Of a stretch of DNA of 64,000 bases, positions 1 through 64,000 are shown piece after piece. A program made the position numbers and the translations under genes. The DNA lies in assembly GCA_030606285.1 (NCBI GenBank), contig JAUWGS010000001.1:246572-310571 (forward strand), in the 5' to 3' direction. How positions within the stretch are numbered: the stretch's first letter is position 1; each line of letters opens with the position of its first letter. This DNA comes from Planctomycetales bacterium (GTDB lineage Bacteria > 4484-113). The notes under the pieces are model-generated. The model ran no database searches and was not told the origin of the DNA. It saw only the letters and a program-made list of their open reading frames with translations.

Positions 1-2
1 AT

Positions 3-80
3 GAAGGCATTGATGACGGTGCAGAACCGCCACTTCCCGCTCCAGACTTCCATCGTGTCACAATTAAGATCAGCTACTAG
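3..80 (+). CDS. possible 3' end of an upstream gene (partial)
   Basis: Frame 3 is open from the window edge (EGIDDGAEPPLPAPDFHRVTIKISY*) and is followed by a hairpin at ~130-150; too short to identify. Confidence 0.3.
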   Translation, partial: EGIDDGAEPPLPAPDFHRVTIKISY

Positions 81-337
81 CGCTCCTCTCTGCTTCTACT
101 CAAGAACTTCCCTAAGCAACGCCTGGCACCTCTCAGAACCTTTCTGAGAGCTTATCTAGCGGTGCGGGTAGGGCAAAGCTGGAATCTTCGTGTTATTAGT
201 AAATACTGCCCTGAAGAGGTTAAATCCTCTAAGAAAATCGGTCAGGTTCGCTTCACAACTCCCGTATGTAACATAATAGTTCTTATGGGCGGATGCGGAG
301 TGGCGTACCTGAACCCCAGTCCGAGAACTAATTCCCT

Positions 338-799
338 TTGACCCTAATCCAAATGGGTGATGACACTGTAATATTAAGGCTCCGAATGGCTCCACATCGC
401 TCCAAATGGCTGCTTGTACTCACTATCCTTCTACTTGGCACATCAGTGGAGCTTGTCGTCGGCTCCTCCGTCTTCTTCGTCGGAATGAGCATCGCTCCAG
501 CCATATTGCCTACACATCCAATTGCAGGCATCGTCCTGAGTTATGTCCTTCTTGCAGTCGTAGTCGGAATCCTCGTGTCTCTCTTCTACCACAATCCTGC
601 AATAACCTGGCGGCATCTGCTGGCCACAGTCTGGGGAGCGCTTCTGTTCTTCGCCGCTATGGGGTCATTGCATGAACTCGACGCGTCCCGCTCCGATAAC
701 ACAACAGGAATGACGCTTGCGGGTCTGGGAACATTCGCGTTCCTCGTAACACTAACGGCAGTTGTTACGCGACTTGACAACAGCACGGTCAGAGAGTAG
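338..799 (+). CDS. hypothetical membrane protein (~4 TM helices)
   Basis: 153-aa ORF with four long hydrophobic stretches; start codon uncertain. Confidence 0.6.
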   Translation: MTLIQMGDDTVILRLRMAPHRSKWLLVLTILLLGTSVELVVGSSVFFVGMSIAPAILPTHPIAGIVLSYVLLAVVVGILVSLFYHNPAITWRHLLATVWGALLFFAAMGSLHELDASRSDNTTGMTLAGLGTFAFLVTLTAVVTRLDNSTVRE

Positions 800-819
800 C
801 CGGGACCGAAATGACCCCC

Positions 820-3800
820 CTACCCCGCTGGCGCGTCAACCAGCGCCTTTTCGAGAACATCGGTGAATCTGCGCGGTATGCTGTGAAGCTCGGTGACGTG
901 GGGCAAGCCGTCTTCATCTTCTAGCGGCGTGATTAGCGCTGTAAGCAACGCGTTAGCCGTATCCAGGCTTGTAAGCACCGGGATGTTGCTTTCCACCGCC
1001 ACCCGCCGAATAGCCCGCGCCTCGATCTCGGCGGTGCGGTTATCTGAAATCGTATTGATGATTAGCTCAAAGCTGCCGTTGCGCAGCATATCAATAATGT
1101 GCGGCCGGCCTTCGGTTAGCTTAAACACCGGAGTTGCCTTCAGCCCTTTGTCGTTGAAGAACGCGGCTGTGCCGGCAGTCGCATAGATCCTGAAGCCCAG
1201 CTCGGCGAATCGCTGCATCATATAAAGCGCCTCTTCCTTATCCTTGTCCGCGACTGTGCACAGAAGCGGCAGGTGTTTCTCGCGGCTCTTGCTCAGTTCA
1301 GGTACCTTCAACCCCGCAGCCATCATGGATTTCTTCAGCGCCTGGGCGAAGGTCTGTCCGATACCCATGACTTCACCGGTGCTCTTCATCTCCGGCCCCA
1401 GACCCACATCCACCTGTATCATCTTGGCGAAGCTGAAAACCGGCGACTTGACCGCGTACATAGACGCGTCCGGCATGAGTCCTGTTGGCAAGCCCATCTT
1501 TTTGAACTCGTGCCCGGTGATAGCCATTATTGCCAGCGTAACCATCGGAATTCCGGTGACCTTGCTCAGGAAGGGGATAGTCCGCGAAGCACGCGGGTTC
1601 ACTTCGATAACGAAAAGCTCGCCTTGCTCATCCACGATGAACTGGATATTGATGATGCCCTTTGCGGCGATGCTGCGCGCAATGCGACCAGCGTAGTCGG
1701 TGATGCACTCGCGCAGCTCCTTAGACAGCGAAACCGGCGGATAGACCGCCATGCTATCTCCGCTGTGGATGCCTGAGCGCTCGATGTGCTCCATGATGCC
1801 GGGGATGATGATGTCTTTACCGTCGCTTATGAGATCAACTTCGACCTCCACTCCCCGGTAGTACTTGTCGATCAGCAGGGGCTGTTTCTGGAATGCGTAT
1901 TCGTTGGCTTCAATGTATCGCGCAAGGCTCTCCGGCGTGAAAATGATCTCCATCGCCCGGCCGCCCAGCACGTAGCTAGGGCGAACCAGCACTGGAAAAC
2001 CGATGCGCTCCGCAATCTCGACCGCCTTTGAATAATCAGTAACAGTTCCGCCAGCCGGCCTGGGGATTCTCAACTCCGCCATGAGATTGTCGAATTTCTC
2101 GCGGTCCTCCGTAACGTCTATGCCTTCCTCAGTCGTACCGAGAATGCGCACGCCTGCGCGTGCCAGGTCGCTGGCAATATTGATAGCCGTCTGGCCCCCG
2201 AACTGCACCACGACGCCCTTGGGTTTTTCGCGCTCCACAACCGCCATCACTTTTTCCATCGTTATGGGCTCGAAGTAAAGCCCGTCACTCATGTCAAAGT
2301 CGGTGGAGACAGTCTCGGGGTTGTTGTTGATGATAATGGCGTCGTAACCCAGCTTCGAAAGCGCCATCAGCGCGTGAACACTGCAATAATCGAACTCGAT
2401 GCCCTGGCCGATGCGGATAGGGCCGCTGCCGATCACGAGTACCTTTTCCCGTCCCCCACCCTCTTTCGGTCTGGCGTCGGTCGAGTGCCCCTGAGTGGAA
2501 TAAAAATACGGCGTCTCAGCTACAAACTCACTGGCGCACGTGTCCACTGCCTTGAATACCGGAATGGTCCCAAGGCTCCGCCGATGAGCGGCTACCTCGG
2601 CCTCGTCCTTTTCGCACATCTTCCCCAAGAGCTTATCTGAGAACCCGTTGTTCTTGTACCAGAGCATCTCTTGCGCGTCGATACCATCCAGACCTTTCTC
2701 CTTCAGACGCGTTTCCCCCTCTACCAGCTCGGCGAACTTGCGCACAAAGTAAGGGCTGATCTTCGTGAGCGTGGACAAGTACTCAACGGAGTGTCCTCTG
2801 TGCAGCGCCTCAAACAGTGCGAATATCCGCCCGTCGGTCGCCGTTGACAGGAATGAGAGCAGCTCCGCATCGTTAAGCACAAGAAAGCGGCGGGTGTGGA
2901 AGCTCCAGAGCTTCACTTCCAGGCTGTCGAGCGCCTTCAGAAATGCCCCGGTGAACGTGCGGTCAATCGCCATAACCTCGCCGGTGCTCTTCATCTGCGT
3001 GCCCAGTCTCCGGTCGGCCTCACTGAACTTGTCAAACGGCCACTTGGGAACCTTCAGCACCACATAGTCCAACGCTGGCTCGAAGCTCGCCATTGTCTGG
3101 CCTGTCACCTGGTTGACGATTTCGTCGAGCCTCAGTCCCAGCGCGATTTTCGCCGCCACCCGCGCTATCGGATAGCCCGTTGCCTTACTCGCGAGCGCCG
3201 AGCTGCGCGATACGCGCGGGTTCACTTCAATGACGTAATACTGCATCTCGGAGGGATGTAGCGCGAACTGGACGTTACATCCTCCTTCGATCTTCAGCGC
3301 CCGGATGATGGCTATGGACGCGGTGCGCAGCAACTGATACTCCCGGTCGCTGAGCGTAAGCGACGGGGCCACCACCATCGAATCACCGGTGTGGATCCCC
3401 ATCGCGTCCAGGTTCTCCATATTACAGACTGTGATGCAGTTGTCCGCTCCGTCGCGCATCACTTCGTACTCAATTTCCTTCCAGCCGACGACGCACTCTT
3501 CGATGAGCACCTGGTGGTTGGGCGAATGCACGAACCCGCGAGTAACGATCTCGCGGAATTCGTCGAGGTTGTAGGCAATGCCACCACCAGTTCCGCCCAG
3601 GGTGAAGCCGGGCCGTACAATGAGCGGGAACTCCTGTTTCTCCGCATATCTCATTGCCTCTTCAAAGGTCGTGGCAGTAATGCTCTGCGGCATAGGCATA
3701 TCCACGCCCTTCATCGTGTCTTTGAACAGCTCGCGGTCCTCCGCGCGGCCAATCGCCAGCGCGCTGGTTCCGAGGAATTTCATGCCGTATCGTTCCGCGA

Positions 3801-4119
3801 TGCCGCTGGAAAACAGCTCCGTCGCCAGATTGAGCCCCGTCTGACCGCCGATGGTGGGTAGGATGCCATCCGGTCGCTCCAGTGCGATGATCTTTTCCAG
3901 GTGCGGCAGGTCCATCGGCTCGATGTATACCCGGTCGGCGGTTTCCACATCTGTCATGATGGTAGCGGGATTGGAATTGACCAGGACGACTTCCACGCCT
4001 TCCTCGCGCAGCGCCTTGCAGGCTTGGGTACCAGAGTAGTCAAATTCTGCGGCCTGGCCGATTATGATCGGCCCGTTCCCTATCACCATTACCTTGTTGA
4101 TTTCTTCTCTTTTAGGCAT
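820..4119 (-). CDS. carB: carbamoyl-phosphate synthase large subunit
   Basis: MPKR start, GPIIIGQAAEFDYSGTQAC, two ATP-grasp halves (EVNPRVSRSS, EVNPRASRT), C-terminal MGS domain; 1099 aa. Confidence 0.98.
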   Translation of the reverse strand: MPKREEINKVMVIGNGPIIIGQAAEFDYSGTQACKALREEGVEVVLVNSNPATIMTDVETADRVYIEPMDLPHLEKIIALERPDGILPTIGGQTGLNLATELFSSGIAERYGMKFLGTSALAIGRAEDRELFKDTMKGVDMPMPQSITATTFEEAMRYAEKQEFPLIVRPGFTLGGTGGGIAYNLDEFREIVTRGFVHSPNHQVLIEECVVGWKEIEYEVMRDGADNCITVCNMENLDAMGIHTGDSMVVAPSLTLSDREYQLLRTASIAIIRALKIEGGCNVQFALHPSEMQYYVIEVNPRVSRSSALASKATGYPIARVAAKIALGLRLDEIVNQVTGQTMASFEPALDYVVLKVPKWPFDKFSEADRRLGTQMKSTGEVMAIDRTFTGAFLKALDSLEVKLWSFHTRRFLVLNDAELLSFLSTATDGRIFALFEALHRGHSVEYLSTLTKISPYFVRKFAELVEGETRLKEKGLDGIDAQEMLWYKNNGFSDKLLGKMCEKDEAEVAAHRRSLGTIPVFKAVDTCASEFVAETPYFYSTQGHSTDARPKEGGGREKVLVIGSGPIRIGQGIEFDYCSVHALMALSKLGYDAIIINNNPETVSTDFDMSDGLYFEPITMEKVMAVVEREKPKGVVVQFGGQTAINIASDLARAGVRILGTTEEGIDVTEDREKFDNLMAELRIPRPAGGTVTDYSKAVEIAERIGFPVLVRPSYVLGGRAMEIIFTPESLARYIEANEYAFQKQPLLIDKYYRGVEVEVDLISDGKDIIIPGIMEHIERSGIHSGDSMAVYPPVSLSKELRECITDYAGRIARSIAAKGIINIQFIVDEQGELFVIEVNPRASRTIPFLSKVTGIPMVTLAIMAITGHEFKKMGLPTGLMPDASMYAVKSPVFSFAKMIQVDVGLGPEMKSTGEVMGIGQTFAQALKKSMMAAGLKVPELSKSREKHLPLLCTVADKDKEEALYMMQRFAELGFRIYATAGTAAFFNDKGLKATPVFKLTEGRPHIIDMLRNGSFELIINTISDNRTAEIEARAIRRVAVESNIPVLTSLDTANALLTALITPLEDEDGLPHVTELHSIPRRFTDVLEKALVDAPAG

Positions 4120-4125
4120 AATTTC

Positions 4126-4758
4126 TTATTCCCGGAGACCGTCGGTCTCCAGACCGGGTGTCCCTCGTTCCCTCCGGGGACTGTCGGTCTCCAGACCGGG
4201 CGTCCTCGCGTCCGGGACAATCTTCATATACCACATACCCTCGTACCACAGCGCCGCATACTCATCCGGCAAACCCACAAGCTCATCCCGAACCGGATTC
4301 GACACAATATAGTCCGCCTTCTCACGGAAATCCGTCTCCGAGCGGATAATCCGGTCATAGTAGTCGCGCTTCCACAGGGCCCCGGAGACCCCACGCCGAC
4401 GGTTTAGCTCACGAGCCGAGAAACTCTTGACGCTCTTGAGTAGCTCATCGAGTCGCCACCACTCTCCCGATGACTTCCGCAGCGGCGTGACTACCAGATG
4501 AACGTGATTCGGCATTACGACGCAAGTGTGGAGAAGCCACTTCTCATCATGCCAGTATAGGCACGCTTTCAAAACGCATATGCGCTCTGAAAGTGAGAGC
4601 TCACGAATCCCTTCGCGAAGGCTGTAAGTAACGAAGTAAGTGCTTCCGCCTACCTGCCAATGCGGCAGGTAGTGGCGATACTTGTGCACCCAGAAAGATG
4701 GATGCTTCCTATTCCCATTCACACCTGCTGTATTGCCGTTAGCCACTTGCCGACCCAT
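4126..4758 (-). mobile_element. REP-associated tyrosine transposase (RAYT, Y1/IS200 superfamily)
   Basis: Motifs LPHW..TYFVTY, VVMPNHVHL (HUH), KSFSAR, LWKRDYYDRIIR, YIVSNPV; flanked by REP-like palindromes. Confidence 0.9.
4132..4208 (+). repeat. two tandem REP-like palindromes (GGRGACYGTCGGTCTCCAGACCGGGYGT), 42-nt period
   Basis: Copies at ~4132-4167 and ~4174-4208, each with hairpin CGGTCT-CC-AGACCG. Confidence 0.85.
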
Positions 4759-4830
4759 GAACCGTCAGCTTCTCGACCGGACGCTCTGGCAGTTCAGAGT
4801 GCACGCCCGACCTGGAGGTCGACGGTCCCC
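4759..4830. repeat. REP doublet (degenerate + copy and inverted copy) upstream of the RAYT
   Basis: Reverse complement of 4803-4830 is GGGGACCGTCGACCTCCAGGTCGGGCGT, matching the 4176 copy with compensatory stem changes; degenerate copy at ~4759-4785. Confidence 0.75.
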
Positions 4831-4867
4831 AAACTGCACTCAAAAAAAACACCCCTTTCGGGATACG

Positions 4868-6100
4868 CTAGAGTGCAAAGTAGTTTATCTTCATTGCCTC
4901 CTTAACCATACCGAGCGTCTCTTTGCCCAGAATTCGCGCCTTTCTCGTGCCCTCCAGCAGGATTTCTTTCACCCGCTCTGGGTGTTCCTCGTACGGCTTG
5001 CGCCGCTCGCGAATGGGCGCTAGCATCTCGTTGAGCACGTCAGTCAGCCTTTCTTTACACTCGACACAGCCCAGTTCGCCGGTCTTGCAGTCGCGCTCGA
5101 TCTCAGCCACGCGCTCCGCTTGGTTGAAGACCTTATGGTACTTGAACACGTTGCAGATTTCGGGATTGCCCGGGTCGCCCTTATGTATCTTATCCTTATC
5201 GGTGATTGCCTTCCACACCGTTTCCTTCACCGCTTCCGGCGGGTCGGCGAGGTTTATGACGTTTCCCAGGCTCTTGCTCATCTTCGTGTCGCCATCCAAT
5301 CCTGCCAGGCGCGGCACGTCGCCGATGAGCGCCTCCGGCATAGGGATTATCTCCTTTCCGCCGCCGTAGAGCTGGTTGAACTTGCTGACTACGTCGCGCG
5401 TAAGCTCCACGTGCGGCTTCTGGTCTTCGCCTACCGGCACCAGATGCGCCCGCACGAACGTTATGTCCGCCGCCTGCGACAGCGGATACCCGAAGAATCC
5501 GTATGTGAGTTGGTCGAAGCCTATAAAATCGGGCGTCTGGTGGCGTATGGGAGTAAGGCTTAGCCACTTGTCAACTTGCTCCGTAATACTCTCAACAGAA
5601 ACCGCTCCGTCTTCGTCAAGAGTTGCCTTTCCTACTTTCTCCCTATTCTGGATGTATTCCCTGGAGCCATAACAGAAGGCGTTAATCAAGTACTGTCTGA
5701 ATTCCTCAGAAGCATCCTTAGCAATCATTCCATATTGAATCGCTTCCGCCTTCGTCGTGGGATTATGCCGCAGCTTATTCATATTGGTGAATAGCCCGTA
5801 GATGCTCGTGAGTTCGGCGATCTCAGGGATCATTGACTGCACGCAAAGCGTCGTGACCTCCGGATCGATGCCCACCGCAAGGTTGTCCATCGCCACGTCC
5901 AGCACCGCCTGTTTTAGCAACTCCGGCTTGTCCCAGTGGGTCGTCAGCGCCTGTATATCAGCGATGAGCAGGTAGGTCTCGTAGTCGTGCTGGAGCTTCA
6001 CTCGGTTTTTAAGGCTGCCCACGTAGTGCCCCAGGTGCAGCTTGCCCGTCGGGCGGTCGCCCGTCAGGATGCGCTTGCGGTTGGATTTTGGCTCGACCAT
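4868..6100 (-). CDS. trpS: tryptophan--tRNA ligase with ~70-aa internal insertion
   Basis: TGDRPTGKLHLGH (HIGH-like), YPLSQAADI, VPVGEDQKPH, KMSKS. Confidence 0.96.
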   Translation of the reverse strand: MVEPKSNRKRILTGDRPTGKLHLGHYVGSLKNRVKLQHDYETYLLIADIQALTTHWDKPELLKQAVLDVAMDNLAVGIDPEVTTLCVQSMIPEIAELTSIYGLFTNMNKLRHNPTTKAEAIQYGMIAKDASEEFRQYLINAFCYGSREYIQNREKVGKATLDEDGAVSVESITEQVDKWLSLTPIRHQTPDFIGFDQLTYGFFGYPLSQAADITFVRAHLVPVGEDQKPHVELTRDVVSKFNQLYGGGKEIIPMPEALIGDVPRLAGLDGDTKMSKSLGNVINLADPPEAVKETVWKAITDKDKIHKGDPGNPEICNVFKYHKVFNQAERVAEIERDCKTGELGCVECKERLTDVLNEMLAPIRERRKPYEEHPERVKEILLEGTRKARILGKETLGMVKEAMKINYFAL

Positions 6101-6122
6101 CAGACGGTGATTCTACCACGCC
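6082..6122. repeat. 41-bp direct repeat, copy A (trpS -10 box, leader and first codons)
   Basis: TGGATTTTGGCTCGACCATCAGACGGTGATTCTACCACGCC; 36/41 identical to 6804-6844. Confidence 0.85.
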
Positions 6123-6136
6123 AGGCAGGATGTCAA
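6110..6136 (-). promoter_or_regulatory. putative sigma70-type trpS promoter
   Basis: Minus strand TTGACA-15 nt-TAGAAT with extended TG (TGGTAGAAT) just upstream of the ATG; the spacer is short. Confidence 0.55.
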
Positions 6137-6318
6137 TCAGCAGGCGGAGTTGTGTCTTTAGATCGCCAATTACTCACGAACACTGTACAAGCGGTCTCGA
6201 GTCTATTCTGATCGCTTAGTAGTTGAATTTCCTGCATGACATCCCATTATGAAGGAACGGTTCCAGTAAGGTCTCCTTCCTTTGCAGACGGTTTTGAAGA
6301 TAATACAGCGCTTATTCT

Positions 6319-6822
6319 TCAACGAGCCTTTCTTATTCCAGTAAACGTCCACGTAGGATTTGGATAAAAGTGACCTCTGCGTTCGTCAAGGTCGAAGCGT
6401 CTAAACAGGATGTTCCCACCATTCGTACACAGAAGCTGGAATTCGGTCGTTTCAAATGACTCACAAATAATCCACTTATACTTATCACTAAGAGAGCGGA
6501 AGAGAGCTTTGCGGGCATCGAAGTTAATTTTCATAGACATCGGCTTGTCCACTATTAGACAAACAGATGTCTCGTTGATGCACTTAATTCTACCTGTGTA
6601 AAGCCTTTTTCTTGTTTCGGAGTCTCCCGGTAGCGAATACTCGTCTAACCATGTGTATTCGCCAGTGATGCCAGGAAGGTCATCGACAACAGTCGCGACA
6701 ACGTATGCGGCCCGTGACCCCGGATCGCAGCTGACTAACACTGATACCAGCACTGAGAATGCTATTAAGCAGCCCATACTACAAACGCACGTCTGGCGCC
6801 AGGTGGATTTTGGCTCACCCAT
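6319..6822 (-). CDS. hypothetical exported or lipoprotein-like protein, AT-richer
   Basis: 167-aa ORF with a hydrophobic N-terminus ending LVSC; begins MGEPKST, like trpS MVEPKSN. Confidence 0.6.
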   Translation of the reverse strand: MGEPKSTWRQTCVCSMGCLIAFSVLVSVLVSCDPGSRAAYVVATVVDDLPGITGEYTWLDEYSLPGDSETRKRLYTGRIKCINETSVCLIVDKPMSMKINFDARKALFRSLSDKYKWIICESFETTEFQLLCTNGGNILFRRFDLDERRGHFYPNPTWTFTGIRKAR

Positions 6823-6844
6823 CAGATTGTGATTTTACCACGCC
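6804..6844. repeat. 41-bp direct repeat, copy B
   Basis: TGGATTTTGGCTCACCCATCAGATTGTGATTTTACCACGCC. Confidence 0.85.
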
Positions 6845-6918
6845 TGAGCCTCTAATATTCGCGCTCGCCCGGTAACCTGCTAGAATAGCTTTAAGTCTAC
6901 GAGGAGGTTTTCTCAAGC

Positions 6919-7692
6919 ATGCGTGCAACCATCATTACACTTGGTATTCTGGCCGCACTGGTTCTGGCAATGCCCGCCGGCGCGACGTTTATGGTCGGCG
7001 AAGAGCATTTCGACGCTGGAACGATGCGCGTCCTGCAGACAACGACATTCTTCTTTGAATATGTCACAACGATGACCGAAGACGGCGAGACCTCCGTGTT
7101 CAAGGGCCTTTTTGCCCAGAACGTGGACCGGACGCGGGTGGACACGGATATTCGCGGGATGCTGGGCGACGCAGAAGGTCAGGAGGCTATGTTCGCCCAA
7201 ATTATGGGTTACACCGGCGTGATTATGAAGCCCGAAAGCGACACCATAACGCTCTATCACGTGCCCGAGAAGTACATAATCCTCCATCCCGAAGAGCTCG
7301 AGGGAGAAATCCCCGACTTTATGCCCGACATTGAGGAGATGACCAAGGCCACCGCAAAGCCTGAAGAGGGCAAAGAGCCCATCGTCACCAAGGCGAAAAT
7401 CGGCGAGGAGAAAATCGACGGCCATCCCTGCATCATCTACGCGCTTACTGTCACCATTCCGGACGAAGACACGCTAACCGGTAAAATCTGGGTGGCCCAG
7501 GATTACGGCGATTTCAAGCCGCACCTCAAGATTATCGCCACGCACGAAGACGGTGACGAGACGATGATAGAGTTCCACAACGTCAAAGTCGGTAAGCCCG
7601 ACGACATCTGGTTTAACATCCCGGAGGGCTACGTTGAGGTAAAAGACATGATGGGGCTCTTCGACATGGGCGCAATGACGGGCGAAGGCTAG
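6919..7692 (+). CDS. secreted protein, DUF4412/LolA-like
   Basis: Signal peptide, GAGGAGG RBS, GEEKIDGHPCIIY..GKIWVA..F.IPEGY pattern typical of DUF4412-like proteins. Confidence 0.65.
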   Translation: MRATIITLGILAALVLAMPAGATFMVGEEHFDAGTMRVLQTTTFFFEYVTTMTEDGETSVFKGLFAQNVDRTRVDTDIRGMLGDAEGQEAMFAQIMGYTGVIMKPESDTITLYHVPEKYIILHPEELEGEIPDFMPDIEEMTKATAKPEEGKEPIVTKAKIGEEKIDGHPCIIYALTVTIPDEDTLTGKIWVAQDYGDFKPHLKIIATHEDGDETMIEFHNVKVGKPDDIWFNIPEGYVEVKDMMGLFDMGAMTGEG

Positions 7693-7747
7693 GTCGAGAA
7701 CGCACTGGCCTGATTTTCAGCTACCTTGCTTAGGATCTAAGTGGAGG

Positions 7748-8881
7748 CTATTCCTCCTTAGCATCTTCCCCTTCTGTCGCGTTCTTTACGTTTGCAACCG
7801 ACGCTTCTGCATCTCCCTCCGTCACAGTTGACGACTCATTGTACATTGTCTCCGCCGTGATCCGCATCCGCGAGTTATCCACTATCGCTCGCATCTGCTG
7901 CTTTTCGCCGTCTGCTTCGGTCGTAATGAGCAACGCCATATTCATCGTCAGGTCGCCGTCAATGCTGCTGTAGTTGCCCCGTTCAAGGTCGAACACGAGG
8001 CTGTAGCTGCCGGCGATGGTCATCTTCTCCACTTCAGTGTCGTACCTGACGCCGCCTTCCGTTCCCTTGAATGTCAGACCCTCCGGTGCCTGCCCCGAGA
8101 TTTGCGCGGCAAAAAGCACAAGCTCTTCATGCTCCTCACCGACTATCTCTTTGAGCCGCCAGATAACCTGCACTTCCAGCGCACTATCGCCCAGGGGCAA
8201 CTCCACCGTGCGTTCCCAGGGCTCGCCCACCGACACCTCGCCTTCCGGCAGCTCCATTACGAGTTCTGTGAGCCGGTCCCAGTCCAGGTAAGGGAACATC
8301 GGAGAACTTTTCGCCTTCGTCAGCCGGTCCCATGCGCTTCCGGTTCGCCTGTAATGCCCTCTCGCATCAACTCGGCTCGTGAACGAAGCTTGTAGCGCGT
8401 TCGCCAGCGCCTGTTCCTCAGGCTCAAACAGCTCTTCTTCGCCGTTGGCCAGCACTCGCGCGCCTTCATCGTCCAGAATAAGCGTTCTCTTCAGCGTTTC
8501 CTGATCGGCCGTCTGCACCTTATCCATCACGAAAGACGAAACGCGCGATGTCTGCGCGAGGGTTCCGCTCTCACCAAGGCTTCCGGTGGAAACGTTTTTC
8601 AGCATATCCACCGTCGCAGTGCTACTCGTCACGGCGCGTTGCTCTGCGCCGTTCTCCACATTGGGCTCCAGCATCAACGTGGTCTGAGACTCGCTGTGGT
8701 AGCTCACGTCATAGCGTTCATCTGGAGTGAGCTTGAGCGCCAGCTCTACCTTCTCGTAGGTCGGTCGCTTGCCAGCGGCTTGAATGACCGATCCCTCGTC
8801 GTTTTCAGTGGTAGGTATGCACGCGCCTATTGCTCCCATAATTAGAGCGATTATTGCGCACAACAAGAGTTCCCGACACAT
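7748..8881 (-). CDS. hypothetical lipoprotein (DUF6263-like)
   Basis: Start re-called to MCRELL (AAGGGGG RBS); lipobox IGAC; LPEGEVSVGEPW motif. Confidence 0.6.
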   Translation of the reverse strand: MCRELLLCAIIALIMGAIGACIPTTENDEGSVIQAAGKRPTYEKVELALKLTPDERYDVSYHSESQTTLMLEPNVENGAEQRAVTSSTATVDMLKNVSTGSLGESGTLAQTSRVSSFVMDKVQTADQETLKRTLILDDEGARVLANGEEELFEPEEQALANALQASFTSRVDARGHYRRTGSAWDRLTKAKSSPMFPYLDWDRLTELVMELPEGEVSVGEPWERTVELPLGDSALEVQVIWRLKEIVGEEHEELVLFAAQISGQAPEGLTFKGTEGGVRYDTEVEKMTIAGSYSLVFDLERGNYSSIDGDLTMNMALLITTEADGEKQQMRAIVDNSRMRITAETMYNESSTVTEGDAEASVANVKNATEGEDAKEE

Positions 8882-8939
8882 ATCAGCCCCCTTGAGTTTA
8901 CGCCACTCAGTTATTGACCGAACACTTGCGCCGCCGTTA

Positions 8940-9932
8940 TTAGAATTCGAACTCGTGGCCCACGCCCCGTTCGGCGGCTTCCTTATACACATAGGTCGCC
9001 GTAGCCATGTCCTGCAACGCCAGCCCGACAGATTTGAATAGCGTGATGTCGCTGTCCGCGACACGTCCTGTCTTAGTGCCCGCAACAACTTCACCGAGCT
9101 CCGCAGCGATGTTGTCCATGCTCCATGCTCCTTCCTCAATCGGTATCTGGAAATCTCCAGCTTCCGCCTTGCACGCTTCAGCCGAATCCGGGAAGACCTT
9201 GCTCTTCACCACGGTTGCCGTATCCAGCTCGCGCATTCCCGGCGCATGCGAGCCAATAGCGTTAATATGCGTGCCTGCCTCCACCCACGATCCGTTGATT
9301 ATCGGGTCTTTGGCGCTTGTGGCGAGTGTCAGGATGTCGCACGCGCGCACAGCGCTTTCCGCGTCTTTCGCAACTTCCGTTTGTACCCCGGTAATCTTGG
9401 TGGCATCGCGGGCGAACATCTGTTTTGTCTCGTCATCGTCCACGCTACAAACCAGGCAGCGCTCCAGTTCGCGCGTTTTGGCGACAGCCCAGGCCTGCGT
9501 GCGCGCCTGTACGCCGGTTCCGAACAGCGTGTGCACCTTGGCGTCCATTCGCGCAAGGTACTTGGTCGCGAGTCCCGATACTGCGCCCGTCCGCACTGCC
9601 GTCAGGTATCCGCCATCCATAATGCATATCGGCGCGCCGGTTTCGGGATTGAGCAGGATAATCGTGCCCATCACGTTGGGCAGGTTGAACTTCGCAGGAT
9701 TATCCTTATAGACGGTCACGACCTTTGCGCCCAGCGCTTTCAGCCCCGGGATGTACGCCGGCATAAACAATGACAGCCCGGCGTAATCGGGCGCTGTAAT
9801 GGGCGTGCGCACCGGCATAATGACGTTGCCTGCGGCGAAATCGGCAAACGCCTGTTCGAGGATACTGATTGCGCCCTCCATCGTGATGAGTTCCTGCACG
9901 TGGGCGCGGGACAGAAGTCGTACTTTCGCCAT
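8940..9932 (-). CDS. ornithine cyclodeaminase / mu-crystallin family protein (possible alanine dehydrogenase or ketimine reductase)
   Basis: GAKVVTV, LTAVRTGAVSG, GTGVQA, HINAIG, LFKSVGLALQD. Confidence 0.92.
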   Translation of the reverse strand: MAKVRLLSRAHVQELITMEGAISILEQAFADFAAGNVIMPVRTPITAPDYAGLSLFMPAYIPGLKALGAKVVTVYKDNPAKFNLPNVMGTIILLNPETGAPICIMDGGYLTAVRTGAVSGLATKYLARMDAKVHTLFGTGVQARTQAWAVAKTRELERCLVCSVDDDETKQMFARDATKITGVQTEVAKDAESAVRACDILTLATSAKDPIINGSWVEAGTHINAIGSHAPGMRELDTATVVKSKVFPDSAEACKAEAGDFQIPIEEGAWSMDNIAAELGEVVAGTKTGRVADSDITLFKSVGLALQDMATATYVYKEAAERGVGHEFEF

Positions 9933-10111
9933 ACTACCCCCCTCCGATGGTTTCGTTTTGGCATCCCGATTCTAGCACACGTTGTTTCCTGCTATTTTCC
10001 TGAAGCTGCACGGTGCGTCTATAATGTTAGTGCTGAAACCTAATGCCAGCTTCCACGAGAGCCGTTGCATTTGAGAGTAAGCCTGTTCTTTTCATTAAGG
10101 AGCATTGCACT

Positions 10112-11290
10112 ATGAATATTCAGAGAGAATCTGAACTGCGTTCGAAGCGCATCACCGCAATGCCGCGCTCGGTCATCCATATGATGAGCGCACTTGCCCG
10201 TGATGTGGATGACCCGGTATCGCTATCGTGGGCCAAGCCGGTCCACGGGACACCGGAGCACATTAACGCTGCTGCTATCGAAGCCATCGAAAGGGGTTTG
10301 TGCAGCGGGTATTCGACGGGACTGGGCCTGCCAGAGTTGCGGGAATCCATCGCAAAGAAGCTGCGACGTGACAACGGCATCCTCGCCAGCCCTGAAGAAG
10401 TTCTGGTGACAGTTGGCGCAATCGAGGGTATTACGGGTGCGCTGGCGGCTGTGATCGATCCCGGCGATGAAGTCCTCCTGCCGTCACCCAACTACTCAAC
10501 TCACACCGAGCAGGTTCGCATGTTATCGGGCAAGCCCGTGTTTGTGCCGTGCATAGAAGAAGAGGGCTTCCGGCCTGATGTAGCAGCGCTTCGCGCTGCC
10601 GTAACTGATCGCACGAAGGCCATTCTCTTGAGCACACCCTGCAACCCCACCGGCGCGGTCTTCAATGAAACCGATCTCCGCGCCATCGGTGATCTCGCGC
10701 TTGAACGCAATCTCACAGTCATCATTGATGAAGCCTACGAGTACTTCGTGTTTGACGACACCGTTCATTTCAGCCTGGCATCGGTTCTTGAATACGGCAA
10801 TAACATCATCAGCGTCTTCACCGTAACCAAGACTTACGCGATGACCGGCTGGCGCATCGGATACATACACGCGCGCGCCGACCTTGTCTTCGAGATGAAC
10901 AAAGCTCACAACTGTATGGCCATTTGCGCGCCAGTCGTTTCGCAGTACGCTTCGCTCGCCGCGATTGAGGGCCCTCAGGACTGCGTGGAGGACTTCCGCT
11001 TGAAGTACCTGCGCAACCGCGACCATGTCTGCGAGCGATTGGATGCGCTTTCCGAGCACTTCAGCTATCAGCGCCCCGCCGGTTCTTACTGCATGTTTCC
11101 TCGCATTCTACATCCCGATGGCAAGGACTCTCTTGAGTTCTGCAAGCGGATGCTGACCGAAGCTCGCGTGTCCACAACGCCCGGTGTGGGCTTCGGCACC
11201 GGCGGCGAAGAGCATGTGCGCATCACCTTCTGTTGTGCCTACGAGGATATCGATCGCGCGTTTGACCGCATAGAAGCCTGGCTCACTTAA
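10112..11290 (+). CDS. PLP-dependent aminotransferase class I/II
   Basis: PCNPTG, IDEAY, TKTYAMTGWRIGY (PLP lysine); AAGGAG RBS before ATG 10112. Confidence 0.93.
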   Translation: MNIQRESELRSKRITAMPRSVIHMMSALARDVDDPVSLSWAKPVHGTPEHINAAAIEAIERGLCSGYSTGLGLPELRESIAKKLRRDNGILASPEEVLVTVGAIEGITGALAAVIDPGDEVLLPSPNYSTHTEQVRMLSGKPVFVPCIEEEGFRPDVAALRAAVTDRTKAILLSTPCNPTGAVFNETDLRAIGDLALERNLTVIIDEAYEYFVFDDTVHFSLASVLEYGNNIISVFTVTKTYAMTGWRIGYIHARADLVFEMNKAHNCMAICAPVVSQYASLAAIEGPQDCVEDFRLKYLRNRDHVCERLDALSEHFSYQRPAGSYCMFPRILHPDGKDSLEFCKRMLTEARVSTTPGVGFGTGGEEHVRITFCCAYEDIDRAFDRIEAWLT

Positions 11291-11487
11291 GCTACAGGAT
11301 AGGACAGGCTGGAGTTCTGCAAGGCCACAAAAGAGGTTCCCGGCTATCTCACCCCCAAGCGCCTACAGCATCCCTGCACTCGTGTCCTCACCGGCGCGAA
11401 AAGGGGATATGAAGGTTAGGATGCGCGCAACCCCTTCTAGGGGTCCCTCAGGAGTGCTTTGAAGCTGGCTCGAAACTCCTCGTCCAA

Positions 11488-11859
11488 CTACGGATGCTGG
11501 ATTTGCTCAGGCCATTCTCCTAGTTTGGCGTAGTAAATGTACCACTTCATGAGCCTATCCCCATCTTCCCGCGTCAGAACTGTACTTCCGCTCTTTTTCA
11601 GGAGCCTTATCTGGCTGGGAGCTTTCTTGAATCCTATCGCAGCGTCCTCAGGTGGGAAGACCTTCTCATACTCGCCTGAACACCTATCAATCCACTTATT
11701 GAAAACATCTACTTCGAAGTCCACCTGCCTCTCAAACCTGCCAGCGCAGTCGACTTGACTGCCGTGAAAACCGTCCTCCAAGCCACACCGGAGGAGACTT
11801 GCATGAATCTCCTGGCCAAGTTCCTGTAGAGTCCAATATCCCTTACTTTCCACTATCAC
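11488..11859 (-). CDS. hypothetical protein
   Basis: 123-aa ORF overlapping the upstream gene's stop; AT-richer. Confidence 0.5.
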   Translation of the reverse strand: MIVESKGYWTLQELGQEIHASLLRCGLEDGFHGSQVDCAGRFERQVDFEVDVFNKWIDRCSGEYEKVFPPEDAAIGFKKAPSQIRLLKKSGSTVLTREDGDRLMKWYIYYAKLGEWPEQIQHP

Positions 11860-12554
11860 CTCGTCAGATTCTTCGTTCCCTTTGCACCTATTACCGATAC
11901 GGTGGGCAACGCGGATTCTGCTAGAACATACTCCGCGCTTAGGCGTACGTACTTGACTTTGTCTAGGATACTGAGCGTAACCGTAATACGTTCAGGTCCT
12001 TGACGTTCGTCTAGAGTGACATCGACCGTTAGTTCTTGGAGATTCCATCCACCATCGTCGAGGACCGTCAGTTCGATATAGCCTACTTCTAGTAGGTCCA
12101 GACCGTAGATCTTGTCCCAGAAATCCGTCCAATATTCCGTCCGTAATTCTTCACGAACCCCCATGAAGTCGAGTTCCGCTTCATCCCAGCCGGAATCCTT
12201 GAGTATCCCTGTCAGCGAACGAATAGTGGCCCGCTGTAAGAGGCTCAAATGATGATATCGCCTCCCCTCCCGTTTCTGCTCTCGCCAGCTATCAAATATG
12301 TCATACGCGGCGGTCGGCCAACGGCTGACCCCCAGTTCAATGCCACGCAGCGCTGAGGACGGCAGAGGTCTGGGAGTAACCTGCTGCCATCCGTAAATTG
12401 TAAGAATGTCAGTATACCCTCTGAAGCGGTCGATGCGGATACGCTCTCCGTCTGTGCGGTCATAGGAGTATCGCGTCGGCCAGACAAACATTGCAGCAAG
12501 TGCAATGACTACTACCAGCGAGAGTATCGCTAAGCCTTTGGTCAGCCGGCTCAT
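11856..12554 (-). CDS. hypothetical membrane-anchored protein
   Basis: N-terminal TM, WPTRYSY..RIDRFRG..GW motif; TGTTAGAAT -10 upstream. Confidence 0.6.
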   Translation of the reverse strand: MSRLTKGLAILSLVVVIALAAMFVWPTRYSYDRTDGERIRIDRFRGYTDILTIYGWQQVTPRPLPSSALRGIELGVSRWPTAAYDIFDSWREQKREGRRYHHLSLLQRATIRSLTGILKDSGWDEAELDFMGVREELRTEYWTDFWDKIYGLDLLEVGYIELTVLDDGGWNLQELTVDVTLDERQGPERITVTLSILDKVKYVRLSAEYVLAESALPTVSVIGAKGTKNLTR

Positions 12555-12659
12555 AATGTGGCAATTCTAACACAGACTCCTTCCAGCTTCTGTGCAGTCA
12601 AGCTTCGTCTCTAGGTCTCAGGGTGGGTATAATCCCCTACCCTATTTGGGAGGTACGAA

Positions 12660-12851
12660 ATGTTTGGCCCGGAAATCGTGGGAAAATTGGTAAAGCTCGC
12701 GCCGATGGACGAATCGATGGCGGAGACTTTCTTTTCGTGCATCAACGATCCGAAGCCCAACCGCTTCCGTCCCACGCCGCCTGTTGAGAGGGTAGAAACG
12801 GAGCGCGAATGGCTGGACTTCTACCTCTTTGAGTGCATGCGCGAAGACTAG
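12660..12851 (+). pseudogene. internally deleted RimJ/RimL-type GNAT acetyltransferase remnant
   Basis: Good promoter and RBS; N-terminal GKLVKLAPM..INDP..EREWLD joined directly to a C-terminal-like D.YLFECMRED. Confidence 0.55.
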
Positions 12852-12955
12852 GAGTTCGCCCGTCCTGGCAGCATTCAGAGGGATTGATCTGACGGCATCT
12901 CAGTGCTCCTGTTCAACCTGAGTGCACAAGCCCTGTGCTATCATTTCGCACTGAT

Positions 12956-13657
12956 ATGCCCCATCCGCCGAGACCCCCGCAGGCAGTTCTGTTTGACCTC
13001 TACGGGACGCTCGTGCCCAACTTCCCGCCTGATGCGTACCGACAGGCGACAGAGGATATAGCTCGAATCCTGGGGGTCTCGGTGGACGACTTCATGGCGA
13101 AGTGGAGCGACCGCTTTCTCACGCGGGTCCGAGGAAAGGACGGAGGTGTCGCCGAGAGCATCCAGGCTGTACTTGCAGAAATGGGTGTTCAGGTGACCCC
13201 GGAAATCCTTCGCCACGCTACAGAGCGCCGTCTTGCTTTCGCACGATACCTCTTCGACCGCAGCGACGAAACTTTGCCGGCTCTGCACAGCCTTCGCGAG
13301 CTGGGGATTCCCCTTGCACTCGTAAGCGATTGCACATTCGAGGTTGTGGAATGCTGGGATAACCACCCGTTATTTGCAGTCTTCAGCGCCCGCAGCCTCT
13401 CTTGCGAGCTCGGAGCGATGAAGCCCGACCCTGAACGCTACCGGCACGTCCTGCGCAAGCTGAACGTTGAAGCAGATAAATGCTGGTACGTGGGCGATGG
13501 CGGCAGCAGGGAGTTTGCAGGAGCGCGCGCAGTGGGCCTTTTCACCATCTGCTATCGTCAGCCCGGCAGCCGCGACTTCGTTTATGACGAGGACGATTCT
13601 TCAGCCGACCTGGAGATAAAAGACTTCTCCGAGCTTCTTGCGCTGCTCACGGCTTAA
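12956..13657 (+). CDS. HAD-family hydrolase
   Basis: FDLYGTL motif I, VSD, KPDP, YVGDG. Confidence 0.9.
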   Translation: MPHPPRPPQAVLFDLYGTLVPNFPPDAYRQATEDIARILGVSVDDFMAKWSDRFLTRVRGKDGGVAESIQAVLAEMGVQVTPEILRHATERRLAFARYLFDRSDETLPALHSLRELGIPLALVSDCTFEVVECWDNHPLFAVFSARSLSCELGAMKPDPERYRHVLRKLNVEADKCWYVGDGGSREFAGARAVGLFTICYRQPGSRDFVYDEDDSSADLEIKDFSELLALLTA

Positions 13658-13662
13658 GTCTG

Positions 13663-14562
13663 TTATCCCTGAATGAGTAGAAACACGCCAAGGATCATCA
13701 GCACGCAGGCAAGCAACCGCGCGTGAATGCGCTCGCCGAACATGAAGTGCCCAAGCACAACTGCCAGAAGCATGCTCGTGTTGCCGACCGGCTCGGCCAC
13801 AGACATGTCCAGGCCAAGTCCAAGCGTCACCAGCAGCGTGAAGTATGCGTATCCATTCACGGCGCCATTGACCCACACGAGTTTCGTGCGCTCACGGTAC
13901 AGCGCGACAGCTTCTCTCCATTTTCCGCTGACTAGCACAGCCACCATAAAGAAAATACCGTTGAAGGTTGCGCACGATATAGCATAGAAGACCGGCTCGA
14001 AATCCGCGCTGTAGTTGTCAATCAGCCGGATTGCGGCGATGAGTATTGTGTTCAGGATGATAAACTGCGCGCCGCGGTCGGTGGCGACATTTCGCAGGCT
14101 GTCCAGCGGGTTCACGCCCGGCATCAGGAAAAAGACGCCAGCGAAGATGAGAAGCGCGCCCCCGAGCTTCATCCAGGTGAACGCTTCGTTCTGAAACAGG
14201 ATGGGCAGGAAGAAAACGAGTAGCGTGCCCAACGAATACAACGGTGTGATGACCGAGACTTCGCCGTGCTGAAGCGCCTTCATATAGAAAACGAACGGTG
14301 TCATGAAGAGGCTGGACGTCAGGAGCGCATAGGCCAGAAATGTCCAGCTTTCGGGCCGGTGAAAGAACGAATATACGGCAAGTGTCGGAAGCAACGTCAG
14401 CGCCGCAACGCCGAAAAAGATGAAGCCACCTACCTGAGTGGAATAGCCGGACACCGTTTTCTTGCCCAAAGGGCGCTCCAGCCCTAGCAGAATCACCCTG
14501 AGAGCAAGGAACAACCAGGCGGCGGTCGCTACTTGCATCGGCCAATTATACAGGCCATTCAC
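13663..14562 (-). CDS. EamA/DMT family transporter
   Basis: ~10 TM helices, ALQHGEVSVITP, two EamA repeats. Confidence 0.88.
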   Translation of the reverse strand: MNGLYNWPMQVATAAWLFLALRVILLGLERPLGKKTVSGYSTQVGGFIFFGVAALTLLPTLAVYSFFHRPESWTFLAYALLTSSLFMTPFVFYMKALQHGEVSVITPLYSLGTLLVFFLPILFQNEAFTWMKLGGALLIFAGVFFLMPGVNPLDSLRNVATDRGAQFIILNTILIAAIRLIDNYSADFEPVFYAISCATFNGIFFMVAVLVSGKWREAVALYRERTKLVWVNGAVNGYAYFTLLVTLGLGLDMSVAEPVGNTSMLLAVVLGHFMFGERIHARLLACVLMILGVFLLIQG

Positions 14563-14609
14563 TCCTGCTGGACTAGACTAAAAGAGCATTAACCCGATAA
14601 GATTAACAG

Positions 14610-15584
14610 ATGGTGTATCTCATAGCAGAGGTGGGGGTCAACCATCAGGGGGATTACGACCTGGCCCTGGAGCATCTCCGTGCCGCCACGCAGGCCGGTG
14701 CAGACGCAGTCAAGTTCCAGGCCTTCCGCGCTACTGAACTGGCATCTCGCGCTTACGCCAAAGACCAGCTAGACTTCTTCGCCGAAGTTGAGCTTACCTT
14801 CCCGGAGCTGGGCAAGCTTTACGAGGAGGCGCAGAAGCTGGAAGTTGTGTTCCTGGGTACCCCTTTTGATACGGAGGCTGTGGATTTTCTTGACCAGCTT
14901 CCAGTGCCCGCATTCAAAGTGTCGTCCGGGGACCTTACTAACCATCCCCTGCTGGCTCACGTAGCGCGTACCGGCAAGCCCATCTACCTCTCCACGGGCA
15001 TGAGTAACATAGGCGAGATTGTGGACGCCGTCGGTGTCTGTCGTCGCAACGGCAACCAGGACATCACCGTGCTCCACTGCGTCAGCCTCTACCCCACCCC
15101 GCCAGAGCAAGCGAACCTGCTGGCTATCCGCACCTTGGCGGGAGCCGTCGATTTGCCTGTTGGATACTCCGACCACACGACCGGCATTGAAGCATGCCTG
15201 GCCGCCGTCGCTCTTGGCGCTACGGTCATCGAGAAGCACTTCGTGCTTGACCGCTCACGTAAGGGCCCCGATGTTGAACTCTCAGCAACACCAGAGGAAC
15301 TCGCCGAACTGCGGCACGGCGTAGACAAGATATACCAGGAGCTGGGCGACGGCAATAAGGTTCCGCGCCCGGGTGAGATGGAGGTTGCCCAGATAGCGCG
15401 CAGAAGCCTATTTGCAGCTCGGGACATCAAGAAAGGCGAGGCGCTGACACCCGACCTTCTTACCTGCCATCGTCCGGGCAGCGGCATTCCCGCGAGTCAA
15501 TACTCGGAAGTCGTGGGGTATCGAGTGATTCAGGATGTGCCGGCTGGCGAAATGCTCCTCTGGGAGATGCTGGAAGGCGTCTGA
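14610..15584 (+). CDS. neuB: N-acetylneuraminate/nonulosonate synthase (NeuB family) with SAF domain
   Basis: IAEVGVNHQGD, GADAVKFQ, LSTGM, LHCVSLYP, GYSDHT, IEKHF, RRSL..RPG. Confidence 0.92.
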   Translation: MVYLIAEVGVNHQGDYDLALEHLRAATQAGADAVKFQAFRATELASRAYAKDQLDFFAEVELTFPELGKLYEEAQKLEVVFLGTPFDTEAVDFLDQLPVPAFKVSSGDLTNHPLLAHVARTGKPIYLSTGMSNIGEIVDAVGVCRRNGNQDITVLHCVSLYPTPPEQANLLAIRTLAGAVDLPVGYSDHTTGIEACLAAVALGATVIEKHFVLDRSRKGPDVELSATPEELAELRHGVDKIYQELGDGNKVPRPGEMEVAQIARRSLFAARDIKKGEALTPDLLTCHRPGSGIPASQYSEVVGYRVIQDVPAGEMLLWEMLEGV

Positions 15585-15787
15585 ACCCATCCTGCCGGGT
15601 CCCTGGATACACACTCTCCTCGATTGGACACCGTTAAGAAGCGTATATTCAATTACCCCAGTGTTCTCGCCACACCCGATTCCTTGTGCCCAGTTCAGTT
15701 GATATTTGCCGGTCAGAGAGTATAATTCCAGCCATCTCGTGGTGACGGCGGCGTGAGAATCACAATATCACTGACACTGTGCTGCAA

Positions 15788-16078
15788 ATGGCTATTCAGC
15801 ATCTTAAACTGAAGGAAGGAGGTCGGGTCGAGTTCCCGATAAGCAAGGACGACAAGTCCATCTACATCAACTACGACTGGTGCAAGGGATGTGGCATTTG
15901 CATCCATTTCTGTCCGAAAGAGGTCTTCGACGCATCTGCTCTGGAACAGCCAGTCCCCACGCGCATCGAGGATTGCACGCAGTGCATGATCTGTGTACAC
16001 GGCTGCCCGGATTTCGCCATTGTCATTACTGACGCCTCCGATGAGGCTGAGCTGATCGTTGACAGCGAGGTGAAGTAG
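15788..16078 (+). CDS. korD: 2-oxoacid:ferredoxin oxidoreductase delta subunit (2x[4Fe-4S])
   Basis: CKGCGICIHFCP and CTQCMICVHGCPDFAI; first gene of the operon. Confidence 0.88.
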   Translation: MAIQHLKLKEGGRVEFPISKDDKSIYINYDWCKGCGICIHFCPKEVFDASALEQPVPTRIEDCTQCMICVHGCPDFAIVITDASDEAELIVDSEVK

Positions 16079-16079
16079 T

Positions 16080-17222
16080 ATGAGCGGCACAAAAGGACGA
16101 ACTCTGCTGCTTCAGGGCAATGAAGCCTGCGCCATGGGCGCGATATACGCCGGTTGCAGGTTCTTCGGCGGCTATCCGATTACACCGAGCACCGAGATTG
16201 CCGAACACTTCGCCCGCAAACTGCCAACCGTCGGCGGCGTATTCATACAAATGGAAGATGAGATTGCATCTATATCATCCATCATCGGCTCGAGTCTTGC
16301 AGGGGTGAAGGCTATGACCGCCACAAGCGGTCCTGGCTTCAGCCTGATGCAGGAGAACCTCGGCCTAGCTACAGTGCTGGAAACGCCTATCGTCATAGTG
16401 AACATCATGCGCAGCGGTGCTTCCACCGGCCACCCTACCGGTACTGGCCAGGGGGACCTGATGCAGTCCAGGTGGGGAACGCACAGCGACCATCCGGTTG
16501 TTGCGCTGGCTCCTGCGACGGCCCAGGAGATGTTCGACCTTACCGTTAAAGCCTTCAACATCGCGGAGAAACTTCGCGTACCAGTCATACTGCTGCCGGA
16601 AGCCGTAGTTGGCCACATCCGTGAAGCGGTCTACATACCCGCAGAAGGTGAGATGGAAGTCATCGACCGGGAACGGCCGGGCTCATACGAGAACTTCCTT
16701 TTCTTCAAGCGCGACACAAATGGGGTGGCCCACCCACCCGATCTCGGCGCTGGTTTCCGACCCCACTATACAGGCCTTACTCATGACGAAAGCGGTTTCT
16801 TCACGGCTGTCCCTGATCGGGTGAACGCATTCACAGTCGGATTGAATTCCAAGATGGAGCTCCACCGCGAATACCTTACAGATTACTGTGAGGAAACTGT
16901 GGAAGACGCAGATGTCCTGCTTATATCATTTGGAGTCACCGCGCGCGCATGCGCTCACGTAACACGCGACCTTCGTAAGCGCGGCGTCAAAGCCGGCTGC
17001 TTCCGGCCGCGCATTGTGTGGCCGTTTCCAGAAGAGCGGCTGAACCGGATAGCTCAGCATGCGCATACTTTCATCGTGCCGGAGCTTAACCTGGGTCAGA
17101 TGCGCCTTGTGGTCCAGCGCGTAGTCGGTCCGGAAAAGCGCGTGGTGGGCATAAACCGCGTGGACGGTGCAATGCTAACTCTTGAAAGGATGCAGAAGGA
17201 AGTAGAGGAGGTGCTGGCCTGA
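16080..17222 (+). CDS. korA: 2-oxoacid:ferredoxin oxidoreductase alpha subunit
   Basis: QGNEA, GYPITPSTE, QMEDE, TATSGPGFSLM, PELNLGQ. Confidence 0.93.
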   Translation: MSGTKGRTLLLQGNEACAMGAIYAGCRFFGGYPITPSTEIAEHFARKLPTVGGVFIQMEDEIASISSIIGSSLAGVKAMTATSGPGFSLMQENLGLATVLETPIVIVNIMRSGASTGHPTGTGQGDLMQSRWGTHSDHPVVALAPATAQEMFDLTVKAFNIAEKLRVPVILLPEAVVGHIREAVYIPAEGEMEVIDRERPGSYENFLFFKRDTNGVAHPPDLGAGFRPHYTGLTHDESGFFTAVPDRVNAFTVGLNSKMELHREYLTDYCEETVEDADVLLISFGVTARACAHVTRDLRKRGVKAGCFRPRIVWPFPEERLNRIAQHAHTFIVPELNLGQMRLVVQRVVGPEKRVVGINRVDGAMLTLERMQKEVEEVLA

Positions 17223-18055
17223 TGCCGACGGAGCCGTTTGTAAAGAAGTACTTGCGTCAGCGCGTGCTTCCCACCATCTGGTGTGGAGGCTGTGGCCTCG
17301 GCACCGTGATGCGTGTCATCGTTGAGGCTCTCGACGACCTCAAGATCGACCAGAACAACCTGGTAGTCGTATCGGGCATCGGATGTTCATCGCGCATGGC
17401 CGGCTACCTGGACGCAAATACGGTTCATACGACTCACGGCCGAGCACTTCCCGTCGCGACCGGCATAAAGCTCGCGCATCCTGAGCTGGAAGTAGTTGTA
17501 ATCATGGGCGACGGCGACGGCACGGCAATTGGCGGTAATCATCTCATCCACGCATCCCGCCGCAATATCAACCTCAACGTGTTCCTGCTGAACAATGGAA
17601 ACTACGGCATGACCAGCGGTCAGGTGTCGCCAATGACGCCGCACGAGTGGCACGCCAGCACATGTCCTTTTGGCAATCTGGAGCACGCTTTCCACCTGTG
17701 CGATATGGTGAAAAGCGCCGGCGCAACATACATAGCGCGGACAACCACCTTTCATTACATGCAAGCTGTCAGACTGGCAAAAGAAGTCCTAGAGCACAAA
17801 GGATTCGCCTTCTTGGAAATCTACTTCCAGTGCCCGACGTACTTCGGTCGCTTCAACGAAATGACGGACGCGCCCGCCATGCTCCAGTGGTTAAAGAAAA
17901 ACGCCGTGCGTTACGATCCGGAAAAGCCACGCGAACTTGAAAAAGGGCAGTTCTACGTCGGTAAGTTGTGGGAAGACAATACGAAGGATGAATACACCGA
18001 CCTCTATTGTAAGCTCTGCGGCCGCGCTCAGGAGATGATGCAGGTTGCGGATTAG
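17222..18055 (+). CDS. korB: 2-oxoacid:ferredoxin oxidoreductase beta subunit (TPP-binding)
   Basis: WCGGCG, SGIGCS, HGRA, GDGD..IGGNH, YGMTSGQ. Confidence 0.93.
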   Translation: MPTEPFVKKYLRQRVLPTIWCGGCGLGTVMRVIVEALDDLKIDQNNLVVVSGIGCSSRMAGYLDANTVHTTHGRALPVATGIKLAHPELEVVVIMGDGDGTAIGGNHLIHASRRNINLNVFLLNNGNYGMTSGQVSPMTPHEWHASTCPFGNLEHAFHLCDMVKSAGATYIARTTTFHYMQAVRLAKEVLEHKGFAFLEIYFQCPTYFGRFNEMTDAPAMLQWLKKNAVRYDPEKPRELEKGQFYVGKLWEDNTKDEYTDLYCKLCGRAQEMMQVAD

Positions 18056-18064
18056 GATGGGGCA

Positions 18065-18616
18065 ATGAGCGATCGCAGCGAACGCTACGAGGTTTTACTT
18101 TCCGGCTCTGGCGGTCAGGGGATAATCCTTGCGGGAGTCATTGTCGCCGAAGCAGGTATAGCCCATGACCTGAAAGTCGTCCAGACTGCAAGCTACGGCC
18201 CTGAGAGCCGCGGCGGCGCGAGCCACAGCGAAGTGATATTATCCGGCACGGATATAGATTATCCCGCGGTGACCAAGCCCGATTTCGTGATTGCCTTGAC
18301 GCAGGAGGCTGCGGACAAGTTCGCACATCTGGCTAGGCCACGCGGGAACGTCCTTCTTGATACAACCTGGGTTGAGAAACTTCCGCAAAATATTCAGGCT
18401 AATATGGCGAGCTTCCCGCTTACCGAAGAGGCATCCAACCGTTTCGGCAAGCCACTGGTGGCAAACATCATCGCGCTCGGATACTTCGCCGAGCACAACC
18501 CGCTTCTGGGCGCTGACGAACTCCTGCAGGCGATTATCCGCCGTGTGCCGTCGCACTACCGTGAACTCAACGAGCACGCCTTTGCCTACGGCAGAGAATT
18601 GGCAGATCAGGCATAG
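18065..18616 (+). CDS. korC: 2-oxoacid:ferredoxin oxidoreductase gamma subunit
   Basis: GSGGQGIILAG, SYGPESRGG, NIIALG. Confidence 0.92.
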   Translation: MSDRSERYEVLLSGSGGQGIILAGVIVAEAGIAHDLKVVQTASYGPESRGGASHSEVILSGTDIDYPAVTKPDFVIALTQEAADKFAHLARPRGNVLLDTTWVEKLPQNIQANMASFPLTEEASNRFGKPLVANIIALGYFAEHNPLLGADELLQAIIRRVPSHYRELNEHAFAYGRELADQA

Positions 18617-18727
18617 CTCCACTAGTCGCACCGGTTATCGTAACGCAGGTACGAAACTCGCGATTCGCTATGTCGGCACGCTTTAAGGCATAATACTAGG
18701 TGCAAATCCAAGAGGAGGTGTAGGGAA

Positions 18728-18988
18728 ATGAGACTCAATGCATGGGCATTTGGGCTCGCATTTGGAATTATTTGGGCGATAGTGATCTTCATTGTCGCGA
18801 TCATCGGCATCTGGTCAGACTGGTGCGGCGGCTTCTTGGACGTGATGAGCTCCATCTATATTGGCACGAGCGCAAGCTGGGGTGGCGCGTTCATCGGCCT
18901 AGTCTGGGGCTTCGTAGATGGCTTCATTGGCGCATGGCTCGTCGCCCTCGTTTACAACGGCTTTGTCGGGAAGCCCAGGTCAATGTAG
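18728..18988 (+). CDS. small membrane protein (family often labelled bacteriophage holin-like)
   Basis: 86 aa, MRLNAWAFGLAFGIIW..Y.G...GLVWGFVDG..YN; GAGGAGG RBS. Confidence 0.7.
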   Translation: MRLNAWAFGLAFGIIWAIVIFIVAIIGIWSDWCGGFLDVMSSIYIGTSASWGGAFIGLVWGFVDGFIGAWLVALVYNGFVGKPRSM

Positions 18989-19046
18989 CTTGATAACAAA
19001 GCACACCCACCTGTAGGGCATATGCGCTGGGCGTAAGCGCACGGAG

Positions 19047-19610
19047 CTACTCGACTTGCAGCTTCCGCCACTCGCGGTCGAGAATATCCATCACGACGCG
19101 CCCGTAGAACTTGCCGTCAATCTGCGTGATACGACGCTGCACTCCCTGACGCTGAAAGCCTTTCTTCTCCAGGAACCGGATGAACGGCTCGTTGAACTCC
19201 AGCGGGCCTGCGCATACGGTGTGCAGTCTAAGCCCCAGAAAACACTTGGCCAGCGTCCAGTCAACCGCTTCCGACAGCGCTTTACTTCGCAGATGCTGCG
19301 CTTTGCGGGGAATCACATTGATTCCTGCATTCTGTGACGGTTCGGCCCAGAAATGACGGTTAATTCCAATGTAGCCGATATACTCTTTCCGCTTATTCTT
19401 CACTAGATAGTGGTATTCCTTCCGCGCATCCTTGCTCTTGAGCTGCTTCTCGATTTCCTTTTCCAGCTCGCGCTTGGAGTATACGCGCAGCACGTTGCCC
19501 CAGTAGTTGCGCTTGGCGTATGCGCCGTTCTTTAGCTCCCACCAGAAGCCAAGCTGCTTCTTCTCCAGAACCTCGATTGTGCAGTGCCTAAGTGTCTCCA
19601 TACACTCCAT
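19047..19610 (-). CDS. GNAT acetyltransferase, RimJ/RimL-like
   Basis: YIGYI, F..LRLHTV, FN....FLEKKGF..G, MDILDREW. Confidence 0.8.
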   Translation of the reverse strand: MECMETLRHCTIEVLEKKQLGFWWELKNGAYAKRNYWGNVLRVYSKRELEKEIEKQLKSKDARKEYHYLVKNKRKEYIGYIGINRHFWAEPSQNAGINVIPRKAQHLRSKALSEAVDWTLAKCFLGLRLHTVCAGPLEFNEPFIRFLEKKGFQRQGVQRRITQIDGKFYGRVVMDILDREWRKLQVE

Positions 19611-20181
19611 CCTTCTTCAGCCGATCGTATTCCTCTCGCGTGATGCTCGCAATCTCCATGTCGTAGAACTCGCCTTCCCACAGTATAGCCTCGCGCCGAC
19701 GAGCTTCGTATTTGAAACCGCACTTGTCGATGTAACAGCGCTTACCGCGCAGGTTATACGCGTGCCAGCACAGCATCACCGTGTGCGCCGCATACGACTC
19801 GAACAGCGACTCTGTGAGCACCTTAATAACTTCCGTTCCGAGCCCCTTGCTCAGGAGGTTTCCCTCTCCGATAAACAGCCACAGCTCGTAGCGCCCCGGG
19901 ATATCGCCCGTCTGGTGCCATCCAGCCATGCCAATGGGCTTCTCCTTATTCCTGCTTCCACTTGTGCTCTTTTTCTGCAGCACCTTATAGAAGCAGGCTA
20001 CTCCCTTTTCTAGTTCTTCGAGCCACGTGTCGAACATCTCCTTTTCGCGCTCCGGCTCTGGAAGCGCGTAAGCGTTAGCGAAGAAGTACTTCCGCACGTC
20101 TGGGGACTCGTCCCAGCGCGCCACCAGTCCAGAATCATCCTTCTCAAACGCAACGAGTTTTAGCCTTTTGGTTTCCAGCAT
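19588..20181 (-). CDS. GNAT acetyltransferase, RimJ/RimL-like
   Basis: Start re-called to MLETKRLKL; KGLGTE, YNLRGKRCY..CGFKYE, ITREEY. Confidence 0.85.
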   Translation of the reverse strand: MLETKRLKLVAFEKDDSGLVARWDESPDVRKYFFANAYALPEPEREKEMFDTWLEELEKGVACFYKVLQKKSTSGSRNKEKPIGMAGWHQTGDIPGRYELWLFIGEGNLLSKGLGTEVIKVLTESLFESYAAHTVMLCWHAYNLRGKRCYIDKCGFKYEARRREAILWEGEFYDMEIASITREEYDRLKKDGVYGDT

Positions 20182-20342
20182 CGGATTCTCCAGCGGATTG
20201 ATTATACCCGTACGCAGTACTCCTGTACGGCTACTTCCATAATGCGCCTTAGCCATCAGACGAAAGATGTTGTAAAGCGTCTTTCGCTCCGGTATAATCG
20301 TGTCAGTCTGCTTCGTTAAAACGCTATACGGGGGCTTATAAG

Positions 20343-20591
20343 GTGCTGGTATTCACCAACACTGAAAAGCGGCTATGCAGGTTAACCGCCAAAGAGGTGG
20401 AAATCGTCATTTCCCATAAGGACACGCTCCTTACTGGTGTTGGCGGTATGCTGATGCCTCGGCATCACGGCCCCATCGAGGTCAAGTGCCCATACGCTGA
20501 AGAGTGCCTGAGCCAGGGACGTGACTGCGTCTGGGCGGTAGGCGTAATGCGAAGCACTAACGATCCCCTCGACCTGAATATTAAGTTCTAG
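20343..20591 (+). CDS. small Cys-rich hypothetical protein
   Basis: 82 aa, C..CPYAEEC.....CVWA; upstream TATAAT and GGGGG RBS. Confidence 0.6.
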   Translation: MLVFTNTEKRLCRLTAKEVEIVISHKDTLLTGVGGMLMPRHHGPIEVKCPYAEECLSQGRDCVWAVGVMRSTNDPLDLNIKF

Positions 20592-20620
20592 CTTTGCGTA
20601 TCGTTTAGAGCACGTATTGT

Positions 20621-23257
20621 TTAGAGCAGGTGTCGTTCCAGGACTCTGGACAGCTCCTCGAAGGTGAACGGCTTCTGAAGGACTTCCGACAGACCCATGC
20701 GAATGTGATCGGTGCTGGCCAGGTCCTCCCCGAACCCGGTCATCACAACGCCGATGATGCTGGGATTCAGGTGGTGTATGATCGAGAACGCCTCAGTGCC
20801 GCTCAACCGGGGCATCCGCAGGTCCAGCAGGACGAGCCCAATCTCGTGCTGGTGCCTCTTAAACTCTTCGATAGCCTCAACTCCGTCGCTAGCAGTGAAA
20901 ACTACGAGCCCGTGCCTGGCGAAGAAGCGCTGCACCGGTTGAACGATCATCTCCTCGTCGTCTACAACCAATATCGGCTTGGCCTTCGAGAAGTCCGGGA
21001 TTTGGTACTCGCTGGCACTCTCAGATCCGACCATCCCCTCCTCAGCGATAGGCAGGTAAACACTGAACACGCTGCCGCGTCCCCAGTCGGAGTCAATCAC
21101 TATGGTGCCGCTGTACTTATTGATGATGCTGTACGCGATGGACAGCCCAAGCCCCGTGCCTTTCCCCGACTCCTTGGTCGTGAAGAACGGCTCGAATATG
21201 CTCTCCTTTACTTCCGGGCTGATGCCGGTGCCGTTGTCGGTAACCCTGATGCGCGCGAACATCATCGTAGGTGCCACGTTCAGCGGGAAGTTGGGGTCTT
21301 CTCCAGCCTGCACGCGGGCCGCAATCACCTGGAGCTTGCCTCCGCGGGGCATAGCCTCAATGGCGTTGATACAAAGATTGAGGAGCACTTGCTGGATTTC
21401 CGTAGCGCTACCGAGGATTTTCAAGTCTTCGTCACAGATGCTCTTAGTGTATTGTATGTCTTGCGGCAGTGTGGTTCGCAGCAGGCTGGACACTTCTTCA
21501 ACCGACTGCTTGAGATCAACCACCTTACGGTCTTCCGTCTCCTTGCGGCTGAAGTAAAGCAGCTTCCGCGTGAGGTCCGCGCCCCTCCTGGACGCAGTCT
21601 CTATGATGTCGAAGAGCTTGCGCACTTCCTCGTCGCTGCTGTCTCCACCAACCTGTTCTCTTAACAACGCCAGATTGCCGAAGATGCCGGCGAGGATGTT
21701 GTTGAAGTCGTGCGCGATGCCGCCTGCAAGCCTGCCGACGCTCTCCAGCTTCTGTGCCTGAAGTACCTGGTGCTCCATGTGCTTCTGGCCGGTCACATCG
21801 CGGAAGAAACCGAGAAACCTATCCTTCGACCAGGTCTCCAGCCGCTTGATGGAGCCTTCCCATACCCGGACTTCTTTATCCTTTCCCCGCACCTCAAGGC
21901 CGGAGAGATCAGTAGTCGTTTCTCCCTCTGACAGGCGCGCCATCGCGCTGAGAAGTGCAGGGCGGGAGTCAACGTCCACCATATCCATGAACTTCCGGTT
22001 CAGTAACTCCGCTTCGCCGTCTTCCATCTGGAGGGAGTTGCGGAAAGGTGGATTGGCATATGTAAGCTCACCTTTATCGAGCAAGAATATGATTGTGGAC
22101 ACGTTCTCCACCAACTGTCGGTAGAGCTCCTCACTCTCCCGCAGTTTCCTGGTATGTCGCACGACCTGCTTTTCTAGTCCGAGGGCATGTTTCTCAAGTT
22201 CAGCTTTGGCGCTGGCAAGCTGCTCCGTCCGTGCTTTCAGCTCCATCTCGAACTGGTCGGCCAGGTGCGCACGCTCCTCAGCCATCAAGTACTGCCTGCG
22301 CGCGCCCACAAGATAAAGAGCCAGCAACACTCCTAGAAGCGTGACCACAGATGCACTGGCAAGAACAATGACCCGGTATGTGCTGATGGCGCCTGCAAGC
22401 TCATCGTCCCTAATACCACTGAGCATATGCCAGCGGCTGTCCCCCACCCGGATTGTCGTTACAGCCACAATCCAGGTACCGGATTTCCCCGGCAGTTTCG
22501 TTCGCAGCGACACCGACAGATCTTCCGGCTGAGCCTGGAAAGCATCGCGAAGCTCGTAAAGTCCCGCTTTCTCCAGATCTTCTGGGCTAAAGTTCCCAGC
22601 CTCCTGCACCATCCCTTTAGACCAGAACACTCCTCCCTCTTCGTTCACCAGCGCCGCGATACCGCCCGCACCAAGCTGCTGCATCGGTTTCCAGAACACC
22701 TTGTCCAGCCATGCAGTCCGCATCAGCATTGTGAGAGTGCCGTCAAAGACACCGTCCCTGAAGACGGGTTGCACAAGCGGCATCGCTTCATAGCCCTGAA
22801 CGGCCATGAAGCACTCGCCGACCAGCGGGCGCTTCGTCTCCATGAGTTTAACGTTGTGCGCCTGGGCCCCAACGAACTTGCCCTTAGCTTGTTTGTCCAC
22901 AGGATATGTGTAGGCAATCCTCATATCCTTATCGAGCCGAGTTACATTGCCCACCAGGCCACCCATCACGGCCTGCAGGCCTTGAAGCTTGAGTTTGCCG
23001 CTCTCCGTTAGGCGCACAATGTCCGGGTCCTTGGCCATCACTTGTATCTGGCGCAACGAGGAGTCGATGAACTCTTCGAACGTTTGTGCGGACATGCGAC
23101 CGCTTGTCTCCTGAAGCTGAAGATACTGGGCGAACACGTTGTCTTCGACGAACAGGTGGCCGTAGAGCACCAGCCCTGCAAGCATCAGGGCAAGGATAAC
23201 CAGGATTGAAAGCAGAATCCGAGACCTCAATCTGTTCTCCCAGGATAAGTTTATCAT
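20621..23257 (-). CDS. hybrid sensor histidine kinase (TM-Cache-TM-PAS-HisKA-HATPase-REC)
   Basis: GGIAHDFNN, QVLLNLCINA, DNGTGI, FEPFFTTK, GTGLGL, LLDLRMP; start re-called to MINLSW. Confidence 0.93.
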   Translation of the reverse strand: MINLSWENRLRSRILLSILVILALMLAGLVLYGHLFVEDNVFAQYLQLQETSGRMSAQTFEEFIDSSLRQIQVMAKDPDIVRLTESGKLKLQGLQAVMGGLVGNVTRLDKDMRIAYTYPVDKQAKGKFVGAQAHNVKLMETKRPLVGECFMAVQGYEAMPLVQPVFRDGVFDGTLTMLMRTAWLDKVFWKPMQQLGAGGIAALVNEEGGVFWSKGMVQEAGNFSPEDLEKAGLYELRDAFQAQPEDLSVSLRTKLPGKSGTWIVAVTTIRVGDSRWHMLSGIRDDELAGAISTYRVIVLASASVVTLLGVLLALYLVGARRQYLMAEERAHLADQFEMELKARTEQLASAKAELEKHALGLEKQVVRHTRKLRESEELYRQLVENVSTIIFLLDKGELTYANPPFRNSLQMEDGEAELLNRKFMDMVDVDSRPALLSAMARLSEGETTTDLSGLEVRGKDKEVRVWEGSIKRLETWSKDRFLGFFRDVTGQKHMEHQVLQAQKLESVGRLAGGIAHDFNNILAGIFGNLALLREQVGGDSSDEEVRKLFDIIETASRRGADLTRKLLYFSRKETEDRKVVDLKQSVEEVSSLLRTTLPQDIQYTKSICDEDLKILGSATEIQQVLLNLCINAIEAMPRGGKLQVIAARVQAGEDPNFPLNVAPTMMFARIRVTDNGTGISPEVKESIFEPFFTTKESGKGTGLGLSIAYSIINKYSGTIVIDSDWGRGSVFSVYLPIAEEGMVGSESASEYQIPDFSKAKPILVVDDEEMIVQPVQRFFARHGLVVFTASDGVEAIEEFKRHQHEIGLVLLDLRMPRLSGTEAFSIIHHLNPSIIGVVMTGFGEDLASTDHIRMGLSEVLQKPFTFEELSRVLERHLL

Positions 23258-23347
23258 AAGCCATCCCTCGTTCTTGTCTGCAAGCCGCTCTGGGAATATA
23301 ATGTACTGGCCTGCGCCGCTGCGGGTATCTTCACCAGAGGAGTTGCT

Positions 23348-25279
23348 GTGGCTCAAAACCTGGCCCACAAGATTCTGTCGAGTCATCTCCGCGCCGGACA
23401 GCTCGAGCCGGGCTGTGAGATTGGCATTCGCATCGACCAGACGCTCACGCAGGACGCAACCGGCACAATGGCCTGTCTCCAGTTCGAGGCTCTGGGCGTG
23501 GACCGCGTGAAGACCGAGCTTTCAGTCTCGTACGTGGATCACAATATGCTCCAGTCGGACTTCCGGAACGCCGACGACCATCGTTTCCTCCAGAGTGTCG
23601 CAGCGAAGTACGGTATCCACTTCTCCCGGCCCGGCAACGGTATCTGCCATCAGGTCCACCTGGAGCGCTTCGCCAAGCCTGGAAAGACCTTGCTGGGAAG
23701 TGATTCTCACACTCCCACTGCTGGCGGCATGGGCATGATAGCGATCGGTGCCGGAGGCCTGGATGTTGCAGTGGCAATGGCCGGCGGCGCGTTCTACCTT
23801 CCATGTCCGCGCATCGTGGGCGTAAAGCTCACAGGCACTCTTCCCGACTGGGTTTCGGCCAAGGACGTAATACTCGCCCTCCTGCAACGCCTAACGGTCA
23901 AGGGCGGCGTGGGAAAGATAATGGAGTACTGCGGCCCCGGAGTCGAGGCCTTGGACGTGCCCTCCCGGGCAACCATCACCAATATGGGGGCGGAACTGGG
24001 TGCTACGACGAGTATTTTCCCGGCAGACGCGCTATCCGCCGAGTTCTTGAAGGCTCAGGAACGCGAGCAGAGCTTTACAGCCCTGGCGGCCGATCCCGAC
24101 GCTGACTACGACGAGATGATTGAACTCGACCTGAGCAGTCTTGAACCTCTGGTGGCTCAACCGCATATGCCTGACAGAGTTGTGCCTGTGAAAGAACTCG
24201 CGGGACGAAAAGTCGACCAAGTCTGTGTGGGCTCCTGTACCAACAGCTCTTACCGCGATATGCACATGCTTGCAGCACTCCTGAAGGGCAAGCTTATCGC
24301 CAACACCGTAAACCTGACCGTCAATCCGGGCAGTAAGCAGGTGCTAGCGATGATGGCGGAAGACGGGAGCTTGTACGATATCGTTGCTGCAGGCGCGCGA
24401 ATCCTCGAAGCTTCCTGCGGCCCCTGCATAGGAATGGGACAGGCGCCACCTTCGCGAGCCGTCAGCGTGCGCACGTTCAACCGGAACTTCGAGGGTAGAA
24501 GCGGCACCCGCGACGCCCTGCTATATCTCACAAGTCCGGAGGTGGCTGCGGCGTGTGCGCTAACAGGTGAGTTCACCGACCCGCGCGCTTTGGGAGACTA
24601 CCCGCACATTGAGTATCCTGACCATTTCCTGGTGGACGACAGCAGCATCATCGTTCCGCCCCCTGCCGGAACCGATGTGGAAATCCTGCGCGGTCCCAAT
24701 ATCGTCCCGCTGGAGATGAAGGAGCCTCTGCCCGATGAGGTCAGTGGTAAGGTACTCCTCAAGGTGGGAGACGACATCACGACGGATCACATAATGCCAG
24801 CAGGCGCTAAGGTCCTTCCCTACCGCAGCAATATCCCAAAGATTTCCGAATTCGTATACGAGGGCGTGGATCCTGACTTCGTCAACCGCGCCAAAGCTGA
24901 AGGTGGTGGGTTCATCGTAGGCGGCGCGAACTACGGCCAGGGCAGCAGCCGCGAACACGCAGGTCTCGCCCCATCCTTCCTCGGGATAAGAGCCAAGATT
25001 GTGAAGGGCTACGCCCGCATCCACCGCGCCAACCTTATCAATTTCGGCATTGTTCCGCTGATGCTTGCCCACCCCGAGGATTATGATGCCTTGGAGCTTG
25101 GCCACGAGATGTCCATCCCCGATGTCCGCAGCCAGATGAAGTCCGGCCAGCGGATTCTGGTCAAGAATCTCACGACTGGCAAGGAGATCGAGTGCAAACA
25201 TGACCTTAGCGCACGCGAGGTGGACATTGTCCTGGCAGGTGGCAAGCTCAACTACACGAGACAGGAGATGGCGGGCTGA
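23348..25279 (+). CDS. aconitate hydratase (642-aa type)
   Basis: TQDATG, GSDSHT, GSCTNSS, CGPCIGMG, NRNFEGRSG, ITTDHI, YGQGSSREHA. Confidence 0.95.
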   Translation: MAQNLAHKILSSHLRAGQLEPGCEIGIRIDQTLTQDATGTMACLQFEALGVDRVKTELSVSYVDHNMLQSDFRNADDHRFLQSVAAKYGIHFSRPGNGICHQVHLERFAKPGKTLLGSDSHTPTAGGMGMIAIGAGGLDVAVAMAGGAFYLPCPRIVGVKLTGTLPDWVSAKDVILALLQRLTVKGGVGKIMEYCGPGVEALDVPSRATITNMGAELGATTSIFPADALSAEFLKAQEREQSFTALAADPDADYDEMIELDLSSLEPLVAQPHMPDRVVPVKELAGRKVDQVCVGSCTNSSYRDMHMLAALLKGKLIANTVNLTVNPGSKQVLAMMAEDGSLYDIVAAGARILEASCGPCIGMGQAPPSRAVSVRTFNRNFEGRSGTRDALLYLTSPEVAAACALTGEFTDPRALGDYPHIEYPDHFLVDDSSIIVPPPAGTDVEILRGPNIVPLEMKEPLPDEVSGKVLLKVGDDITTDHIMPAGAKVLPYRSNIPKISEFVYEGVDPDFVNRAKAEGGGFIVGGANYGQGSSREHAGLAPSFLGIRAKIVKGYARIHRANLINFGIVPLMLAHPEDYDALELGHEMSIPDVRSQMKSGQRILVKNLTTGKEIECKHDLSAREVDIVLAGGKLNYTRQEMAG

Positions 25280-25327
25280 TGCCGCCTTCGCGCGCTGGCG
25301 GGCGCAAGGCGCTATAATCAACGTTTC

Positions 25328-25750
25328 GTGGAGATGACGGCAGTCACAGACGACGCGCTTCGGTGGCGCTATTCCCCTTGGAGCAAACGCCCGCTCAAGA
25401 CTTGGGCACTGCTCTTCGTGAATCTCGCGGTCTCAGCCGTCGTCTACTTCACCTTTCCGGAAAAGGGCTTCACCGGACTGGCGATTTTGCTTATGTTTGG
25501 AATGACAATCTCAATGCTCGTGCCCATCCGTTATGAATTCAATGGCAAAGGTGTCACCGTGTACTTCCTGGGCACGCGCAGTTTCCGCCGCTGGGCGCAT
25601 TACCGCAACTTCTACGTGCACAAGGACGGCGTATTCCTGACGTCAATGAAGAAACCGAGCAGCCTGGACCCCTTCCGCGGGCACTTCCTGTACTATGGGG
25701 GTAACCGCGACGAAGTCGTTAACCATGCCAGAAGACACATCAAGCGGTAA
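25328..25750 (+). CDS. hypothetical 2-TM membrane protein with PH-like soluble domain
   Basis: Two TM helices, then P..Y..GV...W...SLDPFRG; first gene of the GlmL-like operon. Confidence 0.7.
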   Translation: MEMTAVTDDALRWRYSPWSKRPLKTWALLFVNLAVSAVVYFTFPEKGFTGLAILLMFGMTISMLVPIRYEFNGKGVTVYFLGTRSFRRWAHYRNFYVHKDGVFLTSMKKPSSLDPFRGHFLYYGGNRDEVVNHARRHIKR

Positions 25751-26171
25751 ATCCAGCTGGCTCCAGCGCCTCCGTGCCGAACTTGGGCACGCGTTTACCG
25801 TCGAGCGGGGGACGGAGGACGAGCTAACCGAAGAAGAGCTTGAAACTCTGGAAAAGCTCGCCGAGCGCGTCGTGAAGATGAATATGGCCGTTCCCGCGAT
25901 AATGTTCTTGGAGAGCGTGCGTCCGCTAAACTACCTGGGCTCGCAGGTGATGCTTTTCTTCCGTCCGCTTCTGGGCATCGCCAGCGAGACCGTGAGTTTG
26001 GCGACTGCGCCCTTGCTTGGATTCTCAGTTGATGTTAAATTCTATAACCGTCTACAAGAGGTTCTGGAGAAGAGGGCTTCCGTCGAAGCCCTCATTGTTC
26101 GAATCGAGCGAAAACTGGAGGACACCACGCCCGGCGGCTGTCTGGACAGCCCGGAGGAATCCCGTAAATGA
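25725..26171 (+). CDS. conserved hypothetical protein
   Basis: LAERVVK.NMAVPAIMFLESVRPL.YLGSQ; overlaps both neighbours. Confidence 0.7.
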   Translation: MPEDTSSGKSSWLQRLRAELGHAFTVERGTEDELTEEELETLEKLAERVVKMNMAVPAIMFLESVRPLNYLGSQVMLFFRPLLGIASETVSLATAPLLGFSVDVKFYNRLQEVLEKRASVEALIVRIERKLEDTTPGGCLDSPEESRK

Positions 26172-28024
26172 AGGAACACTCACAAGCAGACCCTGAGGCA
26201 ATCAGGATTATCATAGCGACCGACTGCGGAAGCACAACCACCAAGTGCATTCTCATCGAGAGAAAAGAAGAAGGGTTCAGGCAGACTTTCCGCGGGGAAG
26301 CCCCCACTACCGTCGAAGCGCCGTTCGAAGACGTCACCAAGGGCGTCCTCAATTCCATCCAGGAAGTTGAGGAGCTTTCCGGGCGCAAGATCCTCGATGA
26401 GAACGACAAGATCATCTATCCTTCGCAAGGCGACACCGGCGTGGACATCTACATAAGCACCAGCTCAGCCGGCGGAGGCCTGCAGATGATGGTTGCGGGC
26501 GTCGTCGCGTCAATGACCGGTGAGAGCGCGCAGCGTGCCGCTTTGGGCGCAGGCGCCATCGTAATGGACGTGCTGGCCAGCAACGACGGTCGGCTGCCGC
26601 ACCAGCGCATCGACCGCATCCGCCGCCTGCGTCCCGATATGATTCTGCTCTCGGGCGGCATTGACGGCGGGACAGTCAGCCACGTGGTGGAAATGTCGGA
26701 GCTCATCGCTGCTGCCGACCCTAAGCCCCGCCTGGGCATCACCTACCGGCTACCGGTCATCTTTGGCGGCAATGTGGACTGTCAGGACAAAGTACGGGAC
26801 ACTCTCGGCGAGAAAACAGCGCTCACGATAACCGACAACATCCGCCCCACCCTCGAGCGTGAGAACCTCATGCCCGCCCGCGCGAAGATTCAGGACCTTT
26901 TTGAAGAGCACGTAATGGCGCAGGCTCCCGGCTACGACAAGCTTATGGAATGGGTAGACGCGCCCATTATGCCCACGCCGGCGGCAATGGGCCTGATTAT
27001 GCAGACCATCGCCCGCAAGAAGAAAATGAACGTCATCGGCGTGGATATCGGCGGCGCGACGACGGACGTCTTTAGCGACTTCAAAGTCGAAGGGCAGCGC
27101 ATCTTCAACCGCAGCGTCTCGGCGAATCTTGGAATGAGCTACTCCGTGAGCAACGTAATGGCGGAGGCGGGTTTCGCCAATGTGATGCGCTGGGTACCCT
27201 TTGACGTCGAGGAACAGTGGCTGCGCAATCAGATAAAGAATAAGATGATCCGCCCGACGACAATCCCGCAAGCGCTTTCCTCCTTGGTCATTGAGCACGG
27301 CCTGGCCCGTGAGGCTCTGCGCATGGCTTTCATCCAGCATAAGAGCCTGGCTGTAGGTCTCAAAGGCGTGCAGCAGGAACGCGGCATATCCGATACGTTC
27401 ACCCAGGTCGCCACCGGCGAGAGCTTCATCCGGATGATGGACCTCGACCTGCTGGTGGGTTCCGGAGGTGTTCTAAGCCACGCTCCTCGCCGCAGCCAAG
27501 CCATGCTGTTGATGCTCGACGCCTTCCAGCCCGAGGCGTTCACCATTCTCGCCGTCGACAGCATCTTTATGATGCCGCACTTGGGCGTCCTTTCGCAGGT
27601 GCACGAGGAAGCCGCCACGCAGGTATTCGACCGCGACTGCATGATATACCTCGGCAGCGCCGTTGTGCCGTCAGGCGTCGCCCGTCCCGGCGACCGCGTA
27701 TGCACCTACAAGTTCAAGTGGCCTGATGGTAGCACCGATGAAGGTGAACTGAAGCTTGGTGAACTCAAGCTCTTCCCCAAGCTCGCCGTTGGCGAGGTTG
27801 GAGAGGCGGAGATTCATCCGACACGCGCGTTCGATGTCGGCCAGGGGCGTGGTCACGCTGTCAAAGCACACGTCCACGGCGGAGTCGTCGGCGTTGTGCT
27901 GGACGGTCGCGGCCGCCCGATTTACCTGTCAGAAAACCACGAGGAACGGCGCAAGCAGCTGCTGTCGTGGTTTGCGGCGATGAATGCATATCCGGACCTT
28001 TCGGGGATCACCGACGTAAGGTAA
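26168..28024 (+). CDS. GlmL/MutL(glutamate mutase)-like ASKHA-fold ATPase
   Basis: TDCGSTTTK, TSSAGGGL, LLSGGIDGG, MPTP, VDIGGATTDVFS, GSGGVLSHAP. Confidence 0.88.
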   Translation: MKEHSQADPEAIRIIIATDCGSTTTKCILIERKEEGFRQTFRGEAPTTVEAPFEDVTKGVLNSIQEVEELSGRKILDENDKIIYPSQGDTGVDIYISTSSAGGGLQMMVAGVVASMTGESAQRAALGAGAIVMDVLASNDGRLPHQRIDRIRRLRPDMILLSGGIDGGTVSHVVEMSELIAAADPKPRLGITYRLPVIFGGNVDCQDKVRDTLGEKTALTITDNIRPTLERENLMPARAKIQDLFEEHVMAQAPGYDKLMEWVDAPIMPTPAAMGLIMQTIARKKKMNVIGVDIGGATTDVFSDFKVEGQRIFNRSVSANLGMSYSVSNVMAEAGFANVMRWVPFDVEEQWLRNQIKNKMIRPTTIPQALSSLVIEHGLAREALRMAFIQHKSLAVGLKGVQQERGISDTFTQVATGESFIRMMDLDLLVGSGGVLSHAPRRSQAMLLMLDAFQPEAFTILAVDSIFMMPHLGVLSQVHEEAATQVFDRDCMIYLGSAVVPSGVARPGDRVCTYKFKWPDGSTDEGELKLGELKLFPKLAVGEVGEAEIHPTRAFDVGQGRGHAVKAHVHGGVVGVVLDGRGRPIYLSENHEERRKQLLSWFAAMNAYPDLSGITDVR

Positions 28025-28071
28025 CGGGAGATTTGTGTTATTTGGTGAAAGAAACAAAGGGGGATTGAACC

Positions 28072-28908
28072 ATGTTTGAACTTGGTGTGGGACCCGTATT
28101 CAGCGATGGGTGGAAGGCCTTTACTGAGAATATCGGCAAAGTGCTGCTCTTCGCCCTGTTCTACTTCATCGGTATCGTGGTTGCGATGATCCCGATAATG
28201 CTTATCCTCGGAGGAGCCTTCTTTACCATGATGGTTGCTGGGGCTTCAGGCGGAAATGAAGCCAGCCAGATGCTTGCCGGGCTTGCCGGTGGCACGCTTT
28301 TCCTGTTCGTTATCGTTTACATCGTCGTTCTGATAGCGCTCATAGGTTGGTACGCGGGCTTTGCTCACGGCCTCAAGATGATTATGTTTGGCGGCTCCCC
28401 TGAGTTCAGCGATCTATTCTCACAGTATCGTAAGCTGGGTAATCTTATTCTGCTAGCGATCATCTTAGGCGTCCTCATCGGAATCGCGTCTATCTTCTTG
28501 ATCATCCCCGGAATCATCCTTGCGGTGTTCTGGTCACAGTCCTATCTGCTGGTCATTGACAAGGATATGGACGCAATCAGTGCCATGAGCGCGTCCTGGA
28601 AGCGCGTGGCGTCCGACTTCTGGACAGTGCTCGGTATCATCGTGGTGCTGACCCTTGCTTTTGGTATCGTCGGTTGGCTGTTGGGCATGATTCCTGTCCT
28701 AGGCGGTTTGGTGGATCTCTTCTTTCTGACGCCCTTCGCGTTTATGTGCATTTGGGCGCTGTACTACGCCCTTTTCCCGCCGGTACCGGATGCGCAAGCT
28801 GCGCCGGTTGCCGCTACCGATTACGTCGAACCGGCTCCACCACCTCCGCCTCCCCCACCCCCATCGACCGAAGACAAAGGCGACGATGAAGGAATAACGC
28901 TGAAATGA
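28072..28908 (+). CDS. integral membrane protein with Pro-rich C-tail
   Basis: ~6 TM helices, LIIPGI..W, AMSASW; poly-Pro tail. Confidence 0.75.
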   Translation: MFELGVGPVFSDGWKAFTENIGKVLLFALFYFIGIVVAMIPIMLILGGAFFTMMVAGASGGNEASQMLAGLAGGTLFLFVIVYIVVLIALIGWYAGFAHGLKMIMFGGSPEFSDLFSQYRKLGNLILLAIILGVLIGIASIFLIIPGIILAVFWSQSYLLVIDKDMDAISAMSASWKRVASDFWTVLGIIVVLTLAFGIVGWLLGMIPVLGGLVDLFFLTPFAFMCIWALYYALFPPVPDAQAAPVAATDYVEPAPPPPPPPPPSTEDKGDDEGITLK

Positions 28909-28945
28909 TTTCTGTGATGCGAATGCACACAGGAGGTAACAATTA

Positions 28946-30082
28946 GTGGCACATGCTTATACGCCCGGGCTGCGGGTTGCCCGCCGCACGCACCTTTCAC
29001 GCGAACGCACGCTTCCACTTAAAGGTGATGTTCTCGTCGAAGAAGGCGATACTGTCCGCTCCGAAGACGTCGTCGCCAAGACATTGCTCCCCGGCCCGGT
29101 CACCATCTTGAACGTGGTCAACCAGCTCGGCATCGAGCCCGACGAGATTCACGACTATATGCTGGTAAAGGAAGGCGACTCGTTTACCAAGGGCGCCCCC
29201 TTGGCTCAAAACAAGCCACTTTTCGGCCTCTCCTTCCTCAAGACCATCGTCAAAGCGCCCACTGACGGCATTGTTGAGAGCATATCCACCATCACCGGCC
29301 AGGTCGTCCTCCGCGAGCCGCCGCAGCCGGTGCAGGTTTTCGCCTACTTCGACGGCCGTATCACGCGCGTTCTGCCCGGCGACGGCGTGCAGATGGAGAC
29401 TGTGGGCACATTCGTACAGGGCATCTTCGGCATCGGCGGCGAGACCTGGGGCGAACTCAGCCGTGCCGTAGAAAGCGCCGACGAAACGCTTACCGCCGAC
29501 AAGCTCAAGCCCGAACAGAAGGGCAAGATCCTCGTCGGCGGCTGCCACTTCACTCGTGAAGCATTCGCCAAGGCATGCGAAATTGGCGTCGCCGGCGCAA
29601 TCGTCGGCGGCTTCCACGACCAGGACGTGCGAGACATTCTAGGCTACGATCTCGGTGTTGCCATTACCGGCCATGAAGAACTGGGCCTTACGCTCGTAAT
29701 GACCGAAGGCTTCGGCGAGATCCCGATGGCGCCCAAGACCTTCGCCCTGTTAAAAGAACGTGCAGGCGCGCGTGCCGCGCTCTCAGGCGCGACGCAGATT
29801 CGCGCAGGCGTAATCCGCCCCGAAATAATCATCCCCTACGCCCAGGAGCACTGGGCCGACGCCGCAGACGACGTGCGCGAGTCCGCGCAGGCGGTGCGCG
29901 AGGGCGACCAGATCCGTGTCATCCGCGAGCCCTACTTCGGCTGGCTGGGCACGGTCAAGGAGCTAACACCGGCGCTGGAGCGCGTCGAGTGCGAGACCAA
30001 AGTCCGCGTCCTGGAAGTCGCATTCGAAGACGGCTCCACCGCCACAGTCCCCCGCGCCAATATCGAGCGAATTGAGGATTAG
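28946..30082 (+). CDS. conserved hypothetical protein (barrel-sandwich-hybrid-like repeats, C-terminal KOW-like motif)
   Basis: MAHAYTPGL, VEEGDTV, VKEGDSF, APTDGIV, VQGIFGIGGE, TEGFG, IRAGVIRPE, GDQIRVIREPYFG. Confidence 0.85.
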   Translation: MAHAYTPGLRVARRTHLSRERTLPLKGDVLVEEGDTVRSEDVVAKTLLPGPVTILNVVNQLGIEPDEIHDYMLVKEGDSFTKGAPLAQNKPLFGLSFLKTIVKAPTDGIVESISTITGQVVLREPPQPVQVFAYFDGRITRVLPGDGVQMETVGTFVQGIFGIGGETWGELSRAVESADETLTADKLKPEQKGKILVGGCHFTREAFAKACEIGVAGAIVGGFHDQDVRDILGYDLGVAITGHEELGLTLVMTEGFGEIPMAPKTFALLKERAGARAALSGATQIRAGVIRPEIIIPYAQEHWADAADDVRESAQAVREGDQIRVIREPYFGWLGTVKELTPALERVECETKVRVLEVAFEDGSTATVPRANIERIED

Positions 30083-30087
30083 AGAGC

Positions 30088-31401
30088 ATGAAAAACGATC
30101 TCCATGAAGCAGTCGTTGTACATGAGAGCGTAGCTCCACCGTTCCCGCTCACAACGGAAGTGCCGCTTCAGATGGTAGGGCAACCTGCGCATCTGCGTGA
30201 GTATGACCTTGTCTGGGTCTATCCGGCTCTTCCCGCTTATGAATATACGTATGAAACGACTAGGATGGTGAAAGCTCGCTTGAGAAGCTGGACATCAGCG
30301 ATATTAGATTATCTTCAAGCCGAGGGAAAACCACTAGTTCTAATTCTTTCAAGGCACCAGACAATAAGAAGGCACAGTGACTCAGGAGCGTGGGGAGCAA
30401 GATCCGACACCTGCACGATTGGCACCCTGGATGTCTACGGTGCTTTGCTTCCGGGAGCTAAACGTTCATCCTATCAAGGTGAACGGTGTACCGCAACGCC
30501 AAATTGCTCACCGGTACTTAGCAGTTTATTTAACAAATTCTCATGGAACTGGTCCGTGTATTTCGACACCGGTGACTTACAAGGGAGAGGTGATGTGGTT
30601 CCTCTTGCCACGGCATTCGGAGACGATGACAAAACTGTAGCCTACATGATGACACGTGAGAAGTCGAGCCTCCTGGCACTTCCGCCTATTTCCAGTGAGA
30701 TATGGAAGCAGCACAAGCCTGAGCTTATCGAAGCTGTTCGTGAGCAGCTGGCGCAGGACTCGCGGGTGCCCATCCCCGAATGGTTGTCAAGTGTAATGTC
30801 GCAGGATCTTCGCGAAGCAAGCGATGCATTGCGGCAAGGCAAAGACGAGCTAGAGGATATTCGTGGGAGGGTCGAGCAAGCTGAGCAGCGAATGCACAGT
30901 GTCAACCTCAGATTTGCTCGGGCGCTTCACTGCAACGGCAAAGAGCTGGTCAAAGGTGTTGCTGAATTTCTGAGAGAACTTGGCTTTAGGGTGGAAGTCG
31001 TCGGTGGGAAAAAGGAAGACCTGCGCCTTTTCTTGGAGGACAACTTCTTGGCTGCAGCCGAAGTTAAGGGCTGCATAAGGTCCTGCCATCTAGATGCAAT
31101 CGGACAACTGCTGAGTCATACGACTCCGCTTCTGGAGGAGTTCCCTCGGCTGAAGAGGATTGTTATCTGCAACGCATATCGTGAGCTTCCTCCTTCGAAG
31201 CGTGACCGGCCATTCGAACCTACGATCATTGATATCGCCATGAAAAACGAGGTCTGCTTACTAACCAGCTGCCAACTCCTCCAAATGGTTGAGGAAGTGA
31301 AGAGAGCACAGAACGATGCAGAGTACTTCCGGAATCTAATACTCTCTACAGTCGGTGAAGTTGAGTGGCCCCGCGAAGAAAACGAGGACGTTATAGACTG
31401 A
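30088..31401 (+). CDS. hypothetical protein with coiled coil and C-terminal PD-(D/E)XK (REase-like) domain
   Basis: LRELGFRV..EDL......AAEVKG....GQL...IVICNAYR; AT-richer codon use. Confidence 0.7.
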   Translation: MKNDLHEAVVVHESVAPPFPLTTEVPLQMVGQPAHLREYDLVWVYPALPAYEYTYETTRMVKARLRSWTSAILDYLQAEGKPLVLILSRHQTIRRHSDSGAWGARSDTCTIGTLDVYGALLPGAKRSSYQGERCTATPNCSPVLSSLFNKFSWNWSVYFDTGDLQGRGDVVPLATAFGDDDKTVAYMMTREKSSLLALPPISSEIWKQHKPELIEAVREQLAQDSRVPIPEWLSSVMSQDLREASDALRQGKDELEDIRGRVEQAEQRMHSVNLRFARALHCNGKELVKGVAEFLRELGFRVEVVGGKKEDLRLFLEDNFLAAAEVKGCIRSCHLDAIGQLLSHTTPLLEEFPRLKRIVICNAYRELPPSKRDRPFEPTIIDIAMKNEVCLLTSCQLLQMVEEVKRAQNDAEYFRNLILSTVGEVEWPREENEDVID

Positions 31402-31456
31402 GTGCCTTCCGCGCACACGACGCTGTGTGATACACTCATTCGGAGGAGGGAAACCG

Positions 31457-31729
31457 ATGAGTGTTAGTTTCGAGAGCGTCTGGGCTTCAATCTGCGCAAA
31501 TGAAGGGCAGATATTCTACACAAAAACGGGATTAGATTTTAGCTACAGAATCAAGGACAACACCTTCTATCCAAGCAGAACTAAATACGCTATAGGAAAA
31601 GGCGACTTCGAAAAAGCCTATCGCATGGTTCCAATCAAGGGGCCCGGTGTCATAAACGAAATAGTCAGAGGCCCAGCCTACATCTGGGCAGTCCTCCACG
31701 ATTCAAGAATATCTAAAGGTGAGTGGTGA
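31457..31729 (+). CDS. small hypothetical protein (90 aa)
   Basis: GGAGGAGG RBS, TGATACACT -10; W..I..EG..F.T.TG..F.Y..RGP.YIWA.LHD.RI. Confidence 0.75.
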   Translation: MSVSFESVWASICANEGQIFYTKTGLDFSYRIKDNTFYPSRTKYAIGKGDFEKAYRMVPIKGPGVINEIVRGPAYIWAVLHDSRISKGEW

Positions 31730-31735
31730 TTACTA

Positions 31736-32227
31736 ATGCGTTACAGAGTCTTTCTTAGTCACTGCAGTAAGGATATACATTTGGTGGAAGCCCTTCCTGC
31801 CTACGCCAAATCCCACAACATCGATATATACCTATACGAACATGACCCTCAGCTTGGCATGATGATTGCCGACAAGATACAGCGTAGAATCGAGCAATCG
31901 GACGCGTTCGTGGTGATTTTAACAAAGAGTAGTGAAGACTCAGTATACGTGCAACAGGAAATTGGCGCCGCACTCAACGCGAAAAAGCCGGTTGTCCCGC
32001 TCGTTGGCGTAGGATTCGATACATCCAAGCTCGGCATGTTAGAGGGAACGAAGTACATACCGTTCGCGGAGGATGATCCCGAATCAGCTCTGTCAAAGCT
32101 CGTGCGATATCTAGCTAATCTTAAAAAAGGTAAGGAAAGGGGGCTAATGAACGCGCTTCTATTCGTTGCTGGAACGCTGCTACTTGGAGCTATGTTTGGC
32201 GGCGACCAAGATAACGATATCGCATAG
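31736..32227 (+). CDS. TIR-domain protein with C-terminal TM helix
   Basis: VFLSHCSKD, SDAFVVILT, SVYVQQEIGAA (catalytic Glu position), VVPL. Confidence 0.88.
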   Translation: MRYRVFLSHCSKDIHLVEALPAYAKSHNIDIYLYEHDPQLGMMIADKIQRRIEQSDAFVVILTKSSEDSVYVQQEIGAALNAKKPVVPLVGVGFDTSKLGMLEGTKYIPFAEDDPESALSKLVRYLANLKKGKERGLMNALLFVAGTLLLGAMFGGDQDNDIA

Positions 32228-32248
32228 CAGATTAGACCGCCTCTTCAT

Positions 32249-32926
32249 TTATGCGCCGTTATCCCCTGGTGGCACCACCGTCTCCTCTGGCTTGGGCTTC
32301 CATCCATCGTCAAATCCCCAACTAAGCCAGCTCTTGTAATCGTCCATAAGGACGTTAGCGACGCGTATCAATCGCTGAGCAAGGTCCGGAGGAAACTTCT
32401 CACGGGCGGCGACGTTGCACAGTTTCAGTACATTACTTGTGAGCACAGCTTGTTCTTTTGTCATCGCGCCGACAGAAAGTAGGTTCGATAAAAGCTCTAT
32501 CTGTGATGCTCAGGGTCTCAACTTAAGCCCGGACCATTTGGCTAGGTTTCTCAGCCCAATCTCGATCTCGCCCCGCAAACCAGACAAGGCCATCTCCGGT
32601 AAGTCCTTTGCTGCAACCGCATAATGATTAGTCTCGAGTCCACTAGGAGACTGCTCAAAGTTGAGCGCCTGCAGGCGCTTATTCCATTGATTGGCTAGAT
32701 AGCTCACACTTCTACGAGACGACGGAGATGGCTGGGGCGTGGGCGAATGCGCCTTAATCATCTTCTCAGACTCTCGAAGTGTCGGCTCAAACTCAATATC
32801 TGCACCTGGCAAGCGTGCCCTCAGCAATCGTTGAAGCAGCATTCCGATCTCTCTTCGGAACAGAAAGAGAAAAAGCACTGCTACCAGCGGCCAATAAGCA
32901 CCAGTAACTAGAGGAATCAACTCCAT
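32249..32926 (-). pseudogene. single gene interrupted by an in-frame TGA (N-terminal TM, helical C-terminal domain)
   Basis: ORFs 32510-32926 and 32249-32464 are in the same frame, joined by 15 sense codons after the TGA at 32510-32512. Confidence 0.7.
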
Positions 32927-33021
32927 AACTCACCCCCGATATCCGCTCGTGATACCGCTGCTCAGGCTTGCGGCCCCTGTGTAAGTATAAGATGTATAAG
33001 CTGTTAAGACAATCGCCGCCC

Positions 33022-34125
33022 CTACCCCCGGCCAGCCGGCAGGTGGCGTTCCAAGCTTGCGAGAATGCCGCAAAGCGCCCACATGGTCACCATCGAGCTT
33101 CCGCCGTAGCTCAAAAACGGCAGCGGCAGGCCTGTAACCGGCATCAGCCCAATCGTCATCCCCACGTTGATGAACAGCTGGAAGAACATCACCGCCAGCA
33201 CGCCATACACGATAAGCCTCTGGTAATCCCCCGGCACGCGCTGCGCCAACCGCAGCATCTTCCAGAAAAACGCGCCGAATGCAAAAAGCACCGCAAGCGA
33301 CCCAATTAGCCCCCATTCCTCGCCCACCGTGGCGAAGATGAAGTCCGCCGCCTGCTCCGGCACGAACTGCCCCTGCGTCTGCGTGCCCTGCAAAACTCCC
33401 TTGCCCCACACGCCGCCGGAGCCCACCGCTATCTTGCTCTGATGCACCTGGTAGCCGCTCTCCAGGATGTCGCGACCGGGCTGCAAATACGTCACGATGC
33501 GCGCCTTCTGGTAGTCGTTGAGCACAAACCATCCCGGCACTGCGACCACAACGAGCGCTGCGAAGATGCCCACGAGGTATCGCCAGGGAAACGGCTTGAC
33601 CCACAGCACCGTGAGCAGCAGGAACATAAACACCATCGCCGTGCCGAGGTCGGGCTGCAACACGATTGGCACCATGAGGGCGAGCAGCACGCCCACCGCC
33701 GCAAAGAACCTGCGCGCCTCCTCGCTGTGGAAATACTCCGTGAGGAAGTACGCGAGCAGCAGCACGGCGAAAAACTTCGCAAACTCCGACGGCTGCACCG
33801 TTATCTCCCAGATTTTCAGCCAGCGGCGTGAGCCGTGCGCCGCCCAGCCCACGAAAAGCGTGAGCAGCAGCAGCGCTTCAATGGGAAAAAGCAGCAAGTA
33901 GAAGTTCGCCGGGCGCACGCCGAAGTGCACACGCGAAATCAGCATGTAACCGACAATACCGGCAGCAATCCACAGCGTCTGCATCCACACCGTGCGCGAG
34001 GGCACCAAGCCGCCGGTGTAGGTCGTGGAGTACAGGCAGATCAGCCCAAGCAGGCTGAAGACCAGCGGGAACACGAAGTGCCACGCGCCGAGCGTCTGTC
34101 GAACCTCGTCCCGCCGCTTCTGCAT
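33022..34125 (-). CDS. rodA: rod shape-determining protein RodA (SEDS family)
   Basis: GSRRW, QPSEFAK, QPDLGT, YQKARI, GYQVHQSKIAVGSGG, DFIF, PVTGLPLPFLSYGGSS. Confidence 0.93.
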   Translation of the reverse strand: MQKRRDEVRQTLGAWHFVFPLVFSLLGLICLYSTTYTGGLVPSRTVWMQTLWIAAGIVGYMLISRVHFGVRPANFYLLLFPIEALLLLTLFVGWAAHGSRRWLKIWEITVQPSEFAKFFAVLLLAYFLTEYFHSEEARRFFAAVGVLLALMVPIVLQPDLGTAMVFMFLLLTVLWVKPFPWRYLVGIFAALVVVAVPGWFVLNDYQKARIVTYLQPGRDILESGYQVHQSKIAVGSGGVWGKGVLQGTQTQGQFVPEQAADFIFATVGEEWGLIGSLAVLFAFGAFFWKMLRLAQRVPGDYQRLIVYGVLAVMFFQLFINVGMTIGLMPVTGLPLPFLSYGGSSMVTMWALCGILASLERHLPAGRG

Positions 34126-34192
34126 GCGCAAGATGATACCAGATGCATGCGGGAACTCTCGCGTGTTGCGCTGTATACTATCGTATTAAAGT

Positions 34193-34218
34193 AAGCGCCC
34201 CGGATAGCCGGGGCGCTT
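34193..34218 (-). terminator. rho-independent terminator (possibly bidirectional)
   Basis: AAGCGCCCCGG-ATAG-CCGGGGCGCTT hairpin with T-rich flanks downstream of the large lipoprotein gene. Confidence 0.7.
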
Positions 34219-34255
34219 TGTTGCGCAAGTTTCTCAAATCAAAACGGTCTTATAG

Positions 34256-37200
34256 CTACCCCCCAATCGTCGCAACGCCATCGGTCACCGTAATCGTCGT
34301 CGGCAGCCACCAGGAAGCGCCGCTGCTGAATAGGTCGGCGCCGGAGTTGTGCTGCGAAACCGAGCCGCTGAAATACTGCGTCTGCTCGTATTCCGTGCCC
34401 GGATTGACAATCACGCGAAGCTGGCAACCCACCACGCGCGGAGGTATCGGCGGGTCGGCGTCCGGGTCAGCTTGGTCATCAGTGTAGTAGTTCACGCCGA
34501 TTTCATACGTACCTTCCTCAAACAGGCTGGTTTCCGCATCGGGCGTGCACGTGAAGTTCTCCGGTCCGTAACCTTCCATGTTATCCACGTCCAGGTTGCC
34601 CGAGTTGATACCCTTATGTCCGTAGTAGCTCACGTCGCCGCTTGGGTCGCGAGCGTAGAGGTCAATATCGCTGCCGCCACCCATGTTCCACGTTAGCGTC
34701 ACCCGGAAGATTAGCTCGCGCGTAAACTCCACCTCCATCGGCGCGCTGTAGGTCGTTCCCAGCGCATTGGTCGCCTTTATCTGCATCACGTTCAAGCCCG
34801 GCACCAGCGCGACCTTCTTGTCGAAGTTGCCGCTGACATCAACCGAGAATATCTCCTCACTGCCGTTGTGCATCACGAGGATTTCCGGCCCGTCGAGGTT
34901 CAGCACCTGACCTGCGATGTGGTAGATGCCGTTGGTCTCGTCGGTCTCATTGTCAAACTGGCTCATCGTGATGGAGATATCGGGAACCTCCAGCACGTCG
35001 CCGGTGTAAGCTGGCAAAACGACGTTTACCGTTACCGGCACCAGCGCAATGACCGTCACTTTATTCGTCGTTGAAAGGCCACGTGCCGAGAACGTTACTA
35101 CCTTCCAGCCCGTCGGGACGTTGGAAAGGACGTAGTAGCCACCTGGATTTGTGATGTCCGTAATGACACCTTCGTCTCCCTCCACCTGCACGTTCACGTT
35201 GGCGATTGGCTCGTCGTTGGTGTCACGCACCTGGCCGATTATTGCACCGTGGAACTCAAACGGATTGAAGATGAAGTCTATGTCGGTTGTATCGCCCGCA
35301 TCTATCTGCACGTCATTCAGATTCGTCGTGTCGCCGTTTTCGCTCACCAGCCAGAAGTCCCAGAGGCCGGGTGGCAGGTCGAGGTTGTCCAGGTTCAGGT
35401 CGAAGTCCAGCAAGTCCCAGGTAATCCACACGTCGCGGTCGGGATCGCCCGTATCGTTCATACCGATAACGATGCGCTCCGTACCCTCAGCATTGTTGTC
35501 CGGATTGTTGTCGTGCAGGTTCCCGACGTGCTCCTGGATGATGTCCGTCGGGCTGTCGGTGCCAAAAAATAGCTCCAGCCAGTCACCGGCGCAATCGGGC
35601 AATTTCTCCTTAATGGCATCGTCTATGTACCCCTTCACGTTGTCGGTAATCTCGTTCTTGATGCCCTGCACCGGGTCTTCATAAATCTCCTCGGCGCGCT
35701 CGACGAACTTGATGCCCTTCTCAGCCATGTCCATCCCTTCGCCGATACCGGGTATGGCGGTCTTCACCACCTCCTGGTAAAACTCCGCGCCCTTCTCCAG
35801 GGCTTCGGCACCTTCACGATGTGTGATGTCAATCGGCCGGAAGTTTTGGTCCGTCGCACGGTCGGCAAACCGGCTCTGAACCTCGTACTCCCCCATCCCC
35901 GAAGCATGGATCATATCGTTGTATATCGTGCTGCCCGCGGTGTCGAAGTCGCCGGTGTAGAGCTTGTCCCGGAACTCCGCTGCGCTGTAAGGAGTTCCAT
36001 CCGTCTGTCGCGGGAGCCGCGATACCGGAAGCACGTAGTCGTAGAACTGCTCCCAGTCCGAAGCCGAGTAATCCTGCGTGAGCTGCTGAATTTTCTCGCG
36101 CTGCCGCCCGCCGCTTCCGCCGAGGAAGCTGAAGAACCCCCACAGTTTGTTGAGCATGCTCCCCGCGCCGGACGTCTCTTTCAGGCTTGACGGCACGTGG
36201 GTGGGGAACAGCATCTCCGCTGCGACCTTCGTCGCTTCCTCCATCCCCAGCAGCTTATTCTGCAAAAACTCCAGTTCCAGCATCTCCTCGTAGCTAAGGT
36301 CGGTATCGCGGCTGAGAAGCTCGTCCGTGAACCCGTTACTCAACATCTCCATGTTGGTAAGCTGGTAGAGCGTGTTTACTGTGGAGAAGTAGGCGATTGT
36401 CTGCGCCGCCTCGAACGTGTTATCCGGAATCGGTGCAACTTCGCGCACGTCGCCGTCAATGTAGCTGAAGTTGATGCCACGGCTGTCGATGCCTTCTTCA
36501 CCCTGATCGTCAACCGAAACCACCGAGTATTCGGCACCAGCGATGCTGTCCTGGATGCTGTAGGTGGGATATATGCCGGGGCCGTTGTTCATTTCCCGGC
36601 GCATCAACGTTTCGTTGAGCTTCAGTCTTTCGCCAACACCAGTCAGGCGGTAGACGTTGTAGCCTGTGAGCACGTTGCCGTAATTGATGGCCAGGGGCGT
36701 GATATCAGCGATACCCACCGTGCCGCTGCCGTCGCCGTCCACGGGGCGCTCGTAATCGTCCTCGGTGCCGTCAGTCGTATCTTTGCCATAGTAGACCGCG
36801 ACAGGTGTTATGTCGGCGATACTCACGGTGCCGCTCAGATCGTAGTCGCCCGCATTGCGCTCTTCCCAGACAACCTCTATGACTCCACCGCCTATGTCGG
36901 TTACAGTCACAGGGACGATGCTGCGGGAAGTGCGCGGCGCGCGGCATGTCTCCTTGTCGACTGCTCGCACGAACGGCGTTGGCGAGAAGGTCACTGTGAA
37001 CAACTCGCCGCTGCCGCTGATTCCACCAGATTCCTGCGGTCGGATGCGGGCAAATCCGAGCACGACCTCGCCGGGCTCTTCGCTGATGGAAAATGCGATC
37101 GTGTCGTCCTGCGGCAGAAGCTCGCCGCGCTCCATATCGAGCGGTGTCATCTCGCTGGCGGGATAGCGCAGCAAGAAGTACGCGTGCTCGCAATCCGTAA

Positions 37201-37423
37201 GATCGCGGGCAATGACTCGTGCCGTCATCCCGTCAACGACAAGCTCGAACCGTCCGTCGTCGGGTACAGGTGTAAGCCCGTCCTCGCCCAGCGTCACCAG
37301 TTTGAGCGACTCCACATCAGCCGGTGCCGCAAGCTGCGGTGTCACCGAGCGCGAGCTTCCCCCACAAGCTGACAGCGCAAGCGCTGCTGTCAGCAGCAAT
37401 AGCAGAAAAACACAGCGTTTCAT
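34256..37423 (-). CDS. large modular surface lipoprotein (cohesin-like, dockerin-like EF-hand pair, carboxypeptidase-regulatory-like Ig, C-terminal YfaP/DUF2135-like)
   Basis: Lipobox LSAC; GDYDLSGTVSIADITP / DGDGSGTVGIADITP; IIGQVRD...PIANVNV; RVTLTW..DIDL..DPSG..LDVDN.EGYGPENF. Confidence 0.8.
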   Translation of the reverse strand: MKRCVFLLLLLTAALALSACGGSSRSVTPQLAAPADVESLKLVTLGEDGLTPVPDDGRFELVVDGMTARVIARDLTDCEHAYFLLRYPASEMTPLDMERGELLPQDDTIAFSISEEPGEVVLGFARIRPQESGGISGSGELFTVTFSPTPFVRAVDKETCRAPRTSRSIVPVTVTDIGGGVIEVVWEERNAGDYDLSGTVSIADITPVAVYYGKDTTDGTEDDYERPVDGDGSGTVGIADITPLAINYGNVLTGYNVYRLTGVGERLKLNETLMRREMNNGPGIYPTYSIQDSIAGAEYSVVSVDDQGEEGIDSRGINFSYIDGDVREVAPIPDNTFEAAQTIAYFSTVNTLYQLTNMEMLSNGFTDELLSRDTDLSYEEMLELEFLQNKLLGMEEATKVAAEMLFPTHVPSSLKETSGAGSMLNKLWGFFSFLGGSGGRQREKIQQLTQDYSASDWEQFYDYVLPVSRLPRQTDGTPYSAAEFRDKLYTGDFDTAGSTIYNDMIHASGMGEYEVQSRFADRATDQNFRPIDITHREGAEALEKGAEFYQEVVKTAIPGIGEGMDMAEKGIKFVERAEEIYEDPVQGIKNEITDNVKGYIDDAIKEKLPDCAGDWLELFFGTDSPTDIIQEHVGNLHDNNPDNNAEGTERIVIGMNDTGDPDRDVWITWDLLDFDLNLDNLDLPPGLWDFWLVSENGDTTNLNDVQIDAGDTTDIDFIFNPFEFHGAIIGQVRDTNDEPIANVNVQVEGDEGVITDITNPGGYYVLSNVPTGWKVVTFSARGLSTTNKVTVIALVPVTVNVVLPAYTGDVLEVPDISITMSQFDNETDETNGIYHIAGQVLNLDGPEILVMHNGSEEIFSVDVSGNFDKKVALVPGLNVMQIKATNALGTTYSAPMEVEFTRELIFRVTLTWNMGGGSDIDLYARDPSGDVSYYGHKGINSGNLDVDNMEGYGPENFTCTPDAETSLFEEGTYEIGVNYYTDDQADPDADPPIPPRVVGCQLRVIVNPGTEYEQTQYFSGSVSQHNSGADLFSSGASWWLPTTITVTDGVATIGG

Positions 37424-37519
37424 GCCAAACACCTCCACACTGGAGTATCTGTATTGTATCTTATAGACAAGTTATACTCAAACCGCTGGGCCCGGTGCAG
37501 CGGGAGCATCGCCGGAGCG

Positions 37520-38026
37520 CTATAGCAGTTCGCCTTCTTGCACGATTGCCCGTATGCTCTCAATGACCTCATCTACAGCCGCTGTGACATCAGGATGCAT
37601 GTTTTCTGAAACGGTTAGATTGTCCGCAATCTCAACAGTGAATATGCGTATGCCCCGGTCGTCGGGCATATCAAGGCCGATAGTGCGGCCGAACTCCACT
37701 GCTGACTTGAAGCCGATGCCATGGCTTGTGAGCAGTCTTGACGTTGATTCCAGATCATCCATGCCGATCTCGCGGACAGTTCCAACAGCGTACTCACCGG
37801 TCATGATGGAATCAACGACTATCACTCCGTCAAAGCCCGCAAGCTTTTCTGTGAACTCGAAGCCGGCCTCTGTAGCGACATCCATAACGATCTCAACACC
37901 TTCAGGAGTGCGGGGAGGATTCTTCTGCAGCTCTTCAATCACAACCAGGCCTACCCGGTCGTCCGAGAGCACCGGGTTGCCCACGCCGAGTATCATTAAC
38001 CTTCTCATTGAATCCTTTTTGGCCAT
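37520..38026 (-). CDS. hydrogenase maturation protease
   Basis: ILGVGNPVLSDDRVG, VVDSI, TSHG. Confidence 0.92.
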   Translation of the reverse strand: MAKKDSMRRLMILGVGNPVLSDDRVGLVVIEELQKNPPRTPEGVEIVMDVATEAGFEFTEKLAGFDGVIVVDSIMTGEYAVGTVREIGMDDLESTSRLLTSHGIGFKSAVEFGRTIGLDMPDDRGIRIFTVEIADNLTVSENMHPDVTAAVDEVIESIRAIVQEGELL

Positions 38027-38070
38027 CCTTCCCGTCTAGAATACCACGCTCAATCCTGCCGTCCACGTAT

Positions 38071-38102
38071 AAGAAAGAGGGAGAGACTTACCCTCCCTCT
38101 TC
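38071..38102 (-). terminator. rho-independent terminator after mvhA
   Basis: Minus-strand AAGAGGGAG...CTCCCTCTT stem followed by TCTT. Confidence 0.6.
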
Positions 38103-38138
38103 GATCATCGTTCAAACAAAAGCCGGTGGTGCGCTACT

Positions 38139-39608
38139 TCACTCCCGGCGTATGCTGTCCAGGAGGTTACCCTCCTTATCGTACAGGCGCACTTCGAGTG
38201 GCATTTGCCCCGGCAATGAATGCGTCGCGCAGGCAAAGCACGGGTCGTATGCCCTGAACGCCATCTCAACCATGTTCAGCATCGGTTCGGTAACCTCCGC
38301 TCCGGCTTTAATGACCCCCTGCGCCGCCTTCTTAATCGACATACAAATTGCACCGTTGTTGTTTGTGGTGCCGACGATCAGATTCGCCTTCTGCACAATT
38401 CCCTTCTCGTCAGTAATGTAGTGATGCGTGAGTGTGCCGCGCGGGGCTTCAACGATGCCCACGCCTTCGGTCGGTTTCTCCGTCGGGATAACGCGGTAGT
38501 CTGGACCCGTGATATCGGGATCCTGTGCCAGCTCCAGGAAGCGCTCAGCTGCATACATTATCTCAATAACGCGCGCCCAGTGGGTAGCAAGCGTGGCGTT
38601 CACCGGCTTACCGCCGAGCGTGTCGTAGAAGCGCTCATATTGCTCCTGTGCCAGCGGGGTGGCCATCCCGTCCGCTACGTTCAGGCGTGACAGCGGGGTT
38701 GCGCGGTAAATCCCTGAATCCTGACCATCCACCAGGCCCTTCCAGCCAATGGACTTGATGTACGGGAACTTGAGGTAGGACCATGGCAGGACACACTCCT
38801 CTACAACATCGAGGTAATCCTTGGGTTCGTACTTAACGATTTCCTTACCCTCGGTATCGGTGACTCTTACCTTGCCATCGTAGAAGTTTATGTGGTTATT
38901 CTCATCAACCATCCCCATGTTGTGGCACGTGAGCACATAGGGATCGGAAAGGATGAGATCCACATACTCCTTTTTAGCGAGCACGAAGTCATCCACTACT
39001 TTGAGTGTGAACTTCGCGAACTCAAGCTTGTGCTTCGCAATCTCCAGGATGCGATCGTGATCTTCCTTGTCTGTGAGACCCTTGCTCATTCCGCCGGGGA
39101 GCATGTTGACCGGAATCACCGGCTTCCCGCCCAGAATCTTCGCAACTTCGTGACACTCAATGCGCGTGCGAATAACTTCCTTGCCAATTTCGACGCCCAC
39201 TTTGTGAATCACGCCGAGGATATTGCGAACCGCGGGGTCAGCATCCGGTCCCATCACGAAGTCGGGGCCGCCCAGAGCGTAGAAATGCGTCGTATGGTCG
39301 CCCAGCATGAAGGCGCTGTACTGCAACTCACGCAGTTTCCTGGCGGTTGGCGGAAGCTCCACATGATAGACCGCATCGCCGGCTTTGGCCGATGCTGTAA
39401 GGTGAGCCTCCGGACAGACACCGCAGATTCGGCTCGTTATGCGCGGCATCTCCTCCACTGGCCGGCCTTCGGCGAACTTCTCGAAGCCGCGTAGCTCCGG
39501 TACCTGGAAAAAGACGTTATCCACGCTTCCGTCGTCATTGAGGAAAATCTCTATTTTCCCATGGCCTTCAAGGCGTGTAATCGGGTCGATGGTTATTCGC
39601 TTGGTCAT
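38139..39608 (-). CDS. mvhA: [NiFe] hydrogenase large subunit, group 3c-like
   Basis: TRLEGHG, RICGVC (L1), EAPRGTL.H, RAYDPCFACATH (L2) plus cleavable C-tail. Confidence 0.93.
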   Translation of the reverse strand: MTKRITIDPITRLEGHGKIEIFLNDDGSVDNVFFQVPELRGFEKFAEGRPVEEMPRITSRICGVCPEAHLTASAKAGDAVYHVELPPTARKLRELQYSAFMLGDHTTHFYALGGPDFVMGPDADPAVRNILGVIHKVGVEIGKEVIRTRIECHEVAKILGGKPVIPVNMLPGGMSKGLTDKEDHDRILEIAKHKLEFAKFTLKVVDDFVLAKKEYVDLILSDPYVLTCHNMGMVDENNHINFYDGKVRVTDTEGKEIVKYEPKDYLDVVEECVLPWSYLKFPYIKSIGWKGLVDGQDSGIYRATPLSRLNVADGMATPLAQEQYERFYDTLGGKPVNATLATHWARVIEIMYAAERFLELAQDPDITGPDYRVIPTEKPTEGVGIVEAPRGTLTHHYITDEKGIVQKANLIVGTTNNNGAICMSIKKAAQGVIKAGAEVTEPMLNMVEMAFRAYDPCFACATHSLPGQMPLEVRLYDKEGNLLDSIRRE

Positions 39609-40600
39609 TTCGTCTCCTTCTTAGCCCCAACAAGACGCCGCCTTACCAGATACGAATGTGACATGCTGAAGCGATAGAAAAGACCCGCTGGGTCAACGAT
39701 TTCATCAATGACGCGCTGGATCTCTTCCTCGTCTTCGCTCTCAAGAACCGAGCCAATGGCGGATATCATCTTGGCTCCCTGGTCGTAGACATCCGCGCAT
39801 GGACCGTAGCAGCCACGGCAGGGCATTCCGGCGTTAATACAGCGAGCCTCGCAGCCGCTGCGGGTCGCCGGTCCCATGCATATAATTCCCTGCTCCAGCA
39901 GGCATTGCTCGGGATCCGGCGCTACGTATTCATGCGGGCGTTTGAATCTTTTAATCTTCGTCTCTTTCCTCTCCCGGGGACACTCGTCGCACACGGACTT
40001 ATTGCCCGCCCCGATGACGCTACCGGTGGGAGGAAGTTCTCCCGATACAATCGCTTCAATAGCAGCCCATGTGGTATTCTCCGCCGGTGGGCAGCCCGGT
40101 ATGAAATAATCCACATCGACGATATCGGACAGCTTCCGCACTGTTTCCCAGAACTCCGGCAGGTAGAGTTCGTAGCCGTTCTCCGTATGTTTCGTCTTCG
40201 GCTCGATTCTGTCGGGATTCACCGTGCTCTGACTCTCATGGTAGGCGCGGTCAAATACCTCCTCCTTGCTGTAGAAGTTCGCAAGAGCAGGGATACCGCC
40301 TTCGTAGGAACAAGAACCGTAGGCTATGAGTATCTTGGACTTCTCGCGCAGAAGATGGGCGATTTCTTCGGCTTCCGAGTTGCGGATCGCGCCGTTGAAA
40401 AAAGTCACATCGATGTACTTGTCCGGATAGGCCTTCACATCCTTGTACTTGAAGTCTGCGATGCACGGCCATAAAACGATATCGGCAAGTTCATCAACAA
40501 TCAGAATCTTCTCGCCAATCTCCAGCATACTGATATCGCAGCCTCCACAGGAGGCAGCCCAGTAAACTCCGAGTTTCAGCTTTTCTTTAGGTTGTTCCAT
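39605..40600 (-). CDS. mvhG: [NiFe] hydrogenase small subunit
   Basis: ASCGGC, GSC, PGCPP, CDEC, CLL..G.ICMGP, CRGCYG. Confidence 0.92.
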   Translation of the reverse strand: MEQPKEKLKLGVYWAASCGGCDISMLEIGEKILIVDELADIVLWPCIADFKYKDVKAYPDKYIDVTFFNGAIRNSEAEEIAHLLREKSKILIAYGSCSYEGGIPALANFYSKEEVFDRAYHESQSTVNPDRIEPKTKHTENGYELYLPEFWETVRKLSDIVDVDYFIPGCPPAENTTWAAIEAIVSGELPPTGSVIGAGNKSVCDECPRERKETKIKRFKRPHEYVAPDPEQCLLEQGIICMGPATRSGCEARCINAGMPCRGCYGPCADVYDQGAKMISAIGSVLESEDEEEIQRVIDEIVDPAGLFYRFSMSHSYLVRRRLVGAKKETK

Positions 40601-40687
40601 AAAGAAAACTCCAGATGGTTACCATATCCGGTGCCCCGGCTCCCCGAAACCCGAGAAGGCCAGAAGCTTCGGGATCTACATCCATAA

Positions 40688-41164
40688 TCACTTCGGTTCG
40701 AAGTTCTTGCGCCAGTTGAGTGGACCGAGCTTACGAACCTTCTCCGTCATATCGGTGACAACCTTGGCGTACTTGTGGATCTCCCCGGCGGATATCCATT
40801 CGAGTCGCAGTCGTTCATCCTCCACGCCAAACTGCGAAAGCATCTTCTTGAGAAGCGAAATCCTCGCCACTGTCTTGTAGTTGCCGCTAATGTAATGGCA
40901 CTGTCCGGGATGGCACCCGCCTATGAGCACACCATCCGCGCCTTCTGCGAATGCTCGCATAACGAAAGATGGGTCCACTCGGCTCGAACACATTACACGG
41001 ATGATACTGACATTGGGCGGGTACTTAAGGCGACTTGTGCCAGCCATATCAGAAGCCGCGTACGTGCACCACCAGCATAAGAAGCCGATGATTTTTGGCT
41101 CGAAGGGAACGATCCCTTCAGCGGTGTTTGCCGGACTCTTTTCGGCAGCTGTTATATCAGCCAT
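40688..41164 (-). CDS. mvhD: MvhD [2Fe-2S] adaptor subunit
   Basis: FLCWWCTY, RVMCSSRV, GCHPGQCHY.SGN, EWISAGE. Confidence 0.93.
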   Translation of the reverse strand: MADITAAEKSPANTAEGIVPFEPKIIGFLCWWCTYAASDMAGTSRLKYPPNVSIIRVMCSSRVDPSFVMRAFAEGADGVLIGGCHPGQCHYISGNYKTVARISLLKKMLSQFGVEDERLRLEWISAGEIHKYAKVVTDMTEKVRKLGPLNWRKNFEPK

Positions 41165-41177
41165 AGATTCCACTCCT

Positions 41178-42968
41178 TCACGACATCAAGAGAGCAGCCA
41201 ATTCCGCCTCTATTTGAGCATCATCGAAGCCGCGCTGGGTAATGGCACCGCTTGGGCAGGCAGCAACACAGCATCCACAAGCCTTACAGAGCACATCATT
41301 GATGACGGAAATGTGCTTCTCCTCATCATAAGAAATAGCTCCAAACGGACACACAACCATGCAAGTCTTGCAGCCGGTGCATACTTCCTCGTCAACCACT
41401 GAAGTAATCGGTTCGAGGGCTACTTCACCCGCATCTATCAAGCTCATCGCAGCCGCAGCCGCGGCAGCACCTTGAGCCACGCTATCGGGAATGTCTTTGG
41501 GCCCCTGAGCACACCCGGCGATGAAAATCCCGTCTGATAGGGTGTCAACAGGTGCAAGCTTGGGATGCTTCTCCATAAAGAAGCCGTCAGCCTTGCTGGT
41601 TATCTTGAATACGCGGGCTATCTCCTCCGCATCCGCAGTCGGTTCAAGCCCTACAGATAGAATCACCATATCTACCGGTAGCTCGCGCGGCACACCGAGA
41701 AGGGTGTCCTCGCAGCGGACATACAGCTTCTTGCCCTCCGCGCGCTCTGCGGTGGCCAGCGTAGGCGCGCTGCTCACCTCCACACCCTTGCCACGGATGA
41801 AATGCACGCCTTCTTCAAGCAGCCGATTGTAAAACTCTTCATAACCGCTTCCGGGGCAACGCATATCAATGTACAGCTCGTAGATATCGGCGTCAGGGAT
41901 CTTCTCTCTGATTAGGTGCGCCATCTTCAGACTGTACATACAGCAGACGCGCGAGCAGTACTCGTTGAAGTTCTTGTCGCGGGAGCCGATACAGTGAAGG
42001 ATGGCAACAGACTTGGGCTCCGTACCGTCCTCCTTCACTAACGCGCCACCGGTCACGCCTGAGGCATGAGACATGTGCTCAAACTCAAGGGAAGTAATAA
42101 CGTTGTCCAATCTGCCATACCCGTACTGCTCCGCTCTCGCGGGATCGAAGGTCTTGAACCCGGTAGCAAGTATAATGCTGCCAACCTCCATCTCCTCGAA
42201 GGTGTCCTGCATCTCATAGTCTATCGCATCAGGCTCGCAAACCTTAGAGCAAATCCCGCATCCGCCGGTCTGCATATGGATGCAACTTTGAGCATCAATG
42301 ACCGGTATGCCGGGGATCGCCGCCGCGAACGGAATATGGATCGGTGTCGTCGGACCTAGCGCAAGTTCGGATACTACGTATTTCCGCCCGCGGATGTCCT
42401 CGACCTTTATGTGACCTGTCGGGCATACATAGGCGCATGCGCCGCAGGCAATGCAAGTCTCTGATTCCCCTTCGAAAGGCGTTGAGACGTAACGCTCGGT
42501 TCCCCGTTTCACAAACGTAAGCGCATTCGCGCCCACGACTTCCGCGCACACTCGCACGCATAGTCCGCAGTTGATGCATTGCTCCGAGGGCATCTCCTCA
42601 AAGCGGGTCGTATCCACACCGTACTCGTGCGCCAGTTTGCGCACGACATCAACCTGCGAGTGGCGTGCGAGCATCAGTTCCAGCAGCATCTTGCGGTGCT
42701 TGATGACCTCTTCGGAGCGTGTCTGAACGACTATCCCGTCCCTCACGTTGTAGGTGCAGGCGGGCACCATCCGCGTTTTCCCGTGCACCTCAACTTCCAC
42801 TGTGCATATTCGACAGGCGCCGTACGGCTTGACGAACTTCCAGTGGCATAGGGTCGGGATATCGATCAGCAGGCGCTCGGCAACTTGGAGTATCGTCTCG
42901 CCTTCTCGCGCCTCAGTCTCGATACCGTCGATGGTCAGCTTCAACAGTTTTTCACTGGTTTCTTCCAT
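41178..42968 (-). CDS. fusion of NuoG/HydA-like N-terminal Fe-S domains with the C-terminal half of HdrA
   Basis: IPTLC..GACRIC..PAC [2Fe-2S]; CINCGLCVRVC and CIACGACAYVCP; then IILATGF, HCIGSRD, YCSRVCC, YIDMR, HPKLAPV, AGCAQGPKDI and a C-terminal ferredoxin. Confidence 0.9.
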   Translation of the reverse strand: MEETSEKLLKLTIDGIETEAREGETILQVAERLLIDIPTLCHWKFVKPYGACRICTVEVEVHGKTRMVPACTYNVRDGIVVQTRSEEVIKHRKMLLELMLARHSQVDVVRKLAHEYGVDTTRFEEMPSEQCINCGLCVRVCAEVVGANALTFVKRGTERYVSTPFEGESETCIACGACAYVCPTGHIKVEDIRGRKYVVSELALGPTTPIHIPFAAAIPGIPVIDAQSCIHMQTGGCGICSKVCEPDAIDYEMQDTFEEMEVGSIILATGFKTFDPARAEQYGYGRLDNVITSLEFEHMSHASGVTGGALVKEDGTEPKSVAILHCIGSRDKNFNEYCSRVCCMYSLKMAHLIREKIPDADIYELYIDMRCPGSGYEEFYNRLLEEGVHFIRGKGVEVSSAPTLATAERAEGKKLYVRCEDTLLGVPRELPVDMVILSVGLEPTADAEEIARVFKITSKADGFFMEKHPKLAPVDTLSDGIFIAGCAQGPKDIPDSVAQGAAAAAAAMSLIDAGEVALEPITSVVDEEVCTGCKTCMVVCPFGAISYDEEKHISVINDVLCKACGCCVAACPSGAITQRGFDDAQIEAELAALLMS

Positions 42969-44882
42969 TTACCGCATCTCCGTCACGTTCTTGCGACAAT
43001 GTTCGGTCGTAACTGCTGGAGACTCCACTACTATGGCATCCTCCGGGCAAACCTCTTTGCACGCGCTGCACTTCTCGCACACAGCCACATCGATCTCACG
43101 CAGCAAGCCGTCCTTGCGTTTTTCATCAGGAACGGGCTGGATGGCCTCCACGGGGCACACCTTCTCACAGGCACCGCAACCGGTGCAACGTGCCGGATCA
43201 ACGTGGTACGAGATGAGCGCCCGGCAAACGCGCCCCGGGCATCTGTGCTCATTGATATGGGCCAGGTACTCGTCCTCGAAGTACCTGATGCTGGACAAAA
43301 CCGGATTCGGAGCCGATACCCCGAGACCGCACAGAGCGGATACGGCAATCGCGTCGCCGAACCTGGCAAGGCGGTCCATGTCCTCAGGCTTGCCCTTGCC
43401 TTCAGTAATCCGGTGCAGGATTCGGGACATGTGCATCAGCCCTTCCCGGCACGGCAGACACTTCCCGCAGCTTTCTTCAAGCAGGAAATCGGTAAAGTAC
43501 TTGGCGACGTCCACCACGCACGTGTCCTCGTCCATGACGATCATGCCGCCCGATCCCATCATCGAGCCGGCCTGAGTCAGCACGTCGAAGTCAACCGGCA
43601 GGTCGAGCGACGACGCGGGCAGGCAGCCACCTGACGGCCCGCCGGTCTGCACCGCTTTAAAGGCCTTGCCGCCCTTGATGCCGCCACCGATATCAAAGAC
43701 GATCTCCCTCAGCGTGATCCCCATCGGGACTTCGATGAGTCCCGTATTCTCCACCTTGCCCACGAGCGAGAATACCTTCGTCCCCGGGCTGTCCTCTGTG
43801 CCAATGCCGCGGAACCACTTCGCGCCCCGACTGATGATATGCGGCACATTCGCCCAGGTCTCAACGTTGTTGAGGTTCGTGGGTTCCTCGTGGTAACCCC
43901 GCTCGACAGAATGGATGTATTTCGCGCGCGGTTCACCGACCATTCCTTCAAGGCTGCGGAACAGCGCAGAAGACTCGCCGCATACAAACGCGCCACCACC
44001 GCGCGAGATTTTGATGTCGAAGTCCAATCCCGAGCCAAGGATGTTCTCCCCCAGGAAGCCGTACTCATGCGCCTGTTTCAACGCGTTGCTGAAGGCTTTT
44101 AACGCCCTTGGGTACTCGTTGCGTATGTAGATAAAGCCGTCGTCGCCGCCGATGGCCCAGGCGCCGATAACCATTCCTTCAATGACACTGTGGGGATTGC
44201 CCTCAAGAATGGACTCATCCATAAATGCGCCGGGGTCACCCTCATCGGCGTTGCAGATGATGTGACGGCGCTCGCCGGGTGCTTCGCGGCAGTTCTTCCA
44301 TTTGCGTCCCGCGTCAAAGCCACCGCCGCCGCGCCCGCGCAGCTTAGCGTCTGATATTTCCTTTAGCACAGCGTCAGGTGTCATTTCAAGCAGCGCTCTG
44401 CTGAGCGCGCCGTATCCACCGTATGCCAGGTAATCGTCGATGCTGTACGGGTCGATATGGCTGTTCAGCGCGAGCACAACCTTGCTTTGCTTCGCGTAAA
44501 ACGGGATCTCGTCCTCTTTTGCGAATACGTTGCCGTTGTCTCCGGGGTGGTAAAGCAGGCGGTCAATAACTTCGCCTTTCTTCAGCGAGCGCTCGACGAT
44601 TTCAGGCACGTCGTCCGACTTCACCCGCTGGTATACAACGTCCAGCGGCCGGACAACTACTAAAGGCCCAACTTCACAGAATCCGTGGCAGCCGCTCTTG
44701 ATAAACTTCACAGACTTGTCGCCGCCCAGCGCCTCTTCGAACGCTTCTGCCAGTTCCTTGGCTCCTATAGCGCAGCACGCGGTACCGTGGCAAAGGGACA
44801 CCACGAGCGGGAACTCGTCGAGCGAGCTCTTGCAGCGCTCCTGGAAGCGCTTCACCTGTTCAGCTGTCTGAAGCCTAGGCAT
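42969..44882 (-). CDS. NuoF/HydB-type NAD(P)H-binding flavoprotein with extra Fe-S domains
   Basis: N-terminal CHGTAC..GCHGFC, RGRGGGGF, NADEGDPGAFMD, GGPSGG, SCGKCLPCREG, C-terminal 2x[4Fe-4S]. Confidence 0.94.
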   Translation of the reverse strand: MPRLQTAEQVKRFQERCKSSLDEFPLVVSLCHGTACCAIGAKELAEAFEEALGGDKSVKFIKSGCHGFCEVGPLVVVRPLDVVYQRVKSDDVPEIVERSLKKGEVIDRLLYHPGDNGNVFAKEDEIPFYAKQSKVVLALNSHIDPYSIDDYLAYGGYGALSRALLEMTPDAVLKEISDAKLRGRGGGGFDAGRKWKNCREAPGERRHIICNADEGDPGAFMDESILEGNPHSVIEGMVIGAWAIGGDDGFIYIRNEYPRALKAFSNALKQAHEYGFLGENILGSGLDFDIKISRGGGAFVCGESSALFRSLEGMVGEPRAKYIHSVERGYHEEPTNLNNVETWANVPHIISRGAKWFRGIGTEDSPGTKVFSLVGKVENTGLIEVPMGITLREIVFDIGGGIKGGKAFKAVQTGGPSGGCLPASSLDLPVDFDVLTQAGSMMGSGGMIVMDEDTCVVDVAKYFTDFLLEESCGKCLPCREGLMHMSRILHRITEGKGKPEDMDRLARFGDAIAVSALCGLGVSAPNPVLSSIRYFEDEYLAHINEHRCPGRVCRALISYHVDPARCTGCGACEKVCPVEAIQPVPDEKRKDGLLREIDVAVCEKCSACKEVCPEDAIVVESPAVTTEHCRKNVTEMR

Positions 44883-45396
44883 TCGCGCCTTCTTCTTTAG
44901 CTGCTTCCCGCTTTAGCCGCTTAACAACGGCATTAGTGCGATTCGTGGTCATATTGCCCTTGTATTCTCCGTCGACAACGAGGATCGGGCCGATAGCGCA
45001 CGCTCCGAGGCAGTTCACCCTTTCTAGAGTGAACAGCCCGTCGTCAGTCGTTTTGCCGAACTGCAAACCGTGCTGCCGGGACATAGCGCCTGCGATCAGT
45101 TCCGCTCCTCGCACGTGGCAAGCGGTACCCATGCAGAGTTGAAGTATATGCTTACCCCGTGGAACCAGGCTGAACACGCGGTAGAACGTCGCAATATGGT
45201 AGATACGCGGCTTGCGGACGTTCAGCCGGCGGGAGATATAGTCCAGGGCTTCCGGCGGCAGCCAATTGTACTTCTCCTGAACAGCGAGCATGGCCGCTAT
45301 AAGATCCTCCGAGTCGACCACCCAATCCTTGAGTAGCTCCTCGACCTGCTGGTCGGTAACAGCAGTCTGCTCACTTCCACCCGCCAGTTCAACCAC
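44875..45396 (-). CDS. NuoE/HydC-type [2Fe-2S] subunit
   Basis: ATFY, CMGTACHVRG, CLGAC..GP. Confidence 0.93.
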   Translation of the reverse strand: MVELAGGSEQTAVTDQQVEELLKDWVVDSEDLIAAMLAVQEKYNWLPPEALDYISRRLNVRKPRIYHIATFYRVFSLVPRGKHILQLCMGTACHVRGAELIAGAMSRQHGLQFGKTTDDGLFTLERVNCLGACAIGPILVVDGEYKGNMTTNRTNAVVKRLKREAAKEEGANA

Positions 45397-45418
45397 TTCA
45401 GTTACGATTTATAACCTC

Positions 45419-46336
45419 CTACACGCCTTTCGTGAGTTTCCTTTCCCGAACAAGCTTGTCCCCGAGCATTATCCTTCTATCCGATGGATAGAATGAAGAA
45501 GGACATACCGTCCAGCAGAGCTTGCATATCGTGCATTTGTCCACATCAACGTAGCGCGCTTTCTTCCGCACCTTCACCGTAAAGTTGCCCACATAGCCGC
45601 CGACTTCCTCAACTTCCGAGTAAGAAAGCAGTTCGATATTCGGATGCCTACCGACGGAGAAGATCTTCGGCGTGAGAATGCAGGATGCGCAGTCCAGCGT
45701 TGGGAAGGTCTTATCGAAGTCCGCCATGTGCCCGCCGATGGATGACTGCTTTTCCACCAGGTAGACCTTGTGCCCGCCGTCGGCTATGCGCAGCGCGGCT
45801 TCGATACCTGCTATACCACCGCCGACAATCATCGTATTCGGATTGACCGGCACCTTCTTTGGCTCCAAAGGCTTCTGGAAAGCGACTCTGGCGACTGCAG
45901 CCTTGAGAATCTTCTTAGCCTTCTCCAGGGCAGCTTTCTTATCCACCGTCACCCACGAAACATGTTCGCGGATATTCGCCATTTGCATGAGGTACTCATT
46001 CAATCCGCTGGTTTTGCTGGCCGCGCGATATGTGGGTTCGTGAAGTCTAGGTGAGCAAGCTGCAACCACGATTCGCGAAATATCATTTTCCTCTACGCTC
46101 TTGGTTATCTGGTTCTGACCCGGGCTTGAGCAGAAAAACTTGTTGTCTTCTGCAACCACAACCCCGGGTAAAGACCTCGCGTACTCAAGAAGCGCAGGCA
46201 TGCTAATAACTCCAGCTATGTTGGCTCCACAGTGGCAGATGTATACGCCTACCCGTACTTTCTCCAGCTGCTGCCGGATAAGCTCTTCTTCAGTGAAGGA
46301 CATCTTGTTTTTGCCGTTATCGCTTATTTCGTCCAT
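45419..46336 (-). CDS. hdrA: N-terminal half of heterodisulfide reductase subunit A
   Basis: GVYICHCG.NI, AACSPRLHE, NIREH, GGGIAG, DKTFPTLDCASCILTP; ends after ARYVDVDKCTICKLCWTVCP. Confidence 0.92.
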   Translation of the reverse strand: MDEISDNGKNKMSFTEEELIRQQLEKVRVGVYICHCGANIAGVISMPALLEYARSLPGVVVAEDNKFFCSSPGQNQITKSVEENDISRIVVAACSPRLHEPTYRAASKTSGLNEYLMQMANIREHVSWVTVDKKAALEKAKKILKAAVARVAFQKPLEPKKVPVNPNTMIVGGGIAGIEAALRIADGGHKVYLVEKQSSIGGHMADFDKTFPTLDCASCILTPKIFSVGRHPNIELLSYSEVEEVGGYVGNFTVKVRKKARYVDVDKCTICKLCWTVCPSSFYPSDRRIMLGDKLVRERKLTKGV

Positions 46337-46351
46337 ATTCGGCTCCTGTAG

Positions 46352-47221
46352 TTATGCATACCGAGAGACCAGCTTGTCCGCAGAGACGAGCTCAAGCCCA
46401 AATCCCAGCTTTTCCTTCGGAATACCGAAGGCAAGCCCCATCAACTGAGTGAAGTAGACGATGGGGATGGTGTAGTCTCCCCCGAGATACTGGTTAACCT
46501 CGGGCTGGTAGAAATCAAGATTCATGTGGCACAGAGGGCACGCCACGGCAATGCAGTCAGCGCCGTTATACTTGGCCTCTCTGAGCAGCCTGGCAACCAC
46601 TGGTATGGTCTTGCTGGATTCAGTGTTGGTGACCATTCCCCCGCAGCACTTGGCTGTCAGAGGATAATCCACAACCTCCGCTCCCAGCGATCGGGTGATG
46701 CGATCCAGAATTACCGGCCTTTCCTCGGAGTCGAATCCCCCGAAAGGGCGCGTGAGCATGCAGCCGTGGTAGGCCGCCACCTTCAAGCCATTCAGCGGCT
46801 TCGTGACTCGCTTTTCAACTTCATCCAGCCCAACAGTGTTGACCAGAACATCAACGAGATGCCGGATCCTCAGTCCACCGTCATAGTCCAGTCCTGCGGC
46901 CTGAAGGCCCTGGCGGATCAGATCCGCGAACTCAGGATTCGTCTGGAAGTACTCGTTGGTCTTATACAGGGTGATGTAGCAGGCCGGGCAAACGGTGACC
47001 ATCTGGTCAGCGCCCTCCCGGCGTGCCAGCGCTAGATTCCTCGCGCTGTTCCCGTGGGAAACCAGCTCGTGAACCGACATATACGTTGTTGCACCGCAGC
47101 AGTTCCAGTCCGGAAGCTCCTTGAGCTCCACATCCAATTCCTTGCATACGGCTCTCGCGGAGGTGTCGTACATCTTCGCGGTGTATTCAACAGAACAACC
47201 CGGGTAATAAAGCAGTTCCAT
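46352..47221 (-). CDS. hdrB: heterodisulfide reductase subunit B
   Basis: Two CCG domains (YYPGC, NCCG, CPAC; YHGC, CCGG, CPLC). Confidence 0.93.
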   Translation of the reverse strand: MELLYYPGCSVEYTAKMYDTSARAVCKELDVELKELPDWNCCGATTYMSVHELVSHGNSARNLALARREGADQMVTVCPACYITLYKTNEYFQTNPEFADLIRQGLQAAGLDYDGGLRIRHLVDVLVNTVGLDEVEKRVTKPLNGLKVAAYHGCMLTRPFGGFDSEERPVILDRITRSLGAEVVDYPLTAKCCGGMVTNTESSKTIPVVARLLREAKYNGADCIAVACPLCHMNLDFYQPEVNQYLGGDYTIPIVYFTQLMGLAFGIPKEKLGFGLELVSADKLVSRYA

Positions 47222-47853
47222 TAGCGCGCTTCCTCCTTGGCCATTTTCTCTTCCTCGAGCCGCTCAAGGGTCTCGCGTATCTTCCGCATTTCGTCGAGCC
47301 CCGCAACTTTCCTGCCGCTAATGGGCATCGGCAGGCGACCCCTGAAGAACATTTTGGCTCCTCGCCAAGCGTTCTTTATCGCATCGCCCCATCTTCCAGC
47401 CAGGTAGAACCTCGCCATGAGTTCCGATTCGTTATTTCTGCCGAGCCGGTTGGTGATGTTGATGAAGATGCGAGCCATTGCCGCTGCCCGAGTGCTGGGA
47501 GATGTATACCCGTACTTGATGCCCAGCCGCTTCAGCTCGTACATTATGTCCGTTATCTTTATTTGCTGCGGGCACCGCACGGTGCAGATGTAGCAGGACG
47601 TGCACATCCACGCCGTGTTGCTGTAAAGCACCCGATCCAGCATTCCCGCCCTCAGGGCCGCAAAGATTTCCCGCGGTGAGTAGTCCATGGCGTATGCCGT
47701 GGGACAGGAGGCGCTGCACGTGCCGCACTGGATACAAAGGTCGATTTTACGTCCGTCAGGCAGCGCGTAAACGTGCGACAGGAAGATGTCTGAGAGCTCC
47801 TCTGGCGAGAGTTTTTGTACCCGCGTCTTGGTCCTTAATTCGGATCGCGGCAT
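47221..47853 (-). CDS. hdrC: heterodisulfide reductase subunit C
   Basis: CIQCGTCSASCP and WMCTSCYICTVRCP. Confidence 0.93.
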   Translation of the reverse strand: MPRSELRTKTRVQKLSPEELSDIFLSHVYALPDGRKIDLCIQCGTCSASCPTAYAMDYSPREIFAALRAGMLDRVLYSNTAWMCTSCYICTVRCPQQIKITDIMYELKRLGIKYGYTSPSTRAAAMARIFINITNRLGRNNESELMARFYLAGRWGDAIKNAWRGAKMFFRGRLPMPISGRKVAGLDEMRKIRETLERLEEEKMAKEEAR

Positions 47854-47865
47854 ATCGTATCTCCT

Positions 47866-48339
47866 TCAGTCCGACCTGTTCACGCTATATAAGTCGGTCA
47901 GACTCATAAACAAGCCCCGGAGATTCTCCAGGTCCTTGAGTGCACGATAAGTTTCGCAGCAACGGCACTGTTCGCATGCAGCCCGGTTTTGAAGGCTGAC
48001 CTTGCACCAGCACGGTTCACCCGCACTTCCCAGCTTTTCGCACCGCTCCCTGTCTTCAGGTGGGCAATGCTTGAACATCCAGCACGGCAGACACGCCGCT
48101 AGGAACTTGAGCGCCGCCAGGCTTAGGCGGTGATCCTTCTGTAGACTGCGCAGGTGCCGCGCATTTTCGATGTCCACATTGGAGAAAATCCGCCGGTTCG
48201 TATCGGTAAGGTGGGGAATCAGCAACCCGCTCGACTCGTATTCCCGTAGAACACTGATGGGAACGCCCGATTTCTGCGAAGCGATACCCATCGTGTACAC
48301 GGAATCGTATGGCGAGTTCTCTTTCTTCCGGTCTGCCAC
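47866..48339 (-). CDS. MerR-family transcriptional regulator with Cys-rich (two-CW-like) C-terminus
   Basis: YTMGIAS..VLREYE..GLL.P....RRIFS; PCW..C..C..PCW..C..CRCC; start re-called to GTG. Confidence 0.82.
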   Translation of the reverse strand: MADRKKENSPYDSVYTMGIASQKSGVPISVLREYESSGLLIPHLTDTNRRIFSNVDIENARHLRSLQKDHRLSLAALKFLAACLPCWMFKHCPPEDRERCEKLGSAGEPCWCKVSLQNRAACEQCRCCETYRALKDLENLRGLFMSLTDLYSVNRSD

Positions 48340-48670
48340 GGGTCCTGCAACCCTCTCGTCCCCAAAAACCCGCAAATGTAGTTTATCCCGCGAGAGAGCT
48401 GTGAAAACAATAACATATAGCTTATGATTCGTCAAGCATCACAAGCACATTTCGTCGCGTAAGCAGGACCGGAACACGGGTCTCGGATGTCCCTGGTGTG
48501 TGCTCTCTTTCAAGGTTCGCGTGTTAAGCCGTGCAGTATAGCAGTTATCTACCACAGTGTGAAGAGCGTCACTAAGTCCTTTTACTGAAATATAATAAGC
48601 GTGAGCATATACGTTCACATCTGCAAATGGTCAAAAGACAGCTTAAGCAGCCCCTTTCTCGGTCATACAG

Positions 48671-49822
48671 TCAGATCGCGCTCATCTCGCGTAGTTTATC
48701 TACAATTGGCGCCAGCTGTTCCAGTACGTACTCGATATCGTCATTTGTAGTCCGGTGGCCCAGCGAGAACCGGATTGAACCGTGTATGAGCATCGTGTCA
48801 ATGCCCATAGCTGCAAGTACATGGCTGGGATCGAGCGACCCGCTGGTGCAGGCCGACCCGCTGGAAGCGCAAATGCCGGCCAGGTCGAGTTTCAGCAGGA
48901 TACCCTCCCCTTCGATGCGGGCGAAATAGAGATTTGCGTTGTGCGGCAGCCGCTTTGTAGGATGGCCGTTCAGCCCGGTATCCGGGATGCTCGCCAGCAC
49001 CCCATCGATCAGCTTGTCGCGCAGTCCGCGAATCCTGGATACGGCAACCGGCATCTCTTCGTACGCTATCTCCAGAGCCTTTGCAAGCCCAACCATACCG
49101 GCGATGTTCTCGGTTCCCGCACGCAAGCTGCGTTCCTGCTCGCCTCCGTGGATGAGCGGATCCAGGCGCGTTCCCGAGCGCACGAAGAGCCCACCGACGC
49201 CCTTGGGTCCGTAGAACTTGTGCGCGCTGAAACTCAGCATGTCTATCGGGTCCTTGTCGAGTCCGAGGTCGTAGTAGCCCACGCTCTGCACCGCATCGGT
49301 GTGAAACGCCACTCCGTGCTTATCGCAAACAGCCGCCAGTTCGGAGATATCCAGCACCGTGCCGCATTCGTTGTTCGACGCCATTATCGTCACGAGGATG
49401 GTCTTGTCGCTTATAGCCGCTTCAAGGTCGTCGGGGCTGACCATGCCGTAATGGTCCACCGGCAGGTAAGTGGCCGTAAAGCCCTGCGTCTCCAGCCACT
49501 GCACGGAATGTAGCACGGCGTGGTGCTCGATGCTCGATGTGATTATGTGATTGCCCTTCTCCTTCAAGGCCCACGCACGCCCCTTGATGGCGAGGTTGTC
49601 GGCCTCACTCCCTCCGCCGGTGAAGATTATCTCGTTGGGTTTCACCTTGAGCAGCCCGGCCACTCTCTCTCGGCAATCGTCCATCACTGCCTTGTTCGAC
49701 CTGCCCATGTGGTGAATCGAGCTTGGATTCCCGTACCTCTCGTCGAAGTACGGCAGCATCGCTTCCAGCACTTCGCCGCGCACATATGTCGTTGCAGCGT
49801 GATCCAGATAAACAGTCCTCAT
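48671..49822 (-). CDS. iscS: cysteine desulfurase (NifS/IscS)
   Basis: YLDHAATT, IEHHAV, HTDAVQ, SAHKFYGPKG, SSGSACTS; start re-called to MRTVY. Confidence 0.94.
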   Translation of the reverse strand: MRTVYLDHAATTYVRGEVLEAMLPYFDERYGNPSSIHHMGRSNKAVMDDCRERVAGLLKVKPNEIIFTGGGSEADNLAIKGRAWALKEKGNHIITSSIEHHAVLHSVQWLETQGFTATYLPVDHYGMVSPDDLEAAISDKTILVTIMASNNECGTVLDISELAAVCDKHGVAFHTDAVQSVGYYDLGLDKDPIDMLSFSAHKFYGPKGVGGLFVRSGTRLDPLIHGGEQERSLRAGTENIAGMVGLAKALEIAYEEMPVAVSRIRGLRDKLIDGVLASIPDTGLNGHPTKRLPHNANLYFARIEGEGILLKLDLAGICASSGSACTSGSLDPSHVLAAMGIDTMLIHGSIRFSLGHRTTNDDIEYVLEQLAPIVDKLREMSAI

Positions 49823-50151
49823 ATCAGACTCCTGAGGTCTTCTTCCAGGCGGTTCACGAGCGCGGTTTTGCTCATCAGCCCGACGACGCGGTCCGCGAAC
49901 TTCCCGTTCTTGAATAATACCGAGGTAGGTACCGAGAGTATTCCGCAATGGTCAGCAGCTTGAAGAGATTCTTCCGCGTCAACAATGGCGAACGAGATGA
50001 CGCCCTTATAACTCTCAGCTAAATCTACGATAGTCGCGAGCTGTTCGCTGGCGGGTTTGCTAGTCTTGGTGATAAAAGTGACGACCACCGGCGTCGTCGC
50101 CTCCGCGATGAAGGAAAAGAAGTTCGCATCCTTCAGTGTCGGAATATCCAT
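49819..50151 (-). CDS. thioredoxin-fold protein lacking CxxC
   Basis: PVVVTF, AIVDAEE, GILSVPT..FKNGK..RVVG; WCGPC position reads TSKPA. Confidence 0.8.
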   Translation of the reverse strand: MDIPTLKDANFFSFIAEATTPVVVTFITKTSKPASEQLATIVDLAESYKGVISFAIVDAEESLQAADHCGILSVPTSVLFKNGKFADRVVGLMSKTALVNRLEEDLRSLI

Positions 50152-50241
50152 AATTCCATATTATAGCCCAAGCGTGCGCGTCTATCGCGGCCTATTATGA
50201 AGAGGAGTGTTCATTCTAGTTCGCTAGCGGAACGCGGACGC

Positions 50242-50399
50242 GAGGAACCCCGCCTGTGCCGTAGTCACGGGTACGAACCTTGAGCCTGCGCAGCAGGTGG
50301 GTGCCTAGCCGGTACCCCACGGGGCAACGGACATCAGCTCCCGGTCTCAAGATGTTGGCTCGGTTCCAGATCCCGCGCCTCGAACACCGCAGGGCCCTC
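50242..50399 (-). ncRNA. ssrS: 6S RNA
   Basis: Minus strand CCCTGCGGTGTTCG...CATCTTGAGACCGGGAGC...GGCACCCACCTG...GGCTCAA...ACGGCAC.GGCGGGG; 5' and 3' ends complementary; strong promoter upstream. Confidence 0.85.
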
Positions 50400-50405
50400 A
50401 CATTC

Positions 50406-50434
50406 AGTCTACGGCAGCACAAAGTCTGTGTCAA
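50406..50434 (-). promoter_or_regulatory. sigma70-type promoter of 6S RNA
   Basis: TTGACA-17 nt-TAGACT on the minus strand. Confidence 0.8.
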
Positions 50435-50519
50435 GGAGAACCCGCCATGAATCCTTGCGCTCCCGGCGCGGAGCGTGACGCTTCTTCGCCACTAGCTGCC
50501 GAGATACGAGCGTCCAGCT

Positions 50520-51776
50520 CTACACCGAGAAATTCACCACATATGCCGGCTTGGGCACTGTGTACAGGCGCACCTCGAACTCGCTATTGCCGCGCAAGAT
50601 GTTCAGGACGTATTCCTCGCCGATTTCGCCGAGCAGAACGTCCACGCGGAAGTCCTCGGGCGTCGGTGACAGCTGTGCGTTGACGCTCAGTATCTGGTCA
50701 CCATCTTGCAAACCGGCCAGCGCTGCGGGCGATTCCTTCTCGACAGCCAGCGCCCACAGGCCTTCAGGCCGCGTCAGCTCGCGAAATTCGATGAAACTCT
50801 CAACGTCGGTGATGTTCGGCGGGAAGATGCAGTGAATTCCCAGCCACGGAATGTCGTGCCGCTTGTGCTCCAGCACCTCCACCACGAAGTTCTTGGCGAA
50901 GTTGATGGGCACGGCCCAGTTGGTCTGCTGCGCAACGGGAAGCGACCTTCCCCATGTATTGATGGCGATGACCTCGCCGTGGCGGTTGAAGAGCGGGCCG
51001 CCGGAATTGCCCTGGTTGATCGGCACCTGGATGCGGAATACGTACGGCAGGTTCATCGAATAGCTCAGCCCGAACTGCCCTCCCCCGCGATAACGGTTGT
51101 AGAAGTGCTGCATCACTTCAAACGTTAGATCGGTGTCGCGGCCGGAAACCACGCGCATCGTCGCCGTCTGGCGCAGCCCCCAGTATTCCAGCGGATCGCT
51201 GCGGTCAATGTTGAAGCCCTCCATCGCGCCGGGGCTGCCCATCGCCAGCGCCACTTCGCCTGCCCGCACTCTGTCGGAATCTCCCAGCGGCACCGGAAAC
51301 AGACTGTCCGGATCGGGCTCATCGAGTTTAAGCAACGCGGTATCATAATAAGGCGCAACAGCGACCAGGGTTGCCCGCGCGCTGCTCCCGTCCGAAAAGA
51401 TGATCTGCACCACCGAAGACTTTCCTGCGACATGAGCGTTGGTGATTATGTGGCCTTCCTTGTCGATGACGAAACCGGAACCGAGGATTGAGACCTCAGC
51501 CGCAGCAACGGACACGATCTCTATCGGCTGCACAACGACCACGCCGCGCTTGACCTTCTCTATAAGCTCGGGTACGTTGATGGGGATCTCGCGCAGAATC
51601 TGTTGAGCTTCGTTTTCGCTGACGGTCTGCCATTCGTCACCTGCAACAAGGCCTTCGTTTTCCGATGACTGCAATGCGGGGGCTTGCGCGAAACCCGATT
51701 GCGTAAGGGCTGCTGAGGAACCGACTGCCGCCACAAGCAGCACCGTTGCCAGAACAGCCGTTAATCTGACGACCAT
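50520..51776 (-). CDS. HtrA-like trypsin serine protease with PDZ domain (copy 1)
   Basis: Signal peptide, GSGFVI, TNAHV, YYDTALL, GNSGGP, PWLGI, SPAALAGL. Confidence 0.9.
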   Translation of the reverse strand: MVVRLTAVLATVLLVAAVGSSAALTQSGFAQAPALQSSENEGLVAGDEWQTVSENEAQQILREIPINVPELIEKVKRGVVVVQPIEIVSVAAAEVSILGSGFVIDKEGHIITNAHVAGKSSVVQIIFSDGSSARATLVAVAPYYDTALLKLDEPDPDSLFPVPLGDSDRVRAGEVALAMGSPGAMEGFNIDRSDPLEYWGLRQTATMRVVSGRDTDLTFEVMQHFYNRYRGGGQFGLSYSMNLPYVFRIQVPINQGNSGGPLFNRHGEVIAINTWGRSLPVAQQTNWAVPINFAKNFVVEVLEHKRHDIPWLGIHCIFPPNITDVESFIEFRELTRPEGLWALAVEKESPAALAGLQDGDQILSVNAQLSPTPEDFRVDVLLGEIGEEYVLNILRGNSEFEVRLYTVPKPAYVVNFSV

Positions 51777-51879
51777 AATTCGCCTCCTGATACGTGTTGG
51801 TTTTGACTGAGCGAACGTGCTCCCACAAATCAGTTAGACTGAAGTTCGTCAGAATCGTTCCGCTGCTATGGTGTGCGGG

Positions 51880-53076
51880 CTACACGGAAAAGTCCGTCAC
51901 GTACGTCGGCTTGGGCACGGTGTACAGGTGAACCATAAACTCCTGCTTGCCCCTCCGGATGCCCATAACGTACTCCTGACCAATATCTCCTTCAAGTACT
52001 TCCAGACGGAAGTCCTCCGGTCGCGGCGGCGGCATCTCATTGACCATCAGGATCTGGTCGCCCTTTTGCAGACCGGCCTGCTCGGCAGGCGATTCCGCTG
52101 CCACTTCAAATACCCACAACCCGTCGGGCCGCTGTGTCTCCACGAACTCAACGTAGGCTTCCGGGTTATTCACGTTCACCGGGAAGATGCAGTGTATGCC
52201 CAGCCAGGGAATGTCATGCCGCCCGTGCTCCAGCACCTCGACGACAAAGTTCTTGGCGCAATTTATCGGCACCCCAAAGTTAGTTTGCTGTGAGACTGGA
52301 TGGGCCCCGCCCCCCCAGGTGTTGAGGGCGATAACCTCCCCCTGGCGGTTGAACAGCGGGCCGCCGGAGTTGCCTCCGTTTATGGGAACCTGTGTTCTGA
52401 ATATATAGGGTAAATAAAGGCCGTACTTCAGGCTCATCCCTCTACCCCTGTAATTCCAGTAAACCGGCCAGCTTAGATCGGTGTCGCGCCCCGAAACTAC
52501 GCGCATAGTCGCCGTGGCCCGCAACCCAAAGTACTCATACGGATCGCTGCGGTCAATGTTGAAGCCCTCGCCCGAGCCGGGGCTGCCCATCGCCAGTGCC
52601 AGGTCTCCCGGCTTTACTAGGTCAGAATCACCGAGCGTTACCGGGAACAGCTTCTCCGCGTCCGGATTATCCAGCTTCAACAGCGCAACCTCGTAGTACG
52701 GCGCTGTGGCGACCAGCGATGCCCGCATGTGCGTTCCATCCCACAAGATTACGTCCGCGACCGAAGCCTGACCCGCAACGTGGTGATTCGTGATGATGTG
52801 GCCCTGCTTATCAATGATGAAGCCCGAACCGATAATCCCTGCCTCAACAGCAGCAATGGAGGCAACTGGTAGCGGTTGAACGATGACTACACCGCGCTTG
52901 ACCTTCTCGATCAGCTCAGGCACATTCATGGGAGTCTCACGCAGAATCTTCTGCGCTTCCTGAGAACTGATGCTCTCTTCCGATGATTCATCCTGCGCCG
53001 CTACCTGTCCCAGGCTTAGCGCCAGGCCGAAGATCACCGACACAGCCATCAGCGCAATAGTATTCAACTTCATCAT
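51880..53076 (-). CDS. HtrA-like trypsin serine protease with PDZ domain (copy 2)
   Basis: TNHHV, YYEVALL, GNSGGP, PDZ. Confidence 0.9.
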   Translation of the reverse strand: MMKLNTIALMAVSVIFGLALSLGQVAAQDESSEESISSQEAQKILRETPMNVPELIEKVKRGVVIVQPLPVASIAAVEAGIIGSGFIIDKQGHIITNHHVAGQASVADVILWDGTHMRASLVATAPYYEVALLKLDNPDAEKLFPVTLGDSDLVKPGDLALAMGSPGSGEGFNIDRSDPYEYFGLRATATMRVVSGRDTDLSWPVYWNYRGRGMSLKYGLYLPYIFRTQVPINGGNSGGPLFNRQGEVIALNTWGGGAHPVSQQTNFGVPINCAKNFVVEVLEHGRHDIPWLGIHCIFPVNVNNPEAYVEFVETQRPDGLWVFEVAAESPAEQAGLQKGDQILMVNEMPPPRPEDFRLEVLEGDIGQEYVMGIRRGKQEFMVHLYTVPKPTYVTDFSV

Positions 53077-53234
53077 GTCCTCCTCTTGAGGTTCAGTTTC
53101 AAAGCTCTGTCAATGAGCGTTAACGAAAACACTGGACTCCCCGCCCTGCGAGAATCCGTCCGGACATAGGCGTGCTCGTCGCTGTGTTTCCCGCTAGATT
53201 CTACCTTTAACTGCGACCTGTTACAATCTCACTG

Positions 53235-53303
53235 ATGGCAAAGGGCGTATTGGCGATTCTTATCAGCTCTCTAGCGGCTGCTGCGCTCCATCTAGTCAGT
53301 TAG
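53235..53303 (+). pseudogene. 22-codon remnant of the 5' end of gene 54652
   Basis: MAKGVLAILISSLAAAALHLVS* versus MAKGVLAILVCSLAAAAF. Confidence 0.8.
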
Positions 53304-53345
53304 ACTGAAGTTCGTCAGAATCTTTCCGCCGCTCCAGCGAGTCCG

Positions 53346-54539
53346 TCACACGGAGAAGTCCGGCACGTAAGTCGGCTTGGGCACGGTGTACACGTGAACA
53401 GTAAATTCCCGCCTGCCGCGCCGGATGCTAAGAGCGAACTCCTCTCCAATATCAGCGCTCAACACCATCACGCGGAAATCCTCCGGTCTGGGTGGCACTC
53501 CCTCATTGACCATCAGTATCTGGTCGCCCTTCCGCAACCCGGCCATCTCCGCCGGGGATTCCGGCGCAACGTCAAATACCCACAGGCCTTCCGGCCGCTG
53601 CGTCTCCACGAACTCAACGTAGGCTTCCGCGTTATTGACGTTCGGCGGGAAGATACAATGCAGGCCCAGCCAGGGGATATCATGCCGCCCGTGCTCCAGC
53701 ACCTGGACCACGAAGTCCTTGGCGCAGTTTATGGGTACGCCCAAGTTGGATTGCTGGGCAGCTGGACTGAAACCCGCCCAGGTGTTAATCGCGATGACCT
53801 CGCCCTGCCGGTTGAAGAGCGGGCCGCCGGAGTTGCCAGCGTTTAGGGGAACCTGCGTGCGGAACACGTACGGTAAGTAGAGCGCGTACTTAAGGCTCAT
53901 GCGCCTGCCGTAGGTGTTCCATCTGACCTCGAATTTGAGATCGGTGTGGCGCCCCGTGATTACCCGCATCGTCGCGGTGGACCGCAAGCCCCAATATTCC
54001 ATCGGGTCACTGCGGTCAATGTTCTCACCCTCAGCGGAGCCAGGGCTGCCCATGGCCAGCGCTAGGTCGCCCGGCTTCACGGTGTCTGAATCGCCGAGCG
54101 TGACCGGGAATAGCTTCGCCGGGTCCGGATCGTCCAGTTTCAACAGCGCGACTTCATAGTACGGTGCTGTAGCAACCAGCGACGCTCGCTCGTGCGTACC
54201 ATCCCAGAAAATGATATCCGCGACCGAAGCCTCGCCGCCAACGTGATGATTGGTGATGATGTGCCCCTGCTTGTCAATGACGAAGCCTGATCCGATAGAC
54301 TGAAGCTCAGCCGCTGCAATCGATGACACGTCTATCGGCTGGATTACGACCACACCGCGCTTTACCTTCTCGATCAGCTCTGGCACGTTGACAGGAGTCT
54401 CGCGCAGGATTATCTGCGCTTCTTGAGGACTGATGCTCTCTTCCGATGATTCATCCTGCGCCGCTACCGGCCACAGGCTGAACGCCAGCCCGAGGATTAC
54501 CGACACAGCCATCAGCGCAATTGCATTCAGCTTCATCAT
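53346..54539 (-). CDS. HtrA-like trypsin serine protease with PDZ domain (copy 3)
   Basis: Start re-called to MMKLN; TNHHV, YYEVALL, GNSGGP, PDZ. Confidence 0.9.
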   Translation of the reverse strand: MMKLNAIALMAVSVILGLAFSLWPVAAQDESSEESISPQEAQIILRETPVNVPELIEKVKRGVVVIQPIDVSSIAAAELQSIGSGFVIDKQGHIITNHHVGGEASVADIIFWDGTHERASLVATAPYYEVALLKLDDPDPAKLFPVTLGDSDTVKPGDLALAMGSPGSAEGENIDRSDPMEYWGLRSTATMRVITGRHTDLKFEVRWNTYGRRMSLKYALYLPYVFRTQVPLNAGNSGGPLFNRQGEVIAINTWAGFSPAAQQSNLGVPINCAKDFVVQVLEHGRHDIPWLGLHCIFPPNVNNAEAYVEFVETQRPEGLWVFDVAPESPAEMAGLRKGDQILMVNEGVPPRPEDFRVMVLSADIGEEFALSIRRGRREFTVHVYTVPKPTYVPDFSV

Positions 54540-54651
54540 GTCCTCCTTAATGAGGTTCGGTTTCAGAGTTCCTACAATGAGCGTCACTGGAGAAACTCCA
54601 GTTTGCCCCGCTAGATTCTACCTTTAACTGCGACCTGTTACAATCTCACTG

Positions 54652-55554
54652 ATGGCAAAGGGCGTATTGGCGATTCTCGTCTGCTCTCTTGCGGCTGCTG
54701 CGTTTTTGCTGTGGACGCTCTCAGCACCCGTATCAGCCGCCGGGAAGTTCGTCGTCCTCAAGAAGGTGCAGCTCGAAGGGCCGATTGTGCGTGCGCGCTT
54801 GACGGGCAGCGAGCTCGTCTGCGCCACCCAGGGAGAGACGGGCCGGTTCGCGTTCTTCAACGTCTCAAGCGGCAGCGTCCTCTACCACTTAAGCGAATCC
54901 GGCTCCGCCCGGCGCTTTCACCCCACGCTGGTATCACCACTGCACGGAAGCGCCCTCGTGCTGGATGAAGCACGCGAGCGCATTGAGTGCTTCGGCTCCG
55001 ACGGGAACGCAACCGCGCGATGCACGCTCACCGCAGCCGTGCTCGCCGTTCCCTTCGGCTCGCCGGTGGATATGCTGGCTGCTGGAAGGAGCTTCAGCGA
55101 AGGCTTCTTCATCCTCACCGAACGCGGACGCTTCCTCACAGTTGATGGCGAGGGCGAACTTGTCTCCGAGATGAACTTGCGCGAGCTATGCGGCAGGCCG
55201 GAGGCCTTTTTCGCTCTATTGGGTCGCACCCCGGACAGCGACGAATTCTTCGCCTTCTCGCCCAACACTGGTTGCGTACTCGTATTCACGCCCGAAGGTA
55301 AGCTACGGCGCACAATCAAGCTCAGCGACATCCTCGCCGGCGACGCTCCGTTTTCCGATGTCATCATGCTCGCTGACGGCTCGCTGATTGTATCGCGCGG
55401 CAAGCGGCTGACACATGTGTCCGGCGAAAGCATCGCGGACATCCCTGTTGCGCCGCAGTTTACAGAAGACGCTCCGTTGTTCCTCGACACTCAGGGCAAC
55501 CGCCTGCTCGTATACAATCATCTCGGCCAGATGCTGATTGGAGAAATGCAGTGA
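54652..55554 (+). CDS. exported hypothetical protein, beta-propeller-like
   Basis: Signal peptide and repeated short beta motifs (VLD..RIECF..DG; VLVF.PEGK). Confidence 0.6.
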   Translation: MAKGVLAILVCSLAAAAFLLWTLSAPVSAAGKFVVLKKVQLEGPIVRARLTGSELVCATQGETGRFAFFNVSSGSVLYHLSESGSARRFHPTLVSPLHGSALVLDEARERIECFGSDGNATARCTLTAAVLAVPFGSPVDMLAAGRSFSEGFFILTERGRFLTVDGEGELVSEMNLRELCGRPEAFFALLGRTPDSDEFFAFSPNTGCVLVFTPEGKLRRTIKLSDILAGDAPFSDVIMLADGSLIVSRGKRLTHVSGESIADIPVAPQFTEDAPLFLDTQGNRLLVYNHLGQMLIGEMQ

Positions 55555-57326
55555 GGAACCTCATCATGTCGTTCGCCATGGCGCTGCTCCTTAGCGCCTG
55601 CAGTGGCGGTGGCGGGCTGGAGCCGACTCCGGGGCCCGGGCCTGCAGGCGTTAGCCTGAACGGGCAGGTCGTGGACGAAACCGGCACGCCCGTATCCGGC
55701 GCAGCAGTGCAGCTTTCAATGCTTTCGGCAACCACCGGCACCGACGGTGCGTTCAGCTTTAGCCTGCAGAGCGCCGGCTACTACAGCCTCAGCGTTCAGA
55801 GCCCGGCGGGTGTATTCCACGCCGAAACCGTCACCGTCCCCGATGCGGGCGCCGACGTGCAGATTACCCTCGATCCCATGCCATCGCGTTTCGCTCTGGT
55901 CGGCGTGCAGCCTCCGCTTAACTCGGCGGATGCCCCGCTCCGCGAGCCCATCGTTCTAGCGTTCTCACGCTCCATTGACGAGTCAACGCTTTCATCCGCC
56001 ACCTTTGCGCTGTCACCCGCGATTGGCGAACTGACGGTATCGGTTAACGGCTCCGAAGTGCAGCTTCAGCCGCTGTTTGAGCTTCAGACTTCGCAGCGCT
56101 ATCGCCTGGAAGTCTCCAATGTGCGCTCGATTGATGGCGCGCAGCTTGCCTCCGATGCTTTCAGCTTCTTCACCACCCAGCTACACGACGACCAGCCACC
56201 CGTGCTGGTGCGGACGACGCCCGTTGACGGCGCATTAAACGTCCCCCGCAACCAATCCTTCGAGTTTATGTTCTCCGACGAAGTCCAGGCACCGTCCGGC
56301 GGACTACAGGCTGCATTCACGCCTTCCGCTTCAATTGCGCAAATAGCCGCTGCGGAGAATACCGTGAAAGTGGCTCCCGACGGGATGCTCAGTGCCAGCA
56401 CCGAATACACGCTCACGCTTGAGCCGGTGAGCGACGCTGCGGGCAACCTTTCGGAATCCGTGTCGCTCGGCTTCACGACCGGAACGGCGGTAATGGCGTT
56501 CGACGACATCGAGCCCCACTGGAACTCGTTCGCCAACGCCATAGTGTTCGCCCGCGCAGCCGGTGGCGTATACGACCTTTACCTTATCTCGCCGGAGGGT
56601 ACCGGTCTGGAACGCCTTACCGACACCTACGCGAGCGAACGGCATCCCCGCTTCTCCTCCGACGGCCAGCTTATCGTCTACCAATCCAACGAGGACGGTA
56701 ACTGGGACATCTTCGCGCGCAGCGTAGAATCCGGCCTGAGCTCCCAGCTCACGTTCCTGCCGGAAGACGAAGTCTCGCCGGTCTTCAGCGGCACCTTCTC
56801 GCAGTTGATCGCATACGTGCGTTACGACAGCGAGCCGCACGATTCCCGCATCTTCCTGATGAACGCCGACGGCAGTTTTAGCCGCCCCGCGGACGAGAGC
56901 GCCACGCGCGACGAATACGAGCCGGTCTTCCACCCCCTGCTGGACAACCAGCTTCTATTCATAACCTACGAAGGCGGTGACCGCGACGTGTTCAGCAAGT
57001 CCGCATTCCTCGAAAGCGACAGTCCGGTGAACGCCAATCTCACGTCCAATCTCGCGGGTAACGAGTTTCAAGCGGTATGGGCGCCCGACGCGCAGGCGAT
57101 TGCGTTCATCAGCGACCAGGGCGGCGTGCGCAACGTCTGGATAATGGATCCCAGCGGCAGCGCCCACTATCAGATAACTCACTTCACCGATCCCGTCCAC
57201 TCAATCGCCTACAGCCCCATCTCTGGCGAGGAGCGCGTCGTCGTCTCGGTTGGGCCCGGCAATTCCCGCAGCCTCTACATCGTCAGCCTCATCAGCGGTG
57301 ACATCGAGCGCCGCCTTACGGAGTAG
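55551..57326 (+). CDS. lipoprotein with Ig-like (Big_5) domains and TolB-like/PD40 propeller
   Basis: Lipobox LSAC; PxNS..P..PIVL.FS; PVDGA.NVP; PRFSSDG, WAPDA..IAFISD. Confidence 0.82.
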   Translation: MRNLIMSFAMALLLSACSGGGGLEPTPGPGPAGVSLNGQVVDETGTPVSGAAVQLSMLSATTGTDGAFSFSLQSAGYYSLSVQSPAGVFHAETVTVPDAGADVQITLDPMPSRFALVGVQPPLNSADAPLREPIVLAFSRSIDESTLSSATFALSPAIGELTVSVNGSEVQLQPLFELQTSQRYRLEVSNVRSIDGAQLASDAFSFFTTQLHDDQPPVLVRTTPVDGALNVPRNQSFEFMFSDEVQAPSGGLQAAFTPSASIAQIAAAENTVKVAPDGMLSASTEYTLTLEPVSDAAGNLSESVSLGFTTGTAVMAFDDIEPHWNSFANAIVFARAAGGVYDLYLISPEGTGLERLTDTYASERHPRFSSDGQLIVYQSNEDGNWDIFARSVESGLSSQLTFLPEDEVSPVFSGTFSQLIAYVRYDSEPHDSRIFLMNADGSFSRPADESATRDEYEPVFHPLLDNQLLFITYEGGDRDVFSKSAFLESDSPVNANLTSNLAGNEFQAVWAPDAQAIAFISDQGGVRNVWIMDPSGSAHYQITHFTDPVHSIAYSPISGEERVVVSVGPGNSRSLYIVSLISGDIERRLTE

Positions 57327-57330
57327 CCAA

Positions 57331-57978
57331 ATGGTGCGTGTCAAAGTAATGAAGGCGGTCAGCACAAAAAACGACGAAGTCGCTGCAGGCATTCGCGCAG
57401 AACTCGCCGACCAGGGTATTAAAGCGCTCAATATAATCTCCAGCCCCGGCAGTGGCAAGACCACGCTTCTTGAGCGCACCATAGCCCATTTCGCGCCCGA
57501 CATCCGCTCCGCTGTTATTGTCGGCGATCCGTTTACCGCAAACGACGCCGAACGCCTGGAATCCGCCGGTGGAGAGGCGTTTCAGCTAAACACCGAAGGC
57601 TCCTGCCATCTCACCGCGCCGATGATACGCGCCGCCCTTGACGAAATGGATATTTCAGGCGTGAGGCTGCTTTTCATCGAAAACATCGGCAATCTCATCT
57701 GCCCGACGGCCTGGGACCTCGGCGAGTCCGCTCGCGTGACGCTCCTTTCGGTCACCGAAGGAACGGACAAGGTGGACAAGTACCGCCGCGCGTTCCTCAT
57801 CGCCCACTGTGTGGTTATCACCAAGGTTGACCTTGCGCCTTCCTGCGACTTCGACCTGGAAAAAGCCAGCGCCGACATCCGGACACTGAATTCCCGCGCA
57901 AACGTTCTGCCCCTCAGCGCCAAAACCGGCGACGGCCTGGATGCTTGGTACGACTGGGTTCGCGAGCGCTTACTCTAG
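57331..57978 (+). CDS. hypB: hydrogenase nickel-incorporation GTPase
   Basis: SSPGSGKTTLLE, GSCHL, IENIGNLICP, SVTEG.DK, TKVDL, SAKTG. Confidence 0.9.
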   Translation: MVRVKVMKAVSTKNDEVAAGIRAELADQGIKALNIISSPGSGKTTLLERTIAHFAPDIRSAVIVGDPFTANDAERLESAGGEAFQLNTEGSCHLTAPMIRAALDEMDISGVRLLFIENIGNLICPTAWDLGESARVTLLSVTEGTDKVDKYRRAFLIAHCVVITKVDLAPSCDFDLEKASADIRTLNSRANVLPLSAKTGDGLDAWYDWVRERLL

Positions 57979-58614
57979 CTATTCTCTCAGCGCTCTCGCC
58001 GCCCCGACTTCCAGCGCCTGCATCAATTCTCCAGAAGTTAGCTCCACTCCTTCCTGCGCAAGCGAAGTGACAAACTCCCGATGGGGAATCCCCGATCGGT
58101 TCGGCGGTATCCGCAAGAATCGCTCCAGTGCTGTGTAGTCTACGGTAAGCAGAATCGCTCCATGAAATAGCACGCCGCGCTGCGTAAGTCTTGCGGCATT
58201 GCCACAAATTTTGCGCCCATTCAGATTAATATCCGAAAGCCACGCGGCTTCCAGATGCAGTCCTATCGGCGCAAGCGCATCAATCACCACCCGTCGGAAG
58301 AAATCCATCGGTTTGGCTCCGCCACGCAGTCGCTCAAATAACTCCCGCGCCGTCACAAATGAATAGTTCAGCGTTCCCGCATCGTGATACACCGCGCCAC
58401 CGCCGGTAACGCGTCTGAGCAGCGGAACCCCCGCTTCGCGAATGGCGTCCGCGAACACCCATTCTTCTTGGCGGTTATTGCGCCCCAGGATTACGCACGG
58501 TCGGTTGAAGTAGAACAGAAGCTGCGGTTCGTCACCAACGTCCTTCAGCAACCTAACCTCCTCCGCCAGGTGTTCTGCGGGATCGTCGCCGGGGAGCGTT
58601 CGCGCCTGTAGCAT
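57979..58614 (-). CDS. lipoate-protein ligase A family protein (catalytic domain only)
   Basis: VILGRN, RRVTGGGAVYHD, GRKICGNA, HGAIL. Confidence 0.88.
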   Translation of the reverse strand: MLQARTLPGDDPAEHLAEEVRLLKDVGDEPQLLFYFNRPCVILGRNNRQEEWVFADAIREAGVPLLRRVTGGGAVYHDAGTLNYSFVTARELFERLRGGAKPMDFFRRVVIDALAPIGLHLEAAWLSDINLNGRKICGNAARLTQRGVLFHGAILLTVDYTALERFLRIPPNRSGIPHREFVTSLAQEGVELTSGELMQALEVGAARALRE

Positions 58615-58617
58615 AGG

Positions 58618-60306
58618 CTAATCCGTCAGAAGGTACGTCGGATCCGGCGAAATGGACAGCCGGGCGCCGAGCAGCCGGCTCAGCGTCGCGCGTCCGCCCG
58701 GCACCAGTGTGACGATTCTCGTTTTCCGCAGTGTGCGCGGCAAGCCCACATTCATTGCTTCCGTCGCCGTGAGCACAAACATCGTCGCATCCCCGCCGGT
58801 GAACCGTGCCAGCGTACAGCCATCTGACAGCCAGCGTCCAGCGACATCGACGCCTGGATCGTACACCCGGTCGCAGGTCAACTGGCGGAATCGCAGGAAC
58901 ATCTGCGCTGCGTTTTCCAGATTCTCCCGCGCGCTGGGCGTTGAGAAATCGCGCGCGCTGACCAGCACGAATATAGCCTCTTTCTTCTGCTCGTACAGCG
59001 CCAGCAGGTCGCCCACGCCGTCCCGCGCCAGGTCGAATACCGCCGTCGGGTCAAACTCCCCAAGCTCCACCAGCCGCGCGGGTACTCCGAAGTCCCCCAC
59101 TTCCGATAGCGGCTCGTCCGCCGGCTGAATGAGCAGCATTTCCGTTACCCCGCCCTGCTTCGCCAGTTCGCTCAGCAGAGTTATGTCCATTCCTGGCAGC
59201 TCTTCCGTGCTCGTGAGCAGGTAAAATGCCGGCTGTGGATAGTAGCTTTCTGCGAACTCGCGCCGGTTCAGCAGGAAATCTTCGCGGTACAGCGGCTCGA
59301 TGCGCGCCGGAAGCTCGTCGCGCCAGGCGAGTTCCACCTTCGCGGGAGGCACCACCGGCGCTCGCACTGTTGCACCTCTAAACAGCGAGTACAACGCGGC
59401 AAGATTCGCCACGTTTGTATACACGCGCAGAGCCTGCTCCGGCTGTATGACTTCCGCAAGCTCCCCCACCCCATTGCCAAGTTCAATCAGCTCGCCCCGC
59501 GCAACCATCGCTGGTATTACCGGTTCCGCAGCCGGTGGAAGCTCCGGCGCAGGAATCGGCTCGGTTACAGCTTCCAGTTGCGCAACCGCCGCCGCAATTT
59601 CGCGTCCCAGCACAGAGGAGAACCACTCCTCCAGGCTGACGAACCGGTAGCCCTTCGCGCGCAGCTGCGACACAATCTCCGGCAGCGCTTCCGCGGTCTG
59701 TATATGGTTGGAGTGCAGCAGCACCACACTCCCCGGTCGAACTTGCGCCATCACTCGTTGCACTGTCACGTCCGCCCCCGGCTCCGTCCAATCGAGCGCG
59801 TCTACCGTCCACAGCACCGTCGTCATTCCCTGCCGCCACGCCTCGTCCACTACTTGCGAATTAAACGAACCGTACGGCGGACGGAAGAAGCGCGGGCGCT
59901 TGCCCGTAATATCTCCAATCAGCCGGCTGCACTCGTCGACCTCACTCTTCATCTTCTCCATTGGCAGCTTGCGCAGGTCGGGATGCGTCATCGAATGATT
60001 GCCCAGCTCAAATCCCAGCCCCGCAAGCTCACGCACCACGTCCGGCCTTTTCGCCACGCGCGAGCCAATAAGGAAAAACGTCGCTGGTATGCCTTGCCGC
60101 GCAAGATACTGCGCGATGGCGACCGTTACATCGTCCGGCCCGTCGTCAAACGTCAGCGTGATGACGCCCGGCACAGTCCCGTGTGGACGCTCGCTGATGC
60201 CGGGCAGGAGATACTTGTAGTTGGCAGTGGCGCTTGCCGGCTGCGCTGAAACGAGCATTATCGCCACCGCAAGTAGCATCCAGAAAACGCCGCCCGGCTT
60301 TCGCAC
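58618..60306 (-). CDS. polysaccharide deacetylase (NodB/CE4) with unknown C-terminal extension
   Basis: Signal peptide, TFDDGP, NHSMTH, FRPPYG, DALDW, LLH. Confidence 0.88.
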   Translation of the reverse strand: MRKPGGVFWMLLAVAIMLVSAQPASATANYKYLLPGISERPHGTVPGVITLTFDDGPDDVTVAIAQYLARQGIPATFFLIGSRVAKRPDVVRELAGLGFELGNHSMTHPDLRKLPMEKMKSEVDECSRLIGDITGKRPRFFRPPYGSFNSQVVDEAWRQGMTTVLWTVDALDWTEPGADVTVQRVMAQVRPGSVVLLHSNHIQTAEALPEIVSQLRAKGYRFVSLEEWFSSVLGREIAAAVAQLEAVTEPIPAPELPPAAEPVIPAMVARGELIELGNGVGELAEVIQPEQALRVYTNVANLAALYSLFRGATVRAPVVPPAKVELAWRDELPARIEPLYREDFLLNRREFAESYYPQPAFYLLTSTEELPGMDITLLSELAKQGGVTEMLLIQPADEPLSEVGDFGVPARLVELGEFDPTAVFDLARDGVGDLLALYEQKKEAIFVLVSARDFSTPSARENLENAAQMFLRFRQLTCDRVYDPGVDVAGRWLSDGCTLARFTGGDATMFVLTATEAMNVGLPRTLRKTRIVTLVPGGRATLSRLLGARLSISPDPTYLLTD

Positions 60307-60371
60307 GCCTCGATTATACCAGCGCTGGAGCTTGCCACCGCGCCGCTACCCGCTATAATATGCGGGCTCTA

Positions 60372-61385
60372 ATGAAAGCTCTCACGCGCCTGTTGTGTCT
60401 CGCACTTGTTCTGCTAGCGGTCGCAATTACATTCCCCGCAGGCCCGCGCGCATTTACCTGGAACCAGGAGGAGCTGACTCCCGAGGAGATTTACGCGCGC
60501 TTCGGCGATGAAGACGACGAGATACCGCTACGCGACGCCCTGCGCCAGCTGCTTTACCTGGTCAACGAGGCGCGCGACGACTACAACCTGGAACCGCTGG
60601 AATGGGATCACATCGCCTCCTACGCCGCCGAGGAGCAGGCACGTGAAATGGCCGACTGCGGCTACCTGTCGCACCTCAACCTGGACGGTGAGAAGCCCAA
60701 TTTGCGCTACAACCGGCACGGCGGCACCCATCAGGTCACGGAGAATCTGTCGTACTGGGAAAGTGACATCCGCCTCTACCTGACATCGCAGGTGGTCGAG
60801 GACATTCACCGGCGCTGGATGGAAAGTCCCTCGCACTGCCGCAACATCCTCACACCCACCCACACCGGTGCGGGAATGGCGATAGTCATCGTCTGGGACG
60901 GCGACAGAACGGTGCTGACAGCGGCGCAGGAGTTCGTGGACGCCTACGGCGAGTTCGACCGCCTGCCGGAACGCGCCGACTCCGACGACGACCTTTATTT
61001 AAGTGGCGACTTCAGCGACCGCCACACCAGCCTCGCCTACATCACCATCGGCTCCGAGGATTTCCCGGAGCGCCAGCGCCCCGAAGACCTCAACGCTAAC
61101 CTGAACGGCTACTCGCTGCCTGAGCCTTTCGTCGCGATTCTGCCCATCGACGACCGCCACACCAGGCGGGTCAAGGGCCTGCCGACTGTGTATCTGTTGA
61201 CAGACGAGCCTTCGCGCAATCGCTTTAAAGGCCGTTTTTCGCTCAAAGACGTGTTCTACGGGCTTGAGCAGGCGTCGCGCGCCGACCGCTTCACGCCCGG
61301 CCTGTACTACTTCATGGTCTGGGCTGACCGCGAAGGCGAACCTCCCTTCCTCGTCTCCACCCAGGTCGTCCGGGTCGAGGACTAG
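60372..61385 (+). CDS. CAP/SCP-domain secreted protein
   Basis: LVNEAR, A.EMA..YLSH, ENL, WMESPSHCRNIL. Confidence 0.85.
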   Translation: MKALTRLLCLALVLLAVAITFPAGPRAFTWNQEELTPEEIYARFGDEDDEIPLRDALRQLLYLVNEARDDYNLEPLEWDHIASYAAEEQAREMADCGYLSHLNLDGEKPNLRYNRHGGTHQVTENLSYWESDIRLYLTSQVVEDIHRRWMESPSHCRNILTPTHTGAGMAIVIVWDGDRTVLTAAQEFVDAYGEFDRLPERADSDDDLYLSGDFSDRHTSLAYITIGSEDFPERQRPEDLNANLNGYSLPEPFVAILPIDDRHTRRVKGLPTVYLLTDEPSRNRFKGRFSLKDVFYGLEQASRADRFTPGLYYFMVWADREGEPPFLVSTQVVRVED

Positions 61386-61450
61386 GCTTCGCATCTTCTT
61401 TCTGCAGGGTGGTCATTTATGGCCGCCGTCCTAAGACATCTGAGGAATCC

Positions 61451-61556
61451 CGGCGGGGGATAAAGCCCCTCCCTACAGCGCTCCCCCAGTTGGCGACTGA
61501 CGCCTGCCCGCCATAGCCTTGCCCGTCCTCCGCAGAGGTCCTGCTTCGGAGGATGG
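61451..61556. repeat. cluster of intergenic REP-like palindromes
   Basis: Minus-strand GTAGGGAGGGGCTTTATCCCCCGCCG (61451-61476); hairpin CCGTCCTCCG..CGGAGGATGG (61523-61556). Confidence 0.7.
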
Positions 61557-61614
61557 AGCGTAGGTTTACCAGCCTGTGGCTGGCGGGACTGATCGCTGAC
61601 AACTGCCCTCTGCC

Positions 61615-63213
61615 CTACCCCCCATCTTTCATCGCGGCCACAAATCCCGAAAACAGCGGATGCGGCTTCAGCGGGCGGCTCTTGAACTCGGGGTGGAACT
61701 GCACCGCCACGAAGTACGGATGGTCGCGGTACTCGATGCTCTCAACCAGCATGCCGTCCGGCGAAAGCCCGCTGAAAACCATCCCGTGCTTGGATAGCGC
61801 CTCGTGGTACTTCGGGTTGACCTCGTAACGGTGGCGATGGCGTTCGCTGATTCTTCGCTTATCGTAGAGCCTGCGGGCGATAGTCCTTGTCTGCACATTG
61901 CAGGGGTACTTCCCCAGCCGCATCGTCCCACCCTTTTCGATGATGCCGCGCTGCTGGGGCATGAAGTCTATGACCGGATGCGGCGTCTCCTCGTCAAACT
62001 CGGTGGAATTCGCGCCGCTCAGCCCGCAGACGTTGCGCGCAAACTCGATGACTGCGACCTGCAATCCCACGCATAGCCCCAGGTACGGCATGTTCTTTTC
62101 TCGCGCAAACCGCGACGCGAGCATCTTCCCCTCCATCCCACGATACCCGAAGCCGTAGGGTACGAGGATGCCGTCCACGCCCGAAAGCTGGCGCACGTAG
62201 TTGTCTTCCGTCAGGCGCTCCGCGTCCACCCAGACGATTTCCGGGCGCACGCTGTGCTGCACCGAGGCGTGCGTAAGCGACTCCAGGATGGAAATATAAG
62301 CGTCTTTGAGCCGGATGTACTTGCCAACGATGGCGACCTTCAGCGGGTGTTCGCGCTCCTTCTCGCGCTTGATGAACCTCTTCCACTCGGCGAGTTTGGG
62401 CGCCGCCTTCTTCAGGCCCAGCCGCTTGGCGACGAGCTGCGTAATCTTCTGCGCGTTGAGCATAATCGGCACTTCGTAGATGTTGTCCACGTCCAGCCCC
62501 TCGATAACGCACTCGCCGGGCACGTCGCAGAACAGGCTTATCTTCGCGCGCATCTCCTCGGTGATGGGAATGTGCGTGCGCGTCAGTATCAGATCGGGCT
62601 GGATGCCGATGGAGCGCAGCTCCTTCACCGAGTGCTGCGTGAGTTTCGTCTTCAGCTCGCCGCCGGGGTGCAAATACGGCACCAGCGTCACGTGGATATT
62701 CACCGCGTTGCCGCGCCCAACGTCGTTTCGGTACTGGCGGATGGATTCCAGGTACGGCAGGCCCTCGATATCGCCGACGGTGCCGCCCACTTCCACCATC
62801 ACCACTTCCGCCCGGCTCTTGCGCGCCGCCAGCGTGATCCTGCGCTTGATCTCGTCGGTAATATGCGGAATCACCTGCACGCACTTGCCGAGATAATCGC
62901 CCCGCCGCTCCTTGTCGATCACCGCCTGATAGACCTGGCCGGTCGTGAGGGTGTTGAAGAGCGACAGGCTCTCGTCCAGGAAGCGCTCGTAGTGCCCCAG
63001 GTCCAGGTCGGTCTCCGCGCCGTCGTCGGTAACGAATACCTCGCCGTGCTGGATGGGATTCATCGTGCCGGCATCCACGTTCAGGTAGGGGTCGATTTTG
63101 AGCGCCGTGACCTTATAGCCCGCGCTCTTGAGCAGCAGGCCGAGCGATGCGGAGAGTATCCCCTTGCCGATTGAGCTTACGTTCCCCCCGGTTACGAAGA
63201 CGAACTTGGTCAT
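61615..63213 (-). CDS. pyrG: CTP synthase
   Basis: TKFVFVTGG..GKG, DPYLNVDAGTM, QHGEVFV, GLCVG, ERHRHRYE, QFHPEF. Confidence 0.98.
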   Translation of the reverse strand: MTKFVFVTGGNVSSIGKGILSASLGLLLKSAGYKVTALKIDPYLNVDAGTMNPIQHGEVFVTDDGAETDLDLGHYERFLDESLSLFNTLTTGQVYQAVIDKERRGDYLGKCVQVIPHITDEIKRRITLAARKSRAEVVMVEVGGTVGDIEGLPYLESIRQYRNDVGRGNAVNIHVTLVPYLHPGGELKTKLTQHSVKELRSIGIQPDLILTRTHIPITEEMRAKISLFCDVPGECVIEGLDVDNIYEVPIMLNAQKITQLVAKRLGLKKAAPKLAEWKRFIKREKEREHPLKVAIVGKYIRLKDAYISILESLTHASVQHSVRPEIVWVDAERLTEDNYVRQLSGVDGILVPYGFGYRGMEGKMLASRFAREKNMPYLGLCVGLQVAVIEFARNVCGLSGANSTEFDEETPHPVIDFMPQQRGIIEKGGTMRLGKYPCNVQTRTIARRLYDKRRISERHRHRYEVNPKYHEALSKHGMVFSGLSPDGMLVESIEYRDHPYFVAVQFHPEFKSRPLKPHPLFSGFVAAMKDGG

Positions 63214-63343
63214 CTATTCTCCAAGGCTAGAGTTGTCGTCCCATTCTACACGAGCGCAGGCGCGAAGTCACTAGGATTCCTGGGTGTTTTGAAGTTAAAT
63301 CCCCTCTTTGCCCGCCTATGGAGGGCTAACCAGCGCCGCTCTT

Positions 63344-63400
63344 GTAGGGGCAATTCACGAATTGCCCTTCCCCTCCGAGTGCGCCGGGCTTTAGCCCGGC
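63344..63400 (+). repeat. two GTAG-type REP-like palindromes
   Basis: GTAGGGGCAATTCACGAATTGCCCT (63344-63368); GCCGGGCTTTAGCCCGGC (63383-63400). Confidence 0.7.
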
Positions 63401-63484
63401 TTCTCGTCCGGCTGACCCCTGACCGCTGTTTGCCCGCCAGGACTCGTTGGCTCAACGATGCAAGACATGAGTCTCGTTGGCCGA

Positions 63485-64000
63485 CTAGTGGTAGATGGCG
63501 AACTTCAGGTCGCCGTTGGTCCAATCGTAGTAGCTGATGGCCGGGTTTCCGTTCACCACCTGCAGGAACGTGTGTGAGCCCACAGAGCCTTCGCTGTCGA
63601 GGGTAAGAGGCGAGCCCCAGGTGTCTCCATCGGCATCGCTCGCCCGTGCGTACTTCAGGTCTTCGTTGGTTATGTCGTAGTAGCTGATTGCTGGATTCCC
63701 CTTCACTACTTGCAGCGAGGTGTACAAGCCCACATCTCCTTCGCTATCCACGACGACCGGCACGCCCCAGATTTCTCCGCCGGCGTCGCTCGCTCGCACG
63801 TACTTCAGGTCGTAGTTGGTCGCGTCACAGTAGCTGATGGCCGGATACCCGTTGACTACCTGCAAAGAGGTGTCGGAGCCCACAGAGCCCTCGCTGTCAA
63901 CTACAACCGGCGTGCCCCAGTTATCTCCGTTGGCGTCAGTCGCCCGCGCATACTTCAGGTCCCAATCGACGTAGAGGAGGTAGCTGATAGCCGGATACCC
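63485..64000 (-). CDS. C-terminal part of a 50-aa-repeat beta-propeller surface protein (partial)
   Basis: 150-nt period (TAGCTGAT at 63531, 63681, 63831, 63981); GxPAISYYD..DLKY.RA.DA.G..WG.P..DS.G.VG; open to the window edge. Confidence 0.82.
   Translation of the reverse strand, partial: GYPAISYLLYVDWDLKYARATDANGDNWGTPVVVDSEGSVGSDTSLQVVNGYPAISYCDATNYDLKYVRASDAGGEIWGVPVVVDSEGDVGLYTSLQVVKGNPAISYYDITNEDLKYARASDADGDTWGSPLTLDSEGSVGSHTFLQVVNGNPAISYYDWTNGDLKFAIYH

Follow-up and report, generated by a model that had tools for sequence, protein, structure and literature searches.

The window, a 64,000-nucleotide stretch of contig JAUWGS010000001.1 from an uncultured sediment bacterium of the Planctomycetales, contained one tight operon on its minus strand (37520-48435) that runs merR, hdrC, hdrB, hdrA-N, nuoE, nuoF, nuoG'::hdrA-C, mvhD, mvhG, mvhA and a gene for a maturation protease (Table 1). 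From hdrC through mvhD the genes in the open reading frame list overlapped or were separated by gaps of 0-22 nt, and all frames were open. A preliminary description of the locus had placed nuoE and nuoF between two halves of hdrA, with hdrC and hdrB upstream and mvhD, mvhG and mvhA downstream, and this layout was confirmed by Pfam and NCBIfam assignments.

Table 1. Features of the operon in the window, from its head to its 3' end.
Feature	Position	Strand	Content and basis of assignment
MerR-family regulator, cluster head	47866..48435	-	Pfam MerR_1, E 6.7e-12
HdrC, 2x[4Fe-4S]	47221..47853	-	Pfam Fer4_8 and others; NCBIfam CoB_CoM_SS_C, E 5.8e-25, under the curated cut-off
HdrB, two CCG domains (disulfide-reducing site)	46352..47221	-	Pfam CCG, two stretches, E 2e-27
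HdrA-N, 305 aa	45419..46336	-	N-terminal [4Fe-4S] domain, first half of FAD fold (GGGIAG), first Cys motif of inserted ferredoxin domain, 24-residue tail
NuoE-like BfuC, thioredoxin-like [2Fe-2S]	44875..45396	-	Pfam PF01257, E 8e-44
NuoF-like BfuB	42969..44882	-	N-terminal [2Fe-2S], FMN/NADH core, SLBB, [4Fe-4S], C-terminal 2x[4Fe-4S] ferredoxin domain (Pfam)
nuoG'::hdrA-C, whole gene	41178-42968	-	596 aa (open reading frame list)
BfuA' domain, residues 1 to ~202 of the 596-aa protein	42363..42968	-	Pfam Fer2_4 and Fer4_7
HdrA-C, residues ~203-596	41178..42362	-	Second Cys motif of inserted ferredoxin domain, rest of FAD fold, CSRVCCMY cluster motif, C-terminal 2x[4Fe-4S]
MvhD, [2Fe-2S] adaptor	40688..41173	-	Pfam FlpD, E 2.9e-54
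MvhG, [NiFe] hydrogenase small subunit	39605..40600	-	Pfam Oxidored_q6; NCBIfam VhuG, E 7.5e-70
MvhA, [NiFe] hydrogenase large subunit	38139..39608	-	NCBIfam VhuA, E 2.7e-116; RICGVC and DPCFAC ligand motifs
Hydrogenase maturation protease	37520..38026	-	TIGR00072, 82.3 bits against a cut-off of 47.45

A large subunit with [NiFe] ligands, a small subunit, an MvhD of the FlpD type and adjoining hdr genes assigned the hydrogenase to group 3c (MvhADG). HdrB aligned over residues 1-284 with the solved HdrB 8rvu_b (E 3.9e-48), with the cysteines of both CCG motifs in register. A homologue of the maturation protease was located 3' of mvhA in 10 of the 29 loci with a split hdrA, and a MerR homologue also stood at the head of a related operon (L093) in genome G005.

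HdrA encoded in two pieces

The upstream half of HdrA contained the GGGIAG motif and ended 24 residues past CTICKLCWTVCP, whereas the downstream half, fused behind nuoG', contained IHIPF, CIHMQTGGCGICSKVCEP and ATGF. The earlier reading, that the first gene stops just after the first Cys motif of the inserted ferredoxin and that HdrA resumes at IHIPF behind a NuoG/HydA-type prefix, held on alignment to a solved HdrA: HdrA-N residues 21-281 matched residues 6-267 of 8rvu_a (E 2e-97), residues 203-594 of the C-part matched 275-653 (E 1e-112), and the prefix was identified by Pfam as Fer2_4 followed by 2x[4Fe-4S]. Only about seven residues of the reference are missing between the halves, so the break is clean. 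It separates the two CxxCxxCxxxC(P) motifs of the inserted ferredoxin domain, which consequently sit on different chains.

The residues on either side of the break were strictly conserved. C268, C271, C274, C278 and P279 of the first motif were invariant in all 20 split-type HdrA-N sequences (alignment A2), as were C34, C36, C69, C94 and GGGIAG, which also aligned with 8rvu_a. In the C-part, C229, C237, C240 and C244 of the second motif, which carries a 5-residue insertion, were invariant in 12 of 12 sequences (alignment A1). By our own count in the alignment, K348 of the C-part, in its CCMYxxK motif, corresponds to K409 of 5odc_A, a residue that we take to have a role near flavin N5. The halves lie in two genes 2.4 kb apart and scored 367 and 445 bits where the HdrA2 cut-off is 1100, so the locus does not encode HdrA as a single polypeptide; together they amount to one HdrA unit, with no fused dimer.

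When HdrA-N and the C-part were co-folded, the median ipSAE of three runs was 0.86, compared to 0.01 for the best of three controls. Among solved complexes 58 of 80 attained this mark and among mismatched pairs 2 of 110, a calibration that is only rough as our own alignments were used for the pair. Contact agreement between runs was at least 97% and partner pLDDT at least 88. In the predicted interface the GGGIAG strand and helix of HdrA-N packed against the ATGF strand and AQGAAAA helix of the C-part, both Cys motifs were gathered together, and the BfuA' ferredoxin domain also took part. The earlier proposal that the FAD site and two clusters are shared between polypeptides agrees with this model. 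The pass may reflect the model's memory of solved HdrA structures.

On the evidence of alignments and motifs, HdrA in this operon is made of two chains, which between them restore the FAD-binding fold and both clusters of the inserted ferredoxin domain. The split would represent a natural two-piece flavoprotein, with its FAD site and two Fe-S clusters assembled from separate chains.

The Bfu module and its distribution

The genes in the break were compared to the Bfu (BfuABC) family in the definition given by Schut et al. (2022). NuoF aligned over its full length with WorB (9mqx_B; E 4.7e-227), NiFe-HydB (7t2r_B; E 1.2e-213) and HydB (8a6t_B), including the FMN/NADH motifs, the N-terminal [2Fe-2S] domain and the C-terminal ferredoxin domain, and Pfam detected PF01512, PF10531, PF10589, Fer4 at residues 560-617 and PF01257 at 27-98, which identifies it as a BfuB. 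The FMN/NADH motifs, along with the FAD motifs of HdrA, are in line with the two flavin sites suggested previously. NuoE had its closest solved relatives among HydC, WorC and NfnC subunits and was assigned as BfuC. Residues 8-192 of the BfuA' domain matched HydA/NuoG/WorA-type N-termini, the best solved match being WorA (9mqx_A; E 6e-36). BfuA' has one [2Fe-2S] and one 2x[4Fe-4S] domain, no His-ligated cluster and no Cys between residues 86 and 128. With no Cys/His motif between its domains and no C-terminal BfuA domain it fits Type 2, which has clusters A1 and A2 and is without A3 and A5. NuoE, NuoF and the NuoG' domain are accordingly predicted to form a Type-2 BfuABC module, nearest to WorABC (9MQX). 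Its BfuA domain occupies the loop that separates the first from the second Cys motif of the HdrA inserted ferredoxin domain, with BfuC and BfuB encoded in the gap.

The order hdrA-N, nuoE, nuoF, nuoG'::hdrA-C, which the preliminary description had suggested looking for in other genomes, was found on one contig in 28 of the 80 related loci drawn from genome contigs. These 28 represent more than ten phyla, and the recurrence is beyond chance. Three further loci (L016, L023, L026) had nuoF directly upstream with no hdrA-N on the locus. The BfuA'::HdrA-C fusion was carried by 8 of 41 related genomes, and BfuA' was covalently joined to HdrA-C in every split locus. HdrA-N was fused to NuoE in four loci (L015, by Pfam; L018, L027, L029), and in three proteins of 925-931 aa from six contigs, P0008 (925 aa), P0126 and P0127, HdrA-N, BfuA' and HdrA-C formed a single chain. 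Within the same family nuoEF was also found in other positions, between hdrB and hdrA in G003 and ahead of hdrC in G006 and G008; gene order varies while nuoEF stays in the company of hdr genes. In these three genomes nuoEF stands beside an HdrA with a GltD-like insert in place of BfuA', so BfuBC may connect differently or act alone there.

A maximum-likelihood tree of 95 HdrA-C segments had an unresolved backbone with interleaved labels, and the canonical label needed at least four changes over well-supported branches. The tree omitted L089-L092 (duplicate genomes), L083 (the genome of the window itself, which is represented by the row "window") and L033 (a truncated match that failed the length filter). 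A single origin of the split was not upheld by this tree, and we claim no donor. All-against-all clustering of open reading frames from the 29 split loci recovered as recurrent only the known parts, the protease and a DRTGG/HATPase/PHP/HydA-like cassette, with no conserved candidate for a disulfide carrier among these loci. Many of the clusters were antisense shadow open reading frames.

In uncultured anaerobes, Hdr-linked [NiFe] hydrogenases belong to the most common types of hydrogenase. In a sizeable fraction of them, across more than ten phyla, a second bifurcating module is predicted to be built into the electron exit of the flavoprotein.

Comparison with characterised enzymes

The operon resembles that of the methanogen H2:heterodisulfide/ferredoxin oxidoreductase MvhAGD-HdrABC (PDB 5ODC, 8RVU) in having all six subunit types in the order hdrCB-A...mvhDGA. 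It differs in its two-polypeptide HdrA, in the BfuA domain in the inserted-ferredoxin loop and in the added BfuBC. Given the bacterial host, the disulfide is presumably one other than CoM-S-S-CoB.

Hdr-type and HydBC/Bfu-type bifurcation had been regarded in the preliminary description as known only from separate systems. This does not stand, as the class II benzoyl-CoA reductase BCRII, Bam[(BC)2DEFGHI]2 of Geobacter metallireducens, couples both (Schut et al. 2022; Appel et al. 2026 preprint). It is the sole characterised coupling of HydBC/Bfu to an HdrA-type module and also has subunits resembling MvhD and HdrBC. There, BamI delivers to BamE at its C-terminal ferredoxin domain and MvhD-like input, while the inserted ferredoxin domain connects to the tungsten subunits. 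In the window, by contrast, the hydrogenase holds the input and Bfu is located in the inserted (output) domain, HdrA is no fused dimer as BamE is, and HdrB keeps both CCG motifs. No gene of the aldehyde-oxidoreductase type, as expected for the tungsten-pterin subunits BamB and BamC, was present in or beside the operon, which is therefore not that of a class II benzoyl-CoA reductase.

WorABCSL of Acetomicrobium mobile, a Type 2 Bfu enzyme (PDB 9MQX), provided the best solved matches for both BfuA' and NuoF; its BfuA, like that of the window, has A1, A2 and A4 only (PMC12318220). The third-substrate module of the window is Mvh-Hdr and not a tungsten oxidoreductase, and its BfuA is a domain inside HdrA and not a free subunit. 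The bifurcating [NiFe] hydrogenase of A. mobile, NiFe-HydABCSL (PDB 7T2R), also couples a [NiFe] hydrogenase to BfuABC but, unlike the window, it lacks both an Hdr module and a disulfide site, and its BfuA is a separate subunit with an A3 cluster. HdrL of Desulfobacterium autotrophicum, an HdrA/glutamate-synthase fusion with an MvhD neighbour (PMC2702500), joins HdrA to an NAD(P)H-linked flavin module. The window has BfuA' and separate BfuBC instead of a GltD/NfnB-like domain, and the gene is split; Pfam found no GltD/NfnB-like Fer4_20 plus NAD(P)H/FAD domain in either HdrA protein of the window, which sets them apart from HdrL.

The split-HdrA/Bfu layout is common in uncultured bacteria, and no bench study of it was found. 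Neither a split hdrA whose break holds nuoEF nor an Mvh-Hdr-Bfu class is described in the literature covered; this coverage excludes the review of Appel et al. 2021 (BBA) and the supplementary cluster tables of Schut et al. 2022 (17 unassigned clades), either of which may mention such clusters.

Proposed electron path and alternative readings

The operon probably encodes one soluble multi-subunit enzyme, MvhAGD-Hdr(A-N + A-C)BC-BfuBC, with Bfu in series behind the HdrA FAD. A single assembly had also been proposed in the preliminary description and is supported in silico by the fusions of BfuA' to HdrA-C and of HdrA-N to NuoE and by the single chain P0008. In HdrA-type proteins the inserted ferredoxin domain is the low-potential output (Appel et al. 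2026 preprint, section 7); with this domain as the exit, we infer that the Bfu module is wired in series behind the bifurcating FAD. H2 would be oxidised at MvhA and its electrons passed via MvhG and MvhD to the HdrA FAD. One electron would go from the FAD through HdrC to the disulfide site of HdrB, and the other through the shared clusters to BfuA' and from there to the FMN/FeS core of BfuBC, reducing NAD+ and ferredoxin. As the hydrogenase occupies the normal input slot of HdrA, this wiring would be unlike BCRII, where Bfu feeds the input. If real, it would be a natural hydrogenase that chains an FAD-based Hdr to an FMN/FeS-based Bfu, in the order opposite to BCRII, the sole characterised example, and models of H2 thresholds and of ferredoxin supply in sediment microbes would change with it.

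A two-stage (cascade) bifurcator is a more tentative proposal and on balance a doubtful one. The HdrA FAD would split the electrons of H2 between the disulfide and a stream at about -400 mV, which the Bfu core would split again into NADH and reduced ferredoxin. The potentials given by Schut et al. (2022) are -414 mV for H2, -140 mV for the heterodisulfide, about -280 mV for NADH and about -500 mV for ferredoxin. With these values and a Nernst slope of 29.6 mV per decade, our own arithmetic puts the H2 threshold for reduced ferredoxin at about 1 Pa if the cascade is true, at the cost of twice the disulfide, compared to about 70 Pa for canonical Mvh-Hdr. Sediment bacteria could then make low-potential reductant from trace H2.

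It is unlikely, though by no means far-fetched, that NuoEF(G') in the same complex is a plain NAD(H) diaphorase like HoxEFU, with NAD+ replacing free ferredoxin as the low-potential acceptor of HdrA and no second bifurcation. Such a role would suit the sister genomes and loci (G003, G005, L054, L073) that hold Fer4_20 and Pyr_redox_2, a single-substrate NAD(P)H module of the HdrL type, in the same HdrA loop, which suggests coupling to pyridine nucleotides as the general theme; NuoE and BfuA' also scored on HoxE and HoxU models, respectively, both below the curated cut-offs. NuoF, however, retains the N-terminal [2Fe-2S] and the C-terminal 2x[4Fe-4S] ferredoxin-binding domain, which are marks of the bifurcating BfuB/HydB. 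Its best matches were all bifurcating enzymes, with non-bifurcating NuoF/Nqo1 types scoring about half.

The series-wired complex could also run in reverse in the cell, with NADH and reduced ferredoxin confurcated in Bfu and, together with thiol oxidation at HdrB, leading to H2 evolution. Bfu and Hdr modules are reversible in the characterised enzymes treated by Schut et al. (2022) and Appel et al. (2026), the Mvh-Hdr of a fermenting archaeon was read as H2-evolving (Imachi et al.), and many of the loci contain a HydABC-type sensory/regulatory cassette. By our arithmetic, however, this direction would be exergonic only below about 1 Pa H2 for a disulfide at -140 mV, and according to Greening et al. 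(2024) H2 oxidation is the direction taken under cellular conditions by every group 3c hydrogenase characterised; we consider it quite unlikely.

That Mvh-Hdr and Bfu are two independent enzymes sharing an operon, with the NuoG' domain a mere cluster-bearing extension of HdrA, is very improbable. A shared operon alone is no proof of a complex and the position of nuoEF shifts among related genomes, but BfuA' is covalently part of HdrA-C wherever the split occurs, the four HdrA-N::NuoE fusions tie a Bfu subunit to the other half, and BfuA is the docking and entry subunit that feeds BfuBC in every solved Bfu enzyme covered by PMC12318220.

An assembly error or a decaying pseudogene, which a metagenome bin of 36 contigs might invite, has next to no chance of explaining the split, as every frame is open, the junctions are spanned in contigs of other samples and of one further study, and 28 independent assemblies show the same split, the Cys ligands to either side of it being invariant. 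The misassembly raised as a risk in the preliminary description was addressed junction by junction with contigs from other runs: hdrA-N/nuoE was bridged by X2 record 6 and X3 record 13, nuoE/nuoF by X2 record 5 and X3 record 12, and nuoF/nuoG' by X4 record 21, while no single contig from another run covered the entire 6.7 kb. Among the sequencing runs listed for the locus, none was of RNA. The "joints" listed in the contig comparison had sides of fewer than 30 letters at 90% likeness and were taken as cross-matches from other organisms.

Operon structure and the break in HdrA

Eleven closely spaced genes were identified in the operon by ORF calls with Pfam and NCBIfam, and from hdrC to mvhD neighboring genes overlap or are separated by gaps of 0-22 nt. 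The 305-aa HdrA N-part (HdrA-N) covers residues 6-267 of the solved HdrA 8rvu_a (E 2e-97) and stops 24 residues past CxxCxxCxxxCP, the first Cys motif of the inserted ferredoxin domain. HdrA resumes in the 596-aa protein, whose residues 203-594 align to HdrA residues 275-653 (E 1e-112), and this HdrA-like part (HdrA-C) starts directly ahead of the second Cys motif, leaving one motif in each half. The first 200 residues of the same protein (the NuoG' domain, or BfuA') form an N-terminus of the HydA/NuoG/WorA type, which combines a [2Fe-2S] with a single 2x[4Fe-4S] domain and, by Pfam, sequence and alignment to solved relatives, lacks the His-ligated cluster. Given these alignments and the gene order, the preliminary description of an hdrA split inside its ferredoxin insert, with a NuoG/HydA-type prefix on the C-part and with nuoE and nuoF between the halves in one operon with hdrC/hdrB and mvhD/G/A, is therefore exact.

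Misassembly, named at the outset as an explanation that would undo the split, is contradicted by contigs from other sequencing runs that bridge the operon junctions, crossing hdrA-N/nuoE, nuoE/nuoF and nuoF/nuoG'. Sets X2 and X4 share their study with the likely source sample, and none of the bridging contigs holds the whole stretch. The split is no artefact.

Coordinates of features in the window, in its genome (G000) and in homologous loci on contigs of other genomes (L); X2, X3 and X4 are sets of contigs from other sequencing runs
Feature	Location	Strand	Remarks
Operon	37520-48435	-	MerR regulator, hdrC, hdrB, HdrA N-part (305 aa), nuoE, nuoF, 596-aa protein, mvhD, mvhG, mvhA, hydrogenase maturation protease
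1060-aa protein	34256-37438	-	CarboxypepD_reg domain; directly downstream of protease gene
Three HtrA/DegP-like genes	50520-54587	-	trypsin-PDZ proteases in a row
hdrA-N/nuoE junction	X2 record 6, 44971-45737		0 differences
hdrA-N/nuoE junction	X3 record 13, 45260-45570		3 differences; different study
nuoE/nuoF junction	X2 record 5; X3 record 12		0; 9 differences
nuoF/nuoG' junction	X4 record 21		10 differences
Unsplit HdrA, GltD/NfnB-like insert	L093:9391-12948; L094:10287-13769; L054:5918-9253; L073:7691-11098		1112-1185 aa; adjoin mvhDGA
HdrA, GltD-like insert	L095:7273-10272; L096:6385-9384		999 aa
In-break cassette	L002:3484-7327		
In-break cassette	L015:7032-9983		DRTGG, CBS, PHP-HATPase
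In-frame TGA	L022:2218-2220; L028:3207-3209; L025:2090-2092		second Cys of HdrA DCSxC motif
Second Hdr locus	G000:C29:164831-171653		outside the window
Tandem canonical hdrA	L057:539-9114		three copies
HdrA-C, partial BfuA'	L020:10001-11485		Fidelibacterota chromosome

Identity and distribution of the inserted module

NuoF is a 637-aa protein in which Pfam assigned an N-terminal thioredoxin-like [2Fe-2S] domain, an FMN/NADH core, SLBB, a [4Fe-4S] domain and a C-terminal 2x[4Fe-4S] domain. It matches WorB (9mqx_B; E 4.7e-227), NiFe-HydB (7t2r_B) and HydB (8a6t_B) end to end, whereas complex-I NuoF types match the core only, at about half the score. The nearest solved relatives of NuoE are HydC-type subunits and that of the NuoG' domain is WorA (9mqx_A), which is described as a Type-2 BfuA whose only clusters are A1, A2 and A4 (PMC12318220; Schut, 2022). 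Judged by sequence, NuoE, NuoF and the NuoG' domain make up a complete BfuABC module in which HdrA supplies the A subunit as one of its domains. The Bfu classes given by Schut (2022) are FeFe, NiFe, Nfn, Fdh, F420, Wor, Bam, Codh, Por, Mbh, Nuo and Rub, with 17 clades left unassigned, and an Mvh-Hdr class is not named among them in the main text. A full-text literature search turned up no account of an hdrA split in two with nuoEF between its parts, and we regard the layout as a new variant of known enzyme kinds.

A protein search with the 596-aa query gave 8000 scored matches, of which the best 120, except the shorter fragments P0012 and P0013, all contain the [2Fe-2S] Pfam family, at lengths of about 580-612 aa and 55-95% identity to the query. 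The proposed search for the same order in other genomes covered 80 loci, those of the best among 584 matches confirmed in contigs taken at one genome per species. The genes hdrA-N, nuoE, nuoF and nuoG'::hdrA-C lie in that order on one contig at 28 of these 80 loci, mostly between hdrCB and mvhDGA, three more have nuoF immediately upstream and no hdrA-N on the locus, and 42 canonical HdrA copies are present, counts that are not prevalence figures because the loci were chosen by likeness to the query. By their record labels the 28 fall in Armatimonadota, Aminicenantes, Zixibacteria, Ignavibacteriota, Calditrichota, Planctomycetota, Verrucomicrobiota, Acidobacteriota, Chloroflexota, Thermodesulfobacteriota, Myxococcota and others, with one labelled archaeon. 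The nuoG'::hdrA-C fusion occurs in 8 of 41 related genomes, and the Cys ligands flanking the break are invariant (20/20 HdrA-N and 12/12 C-part sequences). As a gene layout, the split is real and widespread.

Evidence for one assembly and proposed wiring

Gene fusions, a shifting order with constant company and co-folding are evidence for one assembly. BfuA' is covalently attached to HdrA-C in every split case, HdrA-N is fused to NuoE at four loci (L015, by Pfam; L018; L027; L029), and P0008 (925 aa, 84% identical to the window protein) joins HdrA-N, BfuA' and HdrA-C in a single chain, as do P0126 and P0127; together these proteins were seen on six contigs. In the window's own family the parts remain together while their order shifts, with nuoEF between hdrB and hdrA in the related genome G003 and ahead of hdrC in G006 and G008. 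The HdrA halves co-folded in silico with an ipSAE of 0.86 (median of three runs), a mark that 58 of 80 solved complexes attain, as do 2 of 110 mismatched pairs; the best control of three scored 0.01. Our own alignments were the input; contact agreement between runs was at least 97% and partner pLDDT at least 88. The closest predicted contacts run from the GGGIAG strand and helix on the HdrA-N side to the ATGF strand and AQGAAAA helix of the C-part, and the two Cys motifs as well as the ferredoxin domain of BfuA' also belong to the predicted interface. Because HdrA structures are already solved, this result indicates that the pair resembles HdrA and may reflect model memory.

In the cryo-EM study of benzoyl-CoA reductase BCRII, HydBC-type BamGHI feeds HdrA-like BamE via its C-terminal ferredoxin domain and MvhD-like BamF, and the inserted ferredoxin domain has the role of low-potential output (Appel et al., 2026, preprint). 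In the window, by contrast, MvhDGA holds the input side, with the Bfu module placed inside the output domain, an anatomy from which we infer that the module would act in series behind the HdrA FAD; HdrB, unlike BamD, keeps both CCG motifs intact. From the HdrA FAD, which electrons from H2 would reach via MvhA/G and MvhD, the high-potential electron would leave through HdrC to HdrB, and the low-potential electron would travel over the shared clusters and BfuA' to the BfuBC core, reducing NAD+ and ferredoxin. With the potentials that Schut (2022) quotes and the Nernst slope, an H2 potential of -320 mV or lower (about 70 Pa) would be required for ferredoxin reduction by canonical Mvh-Hdr. A cascade of 4 H2, 2 disulfide, NAD+ and ferredoxin would balance near -265 mV, which corresponds to about 1 Pa, and H2 evolution by the reverse reaction would be exergonic only below about 1 Pa H2. 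This lower H2 threshold could be a rationale for series wiring.

Variants of the inter-motif loop and related loci

The loop between the Cys motifs is an insertion hot spot. A Fer4_20 and Pyr_redox_2 (GltD/NfnB-like) module was assigned to it by Pfam in G003 (L094), G005 (L093), L054 and L073, corresponding to the HdrL type of Desulfobacterium autotrophicum (PMC2702500). G003 has nuoEF directly upstream of this HdrA, yet no BfuA domain. The module is degenerate in G006 and G008, and at L095 and L096, where nuoEF lie upstream of hdrC, it lacks the second dinucleotide-binding region (Pfam: Fer4_20 only). The L035 loop has an extra 2x[4Fe-4S] domain only. Many split loci carry a regulatory cassette at one of two places, after hdrA-N and before nuoE or after nuoF and before nuoG' (DRTGG, HATPase, HydA-like with Fe_hyd_lg_C and FeS, DRTGG, PHP, HATPase), with three families at 11 of 29 split loci each and the HydA-like one at 8 of 29. 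We take it to resemble the sensory cassettes found in HydABC operons. The window, which lacks the cassette, has the minimal form. In a quick tree built from 95 HdrA-C segments, the split form was interleaved with the canonical and GltD-insert forms on an unresolved backbone.

At L020, HdrA-C is preceded by the 2x[4Fe-4S] part of BfuA' only, and matches to hdrA-N, hdrBC and nuoEF were not found in the 10 kb upstream. Two of the tandem copies at L057, a single Anaerolineales contig, are nearly identical. In the Anaerolineae split loci L022, L028 and L025, homology runs on past the in-frame TGA of HdrA-N, which probably encodes selenocysteine. The second Hdr locus of G000 has several HdrA-like frames, two with a single in-frame TGA, and these are probably Sec-containing HdrA paralogues.
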